Shown here: positions 1 through 64,000 of the stretch, in pieces
Layout: each line of letters opens with the position of its first letter
Numbering within the stretch: the first letter of the stretch is position 1
From: an uncultured Gemmatimonadales bacterium
GTDB taxonomy: Bacteria > Gemmatimonadota > Gemmatimonadetes > Longimicrobiales > Gaopeijiaceae
Assembly (NCBI GenBank): GCA_963809895.1
Contig: CAWELD010000003.1
Coordinates: forward strand, 1-64,000
Reading direction: 5' to 3'
Length of the DNA stretch: 64,000 bases
Position numbers and translations under genes: made by a program
Notes under the pieces: model-generated
Database searches by the model: none
Seen by the model: only the letters and a program-made list of their open reading frames with translations
Told to the model about the DNA's origin: nothing

Positions 1-1091
1 GGGAGAGCTTCCGCCGCACCGCGGAGACGGCCGGCGCGGCACGGGAGGAGACCCTTGCCGCCGCCCGGCTCTCCGTCGCCCTGGGCACGGTCAACGGGCT
101 CACCCGTACAGCCGGAAACCTGCTCCTGACCTACATCGGGTGGCGGATGATCCTCGGAGGCGGCCTCACGCTGGGGAGCTTCATCGCCTTCACGGCTTAT
201 CTCGGCCGGGTGCGGGGACCGCTGGCGAGCATCAGTTCGCTCTTCAGCGACTTTCAGCGTACGGCCATTACGCTGGACAGGGTGTTCGAGCTTCTCGATG
301 AGCCACCCGAGGCGGAGCCCACGCTCCTCTATGATCCGGCGTACGCGCCCGCGCCGGTCCAGTTCGACGGTTCCATCCGGGTGGAGAACCTGCGCTTCCA
401 GTATCGGAGCGATGGCTTCGCCGTGGAGATTCCCGACCTGGACTTTTCGCCGGGATCGGTGACCGCCCTGGTCGGAGAGAGCGGCTCGGGAAAGTCCACA
501 CTCCTGCGGCTGCTCGCGGGCCTCGAGTGCCCGACCAGCGGCGCGATCCGGTATGGACGCCATGCTCATGACACCCTCCCACTGCCGTCGATTCGCCGGA
601 CGGTGGCGGTGGCATGGCAGGACGCGGACCTGCTTCGGGGCTCGCTGAGAAGCAACATCGCCTACGGCGTCGATCAGGTCAGCGAGCAGCGCCTGCGAGA
701 CGTCATTCGGGTGTGCCAGCTCGACACGTTGGTGGACGATCTCCCGGATGGACTCGACACGCCGGTGGCGGAGTGGGGCGCGACGCTCTCGGGTGGCCAG
801 CAGCAGCGGCTGTCGCTCGCTCGGGCTCTCATTCGAGAGACCCCGGTGCTCCTGCTCGACGAGATCACCTCGAACCTCGACAGCGACACGGAAGCGGCGC
901 TCTTGGATGACCTGATGCCCTTCGTCCGCGGGACGACCGTGATCGTCGCCACCCATCGGGGTGCGCTGCTCCGCCACGTCGACCGCGTGGTGAAGATCGC
1001 GAGTGGTCGGCTGGCGTTGGTGGAGGACGGCGATCGTGCCGTGCTCCGAGCGGGCCCCCCGGATGCCCTCTCGTCGGCGGTGGGATCGTGA
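1..1091 (+). CDS. ABC exporter, fused TMD+NBD (5' end outside window); likely peptide exporter
   Basis: Frame open from position 3; TM segment (GGLTLGSFIAFTAYL), Walker A GESGSGKS, signature LSGGQ, Walker B LLLDE, H-loop ATHR; stop overlaps next start (GTGA). Confidence 0.93.
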   Translation, partial: ESFRRTAETAGAAREETLAAARLSVALGTVNGLTRTAGNLLLTYIGWRMILGGGLTLGSFIAFTAYLGRVRGPLASISSLFSDFQRTAITLDRVFELLDEPPEAEPTLLYDPAYAPAPVQFDGSIRVENLRFQYRSDGFAVEIPDLDFSPGSVTALVGESGSGKSTLLRLLAGLECPTSGAIRYGRHAHDTLPLPSIRRTVAVAWQDADLLRGSLRSNIAYGVDQVSEQRLRDVIRVCQLDTLVDDLPDGLDTPVAEWGATLSGGQQQRLSLARALIRETPVLLLDEITSNLDSDTEAALLDDLMPFVRGTTVIVATHRGALLRHVDRVVKIASGRLALVEDGDRAVLRAGPPDALSSAVGS

Positions 1092-1894
1092 TCGGCCCGC
1101 TGACCCCCACGGGCCGGCGGCTCGTCGCTGAGGGGGACCGCCGGGAGGTCCGTCTGCCGGAGCTCGGCCGGGAGCCGGGCCGTGGCCTGCCGCTGCCGAG
1201 GTCTCTGCTCCTGGGTGCGTTGATCCTTCTGGCTATCACACTCGTCGCGGCGGCCATGATCCTGCCAAGGGCGATGGTCCCAATGCGGGCATCCGGGACA
1301 GGATGGGTGGAGCCCGCGCGAACCGCGGTCATCCGGGCTCCTGAGGCCAGTGTCGTGACGCAGGTGTTGGTGGCAGCCGGAGCGACAGTGTCCGTGGGAC
1401 AGCCGTTGGTGCGCTTGGAGGTGTCGCCGAACGCCGAGGATCGGCGTGAGGTCGTCCTTCGGGCGCCCAGTTCCGGGGTGGTCCAGGCGAGCGATCCGAG
1501 GGCGCTGGCAGCTCTAGCCGGTCGTTCTCTCATGCGTGACGAGTTGATCATTCAGCTCGTGGATCCGTCGGTCTGGGAGGTCCACTTCTTCGTGCCTGCG
1601 CTGGCCGTTCGACAGATCGGGCTCGGTGATACGGTCCGCGTGGAGATCGAGGCTCTCCAGGGCCTCGTCGACGATGCCCTGCGCGCCGAGGTGACCGGGG
1701 TGGGGACCCGGCCGTCGGCCGCTCCTGAACGCGAGGGCCTCTTCGAGGTGGTGGCCGCCCTCGATCTATCGTCTGACCCGCAAGTTGGGCAGGTGCTGCG
1801 AACAGGCTTCGATGCGCAGGTGGAGCTGGTGACCGGACGTATCTCCCTCGCCGGTCAACTCAGGCGGTGGGTACATCAGAGGTTCGGTCCATGA
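1088..1894 (+). CDS. HlyD/membrane-fusion-type adaptor lacking the coiled-coil hairpin
   Basis: Single N-terminal TM, lipoyl half motifs VIRAPEASVV..V..G..V..GQPLVRL and VLRAPSSGVV, C-terminal LRTGFDAQVELVTG; coupled to the ABC gene. Confidence 0.8.
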   Translation: MIGPLTPTGRRLVAEGDRREVRLPELGREPGRGLPLPRSLLLGALILLAITLVAAAMILPRAMVPMRASGTGWVEPARTAVIRAPEASVVTQVLVAAGATVSVGQPLVRLEVSPNAEDRREVVLRAPSSGVVQASDPRALAALAGRSLMRDELIIQLVDPSVWEVHFFVPALAVRQIGLGDTVRVEIEALQGLVDDALRAEVTGVGTRPSAAPEREGLFEVVAALDLSSDPQVGQVLRTGFDAQVELVTGRISLAGQLRRWVHQRFGP

Positions 1895-2640
1895 CGCGAG
1901 AGGAGCTGCGCGACCGGCTGCGGGCTGCCGCAGGACACGGCGTACGCGTGGCCGTGGTCGACAGCGGGTGGGAGGGCGGGATCGTGGACCCTCGCGTGGC
2001 CCCGGTCGTGGAACCGGGATCGCCAAGTCACCGAACGGGGGGAGATGAGAATGGCCATGGCACCGCCTGCGCGCTGCGCGTGCTGCAGGTCGCGCCGGCA
2101 GCCTCCATCGTGCCTGTGCGCGTGTTCCAACGGGTGCTGGAGACCTCCGTGTCGCGGCTGTGCGAGGGCATTGTCGCAGCCCGCGATTGCGGCGTGCAGA
2201 TCATCAACCTGAGCCTCGCGACACACCGGTCCGACGCCATTCGACCGCTCTACCGCGTCTGTGAGGAGACGCGGCGCATGGGTATCGTGATCGTGGCGTC
2301 CGCCCACAACCGAGGCGGACGCGCCGTGCCGGCCTACCTGGAGCCCGTCCTCTCGGTCGAGTCCGGCCCGCAGACCGAGTTCCTGGATTTCACGTACGAG
2401 CCGGAGGCCGCCATCGAATGCACCGCCGCCGCGCATGGTGTTCCGACTACGGGTCCAGACGGGCAGGCGGTGCGAAGGTCTGGTACCAGCATCGCAGCCG
2501 CCACCCTTTCGGGGATCGTGGCCCGTCTGCTGGAGATCGAACCCGGCGGTCTCGACCACGTGCGTCGGCTGCTGGCACTGACCTCCAGTTCCAACCCGGG
2601 AGACCTGGCTGCCGCTCGCGACATGGGGGGTGCGCCGTGA
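1891..2640 (+). CDS. Small S8 (subtilisin-like) serine peptidase, no signal or propeptide; candidate leader peptidase
   Basis: Catalytic motifs VAVVDSG, NGHGTACA, INLSL, ASAHN, SGTSIAA; ATGA overlap with upstream gene. Confidence 0.9.
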   Translation: MTREELRDRLRAAAGHGVRVAVVDSGWEGGIVDPRVAPVVEPGSPSHRTGGDENGHGTACALRVLQVAPAASIVPVRVFQRVLETSVSRLCEGIVAARDCGVQIINLSLATHRSDAIRPLYRVCEETRRMGIVIVASAHNRGGRAVPAYLEPVLSVESGPQTEFLDFTYEPEAAIECTAAAHGVPTTGPDGQAVRRSGTSIAAATLSGIVARLLEIEPGGLDHVRRLLALTSSSNPGDLAAARDMGGAP

Positions 2641-3875
2641 GCATGGCCGAACTGAGGCGGCCGTTGCTCTTGCTGCTATGCGGGAGCCTTTTCGGCTGTG
2701 ACGCATCCGCCCCTGCCGACAGTGATTCCAGCAGGGGCTACGCGGACTGGACAGCGACAGAGGAACTCCGCCTTGGCTCCCTGGACGACTCCGTGTACAG
2801 CTTCGCACCGATCGGGGCCGTCGCCGTGGGACCAGACCGGACCATGTACACGGCGCATCCCCAGGAGCGGCTCATCCGACGATGGTCCGTGGACGGAGCA
2901 CCAGACGGCACGATCGGTGGCAGGGGCCAGGGCCCCGGCGAGTTTGCGAGTATCGGCGCCATCGGCTTCACCGGCGACAGCCTCTGGGCCATGGATCTCC
3001 AGGGCCAGCGCGTCACGTACTTCGATCTCACCGGCACCGTGCTCGGGACCACGCCTCTGGAGATCGACACGCGCGCCCAACTTCAGGACCTCAATGCGGG
3101 ACGCCCCTACCCCCTGAGTGTCCTACCGGACGGCACGTTCTACGGCAGGCAGGCCGGGCTCATCCCGCAGATCGCCGGCACGGACTCCACGCGGATCCTG
3201 CATCTCCACCTCGACGCGACCTCGGCCATCCTGGACACGCTCTTCGTTCAGGTGGTGCACCGACGGGACGCCCTGGCGGTGCAGTCCCCCACGAGCGGTG
3301 GGTGGCTCATGGGCGCGCAGCCCTACGCGGACGCACCTGTCGCGTCGGCGGAGCCGTCGCTGCAGGCCCTGCTCGTCGCCGAGCGGCCGAGCTACACCGG
3401 CAACGGGACGCCCACGTTCCGGGTCACGCGCATCTCCATGTCCGGCGACACCGTGTTCCACCGGACGCTGCCGTACGACGCCGAGGCCCTGCCCGCCGAG
3501 ATCGTCGACCGTGTCATCGCGGGGATGGTGAACCGATGGGAGGCTCAAGAATCGGACGGTGAGCCTGCGTCGGCAGCGGCACTGACCCGATTGGCGAGGG
3601 ACGCCCTGTATGCGCCGGCCTGGTATCCCCCCTTCTCGGCGGTGGTGCTCGGGCGCGACGGCACCATCTGGCTCCGGGGCGCCCACGCCACCGGCGGACG
3701 CATCATCTGGACCGTTCTGGACGCGGAGGGCCATCCGGCTGGCCGAGTAGACCTGCCGGCGAGCCTCCGGGTCCTTGTCGCCACGCGCGACCGCGTGTGG
3801 GGCGTGCAGTCTGACCGGCTGGGTGTGTCCTACCTGTCTCGGTTCAGCGTTGGACCCGAGGCCACCGACCCATAG
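2637..3875 (+). CDS. 6-bladed beta-propeller lipoprotein
   Basis: Lipobox-like LLLLCGSLFGC; IGGRGQGPGEF motif; C-terminal DGTIW..WTVLD..G..GRV.LP; GTGA overlap with S8 gene. Confidence 0.8.
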   Translation: MSMAELRRPLLLLLCGSLFGCDASAPADSDSSRGYADWTATEELRLGSLDDSVYSFAPIGAVAVGPDRTMYTAHPQERLIRRWSVDGAPDGTIGGRGQGPGEFASIGAIGFTGDSLWAMDLQGQRVTYFDLTGTVLGTTPLEIDTRAQLQDLNAGRPYPLSVLPDGTFYGRQAGLIPQIAGTDSTRILHLHLDATSAILDTLFVQVVHRRDALAVQSPTSGGWLMGAQPYADAPVASAEPSLQALLVAERPSYTGNGTPTFRVTRISMSGDTVFHRTLPYDAEALPAEIVDRVIAGMVNRWEAQESDGEPASAAALTRLARDALYAPAWYPPFSAVVLGRDGTIWLRGAHATGGRIIWTVLDAEGHPAGRVDLPASLRVLVATRDRVWGVQSDRLGVSYLSRFSVGPEATDP

Positions 3876-3919
3876 CGCGTAGTCTGCGGCAGAGAATCCC
3901 GAACGAGTGGAGGCTGGAA

Positions 3920-5171
3920 TTGGACCGTCCCATCGAGATCCGGCACGACGGGCACACGCGCCAGGTGCCGCGCGACAAGGTGTACTTCTCCTTTGGCGAC
4001 GGTCGGCTGAGCTACGATTGCCGGAACTGCCAGATGAATTGCTGCCGCCGGGGCTTCGGCTACTGGCTCAACACGGAAGAAGAGCGTCTTGTCCAACTCG
4101 AGCAGCGGCCGCACGCTCGGTTCTTCACCGAGCCGGGACCTCTGCCAGGCTACGAGAAGATGCACAATCAGCCACCGGCGTGTTTCTTCCTGACCGACGA
4201 CGGGCTCTGCGGCATCCATGTCAAACACGGTGCTACCGCAAAGCCTCTGACGTGCAGCTTGTTCCCCTTCAACCGCTTTCTGCTGGCGGACGATCACCTG
4301 ATCGTTGGGCCCAAGGCTGGACTCTGTCCATTGGAGATCATGCCGTCGGACGAGCGGAGTGCACTCTCCAAGCACGACGAGATCTTCGCCGTGATGGCCG
4401 AGCGGGGACTGGACCGCAGGGTCGTGGAGGGCAGGGGATTGCTCCCTGACGTGGGGCCTCTCGTCGACCTGGAGCGCCGGATTGTTCTGCTATCAGAGGA
4501 GTTTCTGGTTTCCGACACGCCGCTGCTGGACTTCATCGATCAACAGATTGCCATGGGCCGGACGGTGCAGGAGGCCGCCACCACTGGCCACGACGCGGGA
4601 GCCCGTCCTCGCCGCACGCGACCTTCTGCGGCATGCCGCCGAGGTCCTCGGTGTCGATCGGAAGGACGTCGAGAGCTTTGACCCCGATGTCCGGCGGGCC
4701 GTCGTGGCGCTGACACCGGCGGTCCGCTCAGCGCTCGTCTTCTACGCTCTGGCAGGCCCGAAGGCCTGGCAGGGAGGCCTGATCTCGCTGGACCGCGTTC
4801 CAGGCGCCATTCTGGCCGTAGCTGTTCTCGGCCAACTGGCGAAGCTGGCCGGCATGTCCTCGGTCACGGTGCAGACGCTCTGGTCTTTCTTCAAGGAATA
4901 CCGAGCTCTGGTCTGGGCCATTGCGCACCTGGACAGTATTCCCGCGTGGAAGCTCGATCTTGCCGAAGACCCTGTCTTCGTAAGGACGCAGCGCGCCACC
5001 GAGGGCGGATTCGGTGACGTCGCCACGACGATCCTCCCATCCCGCCAGCAGCGCAATCCCACGACCCTCCTCGAGGCGCTCCGCTCTGCCGGTCGGTCGG
5101 CCAGCCACGACCAACGGACCAGGCTGGCCAAGCTGGCGAGCAAGCGCATGTATGGGAAGGTGACCGTGTGA
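3920..5171 (+). CDS. YkgJ/FliB-like cysteine-cluster (CxxCxxxCC) protein, split by one +1 frameshift near 4572-4585
   Basis: CRNCQMNCC and CFFLTDDGLCGIH..KPLTCSLFPF motifs; GGAGG RBS before TTG; ORFs 3920-4681 and 4482-5171 join into one ~415-aa frame by removing one base. Confidence 0.78.
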
Positions 5172-5696
5172 ACGCCCGTGGAGCCAATCGGACCATCAGC
5201 CCTGCCTTGAGGTCAGGCGGGTCGGCGATGATTTGCGGTTTCCGCTCAGTCCCAATCCTGTCGACATCTCTCGTGCAACAGCGAGGAGTGCAAGACCGAG
5301 TGATGTCTCATCTGGATCCCTTCGACCTCTGTCCGGCATCCGTGCTGCAGGAGGTTTCAGAGGGGATGCCCCTGCATTGGGTTGTGATACCATGGCCGGG
5401 GTCGCAGGCAATGGTGCGGGAGACTCGGGCTAGAGGGTCACAGTGGTCGAGCCCTCGGCCTACCTGGGACGGAGGGGCCCGGTCTTGTTGATCACTCTAT
5501 TTGCTGCCGTTGTCGGCCTGCCCCCTGCGCTCCCAGCCCCTGATACGCTGGGTGCCGTTCTGAGAGTGAAGGAGGTGAGGGGCTTCGTGCTTCGACGTTG
5601 CTACCAGTTGCTACCAGCGGCTCCCGTGCCGCTCGCGCAACGCTGCGGATCGCACTCCGTTAGGGTTCGCGGTCACTCCCAAGGGTCTAGGCGCGC

Positions 5697-6227
5697 GTGC
5701 CGGGGGCACCGCCCAGGACCCGCGCGATCTCCCACCAGGGTCCAGTCCTCGCCGGACCTTGGGACCTTGTTGGGACTCGGGCTGTCAGCCGGTCGGCCGT
5801 ACTGGACGAGACCCCCATCCGTCTTGCCGCGAACTCGCGAGCCAGCCCGTGGATCGAGGTGACTCGATGCAGCGACACGACCTGGCTGCTGTTCCCTGAC
5901 GAGCGGGGCATGTGGCACGCCCGTCGTTTGACCAGCGAGGTCCAAGCCCTGCTCGCGTGCTGCGAGACGCCCACCCCACCATGGGCGATCACCGCAACTA
6001 TTGCCGCCGCCAGCAACACGGACCCAGAGGAGATCGGCCCTTGGGTGCGTGAGCAACTGGACGCACTTACGCAGGCCGGAGTTCTCATCTCGGAACGACT
6101 CGCGGATGCTCTGCCTGCGGCGGCCTGGGCCGAATCATGGAGCGGTGATGGCAACCGCGATTCGCGAGTGGGTCGGTCGTTGGATACGGGGCCGGCACTG
6201 CCCTCCAATAGCGGGCCGTTCTGGTGA
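5697..6227 (+). CDS. Putative PqqD/RRE-like (winged-helix) peptide-binding protein; start uncertain
   Basis: Strand-like WLLFPDERGMWHARRL followed by helix pattern EVQALLACC-ETP-WAITATIAA-PEEIGPWVREQLDALTQAGVL; sits directly before the precursor gene. Confidence 0.5.
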   Translation: MPGAPPRTRAISHQGPVLAGPWDLVGTRAVSRSAVLDETPIRLAANSRASPWIEVTRCSDTTWLLFPDERGMWHARRLTSEVQALLACCETPTPPWAITATIAAASNTDPEEIGPWVREQLDALTQAGVLISERLADALPAAAWAESWSGDGNRDSRVGRSLDTGPALPSNSGPFW

Positions 6228-6480
6228 CCCATCGATCCAAGACGTGAGACTCTACTGCGACGCGCTCTGGCCGGTGCCGCCGGGAACCGCAACCTTCGCT
6301 CAACCCTCATCTTCTCGATGTCACACTTTGCCGCCCGCCTGCATCGGTTCCCCGCGGATCGCTGCATTTTGCCGGTGTCGGTCTGCTGGCCTGAGGGCCA
6401 CTATGCTCACAGGGCATGCATGAATGCAGCTTCAGTCGCCCGCGCGACCGATCTACGGGATCCGACAGGGAGAAACGAGG

Positions 6481-6798
6481 ATGAAGAAGATCCGCTTGGA
6501 CTTGGAGTCGCTGAAGGTCGAGTCCTTTGTTACGAATCGTCCCTCTGGCGCTAGGGAAGGCACCGTCTATGGGATGGGGGCGAATACGTATTGTGACTGG
6601 ACCTGCAACGAAGTAACCCCAAGCTGTAACGGGGATCCGGGATGCATCTCCGATGTCGACGACACCTGCGACTGGACCTACCCCCAGGCTACTACGTGTA
6701 CGTCTCCATATGGGACCACGACGGGGGGCGAGACGGAGGACTGGACTTGCGAGCCTTGCGCTGCTTCATGCAATAGCGAGGGTTGTAAGACGGATTGA
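6481..6798 (+). CDS. RiPP precursor peptide (105 aa): pinensin-family-like leader plus Cys/Thr/Asp-rich core
   Basis: Leader MKKIRLDLESLKVESF...EGTVYG; 74-aa core with 10 Cys, 19 Ser/Thr, 13 Asp/Glu; purine-rich RBS (GGGAGAAACGAGG) directly upstream. Confidence 0.88.
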   Translation: MKKIRLDLESLKVESFVTNRPSGAREGTVYGMGANTYCDWTCNEVTPSCNGDPGCISDVDDTCDWTYPQATTCTSPYGTTTGGETEDWTCEPCAASCNSEGCKTD

Positions 6799-6941
6799 TG
6801 CTCGCGTCGGTGCCGACTGCCCGAGATGCCTTGAGTTGCGGACCAGCTTCCGCTGGCGCATAACGGGGCCGGCCATTGCTCGGGTGTCGGTGTTGCGGAT
6901 GGTAGGGCTCGTGCAATTCCCCTTGGTCCCGGCGGCGTAAC

Positions 6942-8705
6942 GTGCTGGTTTCGAACTTGTTGACGCTTCTTGCGGCGTTAGGGAGCCAGCACGCCGTGAC
7001 GACGGATACGTTGGGTTCAGTTCGCCGGGTGAGCGAGGCGCTTAACGACTACTATTACGAGACCGTGGTGGATCCGCCGGGTAAACGGCATCTCCTGACC
7101 TCTCGTGACGCGGCGGGGGCGAGGCTCGGATGGATCTGCAGCCCCGACACTGGGGTTGGCTCGTGTACGGGGGGGGATTGGGTGCGGGGGAAGTGCCCAG
7201 CCGATGTCCGCTGTCATCCGCCGAATGATGAGCTCCTCGATGTTCTGGCGAGGTCCGCTGCGGAGAGTCCTGGGTCGGGGTTTGTCACCGGACAGGCCGT
7301 CTTCGCCTTTGCTCGATTTGGGCAACACTTGAAGGCCATGGGCGTTGCCGAGAGCTGCGAGGCGGCCGCCTGGTGGTGTGACGCGCTTAGGGGCCATGTC
7401 TACCGAGCCGTTGAGCGGGTCCAGGACGCAGAGGCGAGCTTCCGGCGCTCATTGTCGGTGGCTCCTGACTCCATCATCTGCCGCTTCAGCGATGCGACGT
7501 GGCTATTCGGATCGTGGTCTTCCCGGGCGCACCCCGTCGATCCGCCGGAGGCGTGGACGGAGTGGTCCGAGCAGCCGTGTGCGGTCCGGGCAGCGGTGTC
7601 CGACACGATCTGGTGGCTGGCTGACCCGCTGTACGTCGTGGAAGGCAATGATCGATGGGAGGAGCAGGTCGACCGAAGTCTGGCGGCCCGGTGGCGTCTC
7701 GAAGCCTCCATTGACGTCACGCTTCGGCCGGAGGTGCCGCTGCCTTGGCGAAACACGTATTGGGCGCGAGTGATTCGTCGAGGGCCTTGGGACTCGTTCG
7801 AGTACCTCAAAGTGGCGAGGGCCAACGGCATTTCCGCCCTCCTCTGGACCAGCAAGAAGGCCGCCCGCTACCACTTCGTGCCGGACTTCGAAGGCGAGGG
7901 CTTCTCGCACCCGACCTGGCGCCTCGAAGCCGACTTCGACGACGAGGGCTACACGCCGCCCTATGCGGCGTTCTACGCCCTCCCGATCCAGATCGCCCGC
8001 TTCCGCAAGCCCGACTCCACGGAGGACGCCTCCGCGTCTGGCACCATGCGCGTGGCCACCGCGAGCAGCGCTCTGGGCACGCCCATCGAAGCTGCGGTGG
8101 ACTCCGCCCACCTCATTCTCACCGACGCACCCGGCAGCTTCCCCCTGCACCTGGAGGCGCCTTTCCACGAGGGTAAGACGGTCTACTTGGCCGAGACCCC
8201 GCCGAAGCGGTACGTGACGAGCCTCGAGGTACTGACCCCGGCCGGCATCGGCTGGCACCGGGAGATGCTGGAGCCCATGGAGCTGAATGGCCCGGGGCTC
8301 TCGGACATCCTGCTCTACGAGCCGCTGGGCTTCGCCACGCCCGACTCATTGCTCGCGGCGACCTCGATGATGCTGGGCACGACAGAGCTCGAAGACGTGC
8401 CGGAAGTGGGGCTCTACTGGGAGGTGTACGGCGCGGAGGCGCAGCAGCCGCTGCAGTTCCAGCTCCGGCTGGAGCGAGAGGGCGGTGGCTTCCTGGACAA
8501 GCTGCAACGGCTGCTGCCGGGGGGTCCAGAGGAAGCAACAGGTACGGTGATATGGAACGAGACGGCGACGGGTCCGGTATCGGCGAACTCCATCGTGCTG
8601 GACCTCAGGACGCTCGATTCTGGGAGCTACACGCTGGTGCTGCGGGCCCGGTGGGAGGGGCAGGATGCGCCGGTGGAGAGCCGGCGTAGACTCCTGATCC
8701 GGTAG
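6942..8705 (+). CDS. Secreted hypothetical protein with Cys-rich/TPR-like N-half and Ig-like C-terminus
   Basis: 587-aa ORF with signal-like N-terminus; motifs WWCDALRGHV, WWLADPLY, GLSDILL, GLYWEVYG, LDSGSYTLVL. Confidence 0.7.
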   Translation: MLVSNLLTLLAALGSQHAVTTDTLGSVRRVSEALNDYYYETVVDPPGKRHLLTSRDAAGARLGWICSPDTGVGSCTGGDWVRGKCPADVRCHPPNDELLDVLARSAAESPGSGFVTGQAVFAFARFGQHLKAMGVAESCEAAAWWCDALRGHVYRAVERVQDAEASFRRSLSVAPDSIICRFSDATWLFGSWSSRAHPVDPPEAWTEWSEQPCAVRAAVSDTIWWLADPLYVVEGNDRWEEQVDRSLAARWRLEASIDVTLRPEVPLPWRNTYWARVIRRGPWDSFEYLKVARANGISALLWTSKKAARYHFVPDFEGEGFSHPTWRLEADFDDEGYTPPYAAFYALPIQIARFRKPDSTEDASASGTMRVATASSALGTPIEAAVDSAHLILTDAPGSFPLHLEAPFHEGKTVYLAETPPKRYVTSLEVLTPAGIGWHREMLEPMELNGPGLSDILLYEPLGFATPDSLLAATSMMLGTTELEDVPEVGLYWEVYGAEAQQPLQFQLRLEREGGGFLDKLQRLLPGGPEEATGTVIWNETATGPVSANSIVLDLRTLDSGSYTLVLRARWEGQDAPVESRRRLLIR

Positions 8706-8898
8706 AGGCCCCGAAGCGACGACGATCCTCCTGTCCCGCCAGCAGATGCCTTCGGCTCCAGGGAGGGTGTTCCCCCGCGCCGACAGTGTCACAGCCAGTG
8801 CCCACACCCACCGCTGACGGCCACCGCCTGCCCCCGGCGAGGGCTCAAGAAATCACGTAGTCAAGGGCTTTTCCGCAGCGGACCGCCGCGCTTCAGAC

Positions 8899-8942
8899 GC
8901 TTTGCAAGCAGGAGGTCACGGGTTCGAATCCCGTTGGCTCCA
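8899..8942 (+). mobile_element. Displaced 3' half of tRNA-Ala(TGC); putative att site at the end of an integrated island
   Basis: GC-TTTGCAA-GCAGG-AGGTC-ACGGGTTCGAATCCCGT-TGGCTCCA gives anticodon loop, T-arm and 3' acceptor strand; no matching 5' acceptor or D-arm upstream. Confidence 0.85.
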
Positions 8943-9096
8943 TTTAAGTTAACAGAACGCGTAATCTCTACAGTGCACGTATCGTGCACTCGCGGACCTC
9001 TTTCGCCGGTGCCATGTGCGGTGGTTCGGTGGGAAGGGCAGGAGTTCCAGGACGCGTGGGTCGAATCCTGCTATGCCAGTGATCCGAGGGTGGGGC

Positions 9097-9504
9097 GTGT
9101 CTAACCGTGACGTAGTTCTCTTCTTGGGTGCCGGTTTCTCGCACGACGCCGACCTCCCGTTGCTTTCCAACTTCGGGCTCAAGGCACCGCTGTCAGAGTT
9201 CGAGCTGCAGAACAAGGATGGCCCCTTCGAGCGCGAGATGGCCGCCGCCGCACGCACCTACGAGTCGTTCCGAGATGCTCTCGTTGATCGTGGTGCCCTG
9301 ACCGGGGACGCGGTGCAGAACGTCGAGGCGGCCTTCTGTATTGCGGAGGCCCTGAAAGAGGCGATCCTCAAGTACCGGGACGATCTCAAGTGGATCGTCG
9401 GCTTCATCCAGTACGCCACGCCGATCATGGAAACCACGCGGCAGTGGGGAAGGGAAATCCCCAGGAATCAGGCGAAGATCGCCGGATTGGCCCCTACGCT
9501 CTGA
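9097..9504 (+). pseudogene. Truncated SIR2-like protein (N-terminal motif only), possibly chimeric
   Basis: VVLFLGAGFSHDADLP matches the SIR2 GAGxS..GLP motif; later TxNYD and HG motifs absent; only 135 aa. Confidence 0.55.
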
Positions 9505-9565
9505 CTCCCGCTTCAACGTGTAAGGGACTCCTGTGACGCCGAGCTCCTCGGCTAACCGTCGCCCA

Positions 9566-10480
9566 TCATCGCGGCACATACACCACGGTCCGGATTTGGG
9601 GCTCGCGTCCCAAGATCACGTTGAACAGTCCCACTCCGCGGTTGCCCACGCCGAATACCGGTATCACTACCGAAATTCCGTCACCATCGATCGACACACG
9701 GGCTTTCCCGACTACAACGACGAAGGCTGGCAGATCCGTGCACGCGACCTGCGGAGAATCTGGACCTGGAGGAGTCTCTAACCCCGGCAAGCGCAGGCCC
9801 GCGGCCGCAAAGCATTGGAGCGCAGGGAGGAGGTCCGCCGCCTCCACCCCTTGGGCCCGCAGTCCACGGCGCCTCTCCTCCAAGACGCCCCGAGGTAGCC
9901 TGACGACGCTTGGTGCCCGGAAGGTCTCCGCCAAGACAATCGCGGGTTGCACGTCCACGGAGACCTGGGGCAAGCTCAACGCCCTCGCGACCAGGGTCGC
10001 GATCGTCGCGAGATCCTCGATCGAGGTCAGTCCTCCACCCCCTCTTCCGTCGGCCACAACCCATCCGGATCGGGTGACCTGACCCACGGCCCAACTGCCG
10101 TCACGAGCCCGCCTGAGAAGTCGCCACTCCTCACGATAGGACACGCTTCCGTCGTATACTTCCAGCCATACCCGACCCTGATCTTCGTTCTGGGTCAGGG
10201 AGTCCACGACGAGGAACTTTGTCGGACGGGTCGCAGGCTCGAGACAATTCCGAATGACGCGCTCGGAGAGCAGCTCGGGCAGCTCGCGCGAGGATCCGAG
10301 CAGTGAATCAAGACTGCATCCTTCGACAGCGAAGCCCTCGTCCTCGAACTGGGCGCGGAAGGACACCACGGTCTCGAGCAACTCGACATCTCCGGATCCC
10401 GTCGCCTGTCCGGAGGCGGGATGGGGTCGGCCAGCGAGACCGCTCAGAACCAGCGCTACGGAGAGGAGTAGTCGATGCAC
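9566..10480 (-). CDS. Secreted hypothetical protein
   Basis: 304-aa ORF, signal peptide HRLLLSVALVLSGLAG; overlaps end of upstream gene. Confidence 0.6.
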   Translation of the reverse strand: MHRLLLSVALVLSGLAGRPHPASGQATGSGDVELLETVVSFRAQFEDEGFAVEGCSLDSLLGSSRELPELLSERVIRNCLEPATRPTKFLVVDSLTQNEDQGRVWLEVYDGSVSYREEWRLLRRARDGSWAVGQVTRSGWVVADGRGGGGLTSIEDLATIATLVARALSLPQVSVDVQPAIVLAETFRAPSVVRLPRGVLEERRRGLRAQGVEAADLLPALQCFAAAGLRLPGLETPPGPDSPQVACTDLPAFVVVVGKARVSIDGDGISVVIPVFGVGNRGVGLFNVILGREPQIRTVVYVPR

Positions 10481-11706
10481 GAGTCGGGCCCATAGTTCAA
10501 GTAACTGTACGGGGCGGTCTGGTATTGTAACCCATAGGGCGGTACGTTGATGTCATCGTTGGGTCCATGATCGGGACTGAATACATGCATGGCCTCGTGA
10601 AGGAGCGAGTTGGCCAAGTCGTACATCGGCGCGTTCCCTGCTAACACGTCGTCCATGTACGACGCGTCGATGTGGATTATCCCGGTCAACCCGTCGTAGA
10701 GGGCCATGTGCGTCTGCTCCTCTTCCCCTACGTCGGTACTGCCCTGTTGCACCATGCCGCTGCCCAGGAGTGATTGAAAGGTGTCAAGAGCCTGCTGGCA
10801 GGCATCTGCCACCGTCGCATCGCTGATGGCAGAGAAGTCGGCCAGGAACCCCTCCAAGGCGGCGTCAACAAGGCTATCCTGCTGTTCGGTCATAGGGATG
10901 ACGCAGGTCGAATCAGCTCTCGGGTCGCACTCGGGTTCGGGATCGGGATTCGGGTCTTCCCCCGATCCGCCGCCAGAGCTGCCGCCACCGGGATCAGTGC
11001 ATTCGGTGGCACGTGCGATCCGGGTATTCGGCGGAGCTTGCTTCCCGATCAGCTTCCCGCCCAGAGGTCGGACGGTCGGCGACTCCACCTGAGTACAACC
11101 CCCGCCATTACCGTTGTAGCCACAAGAGAGGACATACAGGACATCGCCATTCTCATCCGCCATGTAGTAGCAATAATCATAGTGATCGTAAGGATCCCAG
11201 TTGAACTCCGCGTGCGCGATGTCCAACCACACCACGCCCGATGGGTACACCGAGGGGCCGGCTCCCGAGCCAAAGGACACCCCGCCCCGCCACCCGTTGC
11301 CGGCTGCGTGGTCCCCATTGCCTGGCGCCCAAGAGATCCGATCGAGTGCGACCTCGCGGTCCGACGCGGTAACATTGCAGGTGCCTCGATATAGGACGGC
11401 ACCGCCGCGGACACGATAGGACACAGAGAACGGGTCGGGTTCTTCCGCGCCTGCGGGGGCGATCGTCCGCTCAATAAGGAGATAGCGATCGTCAGGCAAT
11501 GCATACTCGAGTAGACATTGCCCAACGGCGAGGCTCTCAAGCACTGCTTGAACCTCTTGGAGGCCGCTCGCAGTGCCGCGGGCGCGATCGCCAGGCGGCA
11601 AGACGTCTGAAGCTCGGGGAACGGTCGCTAGCTCGGGTGAATCGGCGCTCGGTTCGAGAGGAGTGCGGGACACATCCCCACAGGCTGTGAGCACGACGGC
11701 AGCCAA
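10456..11706 (-). CDS. Lipoprotein with C-terminal HExxH zinc-metallopeptidase-like domain; start uncertain
   Basis: Lipobox VVLTAC; Gly/Pro linker PGGGSSGGGSGEDPNPDPEP; SLLHEAMHVF. Confidence 0.68.
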   Translation of the reverse strand: MAAVVLTACGDVSRTPLEPSADSPELATVPRASDVLPPGDRARGTASGLQEVQAVLESLAVGQCLLEYALPDDRYLLIERTIAPAGAEEPDPFSVSYRVRGGAVLYRGTCNVTASDREVALDRISWAPGNGDHAAGNGWRGGVSFGSGAGPSVYPSGVVWLDIAHAEFNWDPYDHYDYCYYMADENGDVLYVLSCGYNGNGGGCTQVESPTVRPLGGKLIGKQAPPNTRIARATECTDPGGGSSGGGSGEDPNPDPEPECDPRADSTCVIPMTEQQDSLVDAALEGFLADFSAISDATVADACQQALDTFQSLLGSGMVQQGSTDVGEEEQTHMALYDGLTGIIHIDASYMDDVLAGNAPMYDLANSLLHEAMHVFSPDHGPNDDINVPPYGLQYQTAPYSYLNYGPDSCIDYSSP

Positions 11707-11819
11707 AACGGAGGTGATTCACCCCTCGTGCCTTTCCCTTGCTGGTAAGTTACACTCGACCGAGCGTTTGGTCCTCTGACAGGAGCACTCCCTCAGACGC
11801 GAGCCCGCGAACGCGGCAT

Positions 11820-12078
11820 GTGTCTCCCTGGGTCCCTGGGGACACCTCGTTCTTCCCGGAGCCCACGGTGATCGCCCCCACCTGGCCCGGCGTGCCGACG
11901 CCGGTCCCCCAAGCCGAGAGCGATGAGCCCGGGAGCTTCAAGCTCGGCGCAATCGTGGGTGGCGTGGTCGCGTACATCCTGCTGTCCCAGGACGCCGACG
12001 GAGTCGGCCGTCTTCCCCTTCGTACCGATCTGCGCCCTGATCGGCGGTGTCCTCTTCTGGACGATCGGGATCGGGTGA
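11820..12078 (+). pseudogene. Remnant of small membrane protein gene (5' end unclear, frameshift near 12000)
   Basis: Two hydrophobic helices FKLGAIVGGVVAYILL and, one frame over, AVFPFVPICALIGGVLFWTIGIG-stop. Confidence 0.35.
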
Positions 12079-12090
12079 CGTCCGCGGCGC

Positions 12091-13212
12091 TCACCCGCCC
12101 CGCTCGAGCGCGTACACCCGGACGTGGTCGACGTCGTACTCGTCTCGCCAGATTCCCAGAACACCCGTGGCAGCGACGTCGCTGGCGATGAACCCGGCGG
12201 GCATGCGGACCGTCGCGAGGTGGGCGCCCCCGGAATCGTAGACCTGCCAGGTGGCCGCCTCACGCGGATCGAGGGCATGCTCGCGGATCCACAGGTTGCC
12301 CTCGTCATCGACGAGCAGAGCCGACATGACCGGAAGGCGCTCCGGAAACTCCATGTCTCGATACCAGGCCCGCGAAGCCGCGGTCCCTGGGGCCAGGAAT
12401 CGCTCGATGACGCCGCTGTCGATCTTCCGACCGACGTGCCCATCCCCGATCACGCCCAGAGGCTCACCGCTCCGCGAGAAGGCGTGCACGAGGAAGCTGT
12501 CGGATCTGGCCGCGTAGATCCGGTCCGGCGCCGTCGCGATCAGGGTGGTAGCGCCCAGCGGTTGGGGGCCTAGATCGCCGCCCACCATGATGGCGTCGAT
12601 GGAGAAGCTTCCGATCACGACGCGTTCGCCGCTCGGTGAGGTGATCTCGAGCCGCACCTCCCGCGTTTGCGGACCCTCGACGGGAGGCATGGGGAGGCGC
12701 TCGCTCGAGAGGACGAACGTGCCGTCCACCGCGCATCGCAGGCGTCGGGGGCTCCAGATCCCGCCCGACGCGTCCGCAGCCCGTAATTCCCCCTGGGAGA
12801 ATTCCCGCTTCAGCTCTCCATCCAATCCGAACGCCGAGATCCGATCATGTCCGGAGTCCCACACCGTGACGCTCGTCGAGTCGCAGGCCATGGGTGCCGA
12901 CATTCCCAGGAACTCGCCGGGACCGTCGCCCGCTCTGCCCGCATTCATGATCCGGCGGCCCTCGGTATCGTAGACCGCAACCCGGTGGCTCAGGACGTCG
13001 CTCGCCATGACGAGTCCCCGGGGATGCCAGGCGACGCCCGCGATCCGGCCCCATTCCACGCCCTGCGCCGGTCCGATCTCGAGGGTGGGTCGGTCCGACA
13101 GGGTCCAGGTTGCCGGCCTCCCGGCCTGGAGAGCCCGTACCGCCCCGGGCATGCCCGCTGAGAGCAGCAGACACGTCAGTACGGCACTGGTGGATCGTCT
13201 GGAGCGCTTCAT
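12091..13212 (-). CDS. Secreted 6-bladed beta-propeller protein
   Basis: Signal peptide; AGRAGDGPGEF; LVDDEGNLW; RDEYDVDHVRVY C-terminus. Confidence 0.82.
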   Translation of the reverse strand: MKRSRRSTSAVLTCLLLSAGMPGAVRALQAGRPATWTLSDRPTLEIGPAQGVEWGRIAGVAWHPRGLVMASDVLSHRVAVYDTEGRRIMNAGRAGDGPGEFLGMSAPMACDSTSVTVWDSGHDRISAFGLDGELKREFSQGELRAADASGGIWSPRRLRCAVDGTFVLSSERLPMPPVEGPQTREVRLEITSPSGERVVIGSFSIDAIMVGGDLGPQPLGATTLIATAPDRIYAARSDSFLVHAFSRSGEPLGVIGDGHVGRKIDSGVIERFLAPGTAASRAWYRDMEFPERLPVMSALLVDDEGNLWIREHALDPREAATWQVYDSGGAHLATVRMPAGFIASDVAATGVLGIWRDEYDVDHVRVYALERGG

Positions 13213-14243
13213 CGTTCCTGGAGCCTACTACTGCCGCCGGGGCCCGTACTCAGGCGCACCTCGGTCCCGGCCACCCGGATGATCATGGTGCCTCCATCCT
13301 CGCTCACCGTCACCGTGGCGGGCGCTTCCGACCGGACGTTGACGCGGACGTCTCCGATGGAGCCGGTGTACCGGTCCGTGGCCGGTGCCAGGGTTTCGCG
13401 CGCCCCCACGTCGAGGGTCGTCTGGTACCGGCTCCCATTCCGGTCCAGCGTCAACGCAAGCGCCTGTCCGGGTGCTGCGGCTCCGAGCGCCTCGCCGGCC
13501 CTGCGGCTGGTGATGGCCGCCCCGGCCACCTCCAGCAGCACGTCTCCCGGGCGAATCCCCGCTGCATCGGCCGGGCCGGAGGGCGCGACGGAGTACACCA
13601 CCGGGGGCTCGATGGAATGCCACCGGGGGAACGGGTCTCCCGTCTCGCGTTCCCAGCCACATCGGCGACAGGCAAGGGCCAGCCCCAGGCGCCCCGGCGG
13701 GAGCAGATCAGGCAGAGTCGGCACGGGGCCCGGTGAGCCGCGACCACCTGCGGCGCTCACCGGGGGTGCGAGCGACCTGGCGCTGGGGGCTTGCACGGGC
13801 ACGGCGTAGGCTCCCATGGCGCGAGGGTCCTGGGGACAGATGAGAGCGGCGTGCAAGGCCACGGCGATGTCGCGCCCACCCCGTCGGACCGTGAGCTCGA
13901 CCTCCTCGTCCGGGGCCACCTCCGCGAGCCTGCGCGCACCGTCCTGGGTCGTGAGGCGTCGGCCGTCCACCGCCACGATGCTATCTCTGGGCTGGAGCTT
14001 TCCGGCGGCCGGCCCTCCAGCCTCCACGGAGAGGACGTGGATGGGAGACCGGAAACTCCACGGACGTTCCGGCCAGCGGGCCCTGCTGACCGTGCAGTCG
14101 CAGGAGATGGTAAAGCCGAGATGTCCCACGGGGTCCGTCGACCCAGGGCACGTCGCCTCCTGACCTGCTGCAGCGCCGGCGAGCCCGAGAAGCAGCATGC
14201 CCGTCGTAGCAGGCCAACCGTTCGTCCATCGCATTCTGTTCAT
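13209..14243 (-). CDS. Secreted tandem-PDZ domain protein
   Basis: Two PDZ signatures (VEAGGPAAGKLQPRDSIVAVDG; VAPSGPADAAGIRPGDVLLEVAG); signal peptide. Confidence 0.85.
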   Translation of the reverse strand: MNRMRWTNGWPATTGMLLLGLAGAAAGQEATCPGSTDPVGHLGFTISCDCTVSRARWPERPWSFRSPIHVLSVEAGGPAAGKLQPRDSIVAVDGRRLTTQDGARRLAEVAPDEEVELTVRRGGRDIAVALHAALICPQDPRAMGAYAVPVQAPSARSLAPPVSAAGGRGSPGPVPTLPDLLPPGRLGLALACRRCGWERETGDPFPRWHSIEPPVVYSVAPSGPADAAGIRPGDVLLEVAGAAITSRRAGEALGAAAPGQALALTLDRNGSRYQTTLDVGARETLAPATDRYTGSIGDVRVNVRSEAPATVTVSEDGGTMIIRVAGTEVRLSTGPGGSSRLQER

Positions 14244-14252
14244 GGTCTGACC

Positions 14253-14546
14253 TCAGAACCAGACGACAGTGTAGTCCGCCGGCAGTGGCTCGCCACCTGC
14301 AGTGCCCGGAAGGCCTGCCGGGGGAGGGGCCTGCCACGCGCGTCCAGCGAGGACGCCGGCGGCGAACAGGGCGATCCCTGCGGCTGCGGCTGCCGGCCTC
14401 CGCATGCGCAGGACACGATCCCGGGCCGTAGACCCGGACGCGCGCGCAAGCACGGCGTCCTCGATGCTCTCCCGGGGAAACGGGGGAGGCTCGTGGTAGG
14501 ATCGAAGTTGCTCACGCAGGTCGTCGACCTTTCGGTGATCATTCAT
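14253..14546 (-). CDS. Putative anti-sigma factor (single TM)
   Basis: Overlaps ECF sigma stop; YHEPPPFPRE followed by TM AAAGIALFAAGVLAGR. Confidence 0.7.
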   Translation of the reverse strand: MNDHRKVDDLREQLRSYHEPPPFPRESIEDAVLARASGSTARDRVLRMRRPAAAAAGIALFAAGVLAGRAWQAPPPAGLPGTAGGEPLPADYTVVWF

Positions 14547-15150
14547 CTCGAAACTCCTTTCGCAGGTCGCTCAGCTCTTCTCTGAGTTTGGCTCGCGCAC
14601 GGGAGAGCCGTGCCCGGGACGAGCCTGGTGCGATCTCGAGCGCTTCGCCGATCTCCTCGTGGGTGTAGCCTTCGAGGTCGTGCAGCAGGACCACCCATCG
14701 GAGGCCCTCGGGGAGCGATTCCACGGCATCGCGGACCCGCGCCGCCAGAAGGGGGTCGCCGGGAGGGCACTCGGGCTCGGAAGCGGGGCGGCGCTCGAGC
14801 AGCCGAAGCCGCCGGGCGCGCTTCCGCAGCTGGTCCCGCGCCAGGTTGAGCGCCAGGCTCGCCAACCAGCCTCGAACCGTCCCGCTGCCCCGAAACCGGT
14901 CCGCCTTCCGAAAGGCGAGCAGGAAGGTCTCCTGGGTGAGGTCGTGGGCCGCGTCGTAGTCGCCGGTGAACCGGTAGACCAGACGCCACACGCTCTCGCC
15001 GTGGGCAGCGAGAAAGGCCCGCTGAGCCGCGTGCTCTCCCGAGCCGGCTCGAGCCAGCAACGCGCCGTCACCCTCCGCCTCCGCGCCACGGGCCGCGGAG
15101 CGCCGTCTCGACACGTCGTCGCTTCCGGGGTCGGTCCTTGGATCGCTCAC
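14539..15150 (-). CDS. ECF sigma-70 factor
   Basis: Region 2 AHDLTQETFL..FRG..GWL; region 4 VVLLHDLEGYTHEEIGEALEIAPGSSRARLSRAR. Confidence 0.93.
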   Translation of the reverse strand: MSDPRTDPGSDDVSRRRSAARGAEAEGDGALLARAGSGEHAAQRAFLAAHGESVWRLVYRFTGDYDAAHDLTQETFLLAFRKADRFRGSGTVRGWLASLALNLARDQLRKRARRLRLLERRPASEPECPPGDPLLAARVRDAVESLPEGLRWVVLLHDLEGYTHEEIGEALEIAPGSSRARLSRARAKLREELSDLRKEFRDE

Positions 15151-15269
15151 ATGAAGTAGACGGCACCAGGCGTGGATGACGTTGCGTGCCTTCCGACCCA
15201 CACATGCAGCACATCGGGGCCGTCGCGTCGTCCATAGAGATGAAACGCGATTCCAACTGGAGCAACCCG

Positions 15270-16619
15270 ATGTCGATCCGCACCCTTCTCTGCACGGCGA
15301 TCCTCCTCCTGATGTCCTCCACCGGCGTCGGAGGTCAGACCTGCGAGGGTCTACCCAAGCACATGGAGGGGAGCCTGTCCTTCCGGGGCGACCGGTGGAC
15401 TCTGCGCTTGCGGCCGCCTTCGGATCCGGGGGACTCCGTGGCCGCAGAGCTGGACATCCCGGATCTGCTCATGGCGGGACGATCCGCCGAGATGCGGTGC
15501 GTAGAGGGACTTCCGGTCCTCAGTCTTCCCTTTGGCTTCGGGCAGGTGACACTCCGCTCCGATTCCGCAGGGACCGTCCGGGGCGCGACCCTGCTTGCCG
15601 GAGACAGCCTCCGCGTCCGTCTGTCCCCTGGCGCGAAGCCTCCCTACCACATCGAAGAAGTGCGTTTCCAGAATGGCGACGTTCAGTTGGCCGGATCCTT
15701 GTACGTGCCGGACGGGGCGGGACCCCACCCCGGCATCGTGATGGTCCACGGATCGGGCCCACAGGGTCGGGGGATGCTGGAGTACCGCTCCTGGGGCGAC
15801 TACTTGGCCCGGCTCGGCCTGGCCACCCTGGTCTACGACAAGCGCGGGGTTGGCGCCTCAGAGGGCGACTTCCGGAGCGACAGCGCCTTCGTCGGCCTGA
15901 CCGGCGACGCGCTGGCCGCAGTGGACCTGCTCCGGAGCCATCCATCCGTCGATCCGACGAGGGTCGGACTGGGAGGCGCCAGCCAGGCTGGGTGGATCGC
16001 GTACCGCGCGGGCCGCGACCCGCGCGTGGCCTTCCTGGCCCTCCTGGTCCCTCCATCCGTAAGCGTCGCCGAGCAGGAGATCGCGCGGGTGCGCGACCAC
16101 ATGCGTGAGGAAGGGTTCACGGAAGCCGATGTGGCCATGGCGGTGGCACACACGCGTCTCCTCATGGGGGTTGCCGTGACAGGGCTGGGCTGGGAGGGCC
16201 TGGTGGCATCGACTCGTCGGGTCGAGGATGAGCCCTGGGCCGAGTGGGTACAACGACCTGAAAGCATGGACGACCTGCGGTGGTGGCGGGACCACGCCAG
16301 TGTCGATCCACGCCCCGACCTGGAAGGGCTGCGTATTCCGGTCTTCGCGGCCTTCAGTCGCCGAGACCGGGTGGTATCGGCCACCGACAATGCCGGCCCG
16401 CTCCGGGACCTCGCCGCCCGTACGCCGGGCGCCGACATCACCGTGGTTACGGCGCCGAGAGGCAACCATCGATTGGAGACCCCGACGGGCTTGGCGCCCG
16501 ATGGCCGATGGTATCTACCACGGATCAGTCGGGAGGTCCTCACAAGCCTGGAGACCTGGCTTCAAACGCGCTGGGTCTCGCGGGGGCCGCCGATGAGCGG
16601 CGATGACCCGCTCTCGTGA
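15270..16619 (+). CDS. Secreted alpha/beta hydrolase (S9/S15-like)
   Basis: Signal peptide; HGSGP, YDKRGVGAS, nucleophile GASQAG, D-RVV, GNH. Confidence 0.88.
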   Translation: MSIRTLLCTAILLLMSSTGVGGQTCEGLPKHMEGSLSFRGDRWTLRLRPPSDPGDSVAAELDIPDLLMAGRSAEMRCVEGLPVLSLPFGFGQVTLRSDSAGTVRGATLLAGDSLRVRLSPGAKPPYHIEEVRFQNGDVQLAGSLYVPDGAGPHPGIVMVHGSGPQGRGMLEYRSWGDYLARLGLATLVYDKRGVGASEGDFRSDSAFVGLTGDALAAVDLLRSHPSVDPTRVGLGGASQAGWIAYRAGRDPRVAFLALLVPPSVSVAEQEIARVRDHMREEGFTEADVAMAVAHTRLLMGVAVTGLGWEGLVASTRRVEDEPWAEWVQRPESMDDLRWWRDHASVDPRPDLEGLRIPVFAAFSRRDRVVSATDNAGPLRDLAARTPGADITVVTAPRGNHRLETPTGLAPDGRWYLPRISREVLTSLETWLQTRWVSRGPPMSGDDPLS

Positions 16620-16738
16620 GGCCGGCTGTTTGCTGGCGGTGTTGATCCTGGTGTCGCTGCTCGCATGCCCGGCCCGGCGCGCTTCCTCGGTCAGCCCGCA
16701 GACAGCGCTGAGAGCGGAGTAGGGTCTACCCCGCTCGC

Positions 16739-17356
16739 TCAGCCCACCGGGGCGCCTGCGACGGCGCCAACCATACGTGCCGCCACGTCGGCCGCCCTGT
16801 CGTCCTCCAGCCCCGACCGTGCGAGGATCTGCCACGTGTTGAAGTCCATGGCCAGCCGGAGGGCCGCCAGGAGCGATTCCGCGCCTTCGTCGGTTTCGCT
16901 CCAGCCCCCGGCGAGTACGGCGAGCACGGCCTGCATCCAGCCTCCGAGAAGATCCTCCATGATGTCGCGGAGAGGCGGTACGGACGGGGTATCCCGAATC
17001 ACGTTGGCCAGCATCGCCTCCCGCTGGCGGTACCAGGCGTAGGTCTCCTCCAGAGCCCAGCGGAGACGGACCTCCGGGTCGGGGACCTCCCGCCACTCAG
17101 CCGGGTCCGGGAAGGGGTTCTCGGTGGCCCAGTGCGTCGAGCAGGCGTGAAGGAGATCCTTCTCCGTGGGAAAGTGGTTGTAGACCGTCATCCGGCTCAC
17201 GCCCGCCAGCTTGGCCACGTCGGTGATGGTGGTCTTGGCGGGACCCACGGTGCCGTGAAGCTCCACGGCGGCTTCCGTGATGCGCCGATGCGTCTCGGCT
17301 TCCCGCCTCGCGCGCTTGCGCTTGTGGTACGGTCTCGTGGAGTCGTCGTCAGTCAT
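16739..17356 (-). CDS. TetR/AcrR family regulator
   Basis: HTH TTITDVAKLAGVSRMTVYNHFPT. Confidence 0.93.
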   Translation of the reverse strand: MTDDDSTRPYHKRKRARREAETHRRITEAAVELHGTVGPAKTTITDVAKLAGVSRMTVYNHFPTEKDLLHACSTHWATENPFPDPAEWREVPDPEVRLRWALEETYAWYRQREAMLANVIRDTPSVPPLRDIMEDLLGGWMQAVLAVLAGGWSETDEGAESLLAALRLAMDFNTWQILARSGLEDDRAADVAARMVGAVAGAPVG

Positions 17357-17358
17357 AA

Positions 17359-17441
17359 TTCATTATACGCCTTGTATCGCGAACTTGACAAGCGCCGGTG
17401 AGGTGGTGTAAGCTCCCTTTGTTCATTATACAGCATGTCAA
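17359..17441. promoter_or_regulatory. Back-to-back sigma70 promoters with two candidate TetR operators
   Basis: + strand TTGACA(17385-90)-18 nt-TAAGCT; - strand TTGTCA(17391-86)-18 nt-TATAAT(17367-62); TTCATTATAC repeated at 17359 and 17422. Confidence 0.65.
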
Positions 17442-17511
17442 CTCAAATAACTGGAGCGCTCTGCTCCGGTGTCGGACATTGGCAGGCTGACACTCGCAAG
17501 GGGAGGGAAGG

Positions 17512-18300
17512 ATGGCACCGAAAGGCATGTTGGGTTTGCTGGCGCTGGGCCTGTCGACAATGGCCTTGGGGGGGGCAGCGACGCGCTCCACCGACGCCCC
17601 TGCTCGCTCGTGCGCCGCCGTGGCCGGGTCCCAGGTGTGCACCTGGCTCGAGATGGACGGCGACACCCCGGTGGAGCTGGGCGCCACCATCCCCATGGCG
17701 CTGATCCAGGGAGTCCCGGCGGATGCGGAGATGGTGTGGCCCCCGGAGGAGTTGGGGTCCGTCGCTCTACCGGAGCAGGCTCGTGCCGCGCTGGGCATCG
17801 ATCACCTCGGCATCAACTGGGAGGCGCACGGCCATCCCCCGACGCCGTTCATGACCCCGCACTTCGACTTCCACTTCTACAACATCGCTCCGGCGCAGGT
17901 GGGGGCCATCGACTGCTCGGACTCTTCCGAACCTGCGGCACTGCCGGCCCCCTACGTGCTTCCGGATGTGGATGTCCCCGGCATGGGAACGCTGGTGGGC
18001 CTCTGTGTGCCGAAGATGGGGATGCACGCCATGCCTGAAGGCGACCTGGCGGGGAACGGCCCCTTCCAGGCGAGCATGGTGTTGGGGTACTACCACGGTA
18101 GCCCGATCTTCTTCGAGCCCATGATCTCGCAGGCTCGACTCCTGAAGGGCGCCGACTTCACGCTTCCGATGCCGCCGGTGCAGCACCTGCCCTCGGGAGT
18201 TCGCTATCCCACCGAATTCCAGGCGACCTACGACGCCGCGAACCAGGAGTACCGGTTGGTCTTCTCGGGCTTCGGGTCGGCCACGGAGGACGGCCGCTGA
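17512..18300 (+). CDS. Secreted His-rich TTHB210-like/DUF5602-type protein
   Basis: Signal peptide; WEAHGHPP..PHFDFHFY, VPKMGMH, FFEPMI. Confidence 0.72.
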   Translation: MAPKGMLGLLALGLSTMALGGAATRSTDAPARSCAAVAGSQVCTWLEMDGDTPVELGATIPMALIQGVPADAEMVWPPEELGSVALPEQARAALGIDHLGINWEAHGHPPTPFMTPHFDFHFYNIAPAQVGAIDCSDSSEPAALPAPYVLPDVDVPGMGTLVGLCVPKMGMHAMPEGDLAGNGPFQASMVLGYYHGSPIFFEPMISQARLLKGADFTLPMPPVQHLPSGVRYPTEFQATYDAANQEYRLVFSGFGSATEDGR

Positions 18301-18447
18301 CGAGTAGGTAGGGCACCGGTCGGGATCTGTGCGAAGCCGTTGCGCACGCCCCGATCGGTGCCCCATGACAGCCACGGCACCGGTTTTTCGCAATGCGGGT
18401 GAGCACGGCAACGCCCGTGACGCGAACCCTCCGACCGGGAGTCCTCG

Positions 18448-18996
18448 ATGGCCGACATGGTGATCAACGGCAAGACGTACGAGCACTGCTTCGTCCGCGG
18501 TACCGTGGTGGGCGCAGACAAGCAACTGGAGACCAAGGTCCACGGTGGCGGCGGTGGGGGTGGGTCCTTCCGGGGCACCGGCTACACGGCCCCGGTGCGG
18601 GTGTCGTCCACTACCACCACGCATGACCTGGTCCACCTGCAGGACGATGACGGCGGCGAGCACGCCATCCGCCTGCAGAACTGGGACCTGGCGGTACGCG
18701 AGACCCACAAGCTCACCGCCGTGTGGCTGATCAAGAAGGGCCGCAAGAAGGGGCCTTACGTGGCCATCCACAACCACACCCTGGGCGAGACCGACTACGA
18801 CGACCGGCTCCTGGCCAAGCTCAACCGCTCGCTCTGGATCCTGCTGGCGAGCCTGGCGCTGATCTTCCTGCCGGTGAGCGGGGGGATCCGCTTCATCCTC
18901 GTGGTCGCGGGGCTCGCCTACTGGTGGTACCGGGGGATCAAGGGCCGCAAGGAGCTCATCGCCAGCGGGCGACTGCTCCAGTTGGCGGGGGTGTAG
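18448..18996 (+). CDS. Hypothetical membrane protein
   Basis: GGGAG RBS; host-like codon usage; two C-terminal TM helices. Confidence 0.75.
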   Translation: MADMVINGKTYEHCFVRGTVVGADKQLETKVHGGGGGGGSFRGTGYTAPVRVSSTTTTHDLVHLQDDDGGEHAIRLQNWDLAVRETHKLTAVWLIKKGRKKGPYVAIHNHTLGETDYDDRLLAKLNRSLWILLASLALIFLPVSGGIRFILVVAGLAYWWYRGIKGRKELIASGRLLQLAGV

Positions 18997-19003
18997 ATGG
19001 CAG

Positions 19004-19684
19004 TCACGGCGCCTCTCGGGCTCCGAACAGCGCGGCTTCGGCTTCGGCCAGGTGGCGGTCGATGAGATCGAGGGCGCGCCTCGTTCCGCCGGCTGCGATG
19101 GCCTCCACGAGGGCCCGGTGCTCGAAGACGTGGGCTCTCTGGCTCGCCTTCTTCTCCCGCAGGTCGGAAGCCAGGAGGTGGAGGTGCAGGGGGAGCGTCG
19201 CGCGTCGGAACTCCTCTGCCAGGGTGCGGCTGCCGGCGGCGGCGACGAGGTCCCCGTGGAATCGCAGGTCCAGGACGCCGTAGCGATCCCAGTCGCCGGC
19301 CGAGGCGGCCGCCTCCATGACCGCCGCCGTCTCCTGGAGGGGAGTCAGGTCGGGTGAAGGGGCCGAGGGGTCGGCGACGGCCCGGGTCAGGACACGAACC
19401 GCGCCCGGCTCCACGGCGCGCCTGAGTGCCATGACGTCGCGGACCTCGTCGAGATCGGGATGGGCGACCCGGCTGCCCCGATGAGCCCGCCTCTGGATCA
19501 GCCCCTCGTGCTCGAGCAGGAGCAGCCCCTCGCGCACCGTGTTCCGGCTCGCATCGAACTCCGCCGCCAACCCGGCTTCGGTGAGCGGATCGTCGGGGCG
19601 GAGGCGGCCAGCGAAGATCCGGTCCCGAAGCTCGGCGGCGATGGCCATCGGCACGGAGCGGCGGAGGTCGGGAGGAGAGGTCAC
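19004..19684 (-). CDS. GntR (FadR/FCD) family regulator
   Basis: ELRDRIFAGRLRPDDPLTEAGLAAEFDASRNTVREGL; DLRFH..EH; GTGA overlap with upstream gene. Confidence 0.9.
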   Translation of the reverse strand: MTSPPDLRRSVPMAIAAELRDRIFAGRLRPDDPLTEAGLAAEFDASRNTVREGLLLLEHEGLIQRRAHRGSRVAHPDLDEVRDVMALRRAVEPGAVRVLTRAVADPSAPSPDLTPLQETAAVMEAAASAGDWDRYGVLDLRFHGDLVAAAGSRTLAEEFRRATLPLHLHLLASDLREKKASQRAHVFEHRALVEAIAAGGTRRALDLIDRHLAEAEAALFGAREAP

Positions 19685-21150
19685 GGCGCGGTCTCCGGGT
19701 CGGGGATCGGGGCCCGCACGGCGACCACGCGGATGCCGTCCGGGGTGGAGCGCGAGAAGACGGCCACGGCGGCGTCGCGTGCGACGGTCAGGCCATGGTA
19801 GTCGCCGAGGAAGAAGTTGCCCGCTCGACGTGGGGTCCAGTCGAATCGGTCCAGACGAGCGCGGGCAGCCACCCGGGTCGCTCCATCGGTGTCCACCCGG
19901 AGCCACGCCAACTCCACGGCCGTGGGGAGACGGACCCCGGCGCCCGCAGAACTCTCGTTGGCGGCCGAGGGGATGCCGTCCGCGGCGGGCTCGGCGGCGA
20001 CGGAGTCGGGCCGGAACCAGCTGACGGCCACCATCCCTCGAGGGGCCACGGCCATCGTCGGCCGCCACCCGATCCGGCCCGCGGGGCTCACCTCGGCCGA
20101 CTGCCAGACGAGGCCACCGTCGCCGGACCTGGCCAGCCGGATGGTCGGCGCGCCGTTGGGGCCGGGCGCCATGTAGGCCACCCACAACGTGCCGCTGGCC
20201 CGGTCGATCCCCGACGAAACGATGTCGGGGGCAAGCTCCAGCTCGGAGTCCGTGCCGGGGTAGCGGAGCCACCCGTCGGGCGGATCCCAGGACGCCACCG
20301 GGCGTGGTGAGCTCCAGCTCTGACCGTCGTCCTCCGAACGGATCACCGCGATGTGGGCCCCGTGCGGGTCGTGGCCAAAGACCACCCACAGCTCGCCCGA
20401 ACGAGCCCCGGTGAGGGGCTGCGGGGCCAGGGCCCAAGGGGCGTCCGGTCCCGGCACGGGGGTGGGTGCGAGAGGCGTCCAGTGACGCCCACCGTCGTCG
20501 GTACGTGCCACTCCCGCCGGTCCGGAGTCCCCGAGATAGCGTGTGGTGGTGAGGAAGGCGACCCCGGGAGAACCCGGGACCGAGGCGATGGCGGTGTTGT
20601 CGTGGTTCACGCCACTCCGGGCGAGATCGGAGACAGCCACGGGAACGCTCCAGCGCTCGCCACCATACTCCGAGACCGCCACCTGCAGGATGCTCCCGGC
20701 GTCGCCTTCGTCCTCGTCCGCTCCCGGCTCCCAGCCGATGGCCGCCACGTAGGCGCGGCCGTCGTCGTCGAGGGTGACCCACGGGTCGGAAACGTAGTGG
20801 GCGCCCGCCGGCCCGCCCGAGCACTCGCCGAAGGCCAGAGTCGCCGGGCGGGACCAGGTCCGGCCTCCATCCCGGCTCGCGGCCGCCTGCACCGCTCCCG
20901 GGCCTCCCGGCGCGCGGAGCATCCAGGCTGCCACCAGATGATCGGGATCCGCCGGCGACGACGCTACATGCGGCTCGATTTCGTCACGGGATCGCCAGCT
21001 CTCGGCGTCTCCGACGCAGGCCATCGACATCGAGTCGGCGGCCACACCATCGGTGAGGAACACCGGAGGCTCCGGCGGGGAGGCGTTCGCGGGGGGGCCG
21101 CATGCCGACAGGATGAGGAGGAGCGTCGGAGAGAAAGGGGAGGGGCGCAT
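19681..21150 (-). CDS. Sialidase-like BNR/Asp-box lipoprotein
   Basis: Lipobox LILSAC; Asp boxes SRDGGRTW, TDDGGRHW, SEDDGQSW, SGDGGLVW; FLGDYHGL. Confidence 0.85.
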   Translation of the reverse strand: MRPSPFSPTLLLILSACGPPANASPPEPPVFLTDGVAADSMSMACVGDAESWRSRDEIEPHVASSPADPDHLVAAWMLRAPGGPGAVQAAASRDGGRTWSRPATLAFGECSGGPAGAHYVSDPWVTLDDDGRAYVAAIGWEPGADEDEGDAGSILQVAVSEYGGERWSVPVAVSDLARSGVNHDNTAIASVPGSPGVAFLTTTRYLGDSGPAGVARTDDGGRHWTPLAPTPVPGPDAPWALAPQPLTGARSGELWVVFGHDPHGAHIAVIRSEDDGQSWSSPRPVASWDPPDGWLRYPGTDSELELAPDIVSSGIDRASGTLWVAYMAPGPNGAPTIRLARSGDGGLVWQSAEVSPAGRIGWRPTMAVAPRGMVAVSWFRPDSVAAEPAADGIPSAANESSAGAGVRLPTAVELAWLRVDTDGATRVAARARLDRFDWTPRRAGNFFLGDYHGLTVARDAAVAVFSRSTPDGIRVVAVRAPIPDPETAP

Positions 21151-21162
21151 GGCTCGCCAAGA

Positions 21163-21177
21163 AATTGTTGAACAATT
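21163..21177. promoter_or_regulatory. Candidate GntR operator
   Basis: AT-rich palindrome AATTGTTgAACAATT just upstream of the sialidase-GntR operon. Confidence 0.6.
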
Positions 21178-21318
21178 GAACAAAGCACGCCAATCTCGCG
21201 TCTGATCGGGGACCTCGTCAAGCGGTCTCGCCCCCGGCCCATGGCGGACACCCCTGGCTTTCCGCGTTGGAGTGCATGAGCCGACGCCTCATCCCCAGAA
21301 CCTTCTGGAGAACGTCTC

Positions 21319-22089
21319 ATGCCGACCCTGCCGCGACTCCGCCAACTCGCTCTGCTGCTGACCTTTCTCGTGTTGGCGCCGGCGCTACGTGCCCAGGAGC
21401 CGCCGCCCCTGCTGTCGGAGACGATCAAGTCCACGCTGGAGAAGGACGGCGTGGAGGCGGCCAAGGCCAAGTTCGACGAGATCTATCCCGATCAGTCGGA
21501 CGCATACCAGTTTGACATGAAGGGGATGGCCGACCTCGGCGGCGGGTACATGCAGGCCGGAGATTTCGAGAAGGGTGGGGCGGTCATGGAGATGGTGTCC
21601 GTCATGAGCCGTGCTGCCATGATGGCCAGCATGTCCCCGGCGCAGCGGGCGATGATGGAAGAGGCGCAGGCGAAGCAAGACGAGCCGAAGCACACCGAGA
21701 CCGACGGCCAGCGCGCGGAGCGGGCCCGCGTCCAACCGCCCCTCTCCGACGCAGTGGCCCCGCGCTACGAAGGCGTCTTCCAGGACCCGGACGAGCCGAA
21801 CGAGAACCGCCGCTACTTCCTGGCCCGCGATCCCTGTGGACCCCGGATCATGTTCGGCGCCATGTGGGGCGATGCCCAGAACATCTACCTGGACATCGAG
21901 TCCGAGAACCTGCTGGCGCAGCCCGCCGAGCAGGCGACCTATCAGGCGCCTCTCCGCATCGAGGTCGAGTTCGACGGCGCCGGGCGCGCGCAGCGTCTGA
22001 GCACCGATGCCGAGCTGTTCCCCCACTCCATCGAGCGCGTCGACGAGCTCCCCGAGGCGTGGAAGAACAGCCAGTGCACCATGGGGTGA
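21319..22089 (+). CDS. Secreted hypothetical protein
   Basis: GGAGA RBS; signal peptide ending ALRAQ; TPR-like N-terminal helix pair. Confidence 0.75.
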   Translation: MPTLPRLRQLALLLTFLVLAPALRAQEPPPLLSETIKSTLEKDGVEAAKAKFDEIYPDQSDAYQFDMKGMADLGGGYMQAGDFEKGGAVMEMVSVMSRAAMMASMSPAQRAMMEEAQAKQDEPKHTETDGQRAERARVQPPLSDAVAPRYEGVFQDPDEPNENRRYFLARDPCGPRIMFGAMWGDAQNIYLDIESENLLAQPAEQATYQAPLRIEVEFDGAGRAQRLSTDAELFPHSIERVDELPEAWKNSQCTMG

Positions 22090-22114
22090 GGTCGGTCGGT
22101 GAGGCCCCGCCCGC

Positions 22115-22519
22115 TCACGGGATCACGAAGGCCGTGTCGAGCTGGATGATGGGCTCCCCGTCAGGGCCCGGCCCCATGACCCGGATGTGCACAGTTCCCG
22201 AGGCCTCGAACTGAAGGACCGTGGAGTCGGTGTGAAGAGTTGCGCAGCGGTAGGGGCAAGGCGTGAACCGCACGTAGGGCCACACCCTGGCGACGGGCCC
22301 GTCCACCTCGTGTGCAAACTCGGCCTCGGGATCGCAGCACGGCCCGATGAAGTGCAGCACGGTCTCGATGCGCCGCCCGGCCAGGACGCTGAAGCGCGGC
22401 GGAGGAAAATCCTCCAGCGCCATCAGCTCACGCGGCTTCTCCGGGACCAGGCCCTCACAGGCTGCCAGCAACACGACGGCCAGAACCGCTGACATCACAC
22501 CCAGGCGGCACGAGATCAT
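22115..22519 (-). CDS. Hypothetical lipoprotein
   Basis: Lipobox VLLAAC; ATGA overlap with upstream gene. Confidence 0.62.
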   Translation of the reverse strand: MISCRLGVMSAVLAVVLLAACEGLVPEKPRELMALEDFPPPRFSVLAGRRIETVLHFIGPCCDPEAEFAHEVDGPVARVWPYVRFTPCPYRCATLHTDSTVLQFEASGTVHIRVMGPGPDGEPIIQLDTAFVIP

Positions 22520-23019
22520 GGTCGGTCCAACCCGTCGGAAGGCGGTAAGTCCGGAAAGCGGCCGCGCAGGGAGCGAAGCGTTTCGACCAGCGACGCGAGT
22601 TCCTCGGGCGGCCGGCCGGCGTCGAAGCTGACCTTTTTCCGGGCGTCGGGCGTCTCCACCTCCACCCACTCCGCGCCCCCGTCGGCACAATCCGGGCAGC
22701 CGTAGACGTCCTCGAGCGCCGCGATGCCGCTCGTCTGGACCTGTGCACGCAGCGCGCTCCACGCCTCGGCCGAGAGGTCCAGCTCCTCCACCGTCGTGGG
22801 GTACAGCGATGGATTGCCGCTCCGGCGCGTCAGGCGGAGCTCTGTGCGCGTGACGTCCATCTCCTGCTCGCAGTATCCCCGGCACTCGCCGAACGAAATC
22901 CCCCAGCGAACGACCGCGCTGTCGGGCAGCGGGTCGAACGGGGACGGATGGCAACTCGCCGTCAGGCCCAGGGTGCTCGCGCCGAGAACCAGGGCTCCGA
23001 GTATGAGGCATATCCGCAT
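22516..23019 (-). CDS. Hypothetical Cys-motif lipoprotein
   Basis: Lipobox LTASC; SFGECRGYC and YGCPDCADGGAEW motifs. Confidence 0.72.
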   Translation of the reverse strand: MRICLILGALVLGASTLGLTASCHPSPFDPLPDSAVVRWGISFGECRGYCEQEMDVTRTELRLTRRSGNPSLYPTTVEELDLSAEAWSALRAQVQTSGIAALEDVYGCPDCADGGAEWVEVETPDARKKVSFDAGRPPEELASLVETLRSLRGRFPDLPPSDGLDRP

Positions 23020-23121
23020 GGAAGGCTCCGCTGCATGCCGGTCGGGTACGGATCGGGCCTTTTCTTGCGAACGAGCACGCCGCGCCGTGCGTGACAGCAC
23101 GGCGGTGGTACTGCCGGCCTG

Positions 23122-24846
23122 CTAGTACCTCCAGCTCGTCACGTCCGCCCCTGCCGGTGCCGTGCGCAGGATCCGCTGCTGCATGAGCGGAAGCACGCGC
23201 TGATACGCGGTCTGGCCCGGGAACGCCGGGTCGCCGGAATAGCAGTGCGGCTGGCGCACGCCCCAGGTGAAGGAGCCGTCGTAGTAGGGGTCGGTGGTGC
23301 TCTCGAGGAACTGCTCCAACTGCCGGGTCGCCTCCTCGAGATAGAAGGTGTCGGTGTCGCCCATGTAGATGTGGAGCTTGCCCTTCAGCTTGGGGCCCAG
23401 CGTCGCCCAGTCCCGCTCCAGGATGTGGCGGATGTCGTAGTTCTCCTTCCAGTACTGGGCGACCTCGGGATCGATGACCCCGGTCCACTTGTCGAACAGG
23501 GGCACGGGATAGCCGTCGTCACCCTTGGGCCCGAACACCGCGAAGAAGATGTCCATCTGCTCGCCGGAACGGCCGCGGCTGCCCAGCACCGACTCCAGGT
23601 GCGTGAAGTCCCGCTCGGTCATGTAGACCTGGTCGTCGGTGTTCCGCATCAGCGGGCGCACGGCGTCCTTCTTGAAGGTCGTGTGCCCGGGATAGAAGGC
23701 GTTCTCGTCCTCGTAGATGTTCACGAGCTGGAAGTAGTTGAAGTCCACCGGATCGGGGCAGAACGTCCAGGTCCCGTTGAACATGTCGGGATAGAACACC
23801 TGCCAGGCCAGCGACTCCCAGCCGCCGGTGGATCCCCCGGAGATGGTGCGGGCCCACGGCTCCCCGATCCCCCGGAACTGTTGCTCGACCCGGGGGATGA
23901 GCTCCTGGGTGAGCGCATCGCCGTAGGGGCCGTTGTTGGCGGTGTTCACCGCGTACGAGTCGTCGTAGAACGGGGTGGGATGCTGCATGAAGACCAGGAT
24001 GAAGCGCCCCAGCCGGCCCGAGGTCCAGTCCTGGAAGAGCCGGTACTGGCTCTGCGCCTGCGCCAGTGCCTGTCCGGTCATGCCCTCGTCGGGTGGCGTC
24101 TCGCGGAAGCCGTTGAAGGTGCGCGGGAAATGGCCCTGCCAGTACACGACCGGATAGTGGGCGTTCGGGTGCTCGTCGAAGCCCCCGGGAAGCACGACCA
24201 CGGCGCCGAGGTCCATGTCGTGGCCCCACCACTCGCTCAGGATGTCGCTTTTGAAGCGGATGTGCTTCACGTACTTCGTGTCCGCCGGTGGCTCGACGGC
24301 CGGCATCACCTCGCTGAGCGTGATCTTGACCGCTGACGCACTCGACGGATCCACGTGCACCTGCTGGGGCGGGCTGTAGAGGTTGCCCTCCGACTGGTTC
24401 CAGTGCTGCCCCTCCCAGTGGTCCATGGGCAGCTTGACGGAGCTTCCGTCGGCCTGGTTGAAGGTCGTGTACACGTTGAGCACGGCCTGCACCCAGTAGT
24501 CGCCCGCCGGCAGATCGGCCAGACTCTCTACCGGATACCCGTGCGTCGAGGCGTCGATGACGGCGCTCTGTCCCGGCTCCCATCCCTCCACGTCCACCCC
24601 CAGGATCTGCGACGGGTCGGCGCCCCACAGGCCCTGGAAGCGCGGCTCGGGATCGTTGGTCGGCGAGATGACCAGGAGCACGCGGCCATCGAGCGGGCCG
24701 CTGGCGAGCTCCGGGGCCACCGAGATCTCGAAGCGGACCGGCGCCTGATCCGTGCCGGCCGGGGCCGCGCACGATGCGGCCAGGAGCAGGGCGAGGCCCA
24801 GGACCGGGGTCCGGGTCAGGGAACGGAAGAGACGGGGATTGGCCAT
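23122..24846 (-). CDS. Lipoprotein alpha/beta hydrolase (putative esterase family)
   Basis: Lipobox LAASC; NNGPYGDAL..ELIP; nucleophile GGSTGGW; GDTDTFYL. Confidence 0.85.
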   Translation of the reverse strand: MANPRLFRSLTRTPVLGLALLLAASCAAPAGTDQAPVRFEISVAPELASGPLDGRVLLVISPTNDPEPRFQGLWGADPSQILGVDVEGWEPGQSAVIDASTHGYPVESLADLPAGDYWVQAVLNVYTTFNQADGSSVKLPMDHWEGQHWNQSEGNLYSPPQQVHVDPSSASAVKITLSEVMPAVEPPADTKYVKHIRFKSDILSEWWGHDMDLGAVVVLPGGFDEHPNAHYPVVYWQGHFPRTFNGFRETPPDEGMTGQALAQAQSQYRLFQDWTSGRLGRFILVFMQHPTPFYDDSYAVNTANNGPYGDALTQELIPRVEQQFRGIGEPWARTISGGSTGGWESLAWQVFYPDMFNGTWTFCPDPVDFNYFQLVNIYEDENAFYPGHTTFKKDAVRPLMRNTDDQVYMTERDFTHLESVLGSRGRSGEQMDIFFAVFGPKGDDGYPVPLFDKWTGVIDPEVAQYWKENYDIRHILERDWATLGPKLKGKLHIYMGDTDTFYLEEATRQLEQFLESTTDPYYDGSFTWGVRQPHCYSGDPAFPGQTAYQRVLPLMQQRILRTAPAGADVTSWRY

Positions 24847-24920
24847 GACAGACTCTCGCGGGGCGCTCGGTAAGGGGGGATGCTCGCGCGGGCAACGTGG
24901 GCCGCGGCCTCCTACGGCAA

Positions 24921-24950
24921 GAGGCCGGCCCGGCGAACCGGACCGGCCTC
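24921..24950 (-). terminator. GC-rich stem-loop downstream of VPS10 gene
   Basis: GAGGCCGGCCCGG-CGAA-CCGGACCGGCCTC; weak U-tract. Confidence 0.45.
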
Positions 24951-24967
24951 CTGGGACTCGAGGCCCG

Positions 24968-27900
24968 TCAGCGGCCTTCGCGCACGCGCTCCAGCAGCTC
25001 GTCGAGCTCGAAGGGCGAAGAGTTGCCGGTGTAGCCCGTCTGGCGCTCCACCTTGAGCTCCTGCGTGTAGGTCTTGTCGCCCACGGTCAGGGTCACGGTG
25101 TAGTTGCCGGGCTCGGCGGTGGGTGCCTGTCCGCCGCCCTGGTTGAAGCGTCGGAAGATGCTGCCGAGCCCGCCGCCGGGGTTGATGAGGTCCGCCAGCT
25201 CGCGCATCTGGCCGTAGTTGAAGCCCCCGCCACCCTGGCCGGGGGGCGTCTCGCCGGGACGCTCCTGGAACGCCTCGGGATCGCGGCCTCCGCCGAACCC
25301 TCCTCCTCCTCCGAACATGGCGATGGCGGCCTGCGGGCCGGTCTCGCCGGTGATCACGCCCAGCATGCGGTCCAGGAACTGGGCATCCCAGCCGGCTTCC
25401 TTGAGCGAGTCCGCGACCACCTTGGCACGGGCTGCCACCCGGGCCTGCTCCTTCTTCTGCGACGGCGACGGCTCGGCCGCCGGCGGAGCCTCGCCCTGGA
25501 AGTTCCAGGTCACCTGGTGCAGTCCGGCCGTGGCGGGTCCACTCAAGGTGCGGAACACCTCACCGTCGGGGCCCTTGATGGCGATCTGCACCCGGGGGCC
25601 TCGCGCCATGCGGCCTCCGGGACCTCCCGGTCCTGGAGGGCCACCGGCCGGCGGTGCGCCCTGGGCGCTCGCCATGGCGGAGGGGGCCTGGTCCTGCTGC
25701 GCGTCGGCCAGCATGCCGGCGGTGCCTTCGCTCACGTAGTACTCGATGACCGCCTGCGAGCCCGGCGTCGGACGGCTGAACCACTGCTGCGCCGTGGACT
25801 CACCACCCCGGGCCTCCTCGCCGAACTGGAAGGCCGGCGCCGGCTCGAAGAGGGTGGCGTCGGCGGCCAGGACCCGGTCGTTGAGCTGCTCGAGGGGCGC
25901 GATGTTCACGATCCAGATCGAACGGCCGTGGGTGGCCGCGATGAGCTCGTGGTCGCGGGGGTGCACTTCCAGATCGTGCACCGGCACCGTGGGCAGCCCG
26001 TTCATGAAGGGCTGCCAGGTGGCGCCCCGGTCCGTGGACACGTACGCGCCCACGTCGGTGCCCACGAAGAGCAGGTTGGGGTTGTGGGGATCCTCCTCGA
26101 TCACGTGCACGAAGTCGGGGCTGCCGGTGGGCAGGTTGTTGGCGATGGAGCGGAAGCTCTCACCCCCGTCGTCCGTCACGTACACGTACGGCGTGAAGTC
26201 GTTGGTGCGGTGGTTGTCGAAGGTCACGTAGAAGCGCTGGTCGCTGTGACCCGACGCCTCGATGCGGCTCACGTAGGTGCCCTCCGGCACGCCGGGGAAG
26301 CGTCCGGTCAGCTCCATCCAGTTGTCGCCGTCGTCGTGCGTCACCCACACGCGCCCGTCGTCGGTGCCGGCGTAGATCCAGCCCTGATGGAGCGGCGACT
26401 CGTCCAGCGCGACCACGGTGGCGTAGGTCTCGGCGCCGGTGGCGTCGACGGTGATGCCGCCGGTGGTCTCGAGGCTCACCTTCACCTTGTCGGGATCGGC
26501 GTAACTCAGATCCGGTGAGATGGGCTTCAGGTGGGTGCCCCAGTCGGTGCTCTTCACCACCATGTTGCCGCCGGCGTAGAAGTGGCTCCGGTCATGCACG
26601 GACTGGAGCAGCGGCGTGTTCCAGTTCCAGCGCATGTCGTAGGCCGCCGAGTCCGCCGAGGCGCGCCGCCTGAGGTCCTGGATGCGCGGATCGTTCTCGC
26701 TCATCCCCTCGTCCATGAGCGTGACGATGGTGTCCTGATACGGCCGCCACACCTCCTCCCAGTCGGGCTTCTGCAGGCCCCGGCTCTCGCCCGTGGCCGT
26801 GTTCACGCGTTGCATGTTGCCGCCCTGCGACTCCACCCAGGCGATGGTGGGATCCACCGGGATCCTGGGCGCTCACGAAGCCGTCGCCGCCGCCGATGGT
26901 GGCCCAGTGGTACTTGCCCACCTGGCCCCGGGCGACGCGGCTGGGGCCGCACCAGGTGCCGTTGTCCTGGAGCCCGCCGCACACGCGGTACGGGATGTCC
27001 ATGTTGTAGCTGACGTCGTAGAACTGCCCGATGGCGATGTTGTTCAGGTAGCTCCAGTTGCCGCCCTTGTCGTAGGTGATGGCCACGCCGCCGTCATTGC
27101 CCACCAGCATGCGCGCGGGATCGTTGGGGTCGATCCAGAAGGCGTGGTCGTCGACGTGCACGTCGTTGGTGGTGGCGCCGTAGGTCTTGCCGCCGTCGTT
27201 GGAGAACTGGATGGGCGTGGACGAGAAGTAGATGCGGTTCTCGTCACGGGGGTCCACCCGCACCTGCGAGTAGTAGAACGGACGGTTGTCCACGTCGTTC
27301 ATCTTCTCCCAGGTCGCGCCGGAGTCCGTGGAGCGATAGAGTCCGGTGCCGCCGCTGCCGTCGGCTTCCTTCTCGGCCTCCACCTCGGCGTACATGGTCG
27401 AGGGATTCGAGGCTGCGATGGCCAGCCCGATGCGGCCCTTGTTGGCGGTGGGGAAGCCGTTCCCTTCGACCTCGGTCCAGGTGTCGCCGCCGTCGGTGCT
27501 CTTCCACAGCCCGCTGCCGGGGCCGCCGCTGTTCAGGAAGTAGGGCCCGCGCACACGCTCCCAGCTCGACGCCCACACCACGTTGGGATCCCGGGGATCC
27601 AGGATGACGTCGACGAACCCGGCCTTGTCGCTGATGTGCTTGACCAGCTCCCAGGTGTCGCCGCCGTCCTTCGTGCGGTACAGGCCACGCTCGGGGTTGG
27701 AGTCCCAGATGTGGCCGAGCGCCGCGACGTAGACGATGTCGGGATTGGTGGGATGCACTACGATGCGCCCGATGACCTGGGTCTCCTTCAGTCCCTTGAA
27801 CTCCCAGGTGTCACCGCCGTCGGTGGACTTGAAGATGCCACCGCCGGGCGAGATGGAGTTGCGGGAGTTCCCTTCACCCGTGCCGACCCAGACCTGCTCG

Positions 27901-28211
27901 GGGTCCGAGGGCGAGATGCCGATGTCGCCCATGGCCGCCACCCGGTCGCCGTTCCATACCAGCTTGAACGTCGTACCGTTGTTGGTGGTCTTCCACACGC
28001 CGCCGGCTGCGGAGGCCACGTAGAAGGTCTTGGACGGACTCGGCAGTCCCTCCACGTCGGTGACGCGGCCCATCATGTTGCTGGGCCCGATGGAGCGCCA
28101 TTTGAACTGCTCCATCATGTCGTCGCTCAGTGGCTGCGTGAGCTGGGCCCGCAGGGCCGGCGCCGTGAATGCCAGGATCGCCAGGGCGGCGAGGGAGGTG
28201 ATGCGTCGCAT
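24968..28211 (-). CDS. VPS10/BNR-repeat glycosyl-hydrolase-like secreted protein; one frameshift near 26860
   Basis: WRSIGP..GRV, many S.DGG.TW boxes, GGLQDNG; ORFs 26592-28235 and 24968-26857 join (SAQDP/VDPTIAW) by removing one C. Confidence 0.85.
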
Positions 28212-28312
28212 GATACTGTCCTGCCCAGGGTGCATGGAGCCGCGCTGCGGAGGGGGCGGCGGACGTGAATCCCAAAGTAGGGGATCGGGGCCGTGAGGCC
28301 AGGGTGCCCTGC

Positions 28313-29983
28313 TCAGTCCGTGGCTCGGTGCCCGTCGACGTCGGGTGCCACCTCGCGCTCCCGCCCGGGGATGGTGGACGGGTTGCCGTCGCGGATGGCG
28401 TGGTAGGACGGAGACAGGATCTCGATGTCTGCGTCGGCGAGGGCGTCCTGGAGATTCTCGTGGAGCTGGGAATAGATGCGCGCCATGGCTCCGGGCCGCT
28501 CCGTGTAGGCGTTGAGCTCGTACGTGACCGCGTAGTCGCCGAGCGCGGTCTGCAGCACGAACGGCGCCGGGTCCGCCAGGATGTCCGGGGTCCGGCGGGC
28601 CGCCTCCTTCATGGCTTCGTGCACCCGGGGCCAGGGCACGTCGTAGCCCAGCGTGAGGCTCGTGTGCAGGATGACCCCGCCGTTTCGGGCCGTCGCGCTG
28701 TAGTTCACGATGTAGCTCCCCAGGACCATGGAGTTGGGGATCGTGATCTCCACGTTCTTCGGCGTGCGCAGGCGGGTGACCAACATGCCGCGCTCGACCA
28801 CGTCACCCAGCGTATCGGCGATCTTGACGCGGTCCCCGATCTGGAAGGGCCGCATGTAGATCATGACCACCCCGCCCACGACGTTGGCCACGGCCCCCGC
28901 CGAGCCGAAGGTGAGGAGGAGTCCCAGGAATCCCGCCACGCCCTTGAAGGCCAGCGAATCGCTGTTGGGCAGATAGGGCCAGACCAGGACCACGGCGAAG
29001 GCCAGGATCAGGACCCGGACCAGCTTGAAGGTGGGGAGGGCCCATTCCTCGTAGAACCCCGGCATCTTGATGGCGCCGTGAGCGAGCCCCGTGAAGACCA
29101 GCTTGACGACCTTGAGGCCGTAGTAGGTCACGACCGTGATGACCGCGATGTAGAAGAGGTTCGGCAGGTAGGCGAGCGCGGCCCGCGACAGGGCCAGCGT
29201 GGGCTCCAGCGCCAGCGCCAGAATGCGCTGCGCCAGCAGGCGTGTGGAGGGGAAGAAGCTGAAGACCAGCGGAAAGTAGAGGAACAGCAGGACGGCCGTG
29301 ACCACCAGCCGTGACGCGCGGGTGAGGAAGAGGAGGGTCGCTTCGATGCGCTCGCCCGAAAGCAGCACCAGCCCCTGGAATCTGAGGCTGGGGAGGTTGT
29401 CCTCCTGGAGGCCCCGCACGCGCCGGTAGATCCGGGGATACCAGACCCGCATCAGGCGGATCATCAGGTATAGTCCGACCGTGGCCAGCAGTGTCCACAA
29501 CGCGCCCAGCAACAGATCCCGCAGGGTGCGCGTGAGGGCGGGAGCCGCGAGGGCCGCGCGCACCGTGGCGGCCATGGAGGCGGCCGTGGCGTCGCTTCCG
29601 AGCCCCCGGGCGAGGGTGTCCTGGGGCGTGACCGCCAGCACGCTCTGTGCGCCGACCCAGATCTCCAGGCCGTCGGCGTCCTGGACGACATGCACCGAAT
29701 CGGCAGGAATTCCCTGGAAGCGCAGCTCTCGGATGCGACTCGTCGCTGCCGCCGCCCGCTGTGAAGGCGAGAACGGTCCGACGGGGCCGAAGAGGTAGGC
29801 CAGGGTGTCCCCGCGCACCACCAGCGCCGCCGAATCGGGCCTCGGCGGGTTCGGGACCGTGTCCCGCCGAGCGCTCGCGGCGGGAGGGGCGCTGTCCTGC
29901 CGCGCGGGGGGAGGCGTCTGGCCTTCCGCGGGCACGACCAGCAGGCCGCAGGCCGCGGCCAGGGCGAGGAAGGTGCGACGCAT
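28313..29983 (-). CDS. MscS-family mechanosensitive channel with periplasmic N-terminal domain
   Basis: RPFQIGDRVKI..GDVVE..LVTRLRT..EITIPNS; LGYDVPW; signal peptide. Confidence 0.92.
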   Translation of the reverse strand: MRRTFLALAAACGLLVVPAEGQTPPPARQDSAPPAASARRDTVPNPPRPDSAALVVRGDTLAYLFGPVGPFSPSQRAAAATSRIRELRFQGIPADSVHVVQDADGLEIWVGAQSVLAVTPQDTLARGLGSDATAASMAATVRAALAAPALTRTLRDLLLGALWTLLATVGLYLMIRLMRVWYPRIYRRVRGLQEDNLPSLRFQGLVLLSGERIEATLLFLTRASRLVVTAVLLFLYFPLVFSFFPSTRLLAQRILALALEPTLALSRAALAYLPNLFYIAVITVVTYYGLKVVKLVFTGLAHGAIKMPGFYEEWALPTFKLVRVLILAFAVVLVWPYLPNSDSLAFKGVAGFLGLLLTFGSAGAVANVVGGVVMIYMRPFQIGDRVKIADTLGDVVERGMLVTRLRTPKNVEITIPNSMVLGSYIVNYSATARNGGVILHTSLTLGYDVPWPRVHEAMKEAARRTPDILADPAPFVLQTALGDYAVTYELNAYTERPGAMARIYSQLHENLQDALADADIEILSPSYHAIRDGNPSTIPGREREVAPDVDGHRATD

Positions 29984-30136
29984 CCATGAATCTAGCAGGT
30001 TCGATGGGGAAGGCATGCATCGACCACGCGCGCGTGCGCCGGGGCGTGTGCCGGGGTCCGCAGGGTGACGGCGCACGCGCGGTTTCCACGTTCTATGACA
30101 AGGGTCCCTCCATCGTCCCGACTGCTGGAGTCCGAC

Positions 30137-30826
30137 ATGCTGCATTTCCCGGCTCGCGCGTACCTTCCTGTGGCTCTGACCCTGGCGCTCTGGCCCCTGG
30201 GTGCCGGCGCTGGGGCGGTGCCGGCCGCGGCCTCCGTCCAGGCCGCCGCCGTCGCCACGGGGCCGCGGATCGCAGCCGCCACCACCCTCGGCACCATCCA
30301 CGCCACCATCGACGGAGACGCCCGCACCTGGTACGTGGTCGCCGGACAGGCGTCGGACGGGCCCTGGGCCAGCGGGGCCTGGCTCGAGAGACAGGGCGGC
30401 GGTCACCTGATCACCTTCGGGGGGCTGGACGACGAAGATCTGCCCATCGAGACGTTCAGCCGGGGTGGCGGCAACCCGGGCCAGATGTCCATGGGAGACT
30501 ACCACGGCAGCTCGCTCACCATGGCCGTCACCGTCGACCTGACCTCGTTGCCCCTCCAGGTCGCCCTGCCCGACGACGAGGCGCAGGCCACCGTGATCTA
30601 CCTGCCGGTGGTGGACATGAGCGACATGAGCGGGATGCTCGCCATGCGCTCCGGACAGGTGGCGGTCGAGGAGGCCGACATCGCTGACGGCAAAGTGCGG
30701 ATCCGGGGCACGTTCTCCGGGACGTTCGAGCCCATGCAGGGCGGCGACGGGGTCGAGGTCAGCGACGGGAGCTTCGATATCGAGGGGTTGCCGAACGTGA
30801 AGGAGATCCAGCCGACCGGCGGATGA
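30137..30826 (+). CDS. Secreted hypothetical protein
   Basis: GGAG RBS, signal peptide, beta-rich C-terminus GTFSGTF..VSDGSF. Confidence 0.7.
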   Translation: MLHFPARAYLPVALTLALWPLGAGAGAVPAAASVQAAAVATGPRIAAATTLGTIHATIDGDARTWYVVAGQASDGPWASGAWLERQGGGHLITFGGLDDEDLPIETFSRGGGNPGQMSMGDYHGSSLTMAVTVDLTSLPLQVALPDDEAQATVIYLPVVDMSDMSGMLAMRSGQVAVEEADIADGKVRIRGTFSGTFEPMQGGDGVEVSDGSFDIEGLPNVKEIQPTGG

Positions 30827-30827
30827 C

Positions 30828-32430
30828 ATGCCTGTGAGCAGACTTCGGGTCTGGACCGTCGCAGCGCTCGTCTGCGCGGCCCTGCCGAGCACGGTGCGGT
30901 CCCAGGAGTGAGCGCAGAGGGTCCCACGACGGTGGTGGCGGCGCCCGCTTCGCCGGCCGAGGGCGAGTCGATCACCCTGACGGCCTCGGTGACCAATCCC
31001 TCGGGCTCGATCCTCCGGTATCGGTGGGATTTCGGCGATGGAGAACCCTCCGAGTCCGGCGAGGGCCGGGCCGCGCTCACCCACACGTATCGTGACGACG
31101 GCCGTTTCACCGTGACCGTCACCGTCTCGGACGCCGACGGCGCCACGGCCGAGGGGACCACCGAGGTGGAAGTCACCAACGAGGCCCCGGCCGTCGAGGT
31201 CCTCACGGGGCCGGACGAGGCGGCCACCGGTGAGCCGGCGGTCCTCGAAGGGCTCGCCCGGGATCCCGGTGTGGATGACGTCCTCACCTACCGCTGGGAC
31301 TTCGGCGACGGGGAAACGGCCGCGGGCGAGGATCTGCGCCGCACCACCCACGCCTTCGCCGCGCCGGGCGTCTATACGGTGGAGTTGAGCGTGACCGACG
31401 ACGGCGATCTGTCCGATACCCGCGTGGTCACGGTGTCCGTGGACCGGACCTTCCGTTTCGACATGTCCGGGGCCGTGGGCGGGACCATCGAGGGGGGATT
31501 CGAGGATCGACCGGGCTTTCTGGCGCACGGGGGCGGCGATTCCCGGGAGATCCCCGACGGCTACTGCCAGCTCACCGTCACGGCCGGCGACGAGGGCAAG
31601 ATGGTCATCCTCGCGGGGCAGCTTCCGGAGCCCATCGAACCGGGAGTCTATCCGGTGGCCCGCAGGGGCGGACCGGGCACGGTTGCGGTGCAGGATCTCC
31701 AGTGCGGGAACCCGGGCGTGGATTGCTCCGGAGGGCTCTGGCGCGGGGCCGGCGTCTCCGGCTCACTCCGGCTGACCGAGGTCACGGCGGAGCGCATCGC
31801 AGGCGAGCTCAGCGCCGGAATGCAGTTCGGAGACGCGGCCTATCAGATCACGGGCTCGTTCGTGTCGGCCCCGAGCAGCATGGCGGGCATCGCCCTGGGG
31901 CTGAATCCCGCCTGCTTCCGGGCTGAGCGCTTCGCCGTCGACACCCATCATCCCGACCTCGATCAACCGAACGTGGACCCCGGGGATCCCCGGATCGAGG
32001 TCACCTTCACCGACGACGTGGACCCGGCAACGGTGAACGACGCCACCTTCGTGGTGGAGACGCAGACGACGACGGGGACGATCCGGCGTACGCGGAGATC
32101 GACGGGGCCGTGGACTTTCCCGACGGGCGCACCCTGCGCTTCACGCCGGCTCTGGATCTCCCGGACGGCGTACTTCCGTGCGTGCGCGTGCGGGGAGGCA
32201 GAGACGGGGTCCAGAGCGTGGCGGGGGACACGCTTGAGCTTCCTGCGTCCGCCGGCGAGGGTGGCGGGGTGACCGACACCCGCACCTCACGAGCCTGCTA
32301 CGGCGGGGGCCGGCCGTGGCCCCGGGCCTACGAGTGGGGGTTCGCCACCATGGTGGAGCCCGACGACGTGCGGGTGGAGCTCTTCCAGGTGGCCCGCATC
32401 GGCGAGCGGGGTCACCGGGTCGGGGGCGGG
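30828..32430 (+). pseudogene. PKD-repeat and Ig-like domain secreted protein, frameshifted (near 30906 and 32070) and apparently truncated
   Basis: Signal MPVSRLRVWTVAALVCA..SQ; two YRWDFGDG PKD motifs; IEVTFTDDVDPATVN..LRFTP Ig-like domain continuing across frames. Confidence 0.62.
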
Positions 32431-32431
32431 A

Positions 32432-32900
32432 GTGATGCCCTCCGGTGCCGTCGCGCTGCCGCTCGGCGAAACCTATACGCTCCCCGGGGGGCATGCGGTC
32501 ACGGTTCACGGGGTGGAGCGGGACGTGGAGGGGGAGCTCGAGATGATGGGCGCCACGGACTCGGTCCGGGCAGCGGTGTCGACGTGGAGGTGTGCGCCGG
32601 CTCGAGCGACCTGCCTCTCGCCATGACGCAGGGCGGGATGTTCGGCCTCTGGTCGCGGGCGCCGGGGAGACGCACCACGGGTGGAGCGGGCAGGGGATCG
32701 CCTGGCAGGGCGAGCCCACCTTCGGGCGTTCCATGATGGACGGGGAGCTTCCGGCCGGGCAGTGCGTGCGGGGCCCGATTCCGGTGGCCGAACCCACACG
32801 CGGATCGTTCGACGCCGCGGTCCTGGACACCCGTACCGGTGGGCTCGGCCTGCCGGCGGACCTCCAGGTCCTGGTGGCCTGGGTGCTCGAGAGCGGCTGA
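32432..32900 (+). pseudogene. Fragmented hypothetical gene
   Basis: Coding-like pieces in three frames (MMPSGAVALPLG.., MTQGGMFGLW.., ..LQVLVAWVLESG-stop). Confidence 0.35.
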
Positions 32901-32985
32901 GCCGGCCCCCGGGGCTCTTTCGCGTCGTCATGCGAGCGCGTATCCCTCGTATGTTGTGACCGACATCCGTTCAATGCTCCGCGCC

Positions 32986-34095
32986 ATGGCCCGATCCTAC
33001 CTCATGTCGTTTCGCCTTCCGCTGATGGCGGTGCTCGCGGTCGCGCTGCTGCCCGCCGGCGCGCCGGCCCAGGAACGCCCCGACACCATCAAAGGCATCG
33101 TCTTCGACGAGGTGGCCAAGACGCCGCTGTCCGGCGCCACCGTGGTGCTCCTCAACGAGAGCGAAGGCACACCGGTGGCCACCGCGCGCTCGGATGCGAC
33201 GGGCCGCTACCGGGTCCCCGTGTCCAGCGGCACCTACTGGCTCGTCGCAAGCCACCCGGGCTATGCGTCGTCGCCGCCGCTTCCGGTGAGTTGGGGCACC
33301 GCCGCCGGCGGCGCGGGCAACATGGACGGGGTGCTCCTGAACCTGCGCACGCTGGACCGCCAGGCCATCGAGATCCAGGCGCGGGCCGAGGCCGACGCCG
33401 GCCCGGCACGGGTCCTGGGCCGGGTGCTGGACGGCGAGAACGGACGGCCGTTGGTGGATGCCGAGATCCGACTCGAGGGATCGGGGCTCACCACGGTGAC
33501 CGACGAGAACGGGATGTTCGCGCTCCCCGAGGTCCCCGCCGGGCTCCAGGTGGTGCACGTCCAGCACCTGGCGTACGGCGAGCAGACCAGGGAGTTGGTG
33601 GCCGAGGCAGGCACCGCGTACGAGATCCAGGTGCACATGTCGCCCGCAGCCATGGAGATCGAGGGCATCGAGGTCTCGGTGGTGTCGCAGATGCACTTCC
33701 GGCAGCTCCAGATGCTCCAGGACCGTATGAAGCGCGGCCTGGGCGGCAGCTTCGTGCTGGCCGAAGACCTGAAGGAGCAGGCCTATCCGCTCCTGCCCGA
33801 GGCCCTCAGGATGGTTCCCGGGCTCACGGTGAAACGGCAGGGGGCGCACGGCTGGCACCTCACCGTCGATCGGTGCGCAAGCAAAGCCAACGCCCAGACG
33901 CCGGTGATCTACGTGGATGGCGTGAAGGTCTACCGGCCCTCCAGCGGTGATCCCATGAGCATCCTCAACGAGATCGCATCGACGGATGTGGAGGCCATGG
34001 AGGTCTACAAGGGCGCCTCGTCGGTGCCGCCCGAGTTCTCGGGCTCCGACGCCGCCTGCGGTGCCATCGTCATCTGGACGAAGCGGGGGGGATGA
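32986..34095 (+). CDS. Two carboxypeptidase-regulatory-like domains plus TonB-plug-like domain
   Basis: IKGIVFD..PLSGATV, GRVLD..PLVDAEI..TDENGMF; PVIYVDG, DVEAMEVYKG, CGAIVIWTK. Confidence 0.85.
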   Translation: MARSYLMSFRLPLMAVLAVALLPAGAPAQERPDTIKGIVFDEVAKTPLSGATVVLLNESEGTPVATARSDATGRYRVPVSSGTYWLVASHPGYASSPPLPVSWGTAAGGAGNMDGVLLNLRTLDRQAIEIQARAEADAGPARVLGRVLDGENGRPLVDAEIRLEGSGLTTVTDENGMFALPEVPAGLQVVHVQHLAYGEQTRELVAEAGTAYEIQVHMSPAAMEIEGIEVSVVSQMHFRQLQMLQDRMKRGLGGSFVLAEDLKEQAYPLLPEALRMVPGLTVKRQGAHGWHLTVDRCASKANAQTPVIYVDGVKVYRPSSGDPMSILNEIASTDVEAMEVYKGASSVPPEFSGSDAACGAIVIWTKRGG

Positions 34096-34709
34096 TGGAG
34101 GAGGAGGATCGGACCCGGATCGCCAGGAAGCGGGCGCTGGGCATGCTCGCGCTGCTGCTGGCGGCCCTCGTTTTCATCGCCTTCTCCGACGATCTGTTCT
34201 ACGTGGTGGGCATGAGCATCATCGTCGTGCCGGCGTCGCTGATGGTCTACCGCGAGCTCCGCCGCCCGGATCGGCTCCTGCAGGTGAGCGAGGGCGAGGT
34301 CGTGCGGCGGACCATGGCTCGAGCGGAGGAGAGTGACCGCGTGGCGCTGCCTTCCGACCCCGCGGAGTTGCTGGCCCGCAAGCTGAGCCTTCAGGAGGAC
34401 CTGGATCGGCTTCAGCCTCCCAGTGCGCTGAGTCGTTTCATGCGGCGGCACGGCCATGTCGTCTTTTTTTCCTTCGGTGCGTTGTTCGCCGCGGTGTGCG
34501 TGCCCGTCGGAATCCTCAAGGAGGACATCGAGGCCGTGCAGTTGGGCGTGAGCGTATCGGTCGTCTGGTCGGGCTTCGGGTTCCTGCTGCGATTCCTGGA
34601 GACGCGGCGCCGACGGGCCGAAGACCGGCTCACGGCCGAGCTCGCCGAGCTGGAGCGCCTCGCCGGCGCGGCGGAGCCTGGTCCGGCGCTCCCCACGTCC
34701 GATCGATGA
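34092..34709 (+). CDS. 4-TM membrane protein (paralog A)
   Basis: ATGA-coupled; motifs YRELRRP.LLQV and LQEDLDRL. Confidence 0.75.
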   Translation: MMEEEDRTRIARKRALGMLALLLAALVFIAFSDDLFYVVGMSIIVVPASLMVYRELRRPDRLLQVSEGEVVRRTMARAEESDRVALPSDPAELLARKLSLQEDLDRLQPPSALSRFMRRHGHVVFFSFGALFAAVCVPVGILKEDIEAVQLGVSVSVVWSGFGFLLRFLETRRRRAEDRLTAELAELERLAGAAEPGPALPTSDR

Positions 34710-35353
34710 CCGACCGAATGCTGGTGCCGGAGGGCGCGTCGATGGTTCCGGACGCAGGGGTTGAAGACGAAGAAGAGAGTGTCCGCAAGGCTCGCAGGCG
34801 GGCGGCGTGGGGGCTCGCAGGGTCAGCCCTGCTGCTCGGCTCGCTCGCCTTCGCCCGCGACCCCTGGGAGGTCGTGGGCGTGGGCCTGCTCCTCATCCCG
34901 GCGACCTTGTGGAGCTACCGCGAGCTGCGGCGGCCAGCCGACCTGCTCCAGGTCACGCCTGCCGAGATCGTCGCCCGAACCCTCGAGGGCGAGGGAACGG
35001 TGGCGCTACCCGGACCCGAATCCCGGCCGGAGCGGGCCGATCGGCTGCTGCGCCTCCAGGACGAGCTGGATCGCCTGGAGAAGCCTGAGAGCATGACGGG
35101 GCGCTTGCTCGACGCCGTCCTCCTCTGGGGCGCGATGGTGCTGACCCTCCTGCTTGGCCTGGTGGCGATCCTGGGTGGCGTGTTGGCCGAGTCTTTGTCC
35201 TTGGTGATCCTGGGCACCGCGGGCGGGGCGACATCCGGTGGCCTCGGCATGGTCCTCCTGCGCCAGGAGAAGCGCCGCCGCGAGGCGAAGAAGATCCTGG
35301 AAGAGGAGATCGCCGCGCTCCGGGACAAGCCCGATCTCCGCCTTCCCCCATGA
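34706..35353 (+). CDS. 4-TM membrane protein (paralog B)
   Basis: ATGA-coupled; motifs YRELRRP.LLQV and LQDELDRL. Confidence 0.75.
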   Translation: MTDRMLVPEGASMVPDAGVEDEEESVRKARRRAAWGLAGSALLLGSLAFARDPWEVVGVGLLLIPATLWSYRELRRPADLLQVTPAEIVARTLEGEGTVALPGPESRPERADRLLRLQDELDRLEKPESMTGRLLDAVLLWGAMVLTLLLGLVAILGGVLAESLSLVILGTAGGATSGGLGMVLLRQEKRRREAKKILEEEIAALRDKPDLRLPP

Positions 35354-37260
35354 GGCACCGAGCAGCCCGTCTGGCCACCACGCTGGTGGTGAGCCTCGCC
35401 CTGGTCGCCTGCGGTCGTGAGGCTCCCACCACGCCCAACTTCCCGCTGCTCCAGTGGATCGACGTGAGTCCACGCTCGGTGGACATGCTGATCGGCGACA
35501 CGGTGCGGCTGACCGCCAAGGGCCTGAGCAAGGACGGCTCGGACGTGCCGGTGGATCCGACGTGGGAGAGCTCCGAGCCCTCGCTGGCGTCCGTCGACGC
35601 GGAGGGGCTGGTCACGGGCCTGGCAGCCGGTGCGCTATCGGTGTCGGCGGTCGAAGGGGCCGTCTCGGGATGGGCTGGCGTGCGCGTGCTGGATCCGGCG
35701 GCGGTGGAGGAGCTCCAGATTCTCGTGGCGCTCCCGGTGGGGGAGCAGGGCACGGCCTATCAGGCGTCGTTGCGCGCCGTCGGCGGGAGCGAGCCGTACA
35801 CCTGGTCCAAGCAGGGTGGCGAGTTGCCTCCGGGCCTCGCTCTCTCGGAACAGGGCGTCATCTCGGGCACGCCGGGAGGCTGGGGCACCTTCACCTTCAA
35901 GGCGCAGGTACGCGACGCTGCCGGCGCCACCGCCGAGGAGGAGATCGACCTCGAGATCGCCGGTGTGCCGGTCCACATCACCACCACCGTGCTGCCGCCC
36001 GCCACGGTGGGCGCACCGTATCGAGCACCCCTCGAGGCCGAGGGCGGCGACGGCTCGGGGTACCTGTGGTTCTCCGTGATCGACCTGGGGCTCCCGCCGC
36101 CGGGGATTACCCTGCACGGCGCCTCCGCGACCGTCGCGGGCACGCCCACCGAGGCGGGCGACTTCACCTTCGGGGTGGAGGTGCACTCCGGTGGCGCGCT
36201 GGACCGGCGGCCGATCCAGCTCAGCGTGTTGCCGGCCACCGTGCATCTGGAGACACGCGTACTTCCCGGCGGCCATGCTGGCGATGCGTACGCGGCGACG
36301 CTGGTGGCCAGCGGGGCGAAGGCAGGCGAAGTGTATTCCTTCAGCGTCTTCGACGGTGCCTTGCCGCCGGGTCTCGAGCTGAACGAGTCGACGGGCGCCA
36401 TCGAGGGCACACTCGCCGGCTCGGCGGCGGGTGTCTACGTCTTCAGGGTCCTGGTACGGGCCGGCGACGTCACGGCGGCGCGTGTGCTGGCGCTTGCCGT
36501 CTCGTCGCACGCCGCCAGCGCCTACAACCTCACCGTGGCCCTGACGGGTTCGACGCTACCGACGGAACGCCTGCGCAGGGTGCTGTCCGGTGCCGTCGAC
36601 CGCTGGGAGTCCGTCATCACCGGTGATCTGTCCGACGTCAGCTTCTCGGCGACGGAGTTCGGCGCCGAGGACTGCGAGGGCTTCGGCCCCGCGCTCAATG
36701 GCGTCTCGGTGGACGACATGGTGCTGGTGCTGAACGTGCTGCCCGCCGACGACGAGGTCAGCGGCATCGCCGAGGGCGGACCCTGTGCGGTGCGCCCCGG
36801 CCGCGGACTTCCGAGCCTGGGGGTGGTCACTCTCGATGCCGACGACATCGGCCAGCTTTCGGAGCTGCAGCTACAGGCGCTCCTCGTCCACGAGACCGCC
36901 CACGCGCTGGGGTTCGGAACGCTGTGGAGCTCCGGAGGTCGGACGCTCCTGTCCGGTAGGGGAGGAGACGCGCCGCGCTTCAACGGCCCCCTGGCGGTGG
37001 CCGCGTACCAGAGCCTCGGCGGCACCGAAGCAGGCGTGCCCGTGGAGGCGGAGGGCGGCGTCGGCACCCGTGACGCGCACTGGGCCGAGGCGGTGTTCGA
37101 CACGGAGCTCATGACGCCCTATCCCGAAGGCTCGGCCGTGGCTCAGCCCCTGTCGGTCATCACCGCGGCGGCCATGGGCGACCTGGGCTACCAGGTGGAT
37201 CTCGGGGCGGCCGACGACTTCGTCCTGCCTGCTGCCACCGCCGTGGCCCGGCGCCGCTAG
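35350..37260 (+). CDS. Lipoprotein with Ig-like repeats and leishmanolysin-like (M8) metallopeptidase
   Basis: Lipobox LVAC; repeats LPPGL.L..G.ISGTP; HETAHALGFG, GTRDAHW, ELMT. Confidence 0.87.
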   Translation: MRHRAARLATTLVVSLALVACGREAPTTPNFPLLQWIDVSPRSVDMLIGDTVRLTAKGLSKDGSDVPVDPTWESSEPSLASVDAEGLVTGLAAGALSVSAVEGAVSGWAGVRVLDPAAVEELQILVALPVGEQGTAYQASLRAVGGSEPYTWSKQGGELPPGLALSEQGVISGTPGGWGTFTFKAQVRDAAGATAEEEIDLEIAGVPVHITTTVLPPATVGAPYRAPLEAEGGDGSGYLWFSVIDLGLPPPGITLHGASATVAGTPTEAGDFTFGVEVHSGGALDRRPIQLSVLPATVHLETRVLPGGHAGDAYAATLVASGAKAGEVYSFSVFDGALPPGLELNESTGAIEGTLAGSAAGVYVFRVLVRAGDVTAARVLALAVSSHAASAYNLTVALTGSTLPTERLRRVLSGAVDRWESVITGDLSDVSFSATEFGAEDCEGFGPALNGVSVDDMVLVLNVLPADDEVSGIAEGGPCAVRPGRGLPSLGVVTLDADDIGQLSELQLQALLVHETAHALGFGTLWSSGGRTLLSGRGGDAPRFNGPLAVAAYQSLGGTEAGVPVEAEGGVGTRDAHWAEAVFDTELMTPYPEGSAVAQPLSVITAAAMGDLGYQVDLGAADDFVLPAATAVARRR

Positions 37261-37358
37261 CGCCGTCCAGCGAGCCGCGACCAACGAGCTCGACGCCCCG
37301 GGCGCTCCGTCGCTCGCATTCCCGCCGAAGCATGCAGGAGTCCCATCCACCCCTTGAC

Positions 37359-37521
37359 GGATTTCGGGGCGTTTCCGCGGAGACGTCCGGACCCCGGGAT
37401 GCAAGTCTCCGGAGACACGCCTGGATGGGCCTGTGACGTGTCCGGAGCGCGTTCCGGGGCTCGTGCGGCCTCTGCCTGCGACCGCGACCGTCCTGGACCC
37501 CTTCAGGAGGCCCCGAAATCC
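37359..37521. repeat. 12-bp inverted repeats enclosing palindromes, upstream of DUF222-HNH gene
   Basis: GGATTTCGGGGC (37359-70) / GCCCCGAAATCC (37510-21); GCGTTTCCGCGGAGACGTCC at 37369-88. Confidence 0.6.
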
Positions 37522-37583
37522 CATGGTTATATTACAGAAGTCATTGTGCATCTTGTGGTTAGACTCTGTCATGGGGGCGTTTC

Positions 37584-39219
37584 ATGGGTTCCGGGATCTC
37601 CACCGCTCTTCGTCCGGCCTACGGTGATGTCGACACGGGTGGAGGGCACGCGGGGGATGTCAGCCCGCTCCCCGCGCCGAGGCGCGCGCATCTCCACCTC
37701 GTGGTTCGTGAGCGGGGCCCGGACGACGGCCCGGGCGTCGATCCGATGTCGATGTCCATGGCGACGCCGACGCCCTCGAGGCGCTGGAAGACGAGATCGT
37801 CGTTCTGGCCAGTCACATCCATGCGGCCGAACACCGGCTTCTGCTCCTGCTCGCGGACTTCGACAAGCGCGGCGGCTGGAAGCTGGCCGGCCACCGCAAC
37901 TGCGCCGAGTGGCTCCACTTCCGCACCGGGATCGCCAGGGGTGCGGCCCGGGAGAAGGTGAGGGCGGCCCGAGCGCTCGAGAAGCTGCCCCTCACTTCCG
38001 ACGCCATGTCCCGCGGTGAGCTGAGCTTCTCCAAGGTGCGGGCGATCACGCGACTGGTCGACGATCTGAGCGACCCCGAGAAGCCCGACGCCGAGGCCGA
38101 GCTCGTGGACGTCGCCAGGCAGGTCACCGCGGCGAGCCTCGAGAAGATCGTGCGAGGCTGGGGCGTGCTGAGCGGGCTCGACGAGACCGAGCTCGAGCGC
38201 CGGCGCCATCGTTCGCGCTACCTGTCCGTCGCTCCCGACGGAGAGGGGATGTACGTGGTGCGCGGGAAGCTGGACCCGGAGGTGGGAGCGTTGCTCATGC
38301 GAGCCCTGGACGCCGCCGGTGACGCCCTGTTCCGCGACGGCGAGGATTGGGCTCCTGTCGGCGGCACCCGCGGCCCACGTGCCGAGGAGATCAGCCCTCG
38401 GCAGCGGCGGGCCGACGCCGCGGGGCTCCTGTGCGAACGGGCCATGGCGATGGGCTTCGGGCGCGGAGTGGAGGATGCGGACGGCGCACACCAGGACGGC
38501 GCCGTCCAGGACACCGACACAACCCCGCGCGACGCGCCCATCTCCGGCACCAAGGCCGAGCGCTACCAGGTCGTGCTGCACGTCGACATGGACACGCTGA
38601 CCGGAGAGGACGAGTCCGACCACTCGCCGGATGCGAGCGGTGGCCGCTCCCACCTCGAGGACGGCACGCGCGTTTCCGCGGAAACGTCCCGCAGGCTCTG
38701 CTGCGACGCCGCGGTCGTGAAGGTCACCCGCGGCCCTGACGGCTCGGTCCTGGACGTGGGCCGGAAGACGCGGACCATTCCACCCGCCATCCGCCGCGCT
38801 CTGGAGGTCCGCGACGGCGGCTGCCGGTTCCCGGGGTGCGGCCTGAGGTTCGCCGACGGCCATCACATCATCCCCTGGAGCCTGGGCGGGCCGACCTGCC
38901 TGTCCAACCTCGTTCTGCTCTGCCCCCATCACCACCGCTGCGTCCACGAGGGCGGCTTCACGGTGCGCATGCGTTCCGACCAACGTCTTCGGCGAGCGGC
39001 GCCCCTTCGTTCCAGTTCTACGACCGCACCGGCTGGCCACTCCCCGACTCCGCGCCGCTTTCCAGGCTGGAGCCGGGCGCCGTCGCACGCCTCCTGGATG
39101 AGAACCGCCGGAACGGAGTCGACCCCGAATGGAACACGCCGTCGGCCACCTGGAAGCGGGACGCCGACATCCCCTGGACGGTGGAGGCCCGCTTGCGCCA
39201 GGCGCTGGACCCGGCGTAG
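37584..39219 (+). CDS. DUF222 (13E12-repeat-like) plus HNH endonuclease; frameshifts near 37745 and 38970-39005
   Basis: CAEWLHFRTG..AREKVR.ARAL, GELSFSKVRA, QRRADA, RRLCCDA, RDGGCRFPGC..HHIIPW..GG.T..NLVLLC..HH..VH. Confidence 0.83.
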
Positions 39220-39290
39220 CGGAGGCTGGCTGCGACTGACCAGGCTTGGCCGAGCCGGCCGGGCTGCGGCCAGCTTCGGCTCGCCTACCG

Positions 39291-39740
39291 CTAACGCCCT
39301 TCCCGCGAGGCGTTCGCTACGAACAGGATCATCCGCAGGAACCCCGCCTGCCGGGGCAGCTCGCGCTCGCCGGTGGGGAACCCGTTGGCTCGCAGGATGA
39401 AGGCCATCACGTCGGCCACCTTCTGGCGGCTGAGCGCCCCGGGATTGTCGGCGGGCATGGACACCTTGATGCGGTCCAGCATGTCGGCCAGCGAGACCCC
39501 GTTCCAGTTGGCCAGGAAGGCCCCGCCGGTGAGGGCGGGGGCGGTGTCGATACCTCCCAGCGAGGGACCGTGGCAGGTGATGCAGGTGGTGCCGTACACC
39601 TCGCGGCCCCGCTCGGCCTGGGCCTCGGTGTAGACGCCGTCCTGGGTGCTCTGCTCCTGCGCCGCCAGGGGCAGCGCGAAGGCGACGAGGAGCAGGAGCG
39701 CGCCCAGGACGGAGCGCAGCGCGGGTGGGTCGTCGTGCAC
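39291..39740 (-). CDS. Monoheme cytochrome c
   Basis: CITCH, YTEAQAERG, distal MP; signal peptide; GAGGA RBS. Confidence 0.9.
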   Translation of the reverse strand: MHDDPPALRSVLGALLLLVAFALPLAAQEQSTQDGVYTEAQAERGREVYGTTCITCHGPSLGGIDTAPALTGGAFLANWNGVSLADMLDRIKVSMPADNPGALSRQKVADVMAFILRANGFPTGERELPRQAGFLRMILFVANASREGR

Positions 39741-39748
39741 GGGTGTCC

Positions 39749-41875
39749 TCAGTTCTCGGGAAGGGCGTAGGCGATGTACTCGCCCGAGTACGGCCCGCCG
39801 CTCACGGCCACCACGATGTACTGGCGGCCGTCCACCATGTAGGTCATGGGCGAGCCACTCTGGGGCGCGGGCATCCACACGGCGCCCACCTGCTCACCGG
39901 TGGCCTTGTCGTAGGCCCGGAGCATGGCGCCCCGCGGATGGTCCGCGGTGGTGGTGACCTGAGGATCGCCCAGGATCACCAACGTCTTGGTCACCACCAG
40001 CCCCACGCTGCCCCGCTGCCCGGTCTTGGGGATGTCCATCCCCTTCAGGGCAGGGTGATTGCGGACGTTGTCCGGCGTGTCGCCGTGGGGTACCTGCCAG
40101 AGCAGCTCGCCCTGATCCAGGTCGATGGCCGCGAGCAGGCCATAGGGCGGCTTCACGATGGGCAGGCCGTCTACGCTCAGAGACGGCGCCGACCGCCTCG
40201 GCTCATCGGACGGAGGAGGCACGTACGACGGCTCCTTCGGCGCATCGGGGTTGGAGCCGGTGCCCGCCGCCACACGCAGTCGGAAACGCTCGCCCACCAC
40301 GCCGGCCTGATACGCCAGGTCACTGAATCCCTCCGGCGGCGGCGCCACCGACAGCCCCGACACGTAGGAGTTGGCGGCCTGGGCGTAGACGATGTGCGTC
40401 TCCGGATCGTAGCCGCCTCCGGGCCAGTTGGTGCCGCCGCTGGCGTTCCCCACCACGATGGCGCCGGCGATCCCGTCCACGGTGCCCACCACGGGCGGGT
40501 TGTAGATGGGTCCGAGCTTGTAGTGGGACAGGATGTCCAGTGCCTCCGCACGCATCGCCGGCGTGAAGTCGATGACGTCGTCCGGCACCTTCAGGTAGTT
40601 GCGGGCGTAGGCCGCGGGCTTCGTGGGGATGGGCTGCGTGGGTGCGTACCACTCGCCGGGCACGTCGCCGGCGGGCATGGGGGTCTCCTCGATGGGCCAC
40701 ACCGGCTCGCCCGTCACCCGATCGAAGACGTACAGGAAGCTCTGCTTGCTGGGCACCGCCACCGCCTTGATGTCCCGTCCGTCCACGGTGATGTCGGCCA
40801 GGATGGGCGCCGACGACATGTCGTGGTCCCAGATGGCGTGGTGCACGAACTGGAAGTGCCACAGGCGTTCACCGGTATCCAGCTTCACCGCGACCAGGCT
40901 CTCGCCGAACAGGTTGTCGCCGGGGCGCGCGCCGCCGTAGAAGTCCGAGGTCGGCGACTCCACCGGCAGATAGACGATCCCCAGATCCTCGTCCACCGTG
41001 ATCTGGGTCCACACGCCGGTGTTGCCGTTGTTGGCCCACGAGTCGTCGAGCCAGGTGTCGTTGCCGAACTCGCCGGGCCCGGGGATGGTGTTGAAGGTCC
41101 AGACCAGACGCCCGCTGTGGACGTCGTAGGCCCGCACCAGGCCCTTGGAGTTGTTGGACGTCTCGACCGTCATGCCCTCCTTCATGGCCGAGCCCACGAT
41201 CACCATGTCCTTCACCACCGTCGGGGTGGAGTGGAGCCCGATCTCGCCGGTCTCCAGGTCGATCTGCTCGCCGTCGCCCTTGATGACGCCGACCTTCAGG
41301 TCCACCACGCCGTTGTCGCCGAACGCGGGGTCGGGCACACCGGTAGCCGCATCCAGCGAGACCAGCCGGTAGCCCGGCGTCACGTAGATCACGCGGGCGT
41401 TGCCCTGCCCGTCGGTCCAGTACGAGAGCCCGCGTCCGGAGAGCTGGCGCGGCGCGTAGCCGCCCCGGGCGCCCTCGCGCATGCTGTACATCCAGATGAG
41501 CTCGCCGGTCTTGGCGTCCAGGGCGATGGCGGCGCGCCGCGTGCCGGCGGTCGTGTAGAGCACGCCTCCGACCATGAGCGGGGTGCCCTCGAGCTTGTAT
41601 TCGGGGCGGTTGCCCAGGTTGTCGGTCTTGAAGCTCCAGGCCACCTCCAGGTCGTCGAAGTTGCTGGCGTCGATCTGGTCCAGCGGCGAGTAGCGGGTGC
41701 CGCGCACGTCGCCGGTGTAGGAGGGCCACTCGCCGTTGGCGGTGCTGGGCATCCCGGACGCGGTGGCGCCTCCCTCCATCCCTCCGTCGCCGGCGTCGGC
41801 GCAGGCTGCCAGGAGCAGGGATCCCATGGCCAGAAGGGCGGAGGCCTGGATCCTTCGACGTAGCGTTCGCGACAT
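39749..41875 (-). CDS. PQQ-dependent (glucose/quinate-type) dehydrogenase lipoprotein
   Basis: RYSPLDQI..N..LEVAW, EGTPL, WHFQ.VHH.IWD.D, GG.NW.G, PMTY..DGRQYIV. Confidence 0.92.
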   Translation of the reverse strand: MSRTLRRRIQASALLAMGSLLLAACADAGDGGMEGGATASGMPSTANGEWPSYTGDVRGTRYSPLDQIDASNFDDLEVAWSFKTDNLGNRPEYKLEGTPLMVGGVLYTTAGTRRAAIALDAKTGELIWMYSMREGARGGYAPRQLSGRGLSYWTDGQGNARVIYVTPGYRLVSLDAATGVPDPAFGDNGVVDLKVGVIKGDGEQIDLETGEIGLHSTPTVVKDMVIVGSAMKEGMTVETSNNSKGLVRAYDVHSGRLVWTFNTIPGPGEFGNDTWLDDSWANNGNTGVWTQITVDEDLGIVYLPVESPTSDFYGGARPGDNLFGESLVAVKLDTGERLWHFQFVHHAIWDHDMSSAPILADITVDGRDIKAVAVPSKQSFLYVFDRVTGEPVWPIEETPMPAGDVPGEWYAPTQPIPTKPAAYARNYLKVPDDVIDFTPAMRAEALDILSHYKLGPIYNPPVVGTVDGIAGAIVVGNASGGTNWPGGGYDPETHIVYAQAANSYVSGLSVAPPPEGFSDLAYQAGVVGERFRLRVAAGTGSNPDAPKEPSYVPPPSDEPRRSAPSLSVDGLPIVKPPYGLLAAIDLDQGELLWQVPHGDTPDNVRNHPALKGMDIPKTGQRGSVGLVVTKTLVILGDPQVTTTADHPRGAMLRAYDKATGEQVGAVWMPAPQSGSPMTYMVDGRQYIVVAVSGGPYSGEYIAYALPEN

Positions 41876-41972
41876 GGTCAACTCCGGGTGTGGTGCCGGC
41901 TCCCGCGACATGGACGGGGAAGCCTCGGTGGGTGCAGAGTCTATGGGCTGCCCGGGCCCTCCGGCCAGCGCG

Positions 41973-44312
41973 TCAGTTCCCCCTGGGCACGTACTTCCTC
42001 AGGCGTCGCGGGCCCACTTCGGCGCCGTAGACGGTGCCGTCGGCGCTCACGGCCACGCCTTCGGCGCCGCTGGTGGCGGAGTGGTCCGGGTCGGGCTCGG
42101 GGTCGGGGATGAAGGCGGTCACCACGCCGTCCCGGACGCTGCCGACGCGGATGCCACGCTTCACGCCGGGATTCCGTGCGGTGTTGGATTCCGAGTCCGC
42201 CACGTACATGACGTCGTTGTGGTCGATGAAGATGCCGCTGGGGCGCCCGAACTGGGTCCAGGTGGCCAGGTGGTTGCCGTCCTGGTCGAAGATCTGGATG
42301 CGGCTGTTGGCCCGGTCGCCCACGAAGAGCCGGCCCTGGGAGTCCATGGCCAGCGCATGGGGATCCCGGAACTCGCCGTCGGCGGTGCCGGTGCGTCCCC
42401 ACGCTGTGATGAAGCTGCCGTCGGCGGCCAGCTTGACGATGCGGTTGTTGCCGTCGGCGCCGTGGCCGTCGGCCACGAAGATGGAGCCGTCGGGCGCCAC
42501 CAGCACGTCGGAGGGCTGATTGAAGGTGTCGGGGCCGTCGCCGGCCACGCCGGCCTTGCCCAGGCTGCGGAGCAGGCGCCCGTCGGGGCTGAACTCGTGG
42601 ACCTGGTGTCCCTTGCCCTCGCCCCCCCGGGCGTCGGTGACCCACACGTTGCCGTCGGCGTCCACGAACATCCCATGGGGCCACAGCAGCACGCCGGCGC
42701 CGAAGCTCCGGAGCGCCTCGCCGTCGGGAGAGAAGAGGATGATGGGATCGACGTCGGGCGAGTCCGCGCAACTGTTGGCGCCGCAGCGCTCCGCCACCCA
42801 GATGTCGCCGGTGGGGGTGGTGAAGACCGCGCTGGTGGAGCCCCAACTCCGGCCACCGGGCAGGTGCGCCCAGTCGTCGATGGCCCGGTACGGATTGTCC
42901 TGGGCGGCGGCGTTCGCCGGGGCCAGGGCCGAGGCGGTGGCCGCCGCGGCCAGCGCGAGCACGAGACCGAGGGCCTGTCGATCCGGAAGGGGCATGTCGG
43001 TGTCTCCTTGGGGGGATGCGAAGCGGCGTAGCGCCAGCCAGCCACCGCCGGCGATCAGCGCGGCGAGGGCCAGCGCGCCCGCTCCTGCGGACAGGGTCGC
43101 CCACGGCAGGTCGTACTGGAGCAGGATCTGGCCCCGCGCCGTCATCCAGTGCCACGCCGTGTGGGCCACCAGCGCCGACAGGATGATGCTCCCCACGCGG
43201 GCCTCCACCACGAAACGGAAGAGGAGCGCCAGCGCCGGGATCAGCGCGGACAGCACCAGGAGCTGGCCCAGCTCCACGCCCAGGTTGAACGACAGGAGCG
43301 AGGTCAGGAGGTGGCCACCGGCGAACTGGAGCGTCTCGCGCAGGGCGAAGGAGAACCCGAAGCCGTGCACGAGACCGAAGCCGAAGGCGTAGATCCAGCG
43401 GCGCTCCAGCTTGGCGCCGGCGATGTTCTCCAGCGCCATGAAAACGATGGAGGCGGCGATGAGGGTCTCCACCAGCGGTGGGAACCAGAGTCCCGACGGC
43501 GCCAGCCCGTACGCCGACGCGGCCAGCGTGACGGAGTGGGCCACCGTGAAGGCGGTCACCACCGAGACCAACGAGCGCAGCCGCCGCACGGGAATCACCA
43601 GGCACAGCAGGAAGAGCAGGTGGTCGAGGCCGTGCAGGATGTGATCGAAGCCCAGCGCGACGAAGCGAAGGGCCGCCTGGTACCAGTGCGGGTCCAGGCG
43701 CACGATCCCCGGGTCGCCCACGTACTCGTAGGCACGCTCTGGACCGTCGGCGGGCACGAAACGCAGCACCGTCACGACGCGGAGGCCCAGGCGGGCCAGG
43801 GCCGGCCGCACGGAGAAGTCCGAGGCGTCGGAGGTGATGGGGTACTCGAGGAGCACGTCCATCATGGCCTGACGCCAGTAGAGGTTGGTGCTTTCGGTGA
43901 GCGGCGGCGCGTCCATGTGGGTCAGCGCGCTCCGGAACGCGCCGAAGGAGCGGTCCGAGGGCAGCGACACGCGCACGGCGGACACCTCACCGGCGGGAAG
44001 CCGCCGGCCGTCCTCGTAGACCGCCATCTCGTTGGCGAGCCAGACCGTGGCCGCGGTCTTCAGCTCGGGACCGGCCTGGGGGATCTCCAGGTAGCCCGGT
44101 CCCCGCAGCGGCAGCTCCACGTCCCGCATGGCTTCCAGGGGCACCCTCATGAGCACCTGGAGCCGGTCGTGGTCGGGGTGCACGAAGGCCCGGACCAGGA
44201 CATCCACCGGGATGTCGTGGGGCGGCGGAGGCCCGGACAGCGCGCTGGCAGGCAGGAGGAGCCCCGCACCCACCAGGCACGCGCCGAAAACAGCCAACTT
44301 CGTACGCCGCAC
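41973..44312 (-). CDS. HupE/UreJ-family membrane domain fused in frame to an NHL-repeat (PAL-like) propeller
   Basis: HILHGLDHLLFL, AFTVAHSVTL, FGLVHGFGF, FNLGVELGQ; then WPHG, FNQPSDV, FRDPH, DRANSRIQIF; internal AGGAG plus ATG at 42995. Confidence 0.82.
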   Translation of the reverse strand: MRRTKLAVFGACLVGAGLLLPASALSGPPPPHDIPVDVLVRAFVHPDHDRLQVLMRVPLEAMRDVELPLRGPGYLEIPQAGPELKTAATVWLANEMAVYEDGRRLPAGEVSAVRVSLPSDRSFGAFRSALTHMDAPPLTESTNLYWRQAMMDVLLEYPITSDASDFSVRPALARLGLRVVTVLRFVPADGPERAYEYVGDPGIVRLDPHWYQAALRFVALGFDHILHGLDHLLFLLCLVIPVRRLRSLVSVVTAFTVAHSVTLAASAYGLAPSGLWFPPLVETLIAASIVFMALENIAGAKLERRWIYAFGFGLVHGFGFSFALRETLQFAGGHLLTSLLSFNLGVELGQLLVLSALIPALALLFRFVVEARVGSIILSALVAHTAWHWMTARGQILLQYDLPWATLSAGAGALALAALIAGGGWLALRRFASPQGDTDMPLPDRQALGLVLALAAAATASALAPANAAAQDNPYRAIDDWAHLPGGRSWGSTSAVFTTPTGDIWVAERCGANSCADSPDVDPIILFSPDGEALRSFGAGVLLWPHGMFVDADGNVWVTDARGGEGKGHQVHEFSPDGRLLRSLGKAGVAGDGPDTFNQPSDVLVAPDGSIFVADGHGADGNNRIVKLAADGSFITAWGRTGTADGEFRDPHALAMDSQGRLFVGDRANSRIQIFDQDGNHLATWTQFGRPSGIFIDHNDVMYVADSESNTARNPGVKRGIRVGSVRDGVVTAFIPDPEPDPDHSATSGAEGVAVSADGTVYGAEVGPRRLRKYVPRGN

Positions 44313-44522
44313 GAATCCTCCTGCCGGGAGAGGGGGTGCCGGCAACGGCCGGCCCGGGCACCAGAAGGGTCACGAGGAGGCCAATATACACCTCGTCGCC
44401 GGACGTGCGACCGCCGCCCGCTTTCGGGGGCCGCGGTGCTCGACCTATACTCCCCGCCGCCACGGTGTCCCTCCGTTCCGCCGGTGGGCACTCCGACGTC
44501 CCTCCCCGTCGCGAGGTCGAGC

Positions 44523-45729
44523 ATGAAGCGGATGCCCGCATCGGTCCTGTGCCTGGTCCTGGCCGCCTTCGCCACGTCCTGCGGCGGTGCGCCACCTGAC
44601 GGTCGCCGGCGCCATGGAGGACGGTGCGCAGGCGACGGCCCAGGATGCTACCATGGCGCCCACGTTCGAGGTGGATCCGCTGTGGCCCAAGCCGCTGCCC
44701 AACCACTGGGTGTTGGGCTCGGTGATCGGGGTGTCGGTGGACTCCAGGGATCACGTCTGGATCATCCACCGCCAGGGATCCCTCAATGCCCGGACCGAGA
44801 TCGGTGCGGCCGCCGATCCACCCACGGGTGAGTGCTGCGTACCGGCGCCCAACATCCTGGAGTTCGATCCCGAGGGGAACCTGGTGCAGGCGTGGGGCGG
44901 GCCCGGCGAGGGCTACGACTGGCCCACCTCGAACCACGGCATCACCGTGGATCCCATGGACAACGTCTGGATCGGGGGCAACGGGCCGCAGGATGCCCAC
45001 ATCCTGAAGTTCGCCCGCGACGGCACCTTCCTCATGCAGCTGGGCAAGCCGGGCCAGAGCTCGGGGAGCAACGACACCATCAACTTCGGGCGGGTCGCCA
45101 AGATCGCCTTCGATGCCGAGGCCCACGAGGCCTACGTGGCCGACGGCTACGGCAACAAGCGCGTGGTGGTGCTGGACATGGACACCGGGGCCTTCAAGCG
45201 CTACTGGGGGGCGTACGGCAACCGACCCGACGACGCCAACCTGGGGCCCTACGATCCCTCCGCGCCTCCTGCGCAGCAGTTCCGGAATCCCGTGCACTGC
45301 GCCATGCCCTCCGACGACGGGCTGCTCTACGTGTGCGACCGCCCCAACGACCGCATCCAGGTCTTCCAGAAGGACGGTACCTTCGTGCAGGAGATGTTCG
45401 TGGCTCCCGAGACCCTGGGCGACGGCTCCACCTGGGACATCGCCTTCTCCCGGGATCCCGAGCAGACCTACATCTACCTGGCCGACGGCAAGAACGAGAA
45501 GGTCTACGTCATCCTGCGGAGCGAGATGAAGATCCTCACGAGCTTCGGCGACGGCGGACGCCAGCCCGGGCAGTTCTTCGCCGTGCACAGCATCGCCACC
45601 GACTCGAAGGGCAACATCTACACCACCGAGACCTACGAGGGGAAGCGGCTCCAGAAGTTCGTCTACAAGGGTATGGGCCCGGTCACGGCCGAGAACCAGG
45701 GCGTCGTGTGGCCGGAGGGGGCGCGCTGA
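44523..45729 (+). CDS. NHL-repeat lipoprotein; frameshift near 44605
   Basis: MKRMPASVLCLVLAAFATSC lipobox in one frame; FEVDPLWPKPLPNHW..ADGYGN..CDR.NDRIQVF in the next. Confidence 0.82.
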
Positions 45730-45733
45730 CGAC

Positions 45734-47107
45734 TCAGCCGACGGGCACCTCGGGGGTGTCGATGAGTGACACCGCCTCGTCGATCTCCGCCTGGGTGAGC
45801 TCGTGCCGCTCGAGCTTGCCGGCGAAGTAGTCCTGGTAGGCCGACATGTCGAAGTGGCCGTGGCCGCACAGGTTGAAGAGGATCGTGCGAGCCTTGCCCT
45901 CCTCCTTGGCCCGCTCCGCCTCGCGGATGGCGCTGGCGATGGCGTGGTTGGCCTCGGGCGCCGGGATGATCCCCTCGGCCCGAGCGAAGCTCACGCCCGC
46001 TTCGAAGCTCTCGAGCTGATCCACCGCCTCCGCGTCCATGAGTCCGTCCTTGAGGAGCTGGCTCACGATGACCCCGGCGCCGTGATAGCGGAGACCGCCG
46101 GCGTGGATCTTGGCCGGGACGAAGGTGTGGCCCAGCGTGTACATGGGCAGGAGCGGCGTCATGCCCACCGTGTCGCCGAAGTCGTAGCGGAACACGCCCC
46201 GGGTGAGCTTGGGACACGACGTGGGCTCGCTGGCGAGGCACCGGATCGAGGCGCCCTCGGTCAGGTTCAGGCGCAGGAACGGGAAGGCCAGCCCCGCGAA
46301 GTTGGAGCCGCCGCCGAAGGGCGCGATCACCACGTCGGGGCGTTCTCCGGCCATCTCCATCTGGACGAGCGCCTCTTGCCCGATCACCGTCTGGTGCAGG
46401 AGCACGTGGTTCAGCACGCTGCCCAGGGAGTACTTGGTGCCGTCGTCGGTGGCCGCGGCTTCCACGGCCTCCGAGATGGCGATGCCGAGGCTGCCGGGAG
46501 AGTCCGGATGCTCCGCCAGGATCTTCCGGCCCGCTTCGGTCTCGTCGCTGGGTGATGCCACCACGTCGGCGCCCCAGGTGTTCATCATCAGCTTGCGATA
46601 GGGCTTCTGCTCGTAGCTGATCTTCACCATGAACACCCGGCACTGGATGTCGAAGAGCTGGCAGGCCAGCGCCAGCGCGCTCCCCCACTGTCCGGCGCCG
46701 GTCTCGGTGGTGATGCGCTTTACGCCCTCGCGGGCGTTGTAGAAGGCCTGCGCCACCGCGGTGTTGGGCTTGTGCGAGCCCGCCGGGCTCACGCCTTCGT
46801 ACTTGTAGTAGATGTGGGCGGGGGTATCGAGGAGCTTCTCCAGGCGGCGGGCCCGGTAGAGCGGGGTGGGCCGCCACAGCTTGTAGACGTCCCGGACCTC
46901 TTCCGGGATCTCCACCCAGGGCTCGGCGCTCACCTCCTGCTGGATGAGTCCCATGGGAAAGAGGGGCGCCAGGGCCTCGGGGCCGATGGGCTCGCGAGTC
47001 GCCGGGTTCAGGGGCGGCGCCGGCTTGTTCGGCATGTCCGCCACGATGTTGTACCAGCGCTCGGGGATGTCCTTCTCGTCCAGCAGGTACTTCGTCCTTC
47101 CGCTCAT
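45734..47107 (-). CDS. trpB2: TrpB2-type tryptophan synthase beta (stand-alone, PLP enzyme)
   Basis: [51 protein letters not shown]. Confidence 0.93.
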
Positions 47108-47334
47108 GTCGGTGGGCTTCCGTCACGGGGTGTCGTGGACGCCCGTGGGGCGTCGTCGTGCGGGGGGATTGATGCCGCTTCGGAGTGCCGCCGTCAAATC
47201 CGCCAGGCCGAATTCCCGGGTTCGCGGCAAGAGCGTAATGCCCCCGTTCCGGCGCCGTATTGGCACTGGACCACATCGAGACGTGGTCGGACCCGAGCGG
47301 ACCCTCCCGTTCGATGGCGCCATGGTGAGGCCTC

Positions 47335-48441
47335 ATGCGTAGCGGACGAAAGTGGTTGGGAAGCGCGGGACGGGTATTGCTCGCGACTGCGGCGCTGACC
47401 GCATGTGACAGTCCGACCGAGCCGGGTGTGACCGTTTTCGCCGATGGCGAGGGCTACGGGTTTCCTCAGCTGGACGAGGGCGACTTCATCGTCCAGTTCG
47501 CGTTCCAGCCCGACGAGACGCTCTGGGTTCGAACGCTCGGGGGTGCATTGATCCGGGTCGTGGACGGCACGTCGACCTACCACGCCGAGTCCATGCTCGG
47601 GGGTGACAAGGCCACCGACCTGTTCCGAGCCCCCGACGGGAGGCTCTGGATCGCCTTCGAGGACGGCTACGGAGTTCTGGACGGCACGCACTGGACCTGG
47701 TGGAATGCACCCGCCGAGAAGCTGCCCGGCACCGCGATTCGACAGATCGCCGTGAACGGAGCGGGTGAGGTGCTCATGGCCGCGGGTCACGCCGACGCCG
47801 GCGGATTGCTCTTTCTCCGCGGGGGAGTCTGGTCCTCGTTGACGCCGGACAACTCGGCGCTGCCCAGCTCTGTCACGCACGAAATCGAGCCCGACGGCAA
47901 CGGCGATTTCTGGGTCGCTCAACCGACCGTGGTCGACCATCACGGAGGCCTCAGCCGGATCTCGGCAGGCCAGGTGACAGACGTTCTCTCGAAGGACTCC
48001 GGCCTGCTGTATGACTGGGCAGACGCGCTGGAGGTCGTCGGAAACCGGCTCTACATCGGCTTTGAGGTCTTTCCCATCAATCGGACGACGCCCGACGGTG
48101 CGTTTCCCGATGGAGGGCTCCAGATCCTCTCCACCTCCGACGGCGACCTGCAATCGAGGTTCCCGTTCGAAACGGGAATCACGTCGAATCGGATCGTCTC
48201 GATGGTCTACGCAGGGGGATTCCTCTGGTTCACCACCGGACTGGACGAGGCCCGTCCGGGATGTGAGACGTGCTTCTCGGGCATCGGTCGCCTGGCCCCG
48301 GACGGGACGTTCGAGGTCCGATCCGCCCTCACCACCGACGACCTCGAGCCCAACGAGTTCCTGCCCTGGATCGACACGAGTCCTTCCGGCGGAGTCTACG
48401 TCATCGTCGACGGGCGCCGGATCGAGCGCGTGCGCTTCTAG
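47335..48441 (+). CDS. Beta-propeller lipoprotein (two-component-regulator-propeller-like repeats)
   Basis: Lipobox LTAC; repeats DGRLWI, DNSALPS..D.NGDFW. Confidence 0.72.
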   Translation: MRSGRKWLGSAGRVLLATAALTACDSPTEPGVTVFADGEGYGFPQLDEGDFIVQFAFQPDETLWVRTLGGALIRVVDGTSTYHAESMLGGDKATDLFRAPDGRLWIAFEDGYGVLDGTHWTWWNAPAEKLPGTAIRQIAVNGAGEVLMAAGHADAGGLLFLRGGVWSSLTPDNSALPSSVTHEIEPDGNGDFWVAQPTVVDHHGGLSRISAGQVTDVLSKDSGLLYDWADALEVVGNRLYIGFEVFPINRTTPDGAFPDGGLQILSTSDGDLQSRFPFETGITSNRIVSMVYAGGFLWFTTGLDEARPGCETCFSGIGRLAPDGTFEVRSALTTDDLEPNEFLPWIDTSPSGGVYVIVDGRRIERVRF

Positions 48442-49862
48442 GGACTTCCTCCCCCGTCCGGCTCCACCGGGGGCACGCTCAATCCCCGGGCCGTTCCCAT
48501 GCTCGCTACGGCCCAGCCGCGCCGGCGGGCGTGCGCCAGGACCAGCGCCTCGTCCAGCGGCGACATCACGTCCGGGGCGTAGAGCCATCGCAGCGAGGGG
48601 ACCCACGCCAGCAGCGCTCCCGGCGCGTCCGGGAGGTCCACCGGCTCCAGACGCACGGAGTCGGCGCCCACCCGTAGCCAGCGCCCGTCGGCCACGGGGC
48701 TGACGCCGGCCCACGACACGTGGTGCCCCCGCAGGATGGCGTAGGCGAAGGGCTCGGCGCCGGGACCCACGTAGGCCGGGATCCCGTGGGCGGCCAGTCC
48801 CGCCACGCCTCCGTTGCCGGTGCGCACCGGTGCCACGAGCGCACCCGCCACGGGAGCCGGATCTTCGGCGGCCAACGCGGTCAGTGCGCGGTCCAGGTTG
48901 AGCGGGGCCTGGCCGGTCTCGAGGAGGAGCCACGAGCCGCCGACCCGAACGGCGCCTCGCGGGGCCCCGATGCCGTGGAACTGCAGGAGCCCTGGGCTCG
49001 GCCGCGTGATGGAGTCCACGGGCACGTCGTGCATAGCCCGGTTTTCCGTGCGGAAGAATGCACGCCGGAGCGAATCTGAGACGGCGAAGGAGTCGGCGGG
49101 TGCCACCGCATCGAGATCGGCCGACAGGACGCTCATGCGCTTGTAGGGGCGTCCGACCCGCCAGACGTCCCACTGCGTGGGGAGCATGACCCCACCTGGA
49201 AAGGCTCGCCAACTGGCGTACCAGACCTCCACGTCCATCTCGCCCCAGGGGGCCAGACCGTAGTCCAGCGGCTGCGCGGCCCTGAACCGGACCAGGGTCG
49301 GGAGGCCGTCGCCCCGGCGGAAGTAGACGGTGGTGGGTCGGCCGTCGAGGGTGGCCCGCACTCGTGCGTGTCGAAGGCCCGACATGACGGTGTCGCCGAC
49401 CGTGCGCAGGTCGGTGGCACCGGCGAGCTCCAGGACGAGCCGATCGGGGGAGTAGGCGAAGTGCTCGCGACGCTCGTCGACGTAGGCGGCGCTCAGCGGT
49501 GCGAAGCCCTCACCGAAGTCGCGGATGGCGACGCTGTCGCGCACCACGTCCACCGCCGTTCGGCTCCCGAATTGACGCGTGTTGCGCCAGGCGGGGATCG
49601 AGTAGTCCCGGAGCTCGGTGTGGCGCTCGTACGAGGGGCGATCCTGTCCGGGACGATCATCGAAGCCCGTGCGCTGCCACTGGGTCAGCATCTCCAGACG
49701 CACCCGCCGGACGTCGCGCAGGGCCGGGCCCCCCATGCGTGCAATCGCCGTGTCCACCACCGCCAGGGCGGCGCCATTGCGCACCACCGTCTGGCTCCGC
49801 GCCGGCCCGGCCGCCGTCGTCAGGATCATCACCGCCGTGAACCTCCGGCACCACCGCTTCAT
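48438..49862 (-). CDS. Secreted hypothetical protein with degenerate metallo-beta-lactamase-like C-terminus
   Basis: Signal peptide; AIARMGG..L; LLAWVPSLRWLYAPD; His metal motif not seen. Confidence 0.68.
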   Translation of the reverse strand: MKRWCRRFTAVMILTTAAGPARSQTVVRNGAALAVVDTAIARMGGPALRDVRRVRLEMLTQWQRTGFDDRPGQDRPSYERHTELRDYSIPAWRNTRQFGSRTAVDVVRDSVAIRDFGEGFAPLSAAYVDERREHFAYSPDRLVLELAGATDLRTVGDTVMSGLRHARVRATLDGRPTTVYFRRGDGLPTLVRFRAAQPLDYGLAPWGEMDVEVWYASWRAFPGGVMLPTQWDVWRVGRPYKRMSVLSADLDAVAPADSFAVSDSLRRAFFRTENRAMHDVPVDSITRPSPGLLQFHGIGAPRGAVRVGGSWLLLETGQAPLNLDRALTALAAEDPAPVAGALVAPVRTGNGGVAGLAAHGIPAYVGPGAEPFAYAILRGHHVSWAGVSPVADGRWLRVGADSVRLEPVDLPDAPGALLAWVPSLRWLYAPDVMSPLDEALVLAHARRRGWAVASMGTARGLSVPPVEPDGGGSP

Positions 49863-49957
49863 CGTCGCCTCCCGTCCGGGTCCATTTCCGTGAACCTGAA
49901 GGCGGCATGGCTGGCGTGGTATCGGCCAAACGGTTGAACGGCGCCCGGGCGCCCCCC

Positions 49958-51022
49958 CTACCGCGTCCCCGTGAAGATCGATTTGGGGATCATCACGTGC
50001 ACGCCCACCTTCTGGTCCACCAGCTCCGTGATGCGCAGGTCGCAGGCCAGGCTCACGAGCCGGTACGCCTCGCCGGGCTCGATGCCGGCGATGTCGCCCA
50101 GAAAGGCCACGGCCTGCCGGATGGCGATCCGTGTGGCCTCGGTGAGGTCCTCGTCGGTGCCCATGGCGATGTAGTGGGTCGGCGTCTCGGCCCGGGGCCA
50201 CTCGATACTCCTGCCCTTGTGCACCACCAGACGCAGGCGGCCGCGAAGAGACGTCTCGATGGCGGTCTGGTCCACCTCGCCATCGCCCTGGGCCGCGTGG
50301 CCGTCGCCCACCTCGAAGAGGGCTCCGGGCACGAACACGGGGATGAACAGCGAGGTGCCGGCCACCAGCTCCTTGTTGTCCAGGTTGCCGGCGTGGACCC
50401 ACGGGGGCACGCTGCTCCAGCGCCCGGCGTCGGGCGGGGGCGCCACGCCCATGCTGCCGAAGAACGGTCGTAGCGGGATCTCCACGCCGGGCTGGAACTC
50501 GGACACCATGCGGTCCCGATCCAGCCACAGGATGCGCGTGCGGGTCTCTGGACAGGCCTCGCGCATGAAGCCGCTACAGCCGTTGTAGCCGTAGGCGATG
50601 GGAAGCTGGATGTCGAGGATCTGTACCTCGAGCACGTCGCCCGGCTCCGCGCCGTCGACGTAGACGGGGCCGGTGAGAATGTGGCCCCCGGGACCCCGAT
50701 CCTCGACCTGGTCGTAGATCTCCCGCAGCGCCGGCTGCACCTGATCGGCGGGAACGCCCGCTTGCTCGAGGCGCTCGGGGCTGTTGGTGATCATGGTGGT
50801 CACGTTGACGACGTCGCCGGACTCCACATGGAGCACCGGCTCGGCCTCGGACCAGTAGTAGCCCCAGGCCACCGTCTCGGGGCCGGCCTCCAGAACGTGA
50901 ACGGTGGCGCCGGGCGGGGCGGTCTGCGCCGCGACGCTCCCGGCACCTCCAGCCAGCACCGTGAGAAGGGCGAGGGGGCCGAGGGGCCGGCCACGAAGTC
51001 GGGGGTGGAGTCGCAGTCGCAT
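49958..51022 (-). CDS. Acetamidase/formamidase family protein with signal peptide
   Basis: HILTGPVYVDGAEPGDVLEV, GNLDNKEL, GDGHAAQGDGEV..TAIE. Confidence 0.92.
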   Translation of the reverse strand: MRLRLHPRLRGRPLGPLALLTVLAGGAGSVAAQTAPPGATVHVLEAGPETVAWGYYWSEAEPVLHVESGDVVNVTTMITNSPERLEQAGVPADQVQPALREIYDQVEDRGPGGHILTGPVYVDGAEPGDVLEVQILDIQLPIAYGYNGCSGFMREACPETRTRILWLDRDRMVSEFQPGVEIPLRPFFGSMGVAPPPDAGRWSSVPPWVHAGNLDNKELVAGTSLFIPVFVPGALFEVGDGHAAQGDGEVDQTAIETSLRGRLRLVVHKGRSIEWPRAETPTHYIAMGTDEDLTEATRIAIRQAVAFLGDIAGIEPGEAYRLVSLACDLRITELVDQKVGVHVMIPKSIFTGTR

Positions 51023-51237
51023 GGAGAACGCGTCCGTGGTAGAGTGAGGGTGCGGATCCAAGAGGCGTCGGCCGCGGCCGTAGGGAAACCCCCTACACGC
51101 GTCCGTCGCCGTCTCACCGACGCGCCATGGTAGAATTCCCCACTCCGCACGCGCGGCTGTTGAACGCACGTTCAAAGCGGGACCACACGCTTCGCGACCA
51201 CTCGAGGGTCCCGCGCCGATCCACCCGGGAGTGCCTC

Positions 51238-51987
51238 ATGTTCAGGCGTTTTATTGCGGCTGCCGTTCTCGCTCTTACCACCTTCGCGTGCACTCGCGAG
51301 GCGGAGCCACCGCCGGCGACCGAGACGCAGCCTACCACCCCGGTGGTCACCGGGCTCGAGGCTCACCTCTCTCCGCAGCAGGAGGCGGGAAAGGGCATGT
51401 TCGAGACGGTCTGCTGGACCTGCCATGGGGTGGCCGGTCGCGGCGACGGCCCTTCGGTGGTCAGCGGCGTGGTGACCGGGGTGCCCAACTTCCAGACGCC
51501 GGAATACGCCAAGCTCACCGTCACCGACCTGCGGGACCGCTTCTCCACGGCCATGGAGGGTCCGGACCCGGAGCATCCCCACATGCGCTACGTGATCCAG
51601 TTCGTGCGGCCGGAGCGCTTCGTCGAGGGCCTGGCCTACATCCCGGTCCTGACGTACCCGGCCGACATGCCGGGCAGCGCCATGGCCGGGCTGGCGCTCT
51701 ACACGACACGGTGCACGGGGTGCCACGGAGAGAAGGGCGATGGAAAGGGCTATGCAGCCCAGTATCTGGAGATCGCCAAGCCCGCGGACTTCACGGCCGA
51801 CACCCTCATCGCCGCCCGCGACTTCCAGGGTCTCTTCAATCGCATCAAGGAGGGCGGCCTGGCGGTGCACGGATCGGCCATGCCGCAATGGGGCGTGGCC
51901 CTCGATGACAACCAGATCTGGGATCTGGTGGCCTACGTGTCGACCTTCCAACCCGGCGTGCTGCCGCCGCTACCCGCCGGGCAGTAG
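51238..51987 (+). CDS. Diheme cytochrome c lipoprotein
   Basis: Lipobox TFAC; CWTCH and CTGCH; SAMPQW..IWDLVAY. Confidence 0.88.
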   Translation: MFRRFIAAAVLALTTFACTREAEPPPATETQPTTPVVTGLEAHLSPQQEAGKGMFETVCWTCHGVAGRGDGPSVVSGVVTGVPNFQTPEYAKLTVTDLRDRFSTAMEGPDPEHPHMRYVIQFVRPERFVEGLAYIPVLTYPADMPGSAMAGLALYTTRCTGCHGEKGDGKGYAAQYLEIAKPADFTADTLIAARDFQGLFNRIKEGGLAVHGSAMPQWGVALDDNQIWDLVAYVSTFQPGVLPPLPAGQ

Positions 51988-52004
51988 TTTCTGCCGACCG
52001 GGCC

Positions 52005-52643
52005 TCACCCGCCCTGGCGGACGAGCTTGAAGTCCAGCTCCAGGGCGATGTGGTCCTCCACGCTCAGCACGATGGCGACGCTGGGCTTCTGCAGCCCGAA
52101 GGTGGCGAAATCGAAGTCGGTGGTGGCCGTCCCGGTGACGGCGTCGGGCGAGAACGTGGCCTCGACCTGCCAGACCGTGGGCCTGGTCACGCCGTGGACG
52201 GTCAGGTCCCCCAGGAGCTCGAAGGACGCTGAGCCCGATTCCGGCAGCGGGAGCGACAGTCCCCGCACCGCAGTGGGCACCAGCCTCGCCTCGGGATACG
52301 TCTCCGTCTCGAGGATGCGCCGTTGCACGTACCCGTCGCGGCGGTCCCGGTCACTCTTCAGGCCCGTGAGATCCACCACGAAGGCCGAGCCCGACGAGTC
52401 CACCGAGCCGTCGTCCAGGAGGACGAGCGTGCCGTGCATCGCGCTGGTGCGCCCCACGGCGTCGTTGGGAAAGTCCACGCGAGCGAGCTGTTCGCGGACG
52501 CGGTAGCGGGCTTCCACGCCCTGGTCGGCCACGGTGAGGTGGATCGTGTCGGGCGCCGGAGCGGAGACAGCCGGAGAGGGTGCGGGGTGAAACGTGACAG
52601 CCCCGCCGGCGAAGGCGGCGAGCGCGGTGGCGAGCAGAGACAT
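52005..52643 (-). CDS. YceI-family protein
   Basis: VDLTGLKSD..RRD, GDLTVHGVTRP, FGL..P. Confidence 0.88.
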   Translation of the reverse strand: MSLLATALAAFAGGAVTFHPAPSPAVSAPAPDTIHLTVADQGVEARYRVREQLARVDFPNDAVGRTSAMHGTLVLLDDGSVDSSGSAFVVDLTGLKSDRDRRDGYVQRRILETETYPEARLVPTAVRGLSLPLPESGSASFELLGDLTVHGVTRPTVWQVEATFSPDAVTGTATTDFDFATFGLQKPSVAIVLSVEDHIALELDFKLVRQGG

Positions 52644-52864
52644 CGTCGGGATCCTCTCGATGCGTTTCGATGTGATGGATGTCGGGACAGGTATTCAAGT
52701 CGAGGACATACCACCTGTGACGTGTGTTGGGTCCAAGGCCTCGCTTCAACGCCCGCCGGATGCCTGGTGTCCTCTCGGGCAGTGGTCGGCCGGGCCTTTC
52801 TCCGGCCTCCGGTGGGTCGTACAATCTCCGCGCCCTCCGACGTCAACGAGCTCCGAGGATCGAC

Positions 52865-55800
52865 ATGTCCCGACGCACGTTTCATTCGCTGCTGACGGCG
52901 GCGCTGCTGGCCTTTGCCGCCCAACCTCTTCTCGCCCAGGGCCAACGGGGTCCGAGAGGCAACGCGGCCGGAAGGGCCGCGGCCACCTCCGACTCCGCCA
53001 TCGTCAACAGCCTGCAGGCGCGGTCCATCGGACCTGCCGTCATGAGCGGCCGGGTGGTGGACATCGCCGTAGCCTCGTCACCCGGTGCCCGGGGCGGCGA
53101 GCTGGGCACGGTGGTGTACGTCGCGGCGGCGTCGGGGGGTGTGTGGAAGTCCACCAACGCCGGCATCTCCTGGACTCCCGTCTTCGACGACGCCGGCGTG
53201 GGGTCCATCGGTGACGTGGCGGTGGCCCCGTCCAACTCCGACATCGTCTGGGTCGGCACCGGCGAGGCCAACAGCCAGCGTAGCTCCTCGTACGGGGACG
53301 GCGTGTACCGGTCGCTGGACGGTGGAGAGACCTTCCAGCACATGGGGCTGCGCGAGTCGCAGCACGTCGGGCGCATCCTGGTGCGGCCCGACAACCCCGA
53401 CGTGGTCTTCGTGGCGGCGGTGGGCCCCCTGTGGGCCGCCGGCGGCCAGCGTGGACTCTTCCGCTCCACCGACGGCGGCGAGACCTGGGACAACGTGCTC
53501 TCCATCGACGAGCACACGGGGGTCACGGACATCGTCATGGACCCGCGCGATCCCGATGTCATGTACGCCGCCAGCTATCAGCGCGAGCGCCGGGCCTACA
53601 GCTACGTGGGCGGCGGTCCCGGTAGCGGCATCTGGAAGTCCACCGACGGCGGCGACACCTGGACCCGCCTGCACCAGGGACTTCCCGCCGGTGACATGGG
53701 CCGCATCGGGCTGGACATCTCGCTGTCGCAGCCCCGCACCCTGTACGCGGTGATCGAGGGATCGGGCGCCGGCGTCTACCGCACGGACAACGAGGGCGCG
53801 AGCTGGCGCCAGATGAGCGACATCCAGTCGATCCCCTGGTACTTCGGCCAGATCCGCGTCGATCCCCAGGACCCCGAGGTGGTCTACCATCTGGGTGTGC
53901 CGCTCGTGCGCTCCGTGGACGGCGGACGGACCTGGGAGAACACCGGTCGCGGTCCCCACTCGGACAACCATGCGCTCTGGATCAATCCGGACAATCCCTC
54001 GCACCTGATCCTGGGCAACGACGGAGGCGTGTACGTGTCGCGGGATCGGGGCGAGACCTGGGACTTCTCGCCCAACCTGCCCATCTCGCAGTTCTACACG
54101 GTGGGCTACGACATGGCCGAGCCCTTCTTCGGTGTCTACGGGGGGCTCCAGGACAACAGCACCTGGGGTGGCCCGAGCCGCACCATGGCGTCCATGGGGA
54201 TTCCGAACTCGCTGTGGTTCCGCATGGCCGGGGGCGACGGGTTCTACGCGGTGGTGGACCCCACCGACGCGAACATCGCCTACGTGGAATCCCAGAACGG
54301 CAACATCCTGCGCTTCGACCGTCGCACGGGAGACCGCAAGGACATCCAGCCCACGCCCGCGCCAGGCGAGGAGTCGTACCGCTTCAACTGGAGCGCGCCC
54401 ATCAAGATCTCGCCCCAGGATCACAACACGATCTACTTCGCCGCCAACTACCTCTTCAAGAGCACCGATCGTGGCGACAGCTGGACGCGTCTGGGCGAGG
54501 ACCTCACGCAGAACATCCAGGAAGACAGCCTGCCCATGATGGGCTCGGTGCCCAAGCCCGATGCGGTGGCGCGTCACGAGGGCACGGCGGCCTTCAGCAA
54601 CATCTCCACCATCGACGTGTCCGAGGTGCAGCCGGGGCTTCTCATCACGGGCTCCGACGACGGCACCATCGCCGTCTCCACCGACGATGGGCAGAGCTGG
54701 CGCAAGCAGACCCACTTCCCGGGCGTGCCGGACACGACCTACGTGAGCAAGGTCCGCCTGTCGGTGCACGACGCCAACGTCATCTACGCCACCTTCGACG
54801 GCCACCGCTCCAACGACTTCACGCCCTACGTGCTCAAGAGCAGCGATCAGGGTCGCACCTGGACGAGCATCGCCTCGAACCTGCCTGCCTTCGGCTCGCT
54901 GCGCTCCTTCGCGGAGCATCCCGAGAATCCCGACCTGCTCTTCGTGGGCTCGGAGATCGCGCCCTGGGTGTCCTTCGACGGCGGCGGCTCGTGGACGCGC
55001 ATCAGCAGCGTGCCGCCGGTGCCCGTGCACGACCTGAAGGTCCATCCGCGCGACAACACCCTCATCATCGCCACCCACGGTCGCGGCTTCTACTTCATCG
55101 ACGATCTGAGCCTCTACCAGCATCTGGCCGAGGCCCGGGCCGCCGACGCGCCCTATCTGTTCCCGGTGGCCGACGCGCTGGCCTTCCTGCCCAACTCGGC
55201 GCCCACCAGCGGTCTGAGCGCTTCGCGGGACTACTCGGGCGACAATCCCCCGGTGGGGACGCGGCTCTCGTACATGCTGCCCTCGTCGGCCTCTGGCCTG
55301 CAGCTCGACGTGGTCGGGCCCGACGGTCAGGTGGTGAGCGAGCTCGACGCGCCGTCCGGCGCCGGTGTCCACAACGTGTGGTGGGACCTCACGGTGGATA
55401 CGCCGTGGGACGGTCCGCCCGAGCAACAGCAGCAGCAGGGTGGGGGTTTCGGGGGATTCGGCGGATTCTTCGGCGGTGGCCGGGGTCCGCTGGTCCTGCC
55501 CGGTCAGTACACGGCCCGCCTGACGGTGGGAGGATCCGGTGGTCCCACGGTCCTGGAGCAGAGCTTCACCGTGGAGAAGGACCCCAACGTCACCCTCACC
55601 ATGGCGCAGCTCCAGGAGCTCCAGGGCATGCGCATGCAGCAGATGCGGCTGAACTCGCGGCTGCAGATGGTGACCCGCTCCATCACCGGCCTGCGTGAGG
55701 CCCTCACCGATGCCCGTGCCGCACTGGACGGGGCCGAGGCCCCGGGCGCCGTCTCGGATCAGCTGGCGGCGCTGCAGCGGGAGCTCAACAGCATCAACAC

Positions 55801-56086
55801 CGCCGTCTCGGGACAGGGCCGCGGCTTCGGTGGCGGCGGTGGCGTCATGCCCGATCCGACGCCCATCGCCACGCGGATCCGTCTGGCCGGCGGCATCCTG
55901 CGCTCCACCAGCATGCCCACGGAGTACGAGCGGCAGGCGCTGGAGAGCGCCCCCGCCGACCTCGAGCGCGAGGTGGGGCGTCTCAATACGCTGATCTCGA
56001 CCCGCCTGCCGGCGCTTCAGCAGGCCATGGACGAGGCCGGGATTCCGTGGACGCCCGGGCGGCCGATCCCCAACCCCGGCGGCTGA
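52865..56086 (+). CDS. VPS10/BNR-repeat glycosyl-hydrolase-like secreted protein
   Basis: RSIGPAVMSGRV, repeated STDGG.TW, GGLQDN, ATHGRG. Confidence 0.9.
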   Translation: MSRRTFHSLLTAALLAFAAQPLLAQGQRGPRGNAAGRAAATSDSAIVNSLQARSIGPAVMSGRVVDIAVASSPGARGGELGTVVYVAAASGGVWKSTNAGISWTPVFDDAGVGSIGDVAVAPSNSDIVWVGTGEANSQRSSSYGDGVYRSLDGGETFQHMGLRESQHVGRILVRPDNPDVVFVAAVGPLWAAGGQRGLFRSTDGGETWDNVLSIDEHTGVTDIVMDPRDPDVMYAASYQRERRAYSYVGGGPGSGIWKSTDGGDTWTRLHQGLPAGDMGRIGLDISLSQPRTLYAVIEGSGAGVYRTDNEGASWRQMSDIQSIPWYFGQIRVDPQDPEVVYHLGVPLVRSVDGGRTWENTGRGPHSDNHALWINPDNPSHLILGNDGGVYVSRDRGETWDFSPNLPISQFYTVGYDMAEPFFGVYGGLQDNSTWGGPSRTMASMGIPNSLWFRMAGGDGFYAVVDPTDANIAYVESQNGNILRFDRRTGDRKDIQPTPAPGEESYRFNWSAPIKISPQDHNTIYFAANYLFKSTDRGDSWTRLGEDLTQNIQEDSLPMMGSVPKPDAVARHEGTAAFSNISTIDVSEVQPGLLITGSDDGTIAVSTDDGQSWRKQTHFPGVPDTTYVSKVRLSVHDANVIYATFDGHRSNDFTPYVLKSSDQGRTWTSIASNLPAFGSLRSFAEHPENPDLLFVGSEIAPWVSFDGGGSWTRISSVPPVPVHDLKVHPRDNTLIIATHGRGFYFIDDLSLYQHLAEARAADAPYLFPVADALAFLPNSAPTSGLSASRDYSGDNPPVGTRLSYMLPSSASGLQLDVVGPDGQVVSELDAPSGAGVHNVWWDLTVDTPWDGPPEQQQQQGGGFGGFGGFFGGGRGPLVLPGQYTARLTVGGSGGPTVLEQSFTVEKDPNVTLTMAQLQELQGMRMQQMRLNSRLQMVTRSITGLREALTDARAALDGAEAPGAVSDQLAALQRELNSINTAVSGQGRGFGGGGGVMPDPTPIATRIRLAGGILRSTSMPTEYERQALESAPADLEREVGRLNTLISTRLPALQQAMDEAGIPWTPGRPIPNPGG

Positions 56087-56116
56087 AGCCGGAGCGCAGC
56101 CGACGTGGAGTGACGA

Positions 56117-56148
56117 GCCCCGCGGTCCCCTCGTCGGGATCGCGGGGC
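56117..56148 (+). terminator. GC-rich stem-loop after VPS10 gene
   Basis: GCCCCGCGGTCCC-CTCGTC-GGGATCGCGGGGC; no U-tract. Confidence 0.4.
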
Positions 56149-56177
56149 AAGTCGCATTCGAGGCACTTGCGCGAAGT

Positions 56178-56194
56178 ACTTTGCAGTACAAAGT
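56178..56194. promoter_or_regulatory. Palindromic operator-like site
   Basis: ACTTTG-cagta-CAAAGT in an AT-rich patch upstream of the 56235 gene. Confidence 0.55.
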
Positions 56195-56234
56195 TAGAGG
56201 AGCGCGGTCAGCCTTCCCGACTGGAGAGCCTCAC

Positions 56235-56639
56235 GTGTCCGCTCTGACGCACTATTTCTTCGACGCCGTCTACCGCCCCAGGAGCGCCTGGAGCGTGGTG
56301 AGCTGGTGGGAGGCCCGCCGGCCCGTCTACAACCTCGTGGTGGGAGCGGCGGGGCTCACGACGGTGGCGGCGGTGACGCTGGTCAACGCGCTGCCACCCT
56401 TTTCCAACCCCATGGCGTTTCCCTGGGTGGGGGCTCTGATCTACGCCATCGTGGCCAACGTCTGCTATTCTCTCGGACCCGCGGCGGACCTGATCGTTCG
56501 CCGGCTGTGGGGCGACGACTACGCGGCCGTGGGCCCCACCCTGTTCCGGTACGGCTTCGTCTTCGCCGTGGGCGTCACGCTGCTCCCCATCCCCCTGGTG
56601 ATCGCGGGATGGGTGATCCGCATCGTGGTGGGGCTGTAG
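56235..56639 (+). CDS. Small membrane protein
   Basis: GGAGAG RBS plus GTG; WWEARR..YN, ANVCYSLG; three TM segments. Confidence 0.78.
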   Translation: MSALTHYFFDAVYRPRSAWSVVSWWEARRPVYNLVVGAAGLTTVAAVTLVNALPPFSNPMAFPWVGALIYAIVANVCYSLGPAADLIVRRLWGDDYAAVGPTLFRYGFVFAVGVTLLPIPLVIAGWVIRIVVGL

Positions 56640-56642
56640 GCT

Positions 56643-59564
56643 TCAACCTCCCGTGAGCCGGGCGAGGCTCTCCAGTCGCTCCTCGGTGAGCTGCACCACC
56701 ATGGGAGTGGGAGGCGCGTCACTGGCCTGCAGGTCCCGGTAGAGCGACTCCAGGTCGCTCGCCAGCCGCGAGACATCCCCATCGGCCGATTCCATGGCGG
56801 CCACCCCGTCCAGGGCGTTCCGGATCCTCATGGACAGCTCGAACTGCTGTCGGAGTGCCGCCTGCGGCGTCTGGACGCGGGGGTCCATAGCCACGCGCAG
56901 CGTGCGCTCCTGCGTCACGCCGTCCACGGTGAGCCGCACCGTGTAGTCACCGGGGAGCGCCCACGGTCCCCGGGGCTCCACCGGGGTGTTTCCGGGGATG
57001 GCGGAGATGGGATAGCCGAGCCGCACGCCGGCGGGCCGGGCGTAGTGCAGGTCCCAGACGAAGCGGTGCATTCCGGGCGCGTCCGACACCTGCTGCGGGG
57101 GCCGGATCCAGAGAGGCGGCACGTTCTGACCCTCCAGCGGGGGTTCGGGCACGTCGGCGCTGCTGAAGCGGCGCACCGTGCGGCCCTGGCCGTCGACGAT
57201 CTCGAGCACGACGGGGCCGGAGGGCGCCCGACCGAGCCAGTAGTCCAGGATGGCGCCGTCGGGCGGGTTCTGGCCCGCAGGCTCGTCAGGCGGCAGCGGC
57301 GTGTCGGTCCAATGGTTCCAACGCACCCGCCACGCGTCGGCAGGCTGGAACAGCAGCGCCGGCTCGCCCGCCGTGGAGGCGTCGATCTGACGCAGCGGGG
57401 TGATGTCGTCCAGGATCCAGAACGAGCGGCCGTGGGTGCCCACCACCAGGTCGTTGTCCTTGACGACCAGATCCCGAATCGCCGTGGCGGGCATATTGAG
57501 GCGGAGCGACTGCCAGTGCTCGCCGTCGTCGATGGAGAAGTAGACGGCCTGCTCCATTCCGGCGAAGAGAAGCCCCGGCCGCTCGGGATCCTCCTTGACC
57601 GCGTTGGCGATGCCCCCGTCGGGAATCCCCTGCGTCATGTGGCGCCAGCTCCGGCCCCCGTCATGGGTCACGTAGATGTGGGGGTTCATGTCGTCCAGGC
57701 GCAGGGTGCTCACCGCGGCGTAGGCGGTGAGGGTGTCCGTGTGCGAGGCATCCATGACGGAGATCTTGCTCCACGGCTTGTCGCGGAGCTGCTCCGGGGT
57801 GACATCGGTCCAGGTGGCGCCGCCGTCGCGGGTCACCTGGATGAGGCCGTCGTCGGTACCTACCCAGATCCAGTCCCCGTCCACGTAGGAGGGGGCGATG
57901 GTGTAGATGACCCCGGGATGGTGCGCCCGGGCCTGGGGCGTGTCGGAGTACTTGCCCACGTTGGGGGGCACCACGGAGTCGGTGCGGGTCAGATCCGGCG
58001 AGATCTGCTGCCAGTGTCGTCCGCCGTCGGAGGTCTTCCAGAGGACGTTGGACGCGAAGTAGAGGGTGTGGGGATCGGTGGGGCTGAACAGGATGGGCTG
58101 TGTGCGCACGACGTGGTAGTCGTCACCCCGGAGGGGCCGCGGCCCCACGTCCTGCACGTCGCCGGTGCGCCGGTCGTAGCGCGACACCTTGCCCCCGTAG
58201 ACGATGTCCGGGTCCAGCGGGTCGGGGGCCACGTAGCCGTACTCCTCGACCCCCACCGGATGCCAGTCCTGGAAGGTGATCTGGCCGTCGTCGCCCCGGC
58301 TCGACACGCAGGCCGAGCCGCTCTCCTGCTGTCCACCGCACACCCGGTAGGGAAAGGCGTTGTCGGTGCTGACGTGGTAGAACTGGGCGGTGGGCTGGTT
58401 GTACCACGAGCTGAAGCTCTCGCCTCCGTTCACGGTGATGACCACGCCCTGGTCCGCCGCCAGCAGGATCACGTCGGGGTCGGTGGGATCGATCCAGATG
58501 CGCTGGTAGTCGTCGCCGCCCGGCGCGCCGCGGAAGGCTTCGAAGGTGCGGCCTCCGTCGGTGGACTTCCACGTCACCACGTTGGCCACGTAGACCACGT
58601 CCGGATCGCTCGGGTCCACGCGCACCTCGTTGAAGTCGCCGTCCCGTCCCCACAGCCGCGGGTCGGTGTTCACGCGCGACCAGCTCTCGCCACCGTCCTC
58701 GCTGCGGTAGACCCCGCCGCGATCCCTGGGCGAGCCGACGATGGCGTACATGCGCTCCGGATGACTGGCCGCGATGCCGATGCCGATGCGGCCCAGGCCT
58801 TCTTCACCCGAGGGCAGCCCGCCGCCGATCTGCTCCCAGGTGTCGCCGCCGTCGGTGGAGCGGAAGAGGCCACTGCCGGGCCCCGAGAACACACCGTTCT
58901 CCCACGGGCCCTGACGGGCTTCCCACAGCACCGCGTAGACCGTGTTCGGGTCGGCCGGGTCCAGGGCCACGTCGGCGGCGCCGATGTCGGGACCGTGATA
59001 GAGCACCTTCTCGAACGTCTGCCCGCCATCGGTCGACCGGAAGACGCCCCGCTGCTCGTTGGGTCCGTAGGGATGGCCGAGCACCGCCACGAACAGCCGG
59101 TCGGGATTCGTGGGGTCGATGTCGATCTGAGGGATCTGCTGGCCGTCTCGCAGCCCCAGATGGATCCAGGTGTCGCCGCCGTCGGACGACCGGTAGATAC
59201 CGTCTCCCACCGTCAGGTCGGGCCGCTGCATCCCCTCGCCGCTCCCTACGTAGATCACGTCGGGATCGGAGGGCGCGATGGCCAGCGCACCGATGGAGCC
59301 CGTGGGCTGGTCGTCGAAGATGGGCACCCAGGTGCGGCCGTAGTCGGTGGTCTTCCAGACGCCGCCGTTGACGAAGCCGGCGTAGAACAGCCCCGGCTCG
59401 CCCGGCACCCCGGCCGCGGCCTTGGTGCGCCCACCCCGATGCGGGCCGATCATGCGCCAGGCCATGTCCCGATAGAGCGCGGGATCCACGCTCTGCGCGG
59501 GAAGATCGGCGGTGGCGAGGGCAGGGAGGAGGGCGGCGGCGAACAGCAGCGTGCGGATGCTCAT
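56643..59564 (-). CDS. VPS10/BNR-repeat glycosyl-hydrolase-like secreted protein
   Basis: WRMIGPHRGGR, repeated STDGG.TW, GGQQESG, GTHGRSFWILDD. Confidence 0.9.
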   Translation of the reverse strand: MSIRTLLFAAALLPALATADLPAQSVDPALYRDMAWRMIGPHRGGRTKAAAGVPGEPGLFYAGFVNGGVWKTTDYGRTWVPIFDDQPTGSIGALAIAPSDPDVIYVGSGEGMQRPDLTVGDGIYRSSDGGDTWIHLGLRDGQQIPQIDIDPTNPDRLFVAVLGHPYGPNEQRGVFRSTDGGQTFEKVLYHGPDIGAADVALDPADPNTVYAVLWEARQGPWENGVFSGPGSGLFRSTDGGDTWEQIGGGLPSGEEGLGRIGIGIAASHPERMYAIVGSPRDRGGVYRSEDGGESWSRVNTDPRLWGRDGDFNEVRVDPSDPDVVYVANVVTWKSTDGGRTFEAFRGAPGGDDYQRIWIDPTDPDVILLAADQGVVITVNGGESFSSWYNQPTAQFYHVSTDNAFPYRVCGGQQESGSACVSSRGDDGQITFQDWHPVGVEEYGYVAPDPLDPDIVYGGKVSRYDRRTGDVQDVGPRPLRGDDYHVVRTQPILFSPTDPHTLYFASNVLWKTSDGGRHWQQISPDLTRTDSVVPPNVGKYSDTPQARAHHPGVIYTIAPSYVDGDWIWVGTDDGLIQVTRDGGATWTDVTPEQLRDKPWSKISVMDASHTDTLTAYAAVSTLRLDDMNPHIYVTHDGGRSWRHMTQGIPDGGIANAVKEDPERPGLLFAGMEQAVYFSIDDGEHWQSLRLNMPATAIRDLVVKDNDLVVGTHGRSFWILDDITPLRQIDASTAGEPALLFQPADAWRVRWNHWTDTPLPPDEPAGQNPPDGAILDYWLGRAPSGPVVLEIVDGQGRTVRRFSSADVPEPPLEGQNVPPLWIRPPQQVSDAPGMHRFVWDLHYARPAGVRLGYPISAIPGNTPVEPRGPWALPGDYTVRLTVDGVTQERTLRVAMDPRVQTPQAALRQQFELSMRIRNALDGVAAMESADGDVSRLASDLESLYRDLQASDAPPTPMVVQLTEERLESLARLTGG

Positions 59565-59646
59565 GGGACCCCGATGGCGAAGGTTGATGGGGTCAAGTTC
59601 GGCGCGGAAGGCGGTGGGGAGCAAGCGTGGACCAGACGCGGCTCCG

Positions 59647-60501
59647 TCACGCGTCGAAGCGATAGCCGTCCAGGTAGTCGTGTTCCGTCACCAGCTCGGC
59701 GACCTCGTTCCGGAGGTCGTGGGGCCAGGACACCCGATGCCGGCTGTGGTGAGGGCTGGTGCGTACGATGGACGCGCACGCCTCCAGATAACCGGGGGTG
59801 GTGTCCAGACCCAGGAAGTCGCACAGCCGGTCCAATTCCATGGCCGGAGCGGCCAGGAACGCCTCGTGCCGGAGGGTGAAGAGGTGCCGACGAGGCAGCC
59901 GGTCACGAATCTGCGTGGCTGTGGCGCACAGGTATCGGTAGCGATCCAGCGCCAGCCTCAGATCCGGCTCGCCACCGGCTTCCAGGGCCGCGCGGGTGGC
60001 CATGGTCGTGACGTTGTCGTAGGGATTGCGCACGACATGCACGACACGGGGGTCGTGGAGCTTTGCGAGCACCCGGTCGAGAAGCTCCGGACGCCCTCCG
60101 ATCCGCAGCGTGGCGCCCTCCGCTTGCTTGTCGCCGATCACCCGCAGGCTACGGTACCGACCCTGCCACATCCCGTCCACGTGGTACACGTACTCGCCGG
60201 AAGACACCCAGCGACGGTCACCGCCCTCCAGCGCCGTGTCCAGGATCATCTGATAGAGGCGGTTTCGCCCGAAGCCGGCACGCACATGCTGCATGGCCGC
60301 CGTCTCGTGGCCGAGCACCACGTCCGGATGCGCGTCCAGGAGCGCCCCGATCAGGGTGTGACCGCTGCGCGGGTAGCCGATGAACATGCAGTAATGCTCG
60401 ACGCGGTCGAAGAGCTCGGCGTTGGCCCGGCTGGTGCGACCGGTTCGCAGCCACGTGCGGGCCAGGCGAACGGTGTCGCTCAGGACGGTTCCGAGGGTCA
60501 C
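59647..60501 (-). CDS. Sulfotransferase
   Basis: 5'-PSB-like IGYPRSGHTL..LDAHP; IGDK; VVRNPYD; GTGA overlap. Confidence 0.85.
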   Translation of the reverse strand: MTLGTVLSDTVRLARTWLRTGRTSRANAELFDRVEHYCMFIGYPRSGHTLIGALLDAHPDVVLGHETAAMQHVRAGFGRNRLYQMILDTALEGGDRRWVSSGEYVYHVDGMWQGRYRSLRVIGDKQAEGATLRIGGRPELLDRVLAKLHDPRVVHVVRNPYDNVTTMATRAALEAGGEPDLRLALDRYRYLCATATQIRDRLPRRHLFTLRHEAFLAAPAMELDRLCDFLGLDTTPGYLEACASIVRTSPHHSRHRVSWPHDLRNEVAELVTEHDYLDGYRFDA

Positions 60502-62004
60502 GGCCGATCTCCTGGCGTGGACGGGTCCACGGATGCGGGCAGCCCACCCCGGAGCATGGCGACGAAGGCTCGCATCTCGGAGATGCGAAACTCGCCCGAG
60601 GAGCCAGAACAGCACCGGAATCGCGAACAGGCACAGCGCCAGCCACAGCACGAGCAGGACGCCTCCGTCGGGACCGACGGAGGCCAGCTTCCACGTTGCG
60701 ACGGCGATCCCTGTGGCACGGAGCACGGTGAGGAGCGGGAGTCGCACCCGCCACAGGCCCCATACCAGGCCCAGGCCCAGCAGCGCGGCCGCGACGCTCC
60801 CCGATACGGTCGCCATGGCCGCCCCCCGGGCTCCGTACGGTGGAATGAGCGCGAGGAATCCCGCTCCGGCCACCACCAGCGAAGCCACGGCCAACAGCAC
60901 GATGGAACGCCCTCGATCCATGACGATGAGGACCGAATTGCAGGCGGCGCTCACGATCAGGGCCGGAGCCATGAAGATGAGGACGGCGAGGATGGGGCCC
61001 GCCGCTTCGAAGTGGGTCCCGTACGCCAGCCGGGTGATGGGCGACGACGCGCCGCTCACGACGGCGGCGACCGCCACCAGCACCATCGCCAGCCGCAGGA
61101 AGTCGCGCACCAGGCGGTGGGCGTGCTCGGGATCACCCTGCACGTAGGCTCGGTTCATGCTGGACAGGAGGAGCGGGGCGAACGCCGTGGCCAGCAGGCC
61201 AGGGACCAGCGCCAGCGTCTGCGCCGAGCCGTACAGGCCGGCATCACTCGCCGATCCGCCCAGCGCCTTCAGGGCGAAGAGGTCGAGGCGGGTGGTGAGA
61301 CTCTTGGTGAGTCCCGCCAGGAGGAGCGGAGCTCCGAACGCCAGGAGAGGCCGGACGGGAAATCCAGGGCCGAAGAGAGGAATGCGGGCCCGACGACGGG
61401 CCAGCGCCAGCGTAGCGAGGGATGCCGCGACCGCACCCAGCAAGGCGCCGGACACGCCGAATCCCAGGAGGACCAGCGAGACGATGAAAATCAGCCGCGC
61501 GATCCAGAACCCGGCCCGGGCCAGCGCCCGTGCGCGGAACCGACCCAGGCCCACCAGCACGTGGATGTGCCCCTGGGCCGCCGCCTCCACCGGGAGAGAC
61601 AACGCGAACAGCCGCAGATATCCGGTGAGGGACGGCTCACCCAGTCCAGCGGCGACCCAGGGAGCTCCGAGCGCGACGGCCGCGGCCAGCAGCGACCCGG
61701 CCACCAGGTGAAGGCGCAGGACGGCGGTCGCCACCGGCTTCCAGTCGTCTTCCTGGCTCACGTACTTGATGGCCGCCCGGCTCAGGAGCGAGCCGATGGC
61801 GACCTGGAGGACCATGACGAAGCTGACGGTCAGGGCATAGCGTCCGTAGTCCGCCGTGCCGAGAAGGCGCGTCAGGAAGGCGGCGGTGGCCAGGCCGGAG
61901 GGCAGAGCCATGCCCTCGCCGATCAGGCCCCACATGGTCCCGTCCAGCAGATGCCGGCGCGTCGCCTGTTCCCGCGACGAACCGGACGTGCTGACCCCGG
62001 TCAC
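60498..62004 (-). CDS. Wzx-type oligosaccharide flippase; frameshift near 60595
   Basis: LTRLLGTADYGRY, many TMs, RLDLFAL..AGLYG, LIPPYGARGAAMAT; true tail EFRISEMRAF..DRP-stop in adjacent frame. Confidence 0.85.
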
Positions 62005-62867
62005 ACGCACCACCCCTCGAAGGCCTGACCGGTCATGTGGCGGAGACGTGCCACGTCGTCGGCGAAGAGCTCGAGGAGGCGCGCCCTGATGCGCGGTGGG
62101 ATGGGGTCGGGCTCGACTCTTCGTGAGACGGGCCAGTAGACGATGTCTTCCATCATCCATCCCCACGGAGCCGGGAGTCGGGCGACGGCGCGCATGGGTG
62201 CGGTGCGGGACAGTCGTTCGCCGGCCTCCGTCAGGCGTCGCTTGCGCGCCGATCGATGGCTCCGGCGCCGGAACCAGACGGAGCGGAACGAAGGGTCGAC
62301 GCCCAGGAAGCTGAAGATCTCCTCGAGGGTCTCGACCCGGGCCGCGTCGAGGCGCTCGGATTGCACGACCTGGATCCGGTCCGGAGAGAAGTGCTCCAGG
62401 AAGGGCTCCAACTGGCTGGCGTACAGGCTTCGCACCACGTAGGGCGACGTGACTCCCTCTTCGGCGAGGGCGTCGGCGAGCCCTCGATCCTCGCGGCCGT
62501 CGGCCACGCGGTGGTGGTAATGGGACCGAGTCCGCCGCAAGGGATCCCGGACGACGTAGATGAGTCGGGCGTCGGGGAGGAGCGCCTTCATCCGACGTGC
62601 GGTGTCGGGGAAGCGCTCACGGAAGCTGTACGACGGGGAGGTCTCTCCGCGCACGGGTCGGTCGGAGTCGAACCAGGACCGGTACCAGGCCTCGCCCCGG
62701 TCCCACTCCTTGGTGAAGAAGTCGAGCTCCTTGCGGCGCGACATACCGATGTCGGGGTGACGCGCCAGGTAGCGATGAAGGCTCGTGGTCCCGCACTTCT
62801 GGGCGCCGATGACGACCAGATTGGGCAGGTCCCGGGCGCCGCCGGCGGGGAAGGTCTCGCGCTCCAT
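62001..62867 (-). CDS. Sulfotransferase (heparan-sulfotransferase-like)
   Basis: PNLVVIGAQKCGTTSL, KELDFF, GETSPSY, VRDP..R..S. Confidence 0.92.
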   Translation of the reverse strand: MERETFPAGGARDLPNLVVIGAQKCGTTSLHRYLARHPDIGMSRRKELDFFTKEWDRGEAWYRSWFDSDRPVRGETSPSYSFRERFPDTARRMKALLPDARLIYVVRDPLRRTRSHYHHRVADGREDRGLADALAEEGVTSPYVVRSLYASQLEPFLEHFSPDRIQVVQSERLDAARVETLEEIFSFLGVDPSFRSVWFRRRSHRSARKRRLTEAGERLSRTAPMRAVARLPAPWGWMMEDIVYWPVSRRVEPDPIPPRIRARLLELFADDVARLRHMTGQAFEGWCV

Positions 62868-62933
62868 GGCTGCAGTTTAGCAGGTTGCTCCACGGAGGAC
62901 ACCGTATCGACGATCCCTGGAGAAGGACGACCC

Positions 62934-63926
62934 ATGACAACCTGGGCTCTCACGGGCGCTACCGGCTTCATCGGCCGCCACCTCGTACATCGGCTCCTCG
63001 AGGACGGCGACCAGGTCCGGGCCCTGGTTCGGCCCGAGAGCGAAGGGGCCGAATTGCCCGACGGGGTTCAACGGCTCGTGGTGGCTCTCGACGACGAAGA
63101 CGGGCTCGAAGCGGCGCTCCAGGGGGTCGACGTGGTCGAGCATCTGGCCGCCCCCCGCCGCCAAGTGGTCATGGTGAACGGTCGGCCGATCCGGGCCGGC
63201 GGGCGCCCGGGCGACCCGGCGATCCTGGTGGAGGCATCGGAGCGGCTGGCCCGGGCCGCGGGCCGGGCAGGGGTACGGCGCATGGTCGTCACGAGCTCCA
63301 CTGCCGTCTACGGCCACCCGTGGACGACCGTGCACGAGGAATCGCCTACCGGACCGATCACCGAGTACGGACGCCAGCGGCTCGAGGGAGAGCGCGTCAC
63401 CCGCCAGGCCGCGGATCGGAGCGGACTGGAGCTGGTCGTGGCCCGACTCAGCGAGACGTTCGGTCCCGGAGGCACCTCGCACGCGGCGTTCTTCGGCGCC
63501 GTCGCCGACGGCGGCTTCCGGGTGGTGGGTGGCGGCAGGCAGCGCCACCAGATGGGGTACGTGGAGGACACGGCTCGGGCCCTGGTGGCGTGTGGCCGTG
63601 TGCCGACCGCGGCCGGTCGCATCTACCTGGTCTCGGGCGCCGAATGGTCCTTCCGGGACCTGGTCGAGAGCATGGGGCGGGCCGCGGGCAAGGCGGTCTC
63701 CTTCACGCCCTTCCTCGGTCCGCCGGCCCGTCTGGTGGCTCGGGCGGCCGAGCGTTGGCCGTGGTCCGGCGGGGCCGCGTTGAGTCGGATCCTGGACTAT
63801 CACCTGCGACCGCGCTCGTACGATCTGTCACGGACCCGCGCCGATCTCGGGCTCCCTCCGTCGACGCCCCTGGACCGGGCGGTGGCGGTCACCATGGCGT
63901 GGTATCGCCCCGATGCGGTGGAATGA
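62934..63926 (+). CDS. NAD-dependent epimerase/dehydratase (extended SDR)
   Basis: TGATGFIG, HLAA, SSTAVYG, YGRQR (Lys of YxxxK replaced). Confidence 0.87.
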   Translation: MTTWALTGATGFIGRHLVHRLLEDGDQVRALVRPESEGAELPDGVQRLVVALDDEDGLEAALQGVDVVEHLAAPRRQVVMVNGRPIRAGGRPGDPAILVEASERLARAAGRAGVRRMVVTSSTAVYGHPWTTVHEESPTGPITEYGRQRLEGERVTRQAADRSGLELVVARLSETFGPGGTSHAAFFGAVADGGFRVVGGGRQRHQMGYVEDTARALVACGRVPTAAGRIYLVSGAEWSFRDLVESMGRAAGKAVSFTPFLGPPARLVARAAERWPWSGGAALSRILDYHLRPRSYDLSRTRADLGLPPSTPLDRAVAVTMAWYRPDAVE

Positions 63927-64000
63927 CCGGGGCCCGGGCGGGAAGGGAGCCCCCGGACCGGGTGCTCAGTGCCGCGGTCTGGCGAAGATGCGGGCCCACT

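Follow-up and report, generated by a model that had tools for sequence, protein, structure and literature searches.

The pinensin cluster of Chitinophaga pinensis encodes a class I lanthipeptide system, in which LanB is split into a glutamylation and an elimination protein and is accompanied by a LanC. We analysed a stretch of 64,000 nucleotides (the window) whose first genes probably form a rearranged member of the pinensin-type family, of the split LanB plus LanC kind. With pinensin, the window family has in common an NF038180-type leader and, in congeners, a split LanB (PF04738 and PF14028 proteins) adjoining LanC. The congener LanC is also similar to the cyclase domain of the LanM type (TIGR03897 positions 551-930), a likeness noted for pinensin-family LanCs in PMC7268733. 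In contrast to pinensin, the window family belongs to a lineage of high GC content, probably Gemmatimonadota; its cores are long (73-83 aa, 10-13 Cys), its LanC carries a C-terminal RRE, a 590-aa partner gene is conserved, and export proceeds via ABC and HlyD proteins with a small S8 protease. The assembled window genome (G000) lacks LanB, and its locus lacks the LanC catalytic domain.

Nisin-type systems (NisB, NisC, NisT, NisP) split the labour in the same way between dehydratase, cyclase, ABC exporter and subtilisin-like leader peptidase, and likewise recognize the leader through an RRE fold. However, the RRE of the window family is placed on LanC or stands alone instead of lying within LanB, the window S8 counts 249 aa with no signal peptide or anchor evident by eye, and the presence of a HlyD protein implies that the peptide has two membranes to cross. 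The prochlorosin arrangement of one synthetase for many precursors is matched in a sister family, f2: precursors with the pinensin-type leader are scattered through its genomes (33 of 71 sampled genomes positive; at least 10 precursors in G039 and at least 7 in G043), while LanB/LanC clusters are few. Unlike prochlorosin, the window family relies on a class I split LanB and not on the class II ProcM, and G000 has a single precursor of this leader type.

Layout of the locus

The initial annotation described a candidate uncharacterised RiPP system. Every gene that it listed was found in the window, on the plus strand and in the order ABC, HlyD, S8, lipoprotein, Cys-cluster ORF, RRE-like ORF and peptide, and the junction sequences bear out the chaining by start/stop overlaps: GTGA (1088), ATGA (1891) and GTGA (2637). 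The RiPP reading as such is supported, but "uncharacterised" is dropped because congener clusters reveal a known family, the pinensin-type class I lanthipeptides with split LanB and LanC.

The LanT-like ABC exporter (3..1091, plus strand) is represented by its C-terminal 362 aa (Pfam ABC_tran, 3.2e-28), cut by the contig edge. Its full-length relatives have 585-601 aa and lack a C39 peptidase domain; the homologue in locus L025, of 601 aa, combines ABC_membrane with ABC_tran. The HlyD-type periplasmic adaptor (268 aa, 1088..1894, plus strand; HlyD_3, 5.4e-10) overlaps the ABC stop through its GTGA, and its homologues are placed between ABC and S8 in G003, G039, G043 and L025. The adaptor gene is overlapped in turn, through ATGA, by that of the small subtilisin S8 (249 aa, 1891..2640, plus strand; Peptidase_S8, 7.4e-13), with the motifs VAVVDSG, HGT and GTSIAA. 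Homologues of the S8 adjoin lanthipeptide genes in G006 (contig C292, 53% identity), G039 (C6, 43%), G003 (C17, about 42-43%) and G043 (C87, 42%). Since homologues of these proteins flank lanthipeptide genes in G003, G006, G039 and G043, as the earlier assignment of these parts to a RiPP locus would have it, they are by homology the predicted exporter, adaptor and leader peptidase of the lanthipeptide family; the S8 is likely to fill the LanP role.

The precursor, its partner and the RRE

The precursor peptide (105 aa, 6481..6798, plus strand) begins with a pinensin-type leader, MKKIRLDLESLKVESF...GTVYGM, and its ATG is preceded by GGGAG/GAGG. It proved real, as first proposed, and is conserved: the homologues P0007 and P0008 are 73% and 62% identical, with leader residues 1-18 the same in all three, and identity to the LanA of G003 and G006 amounts to 51% and 47%. 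Against NF038180 it scores 22.2 bits, just below the cut-off of 24 (P0007, 23.4); of eight precursors tested from relatives, five pass it. The Trp-rich core of 73 aa contains 10 Cys, 19 Ser/Thr and 13 Asp/Glu.

This abundance of Cys, Asp, Glu and Trp recalls the maturation of QHNDH, where QhpC is the peptide, QhpD a radical SAM enzyme, QhpE a subtilisin and QhpF an ABC exporter. The systems have in common a small subtilisin (no signal peptide by eye), an ABC exporter and a Cys-rich leader peptide, and the best NCBIfam match of the window S8 is QhpE, along positions 1-203 of 219 (4.4e-32). One could thus imagine a QhpC-like peptide with Cys-to-Asp/Glu thioether cross-links, with a QhpE-like subtilisin to trim it and a QhpF-like ABC transporter for its export. 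Yet the QhpE score, 111 bits, stays well below the cut-off of 165, the ORFs scanned up to 25 kb contain no radical SAM (QhpD-like) match, no dehydrogenase subunits were seen at the window locus, and the homologous precursors are located in LanB/LanC clusters. The QhpC-like reading is disfavoured, and we regard it as very improbable.

Directly 3' of the precursor, a partner protein of 587 aa with an N-terminal hydrophobic segment is encoded (6942..8705, plus strand), 46% (G003) and 41% (G006) identical to the product of the gene after LanA. It has no Pfam or NCBIfam match. A language model places it near Gemmatimonadota clusters, one of them auto-named GWxTD and others containing TPR, which we mention as a lead only.

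Upstream of the precursor lies a stand-alone RRE protein (5697..6227, plus strand; conserved domain at ~5840-6170). With phmmer, this ORF matches P0010, which also stands alone, and five LANC_like proteins at their C-terminal ends; against a profile of seven LanC-RRE fusions, the match is confined to positions 540-647 of 659 (3.6e-25). The AF2 model has three strands and three helices, with a pLDDT of 74-91 in the core, and the top Foldseek matches are the RREs of MibB, TbiB1, PqqD, TbtB and NisB. The fold thus bears out the initial RRE call, and sequence comparison identifies the ORF as a homologue of the LanC C-terminal domain. Even detached, the RRE probably functions, judging from its 67-68% identity to P0010 over 125 aa and from the absence of stops in both ORFs.

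Lanthipeptide clusters of relatives

In two genomes of the same genus, the cluster order is LanB_N, LanB_C, LanC with RRE, LanA, 590-aa partner, ABC, HlyD and S8. In G003, contig C16 carries a sigma factor gene, LanB_N (PF04738, 1.4e-50), LanB_C (PF14028, 1.4e-37), a LanC of 657 aa (PF05147, 1.9e-47) with an RRE-like tail, LanA and the partner, up to the contig end; the end of C17 holds ABC (58% identical to that of the window), HlyD and S8. In G006, LanB_N, LanB_C and LanC with RRE occupy the end of C48, whereas C292 has LanA and the partner followed by ABC (63%) and S8. G039 presents LanB_N, LanB_C/LanC, a 53-aa LanA, ABC, HlyD and S8. The order differs in the window: the partner leads to ABC in congeners, whereas here ABC-HlyD-S8 stands upstream of RRE, LanA and partner. 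This difference counts against the preferred reading, as does the sub-threshold NF038180 score of the window peptide.

The missing LanB and LanC

No LanB was detected in G000, either with PF04738 (0 matches) or by tblastn with LanB_N and LanB_C of G003. The sole LanC-like gene of the genome (C3: 2.7247 Mb) is surrounded by unrelated genes, and the window locus has no LanC catalytic domain. Among the ORFs called and scanned from 1 to ~25 kb, an incomplete set from an in-house GC3-based gene caller, there was no Pfam match to LanB, LanC, radical SAM, YcaO or ATP-grasp; the earlier remark that the window is devoid of LanB/C/M, radical SAM, YcaO and ATP-grasp genes holds for these five among the scanned ORFs. 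As no LanB or LanC is shown in the window genome, only homology and synteny make its peptide a putative lanthipeptide.

The window opens on the very first base of contig C3, so that the 15 kb upstream are unreadable from this assembly and LanB and LanC could sit in unassembled DNA. It is conceivable, though we think it unlikely, that the cluster is complete and ordinary: LanB_N, LanB_C and LanC would lie unassembled just before the first base of the contig, possibly beyond a repeat or an IS copy, and the RRE would be a product of gene fission or a second copy. The contig does begin within the ABC gene, whose N-terminus (~230 residues) is absent elsewhere in the assembly, including all other contig ends; genome completeness is estimated at 95%; and the precursor and RRE are intact. 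A paralogous locus (C3: 650-668 kb) contains three transposases, which truncate its ABC gene, making IS-caused assembly breaks plausible. However, in G003, G006 and G039 it is LanA, not ABC, that the synthetase genes immediately precede, and the DNA just upstream of the window RRE is taken up by a FliB-like gene, with no trace of LanC in any of its frames. Synteny moreover predicts the partner and LanA upstream of ABC, so a complete cluster would require second copies of both. We retain the rearranged pinensin-type locus as the preferred reading.

The initial annotation had reasoned that a standard synthetase explaining the modifications, together with a YkgJ gene not conserved in such clusters, would lower the novelty of the locus. 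In relatives both are found: the synthetase explains the family and the YkgJ gene is not conserved. In G000 itself, LanB and LanC are unassembled or absent.

The propeller and the FliB-like gene

Two genes separate the S8 from the RRE. The first encodes a six-bladed, NHL/DUF5128-like propeller lipoprotein (2637..3875, plus strand; lipobox LFGC; DUF5128 at 1e-3, below cut-off), from a large paralogue family with 51 tblastn HSPs in the genome. In L001 and L025 a propeller gene comes after S8, and in L025 and L026 one stands ahead of a FliB-like gene; no propeller gene is found 3' of S8 in G003, G039 and G043.

The second was initially described as a Cys-cluster enzyme. The gene is present, with its CRNCQMNCC motif, but the ORF is not intact: the GC3 plot and the alignment to P0002 and P0003 indicate one gene of ~420 aa with a +1 frameshift near 4560-4610, a site bridged by no public contig. 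Its N-part (3920..4600, plus strand, frame 2) bears the CxxCxxCC motif of FliB/YkgJ-like proteins and is 59% and 56% identical to P0002 and P0003 (420/421 aa); the C-part (4593..5171, plus strand, frame 0) aligns to residues ~235-420 of both. P0002 passes PF03692 with 25.3 bits (cut-off 23). The window protein shares with Salmonella FliB the N-terminal cluster and a length of ~400-420 aa, and its language-model neighbours include FliB_C-bearing clusters; by contrast, the NF038110 FliB model gives about 19-23 bits against a cut-off of 85, and the gene has no flagellar context. FliB-like genes are instead neighboured, in many loci, by Cys-rich secreted peptides with Sec signals, NHL propellers, thioredoxin-like and DsbA-like proteins, and MacB-type permeases.

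The YkgJ/FliB-like protein had been put forward as the modifying enzyme. As an RRE-guided [4Fe-4S] maturase or tailoring methylase it would open a LanBC-independent RiPP route, with the propeller in the periplasm. According to PMC8598068, Salmonella FliB methylates lysine in the cytosol, ahead of export, and depends on SAM and a [4Fe-4S] cluster; the C-terminal Lys of the precursor (CKTD/E) is invariant in, and confined to, the three precursors of the window sub-branch, being missing from those of G003 and G006. The distribution is complementary, too: G000 has the FliB-like gene without LanB, G003 and G006 have LanB and LanC without a FliB-like match. A stand-alone RRE is also kept in a second lineage. 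Small Cys-rich peptide genes recurrently adjoin FliB-like genes (7 of the 20 loci having at least 4 kb upstream), but these peptides carry Sec signal peptides rather than RiPP leaders. Besides the frameshift, several results speak against such a maturase. The FliB-like gene is present in 2 of 61 relatives and, with the N-part as query, was not found in G003, G006, G039 or G043. None of 90 FliB-like loci (678 kb) has the pinensin-type leader motif (control, 4 of 4), and searches with the window proteins detected no RRE in them. In L025, ABC-HlyD-S8-propeller-FliB is intact and the partner gene is present as a fragment only, with no RRE and no LanA at the locus. The literature searched yielded no precedent for a YkgJ protein in a RiPP pathway. 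We hold this route to be improbable.

The propeller and FliB-like pair is no conserved part of the lanthipeptide family. As the locus is a relative of known lantibiotic clusters, but one for which the assembly contains neither dehydratase nor cyclase, the iron-sulfur FliB-like gene is probably a passenger from another operon and not a new peptide-modifying enzyme. The pair may nevertheless be functionally tied to the export module, which it follows twice independently, in the window and in L025; in L026, propeller and FliB-like gene are again adjacent.

A proposed pathway

We now propose a pathway for the rearranged pinensin-type locus, its complete form being modelled on the established class I lanthipeptide mechanism and on the gene set seen in two congeners. 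The RRE domain on the LanC C-terminus would bind the leader of the Cys/Ser/Thr-rich precursor, the two-piece LanB would dehydrate Ser and Thr, and LanC would close the thioether rings. The ABC exporter would export the peptide together with the HlyD adaptor, and the small cytoplasmic S8 protease would remove the leader; in this complete form, the 590-aa partner is always encoded directly 3' of the precursor. The window genome retains the precursor, the detached RRE, the partner and the ABC-HlyD-S8 module, but its locus no longer has the LanC catalytic domain and its assembly contains no LanB. The propeller and FliB-like genes, wedged in between S8 and RRE, probably belong to a different recurrent operon type, one with secreted Cys-rich peptides, a propeller, thioredoxin-like proteins, a MacB-type permease and a FliB-like protein.

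Ring formation would require that LanB and LanC be encoded in the unassembled DNA that precedes position 1. Failing that, the peptide would be exported unmodified or be modified in another way. The precursor and detached RRE, both intact and shared with at least one further lineage (P0007, P0010), fit better with a working LanC-less arrangement than with simple decay.

ARAGORN called no tRNA within 1-20000. Beyond the partner gene, the sequence does contain the 3' part of a gene resembling tRNA-Ala(TGC) (8899..8945, plus strand), and in contigs of other runs a tRNA 5' half precedes 8899; this piece may be the remnant of an island boundary.

Gene order at the contig edge

The genome is assembled in 11 contigs (5.33 Mb, 69% GC, estimated 95% complete), and since the window starts at the edge of contig C3, no assembled DNA precedes position 1. 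All genes of the locus lie on the forward strand. A fragment of an ABC exporter (3-1091, Pfam ABC_tran) is followed by an HlyD-type adaptor (1088-1894, HlyD_3), an S8 peptidase (1891-2640, Peptidase_S8) and a propeller lipoprotein (2637-3875) with a weak match to DUF5128, the successive junctions reading GTGA, ATGA and GTGA. Next come a Cys-cluster, FliB-like ORF starting at 3920 and bearing the motif CRNCQMNCC, an RRE-like ORF (5697-6227), a precursor peptide of 105 aa (6481-6798) and a partner ORF of 587 aa (6942-8705). The chain of genes described in the initial annotation is confirmed, every listed member being present. Its observation that no other maturase family is visible also holds for those ORFs of the first 25 kb that were called and scanned. 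The missing N-terminus of the ABC protein is absent from all 22 contig ends of the assembly, and a promoter and terminator scan of 5000-7100 gave no signal above shuffled sequences.

We discarded a reading of these genes as a QhpC-type system for QHNDH maturation. The S8 peptidase scores 111.2 bits against the QhpE model NF049966 (cut-off 165), though this is its best named model, and no Radical_SAM match that could stand for the QhpD partner turned up in the ORFs scanned over the first 25 kb.

Beyond the partner gene, 8899-8945 resembles the 3' part of a tRNA-Ala(TGC) gene, and contigs from other runs have a proper tRNA 5' half before it; ARAGORN called no tRNA in positions 1-20000. This piece could be what is left of an attachment site bounding an island to which the locus belongs. 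Further on, 12091-15201 of the reverse strand is a run of an ECF sigma factor, a small ORF, a double-PDZ protein and one more DUF5128-like propeller; an ECF sigma factor also opens the lanthipeptide cluster of the same-genus genome G003.

Complete clusters in related genomes

Gene calls in the relatives were made with a GC3-based ORF picker. In G003, one strand holds an ECF sigma factor, LanB_N (902 aa, PF04738), LanB_C (313 aa, PF14028 and the thiopeptide-type TIGR03891), LanC (657 aa, PF05147, with an RRE tail), the precursor LanA, 51% identical to the window peptide, and a homologue of the partner, 46% identical to the 587-aa ORF, after which the contig stops; ABC (58%), HlyD and S8 genes lie at another contig end. 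The second congener, G006, has LanB_N, LanB_C and LanC with its RRE at the end of one contig, and LanA, the partner, ABC (63%) and S8 (53%) on a second. In G039, a genome of the sister family f2, LanB_N, LanB_C/LanC, LanA, ABC, HlyD and S8 share one strand. LanA with its partner, and the ABC-HlyD-S8 set, are common to the window, G003 and G006, in a gene order that is permuted in the window; the ABC-HlyD-S8 set is also common to the window, G039 and G043, another f2 genome.

Judged by the content of the clusters in G003, G006 and G039, the precursor family is a split-LanB class I lanthipeptide of pinensin type, a split LanB being described for pinensin in PMC7268733. ABC-HlyD-S8 is, by the same sequence comparison, the predicted export and processing module of this family. 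The proposal of an uncharacterised RiPP system has to be given up on this point: the congeners place its precursor in a known class.

Against NF038180, the pinensin leader model with a cut-off of 24, the window peptide scores 22.2 bits and its homologue P0007, encoded on a 23.7-kb contig, 23.4. Five of the eight relatives' precursors pass (31.3 in G006, 28.6 for the homologue P0008, and 31.5, 25.4 and 24.7 for three f2 precursors), while LanA of G003 and the 53-aa LanA of G039 give no match. P0007 and P0008 are 73% and 62% identical to the window precursor; leader residues 1-18 are identical in all three, with GTV.GM about 10 residues further on. Cleavage by the S8 peptidase is predicted at the conserved motif GTV[YF][GA]M or beyond it. 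The 73-aa core contains 10 Cys, 5 Ser and 14 Thr, that is, Ser/Thr donors and Cys acceptors for lanthionines. Counted over samples of related, non-independent genomes, the precursor family occurs in 3 of 20 genomes within the genus (the window genome, G003 and G006), in 36 of 401 in the order sample, where f2 contributes 33 of its 71 genomes, often with many copies each, and in 5 of 401 in the phylum sample.

A stand-alone RRE related to the LanC tail

The RRE call made from the sequence proved real, both by the fold of its model and by homology to the C-terminal tail of LanC. The ORF matches no Pfam family, PqqD included, at E <= 0.01. The AlphaFold model, built from a 6-row alignment, has pLDDT 74-91 over residues 40-140, with strands at 54-58, 61-67 and 73-77 followed by helices at 80-88, 95-106 and 110-126. 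In Foldseek its best PDB matches are almost all RREs, MibB (1.9e-3) and TbiB1 (2.9e-3) among them, every E-value lying above 1e-3; TbiB1 with its bound leader reaches TM 0.73-0.78 on the target, and the other matches are PqqD, TbtB, NisB, TglHI and PbtF. When RRE residues 35-150 were modelled together with residues 1-40 of the leader, the complex scored 0.11 against a mark of 0.32, which is uninformative for or against binding.

An exhaustive phmmer search with the RRE ORF returned 11 proteins at E <= 1e-3, including the window's own P0009. Five long matches (551-692 aa) align to the RRE through their last ~100 residues, and Pfam assigns all of them to LANC_like. P0010 is a second stand-alone RRE of 163 aa, 67-68% identical to that of the window, and P0013 and P0014 are shorter fragments; two repetitive proteins, P0012 and P0019, are regarded as spurious. 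Queried with P0010, the genomes G039, G043, G028, G279 and G286 gave no match, and an RRE profile found three marginal matches among the 400 other genomes of the phylum sample.

When seven LanC-RRE fusions were combined into a profile and run against all six frames of 3800-6500, the match covered only profile positions 540-647 of 659 (E 3.6e-25). Besides this RRE tail, no remnant of the LanC cyclase domain (PF05147) was found in that interval beside the precursor. These alignments point to a LanC tail as the likely origin of the detached window RRE. That it is dead DNA appears unlikely from the comparison with P0010, given 68% identity over 125 residues to a separately encoded protein and the fact that both ORFs are free of stops. 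The placement of the RRE on LanC in these clusters appears unusual; the nisin-type enzymes among the fold matches, NisB and MibB, carry theirs within LanB.

A probable mosaic locus in an assembly without LanB matches

PF04738, the LanB glutamylation protein, is present in G003 and G006 and has no match in the window genome, which is 95% complete and has the locus at a contig end. Likewise, tblastn with LanB_N and with LanB_C (the elimination protein) of G003 found no match there. The genome's sole LanC-like gene, of 356 aa, is located on C3 at 2.7247 Mb among unrelated genes, with no lanthipeptide context.

LanB and LanC enzymes could still be hidden in the gap before position 1, and whether ring formation is possible depends on that DNA. 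In the congeners, however, the synthetase genes are directly upstream of LanA, where the window has the FliB-like gene, and we consider hidden enzymes unlikely for this reason. The best-supported reading is that the locus is a mosaic: a pinensin-type lanthipeptide locus minus, or separated from, LanB and the catalytic domain of LanC. It would retain the precursor, the detached RRE, the partner gene and ABC-HlyD-S8, and the propeller/FliB-like pair would have been wedged into it.

What seemed an enzyme-less "mystery RiPP" becomes, with this reading, an event that can be dated inside a known family. It also offers a natural experiment, in which one precursor family is served by a split LanB and a LanC with its RRE in G003 and G006, versus a detached RRE only in the window genome; the comparison could show the fate of a leader-recognition domain after loss of its catalytic partner.

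The export module occurs once more, in clearly decayed form, at 650-670 kb of C3 (L001, L182). This copy consists of an ABC gene without its N-terminus, then a short HlyD, S8 and propeller. Part of the partner gene lies in the same interval, along with an rve integrase, a PemK/RHH toxin-antitoxin pair, propellers, three transposases (Mutator, DDE_3, DDE_Tnp_1_4) and a 131-aa Cys-rich protein with a signal peptide.

The FliB-like gene and its neighbours elsewhere

The Cys-cluster enzyme noted initially is present, but as one gene of ~420 aa that switches frame near 4560-4610, according to the GC3 plot and to homologues: P0002 and P0003 (420 and 421 aa, 59% and 56% identical) each cover both window pieces. 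In this assembly the reading frame is not intact and runs through two frames; contigs of four DNA runs, short and of low depth, do not span 4560-4600, and the frameshift rests on the assembly. The gene is also split into two ORFs in 4 other loci of 90 (L009, L032, L073, L104); such breaks are either common assembly errors in high-GC metagenomes or frequent gene decay. In run X3, a single contig of low depth connects 5268 directly with 6479 and lacks the RRE ORF; its shorter side spans 49 letters. If real, the join may reflect a related strain with the FliB-like gene directly before the precursor; an artefact is equally possible.

The CxxCxxCC cluster falls in the part before the frameshift (N-part), which has no Pfam match at 0.01, while P0002 scores 25.3 with PF03692 (cut-off 23). 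With the flagellin lysine-N-methylase model NF038110, whose cut-off is 85, the window protein reaches 19 bits and P0002 22.9, over ~35 residues. The AF2 model of P0002 has a mean pLDDT of 53, too poor for a fold search. FliB of Salmonella methylates lysine in a reaction that depends on a [4Fe-4S] cluster and SAM (PMC8598068).

The N-part matches 2 of 61 relatives, with no match in G003, G006, G039 or G043. Public collections yielded 20 loci from genomes and 80 from metagenomes, of which 90 were analysed after the ten weakest genome loci (L012-L021) had been dropped. At none of the 90 did a YkgJ/FliB homologue accompany a similar precursor: BLAST with the window RRE and precursor found no match, and the leader motif occurred at none (678,384 bases), the lone regex match falling inside a FliB-like ORF. 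As a control, the regex recovered 4 of 4 known precursors. L025 reproduces the window order, with ABC (71%), HlyD, S8 (68%), propeller (52%) and FliB-like gene (58%), and downstream has no RRE or precursor, just a partner-gene fragment and a RelB antitoxin. In L026, a propeller precedes the FliB-like gene.

The families found beside FliB-like genes are MacB_PCD/FtsX permeases (19 loci), DsbA-like thioredoxins (10), NHL/DUF5128 propellers in two clusters (8 and 7) and a 215-aa protein without Pfam match (8). Small peptides with a Sec signal and 6-8 Cys also recur: 10 loci have 15 of them within 3 kb, and another 11 lie beyond 3 kb, at least one of these looking spurious; the identical filter applied to the whole 5.3-Mb window genome yields 5. 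Among 20 loci with a full-length-type FliB-like gene and 4 kb or more of DNA before it, such peptides occur in 7, propellers in 8, MacB permeases in 7, the 215-aa protein in 5 and DsbA-like proteins in 3; 13 have any of them. Judging from these neighbours, and from the lack of leader-type precursors beside them, the FliB-like gene is part of another peptide-related operon type.

A recurrent operon can be delineated in Gemmatimonadota, Acidobacteriota and metagenome loci (L033 416-6474; L037 2561-8777; L005 1849-6956; L007 8308-11377; L098; L099). It runs from 1-3 Sec peptides with 6-8 Cys, through an NHL/DUF5128 propeller, the ~215-aa protein, a MacB_PCD/FtsX permease and sometimes a DsbA-like protein, to a terminal FliB-like CxxCxxCC protein; L033 and L037 show the typical order of peptide(s), propeller, 215-aa protein, MacB and FliB-like gene. 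The operon may be a system that makes and exports disulfide-rich peptides, and its gene context is a first clue to what this branch of the CxxCxxCC family does.

The FliB-like enzyme might instead have replaced the LanB/LanC chemistry. The stand-alone RRE would hand the pinensin-type leader to a [4Fe-4S]/SAM enzyme acting on the Cys-rich core, for example on its lineage-specific Lys or on Cys, and S8, ABC, HlyD and the periplasmic propeller would complete the peptide and export it. The three congeners show a complementary distribution, FliB-like genes are repeatedly linked with Cys-rich peptides, and a Lys in CKTD/E is confined to this sub-branch of precursors, all of which is consistent with such a route; the frameshift, the 90 loci devoid of leader-type precursors and the FliB-like gene of L025, with neither precursor nor RRE downstream, make it quite improbable as a whole. 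In the literature searched, no paper combined YkgJ with RiPP. If true, the route would mean that FliB-like enzymes modify small, Cys-rich peptides in the cytosol before their export, across Gemmatimonadota and Acidobacteriota.

Propellers are abundant in the window genome: the lipoprotein gives ~50 tblastn HSPs, a very large family of NHL-like propeller paralogues, and the 3' ends of contigs C3 and C6 run out inside propeller-type genes.

Scattered precursors in the sister family

Most f2 precursors are scattered among housekeeping genes, with the LanB/LanC clusters elsewhere in the genome; none of the 34 neighbour proteins scanned around 8 f2 precursor sites was LanB or LanC. G039 and G043 (L106-L132), together with 31 further f2 genomes, each carry many scattered, mostly orphan precursors. 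These share the leader L.L..L.V[EQ]SF...GTV and have highly diverse Cys-rich cores, some with CDASCNGT repeats. Such large sets could serve as a mining source for lanthipeptides. At two f2 sites, a flavin amine-oxidase gene lies just upstream of the precursor (L127 7404-9191, L131 6177-7967).

Follow-up and report, generated by a model that had tools for sequence, protein, structure and literature searches.

A split gene for an eight-cysteine, FliB-related protein next to exporter genes in a Gemmatimonadota genome: a candidate peptide-processing component

The window, as we call the whole 64,000-nt stretch of DNA analysed here from an uncultured Gemmatimonadales bacterium, opens at a contig start with five genes on one strand, overlapping or separated by gaps of 0-45 nt: an ABC exporter, an HlyD-like adaptor, a small S8 peptidase, a 6-bladed beta-propeller and a Cys-cluster gene that is split by a change of frame (Table 1). 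The closest relative's contig, L032, carries an identical gene order (46-71% identity per tblastn match), and the full-length L032 orthologue of the ABC exporter has no C39 peptidase domain. The S8 peptidase scores 111 bits against NF049966 (QhpE), for which the cut-off is 165, and its L032 orthologue 120 bits. Following the broken gene at a distance of 1.3 kb is a gene for a Cys-rich precursor whose leader is pinensin-like; the precursor scores 22.2 bits against the leader_pinensin model NF038180 (cut-off 24) and has two homologues (73% and 62% identity) with an identical 18-aa N-terminus. No radical-SAM or heme protein was seen by Pfam in the first 16 kb of the window, and the window ORFs scanned include no LanB, LanC, LanM or LanKC; upstream, the cluster is cut off by the contig start. 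We considered a circular join but rejected it: a propeller ORF, and not the missing start of the ABC exporter gene, stands at the end of the last 18.8 kb of contig C3.

Table 1. Features of the window discussed in the text (positions are those of the window).
Feature	Position	Strand	Remarks
ABC exporter	3..1091	+	cut by contig start; L032 orthologue full-length, 601 aa
HlyD-like membrane-fusion/adaptor protein	1088..1894	+	PF13437, 40.4 bits; orthologue in L032
Small cytoplasmic S8 peptidase, QhpE-like	1867..2640	+	PF00082; best named match QhpE
6-bladed beta-propeller (DUF5128/NHL-like)	2643..3875	+	lipoprotein-type N-terminus LLLLLCGSLFGC; directly upstream of broken gene
N-terminal part of broken gene	3920..4600	+	frame 2; eight-Cys PF03692-like domain and start of helical region
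Frame-change zone (+1)	4597..4608	+	includes GGG run 4597-4599 and CCC run 4602-4604
Out-of-frame tail of N-part ORF	4601..4681	+	no similarity to relatives past about residue 221
C-terminal part	4608..5171	+	frame 0; helical domain, basic tail; stop TGA 5169-5171
105-aa precursor	6481..6798	+	leader MKKIRLDLESLKVESFVT..GTVYGMG, then acidic core with 12 Cys
Second beta-propeller paralogue	12091..13212	-	paralogue of the propeller at 2643..3875

By sequence comparison, the ORFs at 3920-4681 and 4482-5171 are the two halves of one gene, set apart by a single +1 frame change (3920 mod 3 = 2; 4482 mod 3 = 0). Residues 1-214 of the first ORF (253 aa, TTG start) align in BLASTP with residues 1-214 of the relative P0002, a protein of 420 aa (59% identity, E 1e-93), and residues 48-229 of the second with residues 238-419 of the same protein (54% identity, E 3e-58, no gaps). 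A family profile matches 3926-4600 with its positions 3-227 (E 1e-79) and 4608-5180 with its positions 229-416 (E 4.5e-35); since the match stops at 4600 in frame 2 and restarts at 4608 in frame 0, the break lies at about 4600-4608. Past this point the old frame runs on for 26 further codons to a TGA at 4679-4681, and the only start codon of the C-terminal part is a TTG at 4482, far upstream within nonsense sequence. A profile search gave 234 representatives at E<=1e-30, a similarity far above chance, and most of the 150 relatives listed from these 234 are single-frame proteins of 420-500 aa. A preliminary description of this DNA had put a single +1 shift near 4575: the shift exists, but 25-30 nt further downstream. 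The unrecognised C-terminal region of ~290 aa described at the same time holds if the count starts where the Cys domain ends (near residue 140 of ~417), whereas ~190 aa follow the break.

A programmed frameshift or conserved recoding site was rejected, because the copy in locus L008 shifts elsewhere (after ...LSD, ~20-30 codons earlier than the window break) and other relatives read through in one frame. The sole copy in this genome is either freshly inactivated or mis-assembled. That the frame change arose in assembly or consensus calling, the organism itself having an intact and working gene, is in our estimate not far short of an even chance: the break is located at short G and C runs, each of the four upstream operon genes falls under one uninterrupted match to its L032 orthologue, and the C-terminal part is conserved like the N-terminal one, its 182 aligned codons being free of gaps, stops and any second lesion. 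However, the gene is in two ORF pieces in four other dereplicated loci of the 42 described below (L008, L009, L038 and L107), which argues that real decay is common in the family; the L008 shift is at another site, and a Mutator-family transposase abuts the N-terminally truncated L009 copy just upstream. The family is also rare: of 401 genomes sampled from the phylum four have it, and of the five others sampled from the genus none keeps it. Given the broken copy here and the four split relatives, the gene is evidently dispensable. With its one copy split, this genome probably matures the downstream precursor without the protein, provided that the split is not an artefact of assembly.

The eight Cys of the N-terminal part begin with a CxxCxxxCC motif (C-R-N-C-Q-M-N-C-C; Cys codons at 4019, 4028, 4040 and 4043), followed by ACFFL (Cys 4181), GLCGIH (4208), KPLTC (4253), FPF and GLCP (4325); the set of CxxCxxxCC with CFFL, CGIH, KPLTC and FPF first picked out from the sequence is thus all present in ORF 3920-4681. 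All eight Cys, four of which lie beyond the first motif, are invariant in alignments of 57 and 83 sequences. By homology we place the N-terminal half in the PF03692 (CxxCxxCC/YkgJ) superfamily, in agreement with the preliminary description: of the 83 relatives in the larger alignment, 82 have a PF03692 match at E<=0.01, over residues ~33-118, P0002 scores 25.3 bits (cut-off 23), and the family copies in seven of loci L001-L010 score 23.1-28.6 bits. The window N-part itself has no Pfam match to PF03692 even at E<=10 (gathering score 23 bits) and is not listed in a PF03692 scan of its own genome at E<=0.1. At E<=0.01, PF03692 was the sole Pfam family of the 83 relatives; they gave no radical-SAM match, and neither did the two halves of the window gene.

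Proteins of the PF03692/YkgJ type are widespread (10 of 14 control genomes), they are mostly short and single-domain, and to our knowledge the function of the superfamily is largely unknown. The family described here, uncharacterised and of ~420-480 aa, differs in joining to its eight-Cys domain a helical C-terminal domain of ~280 aa, and in a first motif that is one residue longer (CxxCxxxCC, as against CxxCxxCC).

The nearest studied relative is FliB, as was suggested from the outset, with 60 of the 83 relatives matching the FliB equivalog model NF038110 weakly (best E 9.3e-8). P0002 scores 22.9 bits against this model and the window gene 19 bits, over residues 80-116 only; the cut-off is 85. 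Elsewhere in the window genome lies another gene that resembles FliB more closely: it scores 94.5 bits and so passes the cut-off, and for its protein only two homologues were found and no FliB_C match in the Pfam copy searched. By hhalign our family matches this protein with a probability of 72% (E 3.5e-5) over profile columns 36-211, the likeness running beyond the Cys domain as far as column 211 or so and leaving the C-terminal domains uncovered. The nearest named clusters of the ESM Atlas, leaving aside those with PF03692 only, are FliB_C/FliB-family clusters (0.91-0.92) of similar length. Like FliB of Salmonella, the proteins of this family have an N-terminal Cys motif ending in X3CC and then further conserved Cys, an overall size in the range of ~330-420 aa with a non-Cys region following the Cys domain, and probably a cytoplasmic location, with a gene that stands beside genes for an exported product. 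In contrast, the first motif is CX2CX3CC here and CX4CX3CC in FliB (PMC8598068), and no flagellar Pfam family was found among the neighbouring ORFs scanned in the window. The [4Fe-4S] cluster of FliB is held by the N-terminal CX4CX3CC motif, is oxygen-sensitive and is needed for SAM-dependent methyl transfer (PMC8598068). By analogy, a [4Fe-4S] cluster is the probable ligand of the N-terminal domain, with zinc as the alternative, and because it has no signal peptide the Cys-cluster protein should be cytoplasmic.

The C-terminal part is predicted to fold confidently and to be mostly helical, the AF2 model of window positions 4623-5168 having a pLDDT of 93.0 and a pTM of 0.88 and that of the whole P0002 protein 91.5 and 0.92. 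Foldseek searches with the P0002 model and the window C-part model gave nothing among solved structures at E<=0.001, a profile search of PDB sequences gave one chance-level match only (E 0.8), and no fold match to either model backs a catalytic or peptide-binding assignment for this domain. The ~450-aa branch has, in this region, a conserved extra domain of unrecognised fold. In a wide fold search, the last 90 residues of the full model matched the RiPP recognition elements (RREs) of TbiB1 (Z 4.2), MadB (4.0) and NisB (3.2), interspersed with DNA-binding winged helices of equal Z, and the window C-part alone matched those of ThcOx (Z 3.2) and TbiB1 (Z 2.7), with 3.8 for the best match overall. 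As the RRE matches were no better with the C-part alone, the idea of a PqqD-like RRE in the C-terminal domain was dropped as unsupported. Complex prediction with the two gene parts and the 105-aa precursor as three chains scored 0.00 in both runs (mark 0.32), a verdict of no answer from the tool that speaks neither for nor against binding.

Over the last 100 residues the net charge averages +8.9 (sd 3.5, n = 83). Such a strongly basic end would suit a redox- or metal-sensing regulator, whose Cys cluster would sense iron, oxygen or thiol status and whose C-terminal module would bind DNA to control a disulfide-rich peptide cassette, and a position as the last or a divergent gene beside an operon fits with this; the last 90 residues weakly match the winged-helix protein PafBC (Z 3.9) and sigma factors (Z 3.2-3.9), and the middle helical part is weakly like FCD/GntR ligand domains (Z 3.0-3.4). 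We nevertheless think a regulator unlikely: all of these Z values are below 5, within noise according to the fold-search tool, no HTH family of Pfam or NCBIfam was matched, a basic tail equally suits membrane association or the binding of an acidic peptide, and FliB, the nearest characterised relative, is an enzyme.

It is the gene neighbourhood of the relatives that points to a substrate class, namely small exported Cys-rich peptides. We compared 42 dereplicated full-length loci, 27 of which have at least 4 kb of flank. Within 6 kb of the gene, 14 of the 42 have a propeller, six a CxxC-bearing membrane protein and eight a DsbA-like protein, 18 having at least one of the three; among the propeller-positive loci, L032, L035, L039, L042, L043, L062 and L068 are outside the set from which the propeller profile was built. 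With 45 propeller matches in the window genome, some adjacency to propellers is to be expected by chance. Where it is intact, the Cys-cluster gene is typically the last of a cassette, after one to three genes for small Cys-rich peptides with export signals and, typically, a 6-bladed beta-propeller and then a DsbA-like or CxxC-bearing membrane-anchored protein. The full co-directional order of peptide, propeller, Trx-like or DsbA protein and Cys-cluster gene is found in L004, L007, L026, L039 and L043. Of the 27 loci with 4 kb or more of flank, nine have no cassette parts (L005, L028, L054, L061, L071, L073, L109, L126 and L003, which has lanthipeptide precursors).

A strict peptide filter, which asked for a signal peptide and a Cys-rich mature part, was passed 16 times in 255,043 bp of flank, in 12 of the 42 loci, and three times in the 804,952 bp surrounding 81 other loci, a control that is not matched, because its loci come mostly from other phyla (Myxococcota-type relatives); a looser filter had a high background, with 57 matches in the 805 kb of control. 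The earlier expectation of a RiPP setting stands in part, as intact relatives are enriched for neighbouring genes for small Cys-rich exported peptides but lie mostly outside canonical RiPP clusters. A RamC-type lanthipeptide synthetase is present in L003 only, with two Cys-rich lanthipeptide-type precursors between it and the Cys-cluster gene. The cassette peptides have mostly Sec-type signal peptides, not leaders, and many of their cores are acidic; cytoplasmic tailoring is unusual for peptides with Sec-type signals.

Closeness to peptide genes could also reflect a shared location on a mobile island, of which the Cys-cluster gene would be an unrelated passenger. The patchy spread noted above would be accounted for in this way, as would the integrases, transposases or toxin-antitoxin genes near L003, L007, L009 and L032 and, in several loci, a third-position GC lower than that of the surrounding genes. 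Yet one and the same gene order turns up on contigs with family proteins that are no more than 30-40% identical, and it does so with Sec-type, lanthipeptide-type and pinensin-type export signals on the peptides, and we regard a mere passenger as very unlikely.

For the window precursor in particular, the original proposal that the Cys-cluster protein modifies it is not supported. Nine other Longimicrobium/Longimicrobiaceae loci carry the MKKIRLDL..VESF leader, and in none of the nine is there a family member, S8 peptidase or propeller match nearby; no known RiPP enzyme was found by Pfam in the 67 ORFs around them, the neighbours being unrelated housekeeping genes. L032 has no precursor in the 1.6 kb available downstream, and the window copy is itself broken, lacks a PF03692 match of its own and stays far from the FliB cut-off. 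The precursor is like pinensin-type lanthipeptides in that its leader segment LDLESLKVESF matches NF038180, but the leader falls below the cut-off of that model.

The locus may also be compared with the maturation system of quinohemoprotein amine dehydrogenase, which comprises the QhpC peptide, the radical-SAM protein QhpD, the S8 protease QhpE, the ABC exporter QhpF and the propeller QhpB. In common with it, the window has a small peptide rich in Cys, Asp/Glu and Trp with a putatively cleavable leader, a small cytoplasmic S8 peptidase with QhpE as its best named match, a peptidase-less ABC exporter, a beta-propeller and an Fe-S-type protein. The S8 peptidase is, however, under the QhpE cut-off of 165, the precursor matches leader_pinensin alone among NCBIfam models and no QhpC-type model, and the window propeller matches the 6-bladed DUF5128 Pfam model only, whereas QhpB is a 7-bladed propeller. 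We take the likeness as one of analogy, not of membership.

We propose, with a probability of roughly 0.4, that proteins of this family act as FliB-like cytoplasmic metalloenzymes on an exported peptide before its export. The metal binding, substrate and chemistry that we infer follow the FliB paradigm of a cytosolic Fe-S enzyme that modifies a protein ahead of its export: once bound by the Cys-cluster protein in the cytoplasm, the Cys-rich peptide would be methylated or altered by some other Fe-S-dependent reaction, and the propeller and thiol-disulfide proteins would then act on the peptide outside the cytoplasm. In the window variant, the peptide would have a cleavable pinensin-like leader, and the peptidase-less ABC exporter, HlyD-like adaptor and QhpE-like S8 peptidase would stand in place of Sec export. 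A more specific version is improbable as it stands, namely that peptide, 6-bladed propeller, thiol-disulfide protein and enzyme form an undescribed recurrent system, in which the family would be the cytoplasmic Fe-S enzyme introducing a FliB-like or radical-type modification or crosslink before export. If true, this would be a functional parallel to the action of QhpD on the QhpC peptide, with a PF03692 domain replacing radical-SAM, and the first biochemical role outside flagellin methylation for a large YkgJ/PF03692 branch.

In full-text literature searches, FliB was the only biochemically characterised PF03692/YkgJ-type member found (PMC8598068), and no paper was found that tied the Cys-cluster family or the cassette to peptide maturation. 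The family is a candidate new peptide-processing component, of which the window copy may be dead. If the peptide link is real, it would provide a new component of peptide maturation and a way into many uncharacterised peptide cassettes of soil Gemmatimonadota and Acidobacteriota; for this genome the message is more modest, its only copy being split.

The partner or substrate might instead be the neighbouring 6-bladed propeller, modified or matured before export as flagellin is by FliB. The propeller gene is directly upstream in L032 as in the window, and recurs near the gene in the 14 loci counted above; L032 and L062 have a propeller and no peptide detected; the genuine FliB-like gene of the window genome, which scores 94.5 bits (L030 1474-2463), starts 4 nt before the stop of another propeller paralogue (L030 263-1477); and three propeller matches lie in the locus of a cyanobacterial MAG that encodes a distant PF03692 protein (L011). 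This reading is, all the same, decidedly unlikely. The propeller family is very large in the window genome, and because there are 45 propeller matches to one copy of the Cys-cluster family, nearly all propellers do without the Cys-cluster gene. Moreover, L003, L008, L040, L058 and L110 have a peptide and no propeller in reach, and the second of the FliB-like genes found in 251 genomes is in a 3.6-kb locus without a propeller-profile match.

FliB-like genes are present in only two of these 251 sampled genomes of the phylum, and a general rule that they stand beside propellers was rejected, the second having no propeller match. One reading frame of this second, 3.6-kb locus looks flagellin-like by eye.

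The Cys-cluster gene of the window is split into two ORFs that match consecutive parts of P0002, its intact 420-aa closest relative, which bears out the Cys motifs and the broken gene of the preliminary description: residues 1-214 of the N-terminal ORF align with P0002 residues 1-214 (59% identity), and residues 48-229 of the C-terminal ORF with residues 238-419 (54% identity, ungapped; both BLASTP). The N-terminal ORF opens with a Cys-rich domain (CRNCQMNCC, ACFFL, GLCGIH, KPLTC, FPF and GLCP, in that order) and, as the query in a database search, retrieved full-length proteins of 420, 421 and 442 aa, and also a 382-aa protein from a 1.5-kb contig; the C-terminal half is without a usable start codon. 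Because a profile of 83 relatives matches the window at 3926-4600 and 4608-5180, a single +1 frame change lies at about 4600-4608, adjoining one GGG run and one CCC run; the single +1 change proposed earlier thus stands, but it had been placed near 4575, some 25-30 nt upstream of the actual break. No second lesion was seen in the window's C-part, which is as conserved as the N-part, and therefore the frame change is either a very recent event or an assembly error. By profile search this broken copy is the only one of the family in its genome. The gene lies in two ORF pieces at 5 of 42 dereplicated full-length loci (the window, L008, L009, L038 and L107); the shift in L008, also +1, is at a site other than the window's, and the L009 copy lacks the N-terminal ~105 residues and has a Mutator-family transposase gene just upstream. 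The copies at these two loci were inactivated independently.

Features and their coordinates in the window, its genome and the loci of relatives
Feature	Coordinates	Strand	Remarks
ABC exporter	1-1091		first in operon; truncated by contig start
HlyD-like adaptor			second in operon
Small S8 peptidase			third in operon; best named match QhpE, 111 bits (cut-off 165)
6-bladed beta-propeller	2643-3875		fourth in operon; lipoprotein-type N-terminus
Broken gene, N-terminal ORF	3920-4681	+	fifth in operon; 253 aa, TTG start
Broken gene, C-terminal ORF	4482-5171	+	frame +1 relative to N-terminal ORF
Precursor	6481-6798		105 aa; 1.3 kb downstream of broken gene; leader MKKIRLDLESLKVESFVT, acidic core, 12 Cys
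587-aa ORF	6942-8705		directly follows precursor
Second propeller gene	12091-13212
FliB-like gene with overlapping propeller paralogue, window's genome	C3:2226711-2228911		FliB-like gene 94.5 bits (cut-off 85)
Propeller paralogue / FliB-like gene	L030 263-1477 / 1474-2463		4-nt overlap at propeller stop
Family-gene regions	L008 1127-2486; L009 4195-6629
Tandem lanthipeptide-type precursors	L003 11825-13649
Tandem secreted peptides	L004 3752-4586; L007 6556-7876; L039 416-931; L043 2615-3315

An exhaustive profile search gave 1387 family representatives at E<=0.001, of which 234 pass E<=1e-30, and single-frame proteins of 420-500 aa are the majority among the 150 representatives listed. Invariant across the 83-sequence alignment are eight Cys, a KP pair, FPF and, further on, one residue each of Ser, Glu, Gln, Arg and Gly; the window's copy keeps all eight Cys. 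Since 82 of the 83 relatives match PF03692 at E<=0.01, whereas the window's own N-terminal half falls under every Pfam reporting threshold, we place the broken gene in the PF03692 superfamily on the strength of its homologues rather than of the score it reaches itself. Nor do we class it as a FliB: its N-terminal half scores 19 bits to the FliB equivalog model, P0002 (the one member with a score listed) has 22.9 bits where the cut-off is 85, and 60 of the 83 relatives give weak matches (best E 9.3e-8). The family does align over about its first 210 columns with the genome's own, genuine FliB-like protein (hhalign probability 72%, E 3.5e-5), and by language-model features FliB-family clusters of similar length rank just behind PF03692-only clusters. 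In FliB the N-terminal Cys motif binds a [4Fe-4S] cluster that is sensitive to oxygen and on which SAM-dependent methylation relies (PMC8598068).

AlphaFold2 modelled P0002 with the family alignment at pLDDT 91.5 and pTM 0.92, and the window's own C-terminal 182 residues at pLDDT 93.0. Neither model matched a solved structure in Foldseek at E<=0.001; a structure search independent of Foldseek gave best Z values of 4.6 (full model) and 3.8 (C-part), all within noise, and a PDB sequence-profile search gave a single match no better than noise (E 0.8). An early hint of a RiPP recognition element among weak matches was lost in the domain-level search. Throughout the family the final 100 residues carry a strong positive charge (mean +8.9), and this, with weak winged-helix matches, could fit a regulator, a role that we consider unlikely.

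The first base of the window is also that of a 3.68-Mb contig; the ABC exporter gene therefore lacks ~240 codons, and whatever preceded the operon is missing; the opposite end of the contig holds no continuation of that gene. The five operon genes share a strand and follow one another in the order tabulated, either overlapping slightly or separated by small gaps, and the contig carrying P0002 (L032) has the identical five in identical order, its complete 601-aa ABC protein being without a C39 peptidase domain. The S8 gene and a long ORF (2418-3875) have 2418-2640 in common; the likeliest start of the propeller is ATG 2643, just past the S8 stop, which yields the lipoprotein-like N-terminus. 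The operon may be likened to the QhpC/D/E/F maturation system, an analogy whose sole measured part is the QhpE-like S8 score. In this 5.33-Mb genome the propeller family (DUF5128/NHL-like) is hugely expanded: 45 matches pass E<=1e-5, with dense groups at about C3:3.26-3.36 Mb and C10:0.71-0.73 Mb. As the genome's separate FliB-like gene overlaps another propeller paralogue, the Cys-cluster protein might be directed at the propeller, although we hold this to be distinctly improbable.

Of the phylum's 401 sampled genomes, 4 carry the family, the window's among them; of five other genomes of its genus, none does. Among 135 loci gathered, 46 hold a full-length-type copy (42 after dereplication at 90% identity; flank of at least 4 kb at 27 of these). 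Profiles of neighbour families built from the first loci found, within 6 kb of the gene, a propeller at 14 of the 42 loci (seven propeller-positive loci being outside the profile seeds), a DsbA-like protein at eight and a Trx-like protein at six, the last a membrane-anchored protein of ~215 aa that matches no Pfam family and is so labelled from its CxxC motif alone; at least one of the three is present at 18. None was found in nine same-phylum control loci selected by leader peptide (121.6 kb). Near the gene, small ORFs that encode a signal peptide followed by a Cys-rich mature part are found repeatedly, often in tandem: strict filtering picked out 16 from 255 kb of flank (at 12 loci) and 3 from the 805 kb flanking 81 other loci. 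These 81 are partial copies or shorter Myxococcota-type relatives and so do not match the 42 in taxonomy; with looser filtering the background was high. At L004, L007, L039 and L043 these tandem paralogues have at least six Cys at conserved spacing, each locus with a common Cys framework and varying loops, and at these loci and L026 co-directional genes run from peptide(s) through propeller and Trx-like/DsbA to the family gene. At L003 an intact family gene lies immediately upstream of two tandem Cys-rich lanthipeptide-type precursors (MARILNLQKLQEIG...), which adjoin a RamC-type (RamC_N-containing, class III/IV-type) lanthipeptide synthetase.

One recurrent pattern holds throughout: the gene for a cytoplasmic, FliB-related Cys-cluster protein ends cassettes of otherwise exported products, namely a Cys-rich peptide, a propeller and thiol-disulfide proteins. 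Applying to this cassette the FliB paradigm, in which a cytosolic Fe-S enzyme modifies a protein just ahead of its export, we suggest by analogy, with a probability of roughly 40%, that the Cys-cluster protein would act on the Cys-rich peptide before export, the most economical mechanism. That the family gene is simply a passenger seems to us very improbable. The domain family is already known, and the window's copy is broken; judging by full-text literature searches, nobody appears to have described the two-domain branch, the unrecognised fold of its C-terminal part or the recurrent peptide-propeller-thioredoxin cassette. A cyanobacterial MAG locus of 20 kb (L011) has a distant PF03692 protein, matching profile columns 87-147 only, and three propeller-family matches.

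The proposal that the protein may modify the window's own precursor found no support. That precursor has two homologues with identical first 18 residues, and its core start (ANTYCDWTC) resembles by eye the CANTYCEPGWTKC start of the L039 peptides. Its leader follows a pattern (MKKIRLDL..L.VESF.T...GTV) found in Longimicrobium/Longimicrobiaceae MAGs with very diverse Cys-rich cores. Nine such loci (L136-L144) carry the window's leader on very different Cys-rich cores, five leader-type ORFs lying in ~1.8 kb at L136; the family gene and S8 and propeller matches are absent nearby at all nine, the neighbours are unrelated, and none has a known RiPP enzyme within 6.5 kb. As, in addition, no recognisable precursor occurs in the 1.6 kb remaining past the family gene of L032, the leader family does not depend on the Cys-cluster protein. 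The ORF following the precursor matches no family in Pfam or NCBIfam; of its 587 residues a C-terminal stretch of 40 alone has a counterpart (65% identity), which lies at the L032 end, close to an inserted RelB/DinJ-like antitoxin ORF.

Follow-up and report, generated by a model that had tools for sequence, protein, structure and literature searches.

A probable class I lanthipeptide precursor with a pinensin-type leader in a decayed gene cluster of a Gemmatimonadales bacterium

An open reading frame of 105 amino acids (P0001, 6481..6798) encodes an acidic, cysteine-rich peptide in which the tripeptide DWT occurs three times. This raises the questions of what kind of precursor P0001 is, whether three DWT modules are its design, and whether its product is still made. 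The window analysed here is a stretch of 64,000 nucleotides at the start of contig C3 of the genome G000, which cuts its first gene, an ABC exporter; features lie on the forward strand unless stated otherwise. The preliminary description had located DWT at aa 39, 64 and 87 (GACTGGAC at DNA positions 6595, 6670 and 6739) and had counted 10 Cys, 19 Ser/Thr, 13 Asp/Glu and a single Lys in the core. The reading frame and these positions were correct, and the counts were reproduced on recount. The core (aa 32-105) has 74 residues, no Arg and a net charge of -12. Three DWTs appeared at a frequency of 1e-5 among 200,000 composition shuffles of the core, and any tripeptide occurred three times in 4.6% of 200,000 such shuffles. 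The self-alignment score of the core was 61 (shuffle mean 33) and was reached by 0/400 shuffles. The gene is under purifying selection: in comparisons with four homologues, its uncorrected pN/pS was 0.27-0.45, although pS was close to saturation. A sigma-70-like promoter was not found for the precursor, which carries no evidential weight either way. We put the probability at about 75% that P0001 is a LanA-type, class I lanthipeptide precursor with a pinensin-type leader, whose modifying genes are gone locally except for the tail of the cyclase gene.

A protein search with P0001 found two close homologues, and a profile of the three sequences gave 99 matches, 14 of them at E <= 1e-10. These 14 were aligned with P0001 and P0002 as a family of 16. 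DWT occurred three times only in P0001, twice in two members and once in three, and was absent from ten. The triple DWT was therefore rejected as a family motif (1/16); as judged from this alignment, it is peculiar to P0001 and incidental. The core columns kept in 16/16 members were T36, C38, T41, C42, [ST]48, C49, C55, T66, [ST]72, C73 and C90, that is, five Ser/Thr and six Cys with no Asp/Glu. Other Cys columns were partly kept (C63 in 15/16, C97 and C102 in 13/16 each, C93 in 5/16), as was [ST]96 (14/16), and the best Asp/Glu columns were position 39 (14/16), position 87 (13/16) and position 64 (10/16). Trp was found at position 40 in 3/16 and at position 88 in 3/16, and solely position 65 was aromatic in every member (9 W, 6 Y and 1 F), which argues against three DWT modules as the design of the peptide. 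Conservation indicates that the family constraint is a Ser/Thr-Cys scaffold with one middle aromatic residue at position 65. The Trp residues of modules 1 and 3 would then be lineage-specific extras, the family-wide constraint falling on the middle aromatic residue only.

The members also resembled each other in size and composition. The precursors were 103-119 aa long with cores of 72-88 aa in 16/16, and the length varied mostly in the linker before module 3. Every core had 9-13 Cys, a net charge of -9 to -19 and at least as many Ser+Thr as Cys (19 vs 10 in P0001). Ser/Thr stood immediately before Cys 81 times against 33 expected. The peptide had also been described as unlike cationic lantibiotics, which is true of P0001 but not distinctive. 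The control for acidity consisted of 83 weaker profile matches, 75 of which had a core that could be delimited; P0018 (an unrelated repeat protein) and P0025 (a frameshift fusion) were left out. In this control, which leans acidic because it was found with an acidic query, 71 of the 75 other pinensin-type-leader cores were net negative and one was net positive. The control cores had a median of 8 Cys, with at least 10 Cys in 30 of them, and the acid density of the family was about twice theirs (-0.16 vs -0.09 per residue). The precursor was present in 2/19 other genomes of the same genus and in no other genus among the 313 genomes of the taxonomic family (E <= 1e-8). Named relatives belong to Longimicrobium and the Atlas neighbours to Gemmatimonadota, which makes Longimicrobiales within Gemmatimonadota the likely order of the organism.

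We then compared the three modules. Module 1 (aa 36-55, 6586..6645) follows the pattern T-x-C-[DE]-x-T-C-x5-[ST]-C-x5-C, module 2 (aa 63-73, 6667..6699) the pattern C-x-[WYF]-T-x5-[ST]-C, and module 3 (aa 85-102, 6733..6786) the pattern [DE]-x-T-C-x5-[ST]-C-x4-C. The earlier claim of internal duplication was upheld for modules 1 and 3 but not for module 2. In P0001, the alignment score of modules 1 and 3 was matched by 0/5000 shuffles; their profile-profile comparison (hhalign) gave a probability of 81% with E 1.2e-5, and their family mean score, with the three closest sequences excluded, was 31.2 against 23.5 for shuffled sequences (0/200). When module 2 was compared with the other two in P0001, 128/5000 and 50/5000 shuffles reached the score. 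Its family-mean scores were slightly above those of shuffles, and the profile-level probabilities were 2.8% and 0.7%. The common unit of modules 1 and 3 is [DE]xTC-x5-[ST]C-x4/5-C, and TC-x5-[ST]C-x3-6-C occurred twice in 8/16 members, once in 7/16 and not at all in 1/16. The similarity of modules 1 and 3 and their shared unit suggest that an old two-fold internal duplication is likely. The family is not built from three tandem DWT modules. At the DNA level, the repeats in the gene were only 12-13 nt long, which rules out a long tandem duplication. Because the repeats are short and modules 1 and 3 are unlike at synonymous sites, nothing points to recent duplication or conversion.

The leader (aa 1-31, 6481..6573) ends in GTVYG before the invariant Met32, where cleavage is predicted. 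It scored 22.6 bits on the pinensin-type leader model NF038180, below the cut-off of 24. Of four homologues, P0003 (28.6 bits) and P0005 (31.3 bits) passed the cut-off, and the two others scored 23.4 and 15.7. The leader also has columns that are invariant in the family. The proposed pinensin-type leader was supported overall, whereas the score of P0001 below the cut-off counts against it.

The class of the precursor was examined through its neighbours in related genomes. A LanB domain was found in 4/313 genomes of the taxonomic family, including exactly both precursor-bearing genomes of the same genus; the two among the 19 other same-genus genomes that have LanB are the identical pair that has the precursor. 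On contig C16 of G003, the order is LanB-N (PF04738, E 1.6e-50), LanB-C (PF14028, TIGR03891), LanC (PF05147), the precursor directly after LanC, and a TPR-like gene; this complete adjacency on a single contig was seen in G003 only. In G006, contig C48 carries a TPR-like gene, an unannotated ORF, LanB-N, LanB-C and LanC up to the contig end, and contig C292 carries the precursor 157 bp from its start, followed by TPR-like, ABC and S8 genes. Since the ends of C48 and C292 do not overlap, LanC and the precursor are presumed to be adjacent in G006. The locus L028 has the order LanC tail, precursor, ABC. In G250, the TPR-like, HlyD, S8 and propeller genes are linked to a trio of split LanB and LanC, which comes after the propeller gene. 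In G239, a different pinensin-type precursor accompanies such a trio with ABC, HlyD and S8 genes. Two loci depart from this pattern: at L029 (P0013), no LanC match was found within 3.1 kb upstream of the precursor, and at L030 a TPR-like gene occupies the upstream side instead.

Active-site-type motifs were present in LanB and LanC of G003 and G006, and LanC of both had WCHG and CHG, which we take to be zinc-ligand motifs. LanC of the relatives also had about 200-250 extra C-terminal residues. A low-confidence model of this tail from G003 (mean pLDDT 43) had three strands followed by three helices, and the top five Foldseek matches were RREs of lasso peptides (probability 0.91-1.0, E 0.08-0.26). 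According to this model, the tail is likely to be an RRE-like domain. No radical SAM domain (PF04055) was found on G003:C16, G006:C48/C292, G250:C70 or G239:C7. Since split LanB and LanC go with the precursor and no radical SAM domain lies on those contigs, P0001 is most likely a class I lanthipeptide precursor, and the earlier multi-ring lanthionine reading gains support. In class I chemistry, tRNA-Glu-dependent glutamylation and elimination convert Ser/Thr to Dha/Dhb, and a zinc cyclase adds Cys thiols.

Two further observations concern the number of precursors per cluster. The near-identical family precursors P0012 and P0105 each have a longest contig of 21,738 bp, which suggests two precursor copies in one cluster, as the window once had. 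The Longimicrobium-like contigs L031, L007, L014 and L034 carry pinensin-type precursors in arrays, with 4 to 11 different ones per array and, at L031, 11 in 10.5 kb.

Several genes lie upstream of P0001 in the window, among them an ABC exporter truncated by the contig start (3..1091; 63% identical to its counterpart in the G006 cluster), an HlyD-type adaptor (1088..1894; PF13437) with homologues in the LanB clusters of G250 and G239, and a small S8 protease (1867..2640; PF00082) with 53% identity to the S8 proteases of the G006 and G250 clusters, QhpE-like below the cut-off (NF049966, 111 bits, cut-off 165). These are followed by a six-bladed propeller protein (2418..3875; weak PF17170), probably a lipoprotein with its true start near 2640, whose homologue lies directly before LanB in G250. 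Downstream of P0001 is a gene for a TPR/GWxTD-like secreted-looking protein (6942..8705), which had no Pfam or NCBIfam match. Its identity to the gene that follows the precursor is 46% in G003 and 41% in G006, and it recurs among the Atlas neighbours. Such a gene is beside the cluster also in L027, L030 and G250, and twice in G006. Copies were noted at L024, L026, L027, L030, L064 and L081; distant copies were present in 3/3 Longimicrobiaceae genomes tested, with no adjacent precursor in the 4.5-kb loci.

A FliB/YkgJ-like CxxCxxxCC protein (3920..5171; weak NF038110) is encoded between the propeller gene and the precursor. Its gene appears frameshifted near 4587 in the window, at a site that no contig spans, and the two halves correspond to a single open frame of 489 aa in G367. 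It was found in 3/300 other genomes of an order sample and adjoins a precursor only in L027, directly upstream of it, and in run X3. This rare protein is a possible tailoring enzyme; as a core tailoring enzyme it was rejected, as it was not found in G003 or G006 with this query and the G367 contig has no LanB or LanC.

Between these genes and P0001, the locus is broken twice. What remains of a second precursor, its final 10 codons and stop, lies at 5271..5303, with 94-95% DNA identity to the metagenome locus L027 on both sides. Relative to L027, 468 bp are missing at 5268/5270 (L027 position 289 jumps to 758), comprising the rest of the second precursor and its upstream region. Next come a spacer and the 5' remnant of a first TPR/GWxTD-like gene (5304..5575), at the end of which the identity to L027 stops; from the break at 5575/5576 the sequence runs on into LanC-side DNA. 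The contigs of run X3 were unbroken at both sites, and one continued past 5575 like L027. A 3' remnant of the LanC gene containing only the C-terminal RRE-like domain lies at 5844..6227 and aligned with the tails of G003, G006 and L028; tblastn with G003 LanC aa 543-628 matched 5844-6101 with 31% identity over 86 aa (E 9e-9). A stand-alone RRE gene at 5697-6227 was rejected, as tblastn and the tail alignment identified this region as the LanC tail. Judged by the layout of G006, the DNA lost at the second break would have held the greater part of the TPR-like gene, the two LanB genes and the cyclase domain.

In G000, which is 95% complete, neither PF04738 nor PF14028 was matched; the one trace of LanB was a fragment of 77 aa at C3:658786, and P0001 was the only intact precursor found by a leader HMM. 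A second ruined cluster was seen at C3:650897-668392, where a precursor start (first six codons) lies beside a TPR-like fragment, with a LanB N-terminal fragment, a cut ABC gene, S8 and propeller genes, broken by several IS elements. A stand-alone LanC-like gene at C3:2724797-2725895 is unlikely to be a trans-acting cyclase; it is split between two frames, starts like a twin-arginine signal, scored 86 where the LanM model requires 304, and lacks an adjacent precursor. The earlier reading of P0001 as a core-bearing precursor was sound in that it is a RiPP precursor, but it overlooked the deletion of the synthetase genes here. From the sequence, the locus has apparently decayed and P0001 has been orphaned by deletion, and the mature peptide is probably not made in G000.

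Near the cluster, a tRNA 3' half that reads as Ala-TGC was observed at 8899-8943, 190 bp after the TPR-like gene; ARAGORN detected no complete tRNA in the window and listed no Ala(tgc) for the genome. The half tRNA resembles an att remnant left by an integrated island, of which the cluster may be a part. A 416-aa ORF of lower GC on the reverse strand (10456-11706) had no Pfam or NCBIfam match; it starts like a lipoprotein, has an acidic Gly/Pro linker and carries a near-terminal HEAMH zinc-protease-like motif.

Alternatively, the same lanthipeptide might still be made in G000, either by a LanB/LanC set that precedes the contig start and was left unassembled, or because the breaks are assembly errors. 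Contig C3 opens inside the ABC gene, within the cluster, and with 95% completeness a second enzyme set could be unassembled; the enzyme trio of G250 sits after the propeller gene. The precursor, S8, HlyD and TPR-like genes are all open in the window, and none of the runs from this strain reaches across the breaks (best share 0.14). However, the LanC tail is at the exact position of LanC in G003 and L028, so the local enzyme set was lost. Moreover, the second cluster (C3:650-668 kb) is likewise fragmented among IS elements, and no LanB was found in G000. We consider continued production unlikely, and loss of the enzymes remains our preferred explanation.

The composition of the cores would also suit a secreted, metallothionein-like peptide with few or no rings that binds metal through free Cys thiols and carboxylates. 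The 9-13 Cys and the strong negative charge in all members agree with this, Cys38 has no upstream Ser/Thr partner in 15/16, and such a peptide would not need the lost enzymes. On the other hand, the invariant Thr/Ser and the adjacent dehydratase and cyclase genes would be superfluous for thiol binding, and the close Cys spacings CC, CxC and CxxC were depleted in the family. We therefore regard a largely unringed metal-binding peptide as improbable; metal binding by the ringed product is possible.

The preliminary description had also offered a multi-core peptide. In such a precursor, the three modules would be released as individual short peptides, on the pattern of graspetide or cyanobactin cassettes. 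The three-fold spacing in P0001, the likeness of modules 1 and 3, a protease in the cluster and the variable Gly/Thr-rich linker ahead of module 3 would fit such a precursor. However, there is one leader and one core (72-88 aa in 16/16) with no repeated recognition site or cleavage motif, and module 2 is not a copy at the profile level. The number of modules, whose variation among homologues had been proposed as a check, was constant in the 16 members. The ATP-grasp domain PF21068 was matched in 0/5 genomes, and no control genome matched it either. A multi-core precursor is very improbable.

Ranthipeptide or QhpC-like chemistry, in which a radical SAM enzyme would link Cys to Asp/Glu, perhaps with Trp modification, is the least probable reading: the core is acidic and Cys-rich, positions 39 and 87 are mostly Asp/Glu, and a QhpE-like S8 protease and an RRE-like domain are close by, but the contigs with the cluster carry split LanB and LanC instead of a radical SAM gene (nearest PF04055 match in G000 about 80 kb away), a CxxxCx[FYWH]C motif was absent from the window and the six fetched regions, no Asp/Glu column is invariant, the RRE is the LanC tail, and the Trp is swapped for Tyr or Phe in 7/16. 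Asp/Glu acceptors of ranthipeptides lie at +3 or +4 from Cys. In the family of 16, there was no Asp/Glu enrichment at +3 (24 vs 28.8 expected) or +4 (26 vs 28.4 expected) relative to Cys. Asp/Glu was in excess at +1, +8 and -3, which weighs against the class I lanthipeptide reading.

For the class I lanthipeptide reading, we infer the following course of chemistry, cleavage, export and activity in an intact cluster. The LxLESLKVESF leader would be recognised by the RRE-like domain and by leader-binding sites, and the glutamylation and elimination proteins of the split LanB would dehydrate the conserved Ser/Thr. LanC would then form thioethers from an upstream residue to a downstream Cys. The S8 protease would cut after GTVYG, before Met32, and export would be the task of the ABC/HlyD pair. 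The G006 exporter is a 599-aa open frame that apparently starts at the membrane domain, and the S8 protease is therefore the likely leader peptidase. The product would be a single, strongly anionic peptide of 74 residues with about nine partly interlocked rings, for example T36-C42, S48-C55, S57-C63, T66-C73 and T89-C97, and possibly a free Cys38.

This ring pattern was predicted with the rule of PMC11251773 in C-to-N order. For P0001 it gave nine bridges and left Cys38 free; across the family it gave 8-12. The accessible text of that source reports 92/100 known patterns correct and states that the rule is weaker on complex peptides. Under this rule, the invariant T41 and [ST]72 were unpaired in P0001. 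As these are unpaired and the Ser/Thr-Cys adjacency is unusual for rings, the topology is uncertain. Going by conservation, T41-C49 could take the place of the T46-C49 given by the rule, and S96-C102 that of its S99-C102. It is unlikely that so anionic a product acts like cationic lipid II binders. Our best guess for its activity is metal or protein binding, with the TPR/GWxTD-like neighbour as candidate partner. More broadly, and tentatively, the family may represent giant anionic class I lanthipeptides with 72-88-residue cores that are fully cyclised into 8-12 interlocked rings, above the reported maximum of seven, made by a split LanB and a LanC-RRE fusion with a TPR/GWxTD-like export partner; such a peptide would be a folded mini-protein that binds a metal or receptor via the invariant aromatic residue and a free Cys38, not a membrane-active antibiotic.

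The nearest known system is that of the pinensins of Chitinophaga pinensis, which shares the leader type (NF038180, where P0001 scores just under the cut-off), the split LanB (accessible text of 10.1101/2020.03.13.990614 and PMC9680876) and a separate LanC. The pinensin LanB proteins are PinB1/B2, and the pinensin enzymes are described as not confirmed in the accessible text of PMC9680876. Pinensins have two methyllanthionine rings (PMC10125368, accessible text), whereas the core of P0001 has 74 aa, 10 Cys and a charge of -12. In further contrast to the pinensin system, LanC carries a C-terminal RRE-like domain, and S8 protease, HlyD and TPR/GWxTD-like genes accompany it. Geobacillin I, elgicin and a predicted Tannerella peptide are also polycyclic lanthipeptides with overlapping rings. 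The accessible text of PMC11251773 gives seven bridges as the known maximum and eight as predicted for the Tannerella peptide, which has a modular tandem duplication; the same rule gave 8-12 for our family. According to that text, the survey was limited to ORFs of <= 100 aa, so the family precursors fall outside it.

The uncharacterised Longimicrobium precursors with pinensin-type leaders have the same leader and Cys/Thr-rich, mostly acidic cores, but the family of 16 has its own fixed scaffold and about twice the acid density, and in G000 a single intact copy instead of an array. For L. terrae, three predicted lanthipeptide clusters have been reported, none matched to a known RiPP (PMC7291104). 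QhpC/QhpD/QhpE and ranthipeptides are similar in having an acidic Cys/Trp peptide and, for the former, a small S8 protease like QhpE; they differ in that the present cluster is without a radical SAM enzyme and the family without invariant Asp/Glu acceptors. In titles and abstract openings, a scope outside which lay most subscription journals and all supplements, no publication describing the family was found. We place P0001 in an uncharacterised family of precursors that are long, anionic and most likely of the class I lanthipeptide type.

The copy in the window is mainly a pointer to this family, as its own enzymes appear lost and its triple DWT is incidental. Precursors longer than 100 aa are overlooked by the length filter of at least one survey, as stated in its accessible text. 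For the many uncharacterised Gemmatimonadota precursors that carry pinensin-type leaders, the cluster of G003 offers a concrete, clonable example. Full cyclisation of the family, if it occurs, would push the lanthipeptide ring count beyond seven and provide a LanB/LanC pair able to handle long acidic substrates, which would be useful for engineering.
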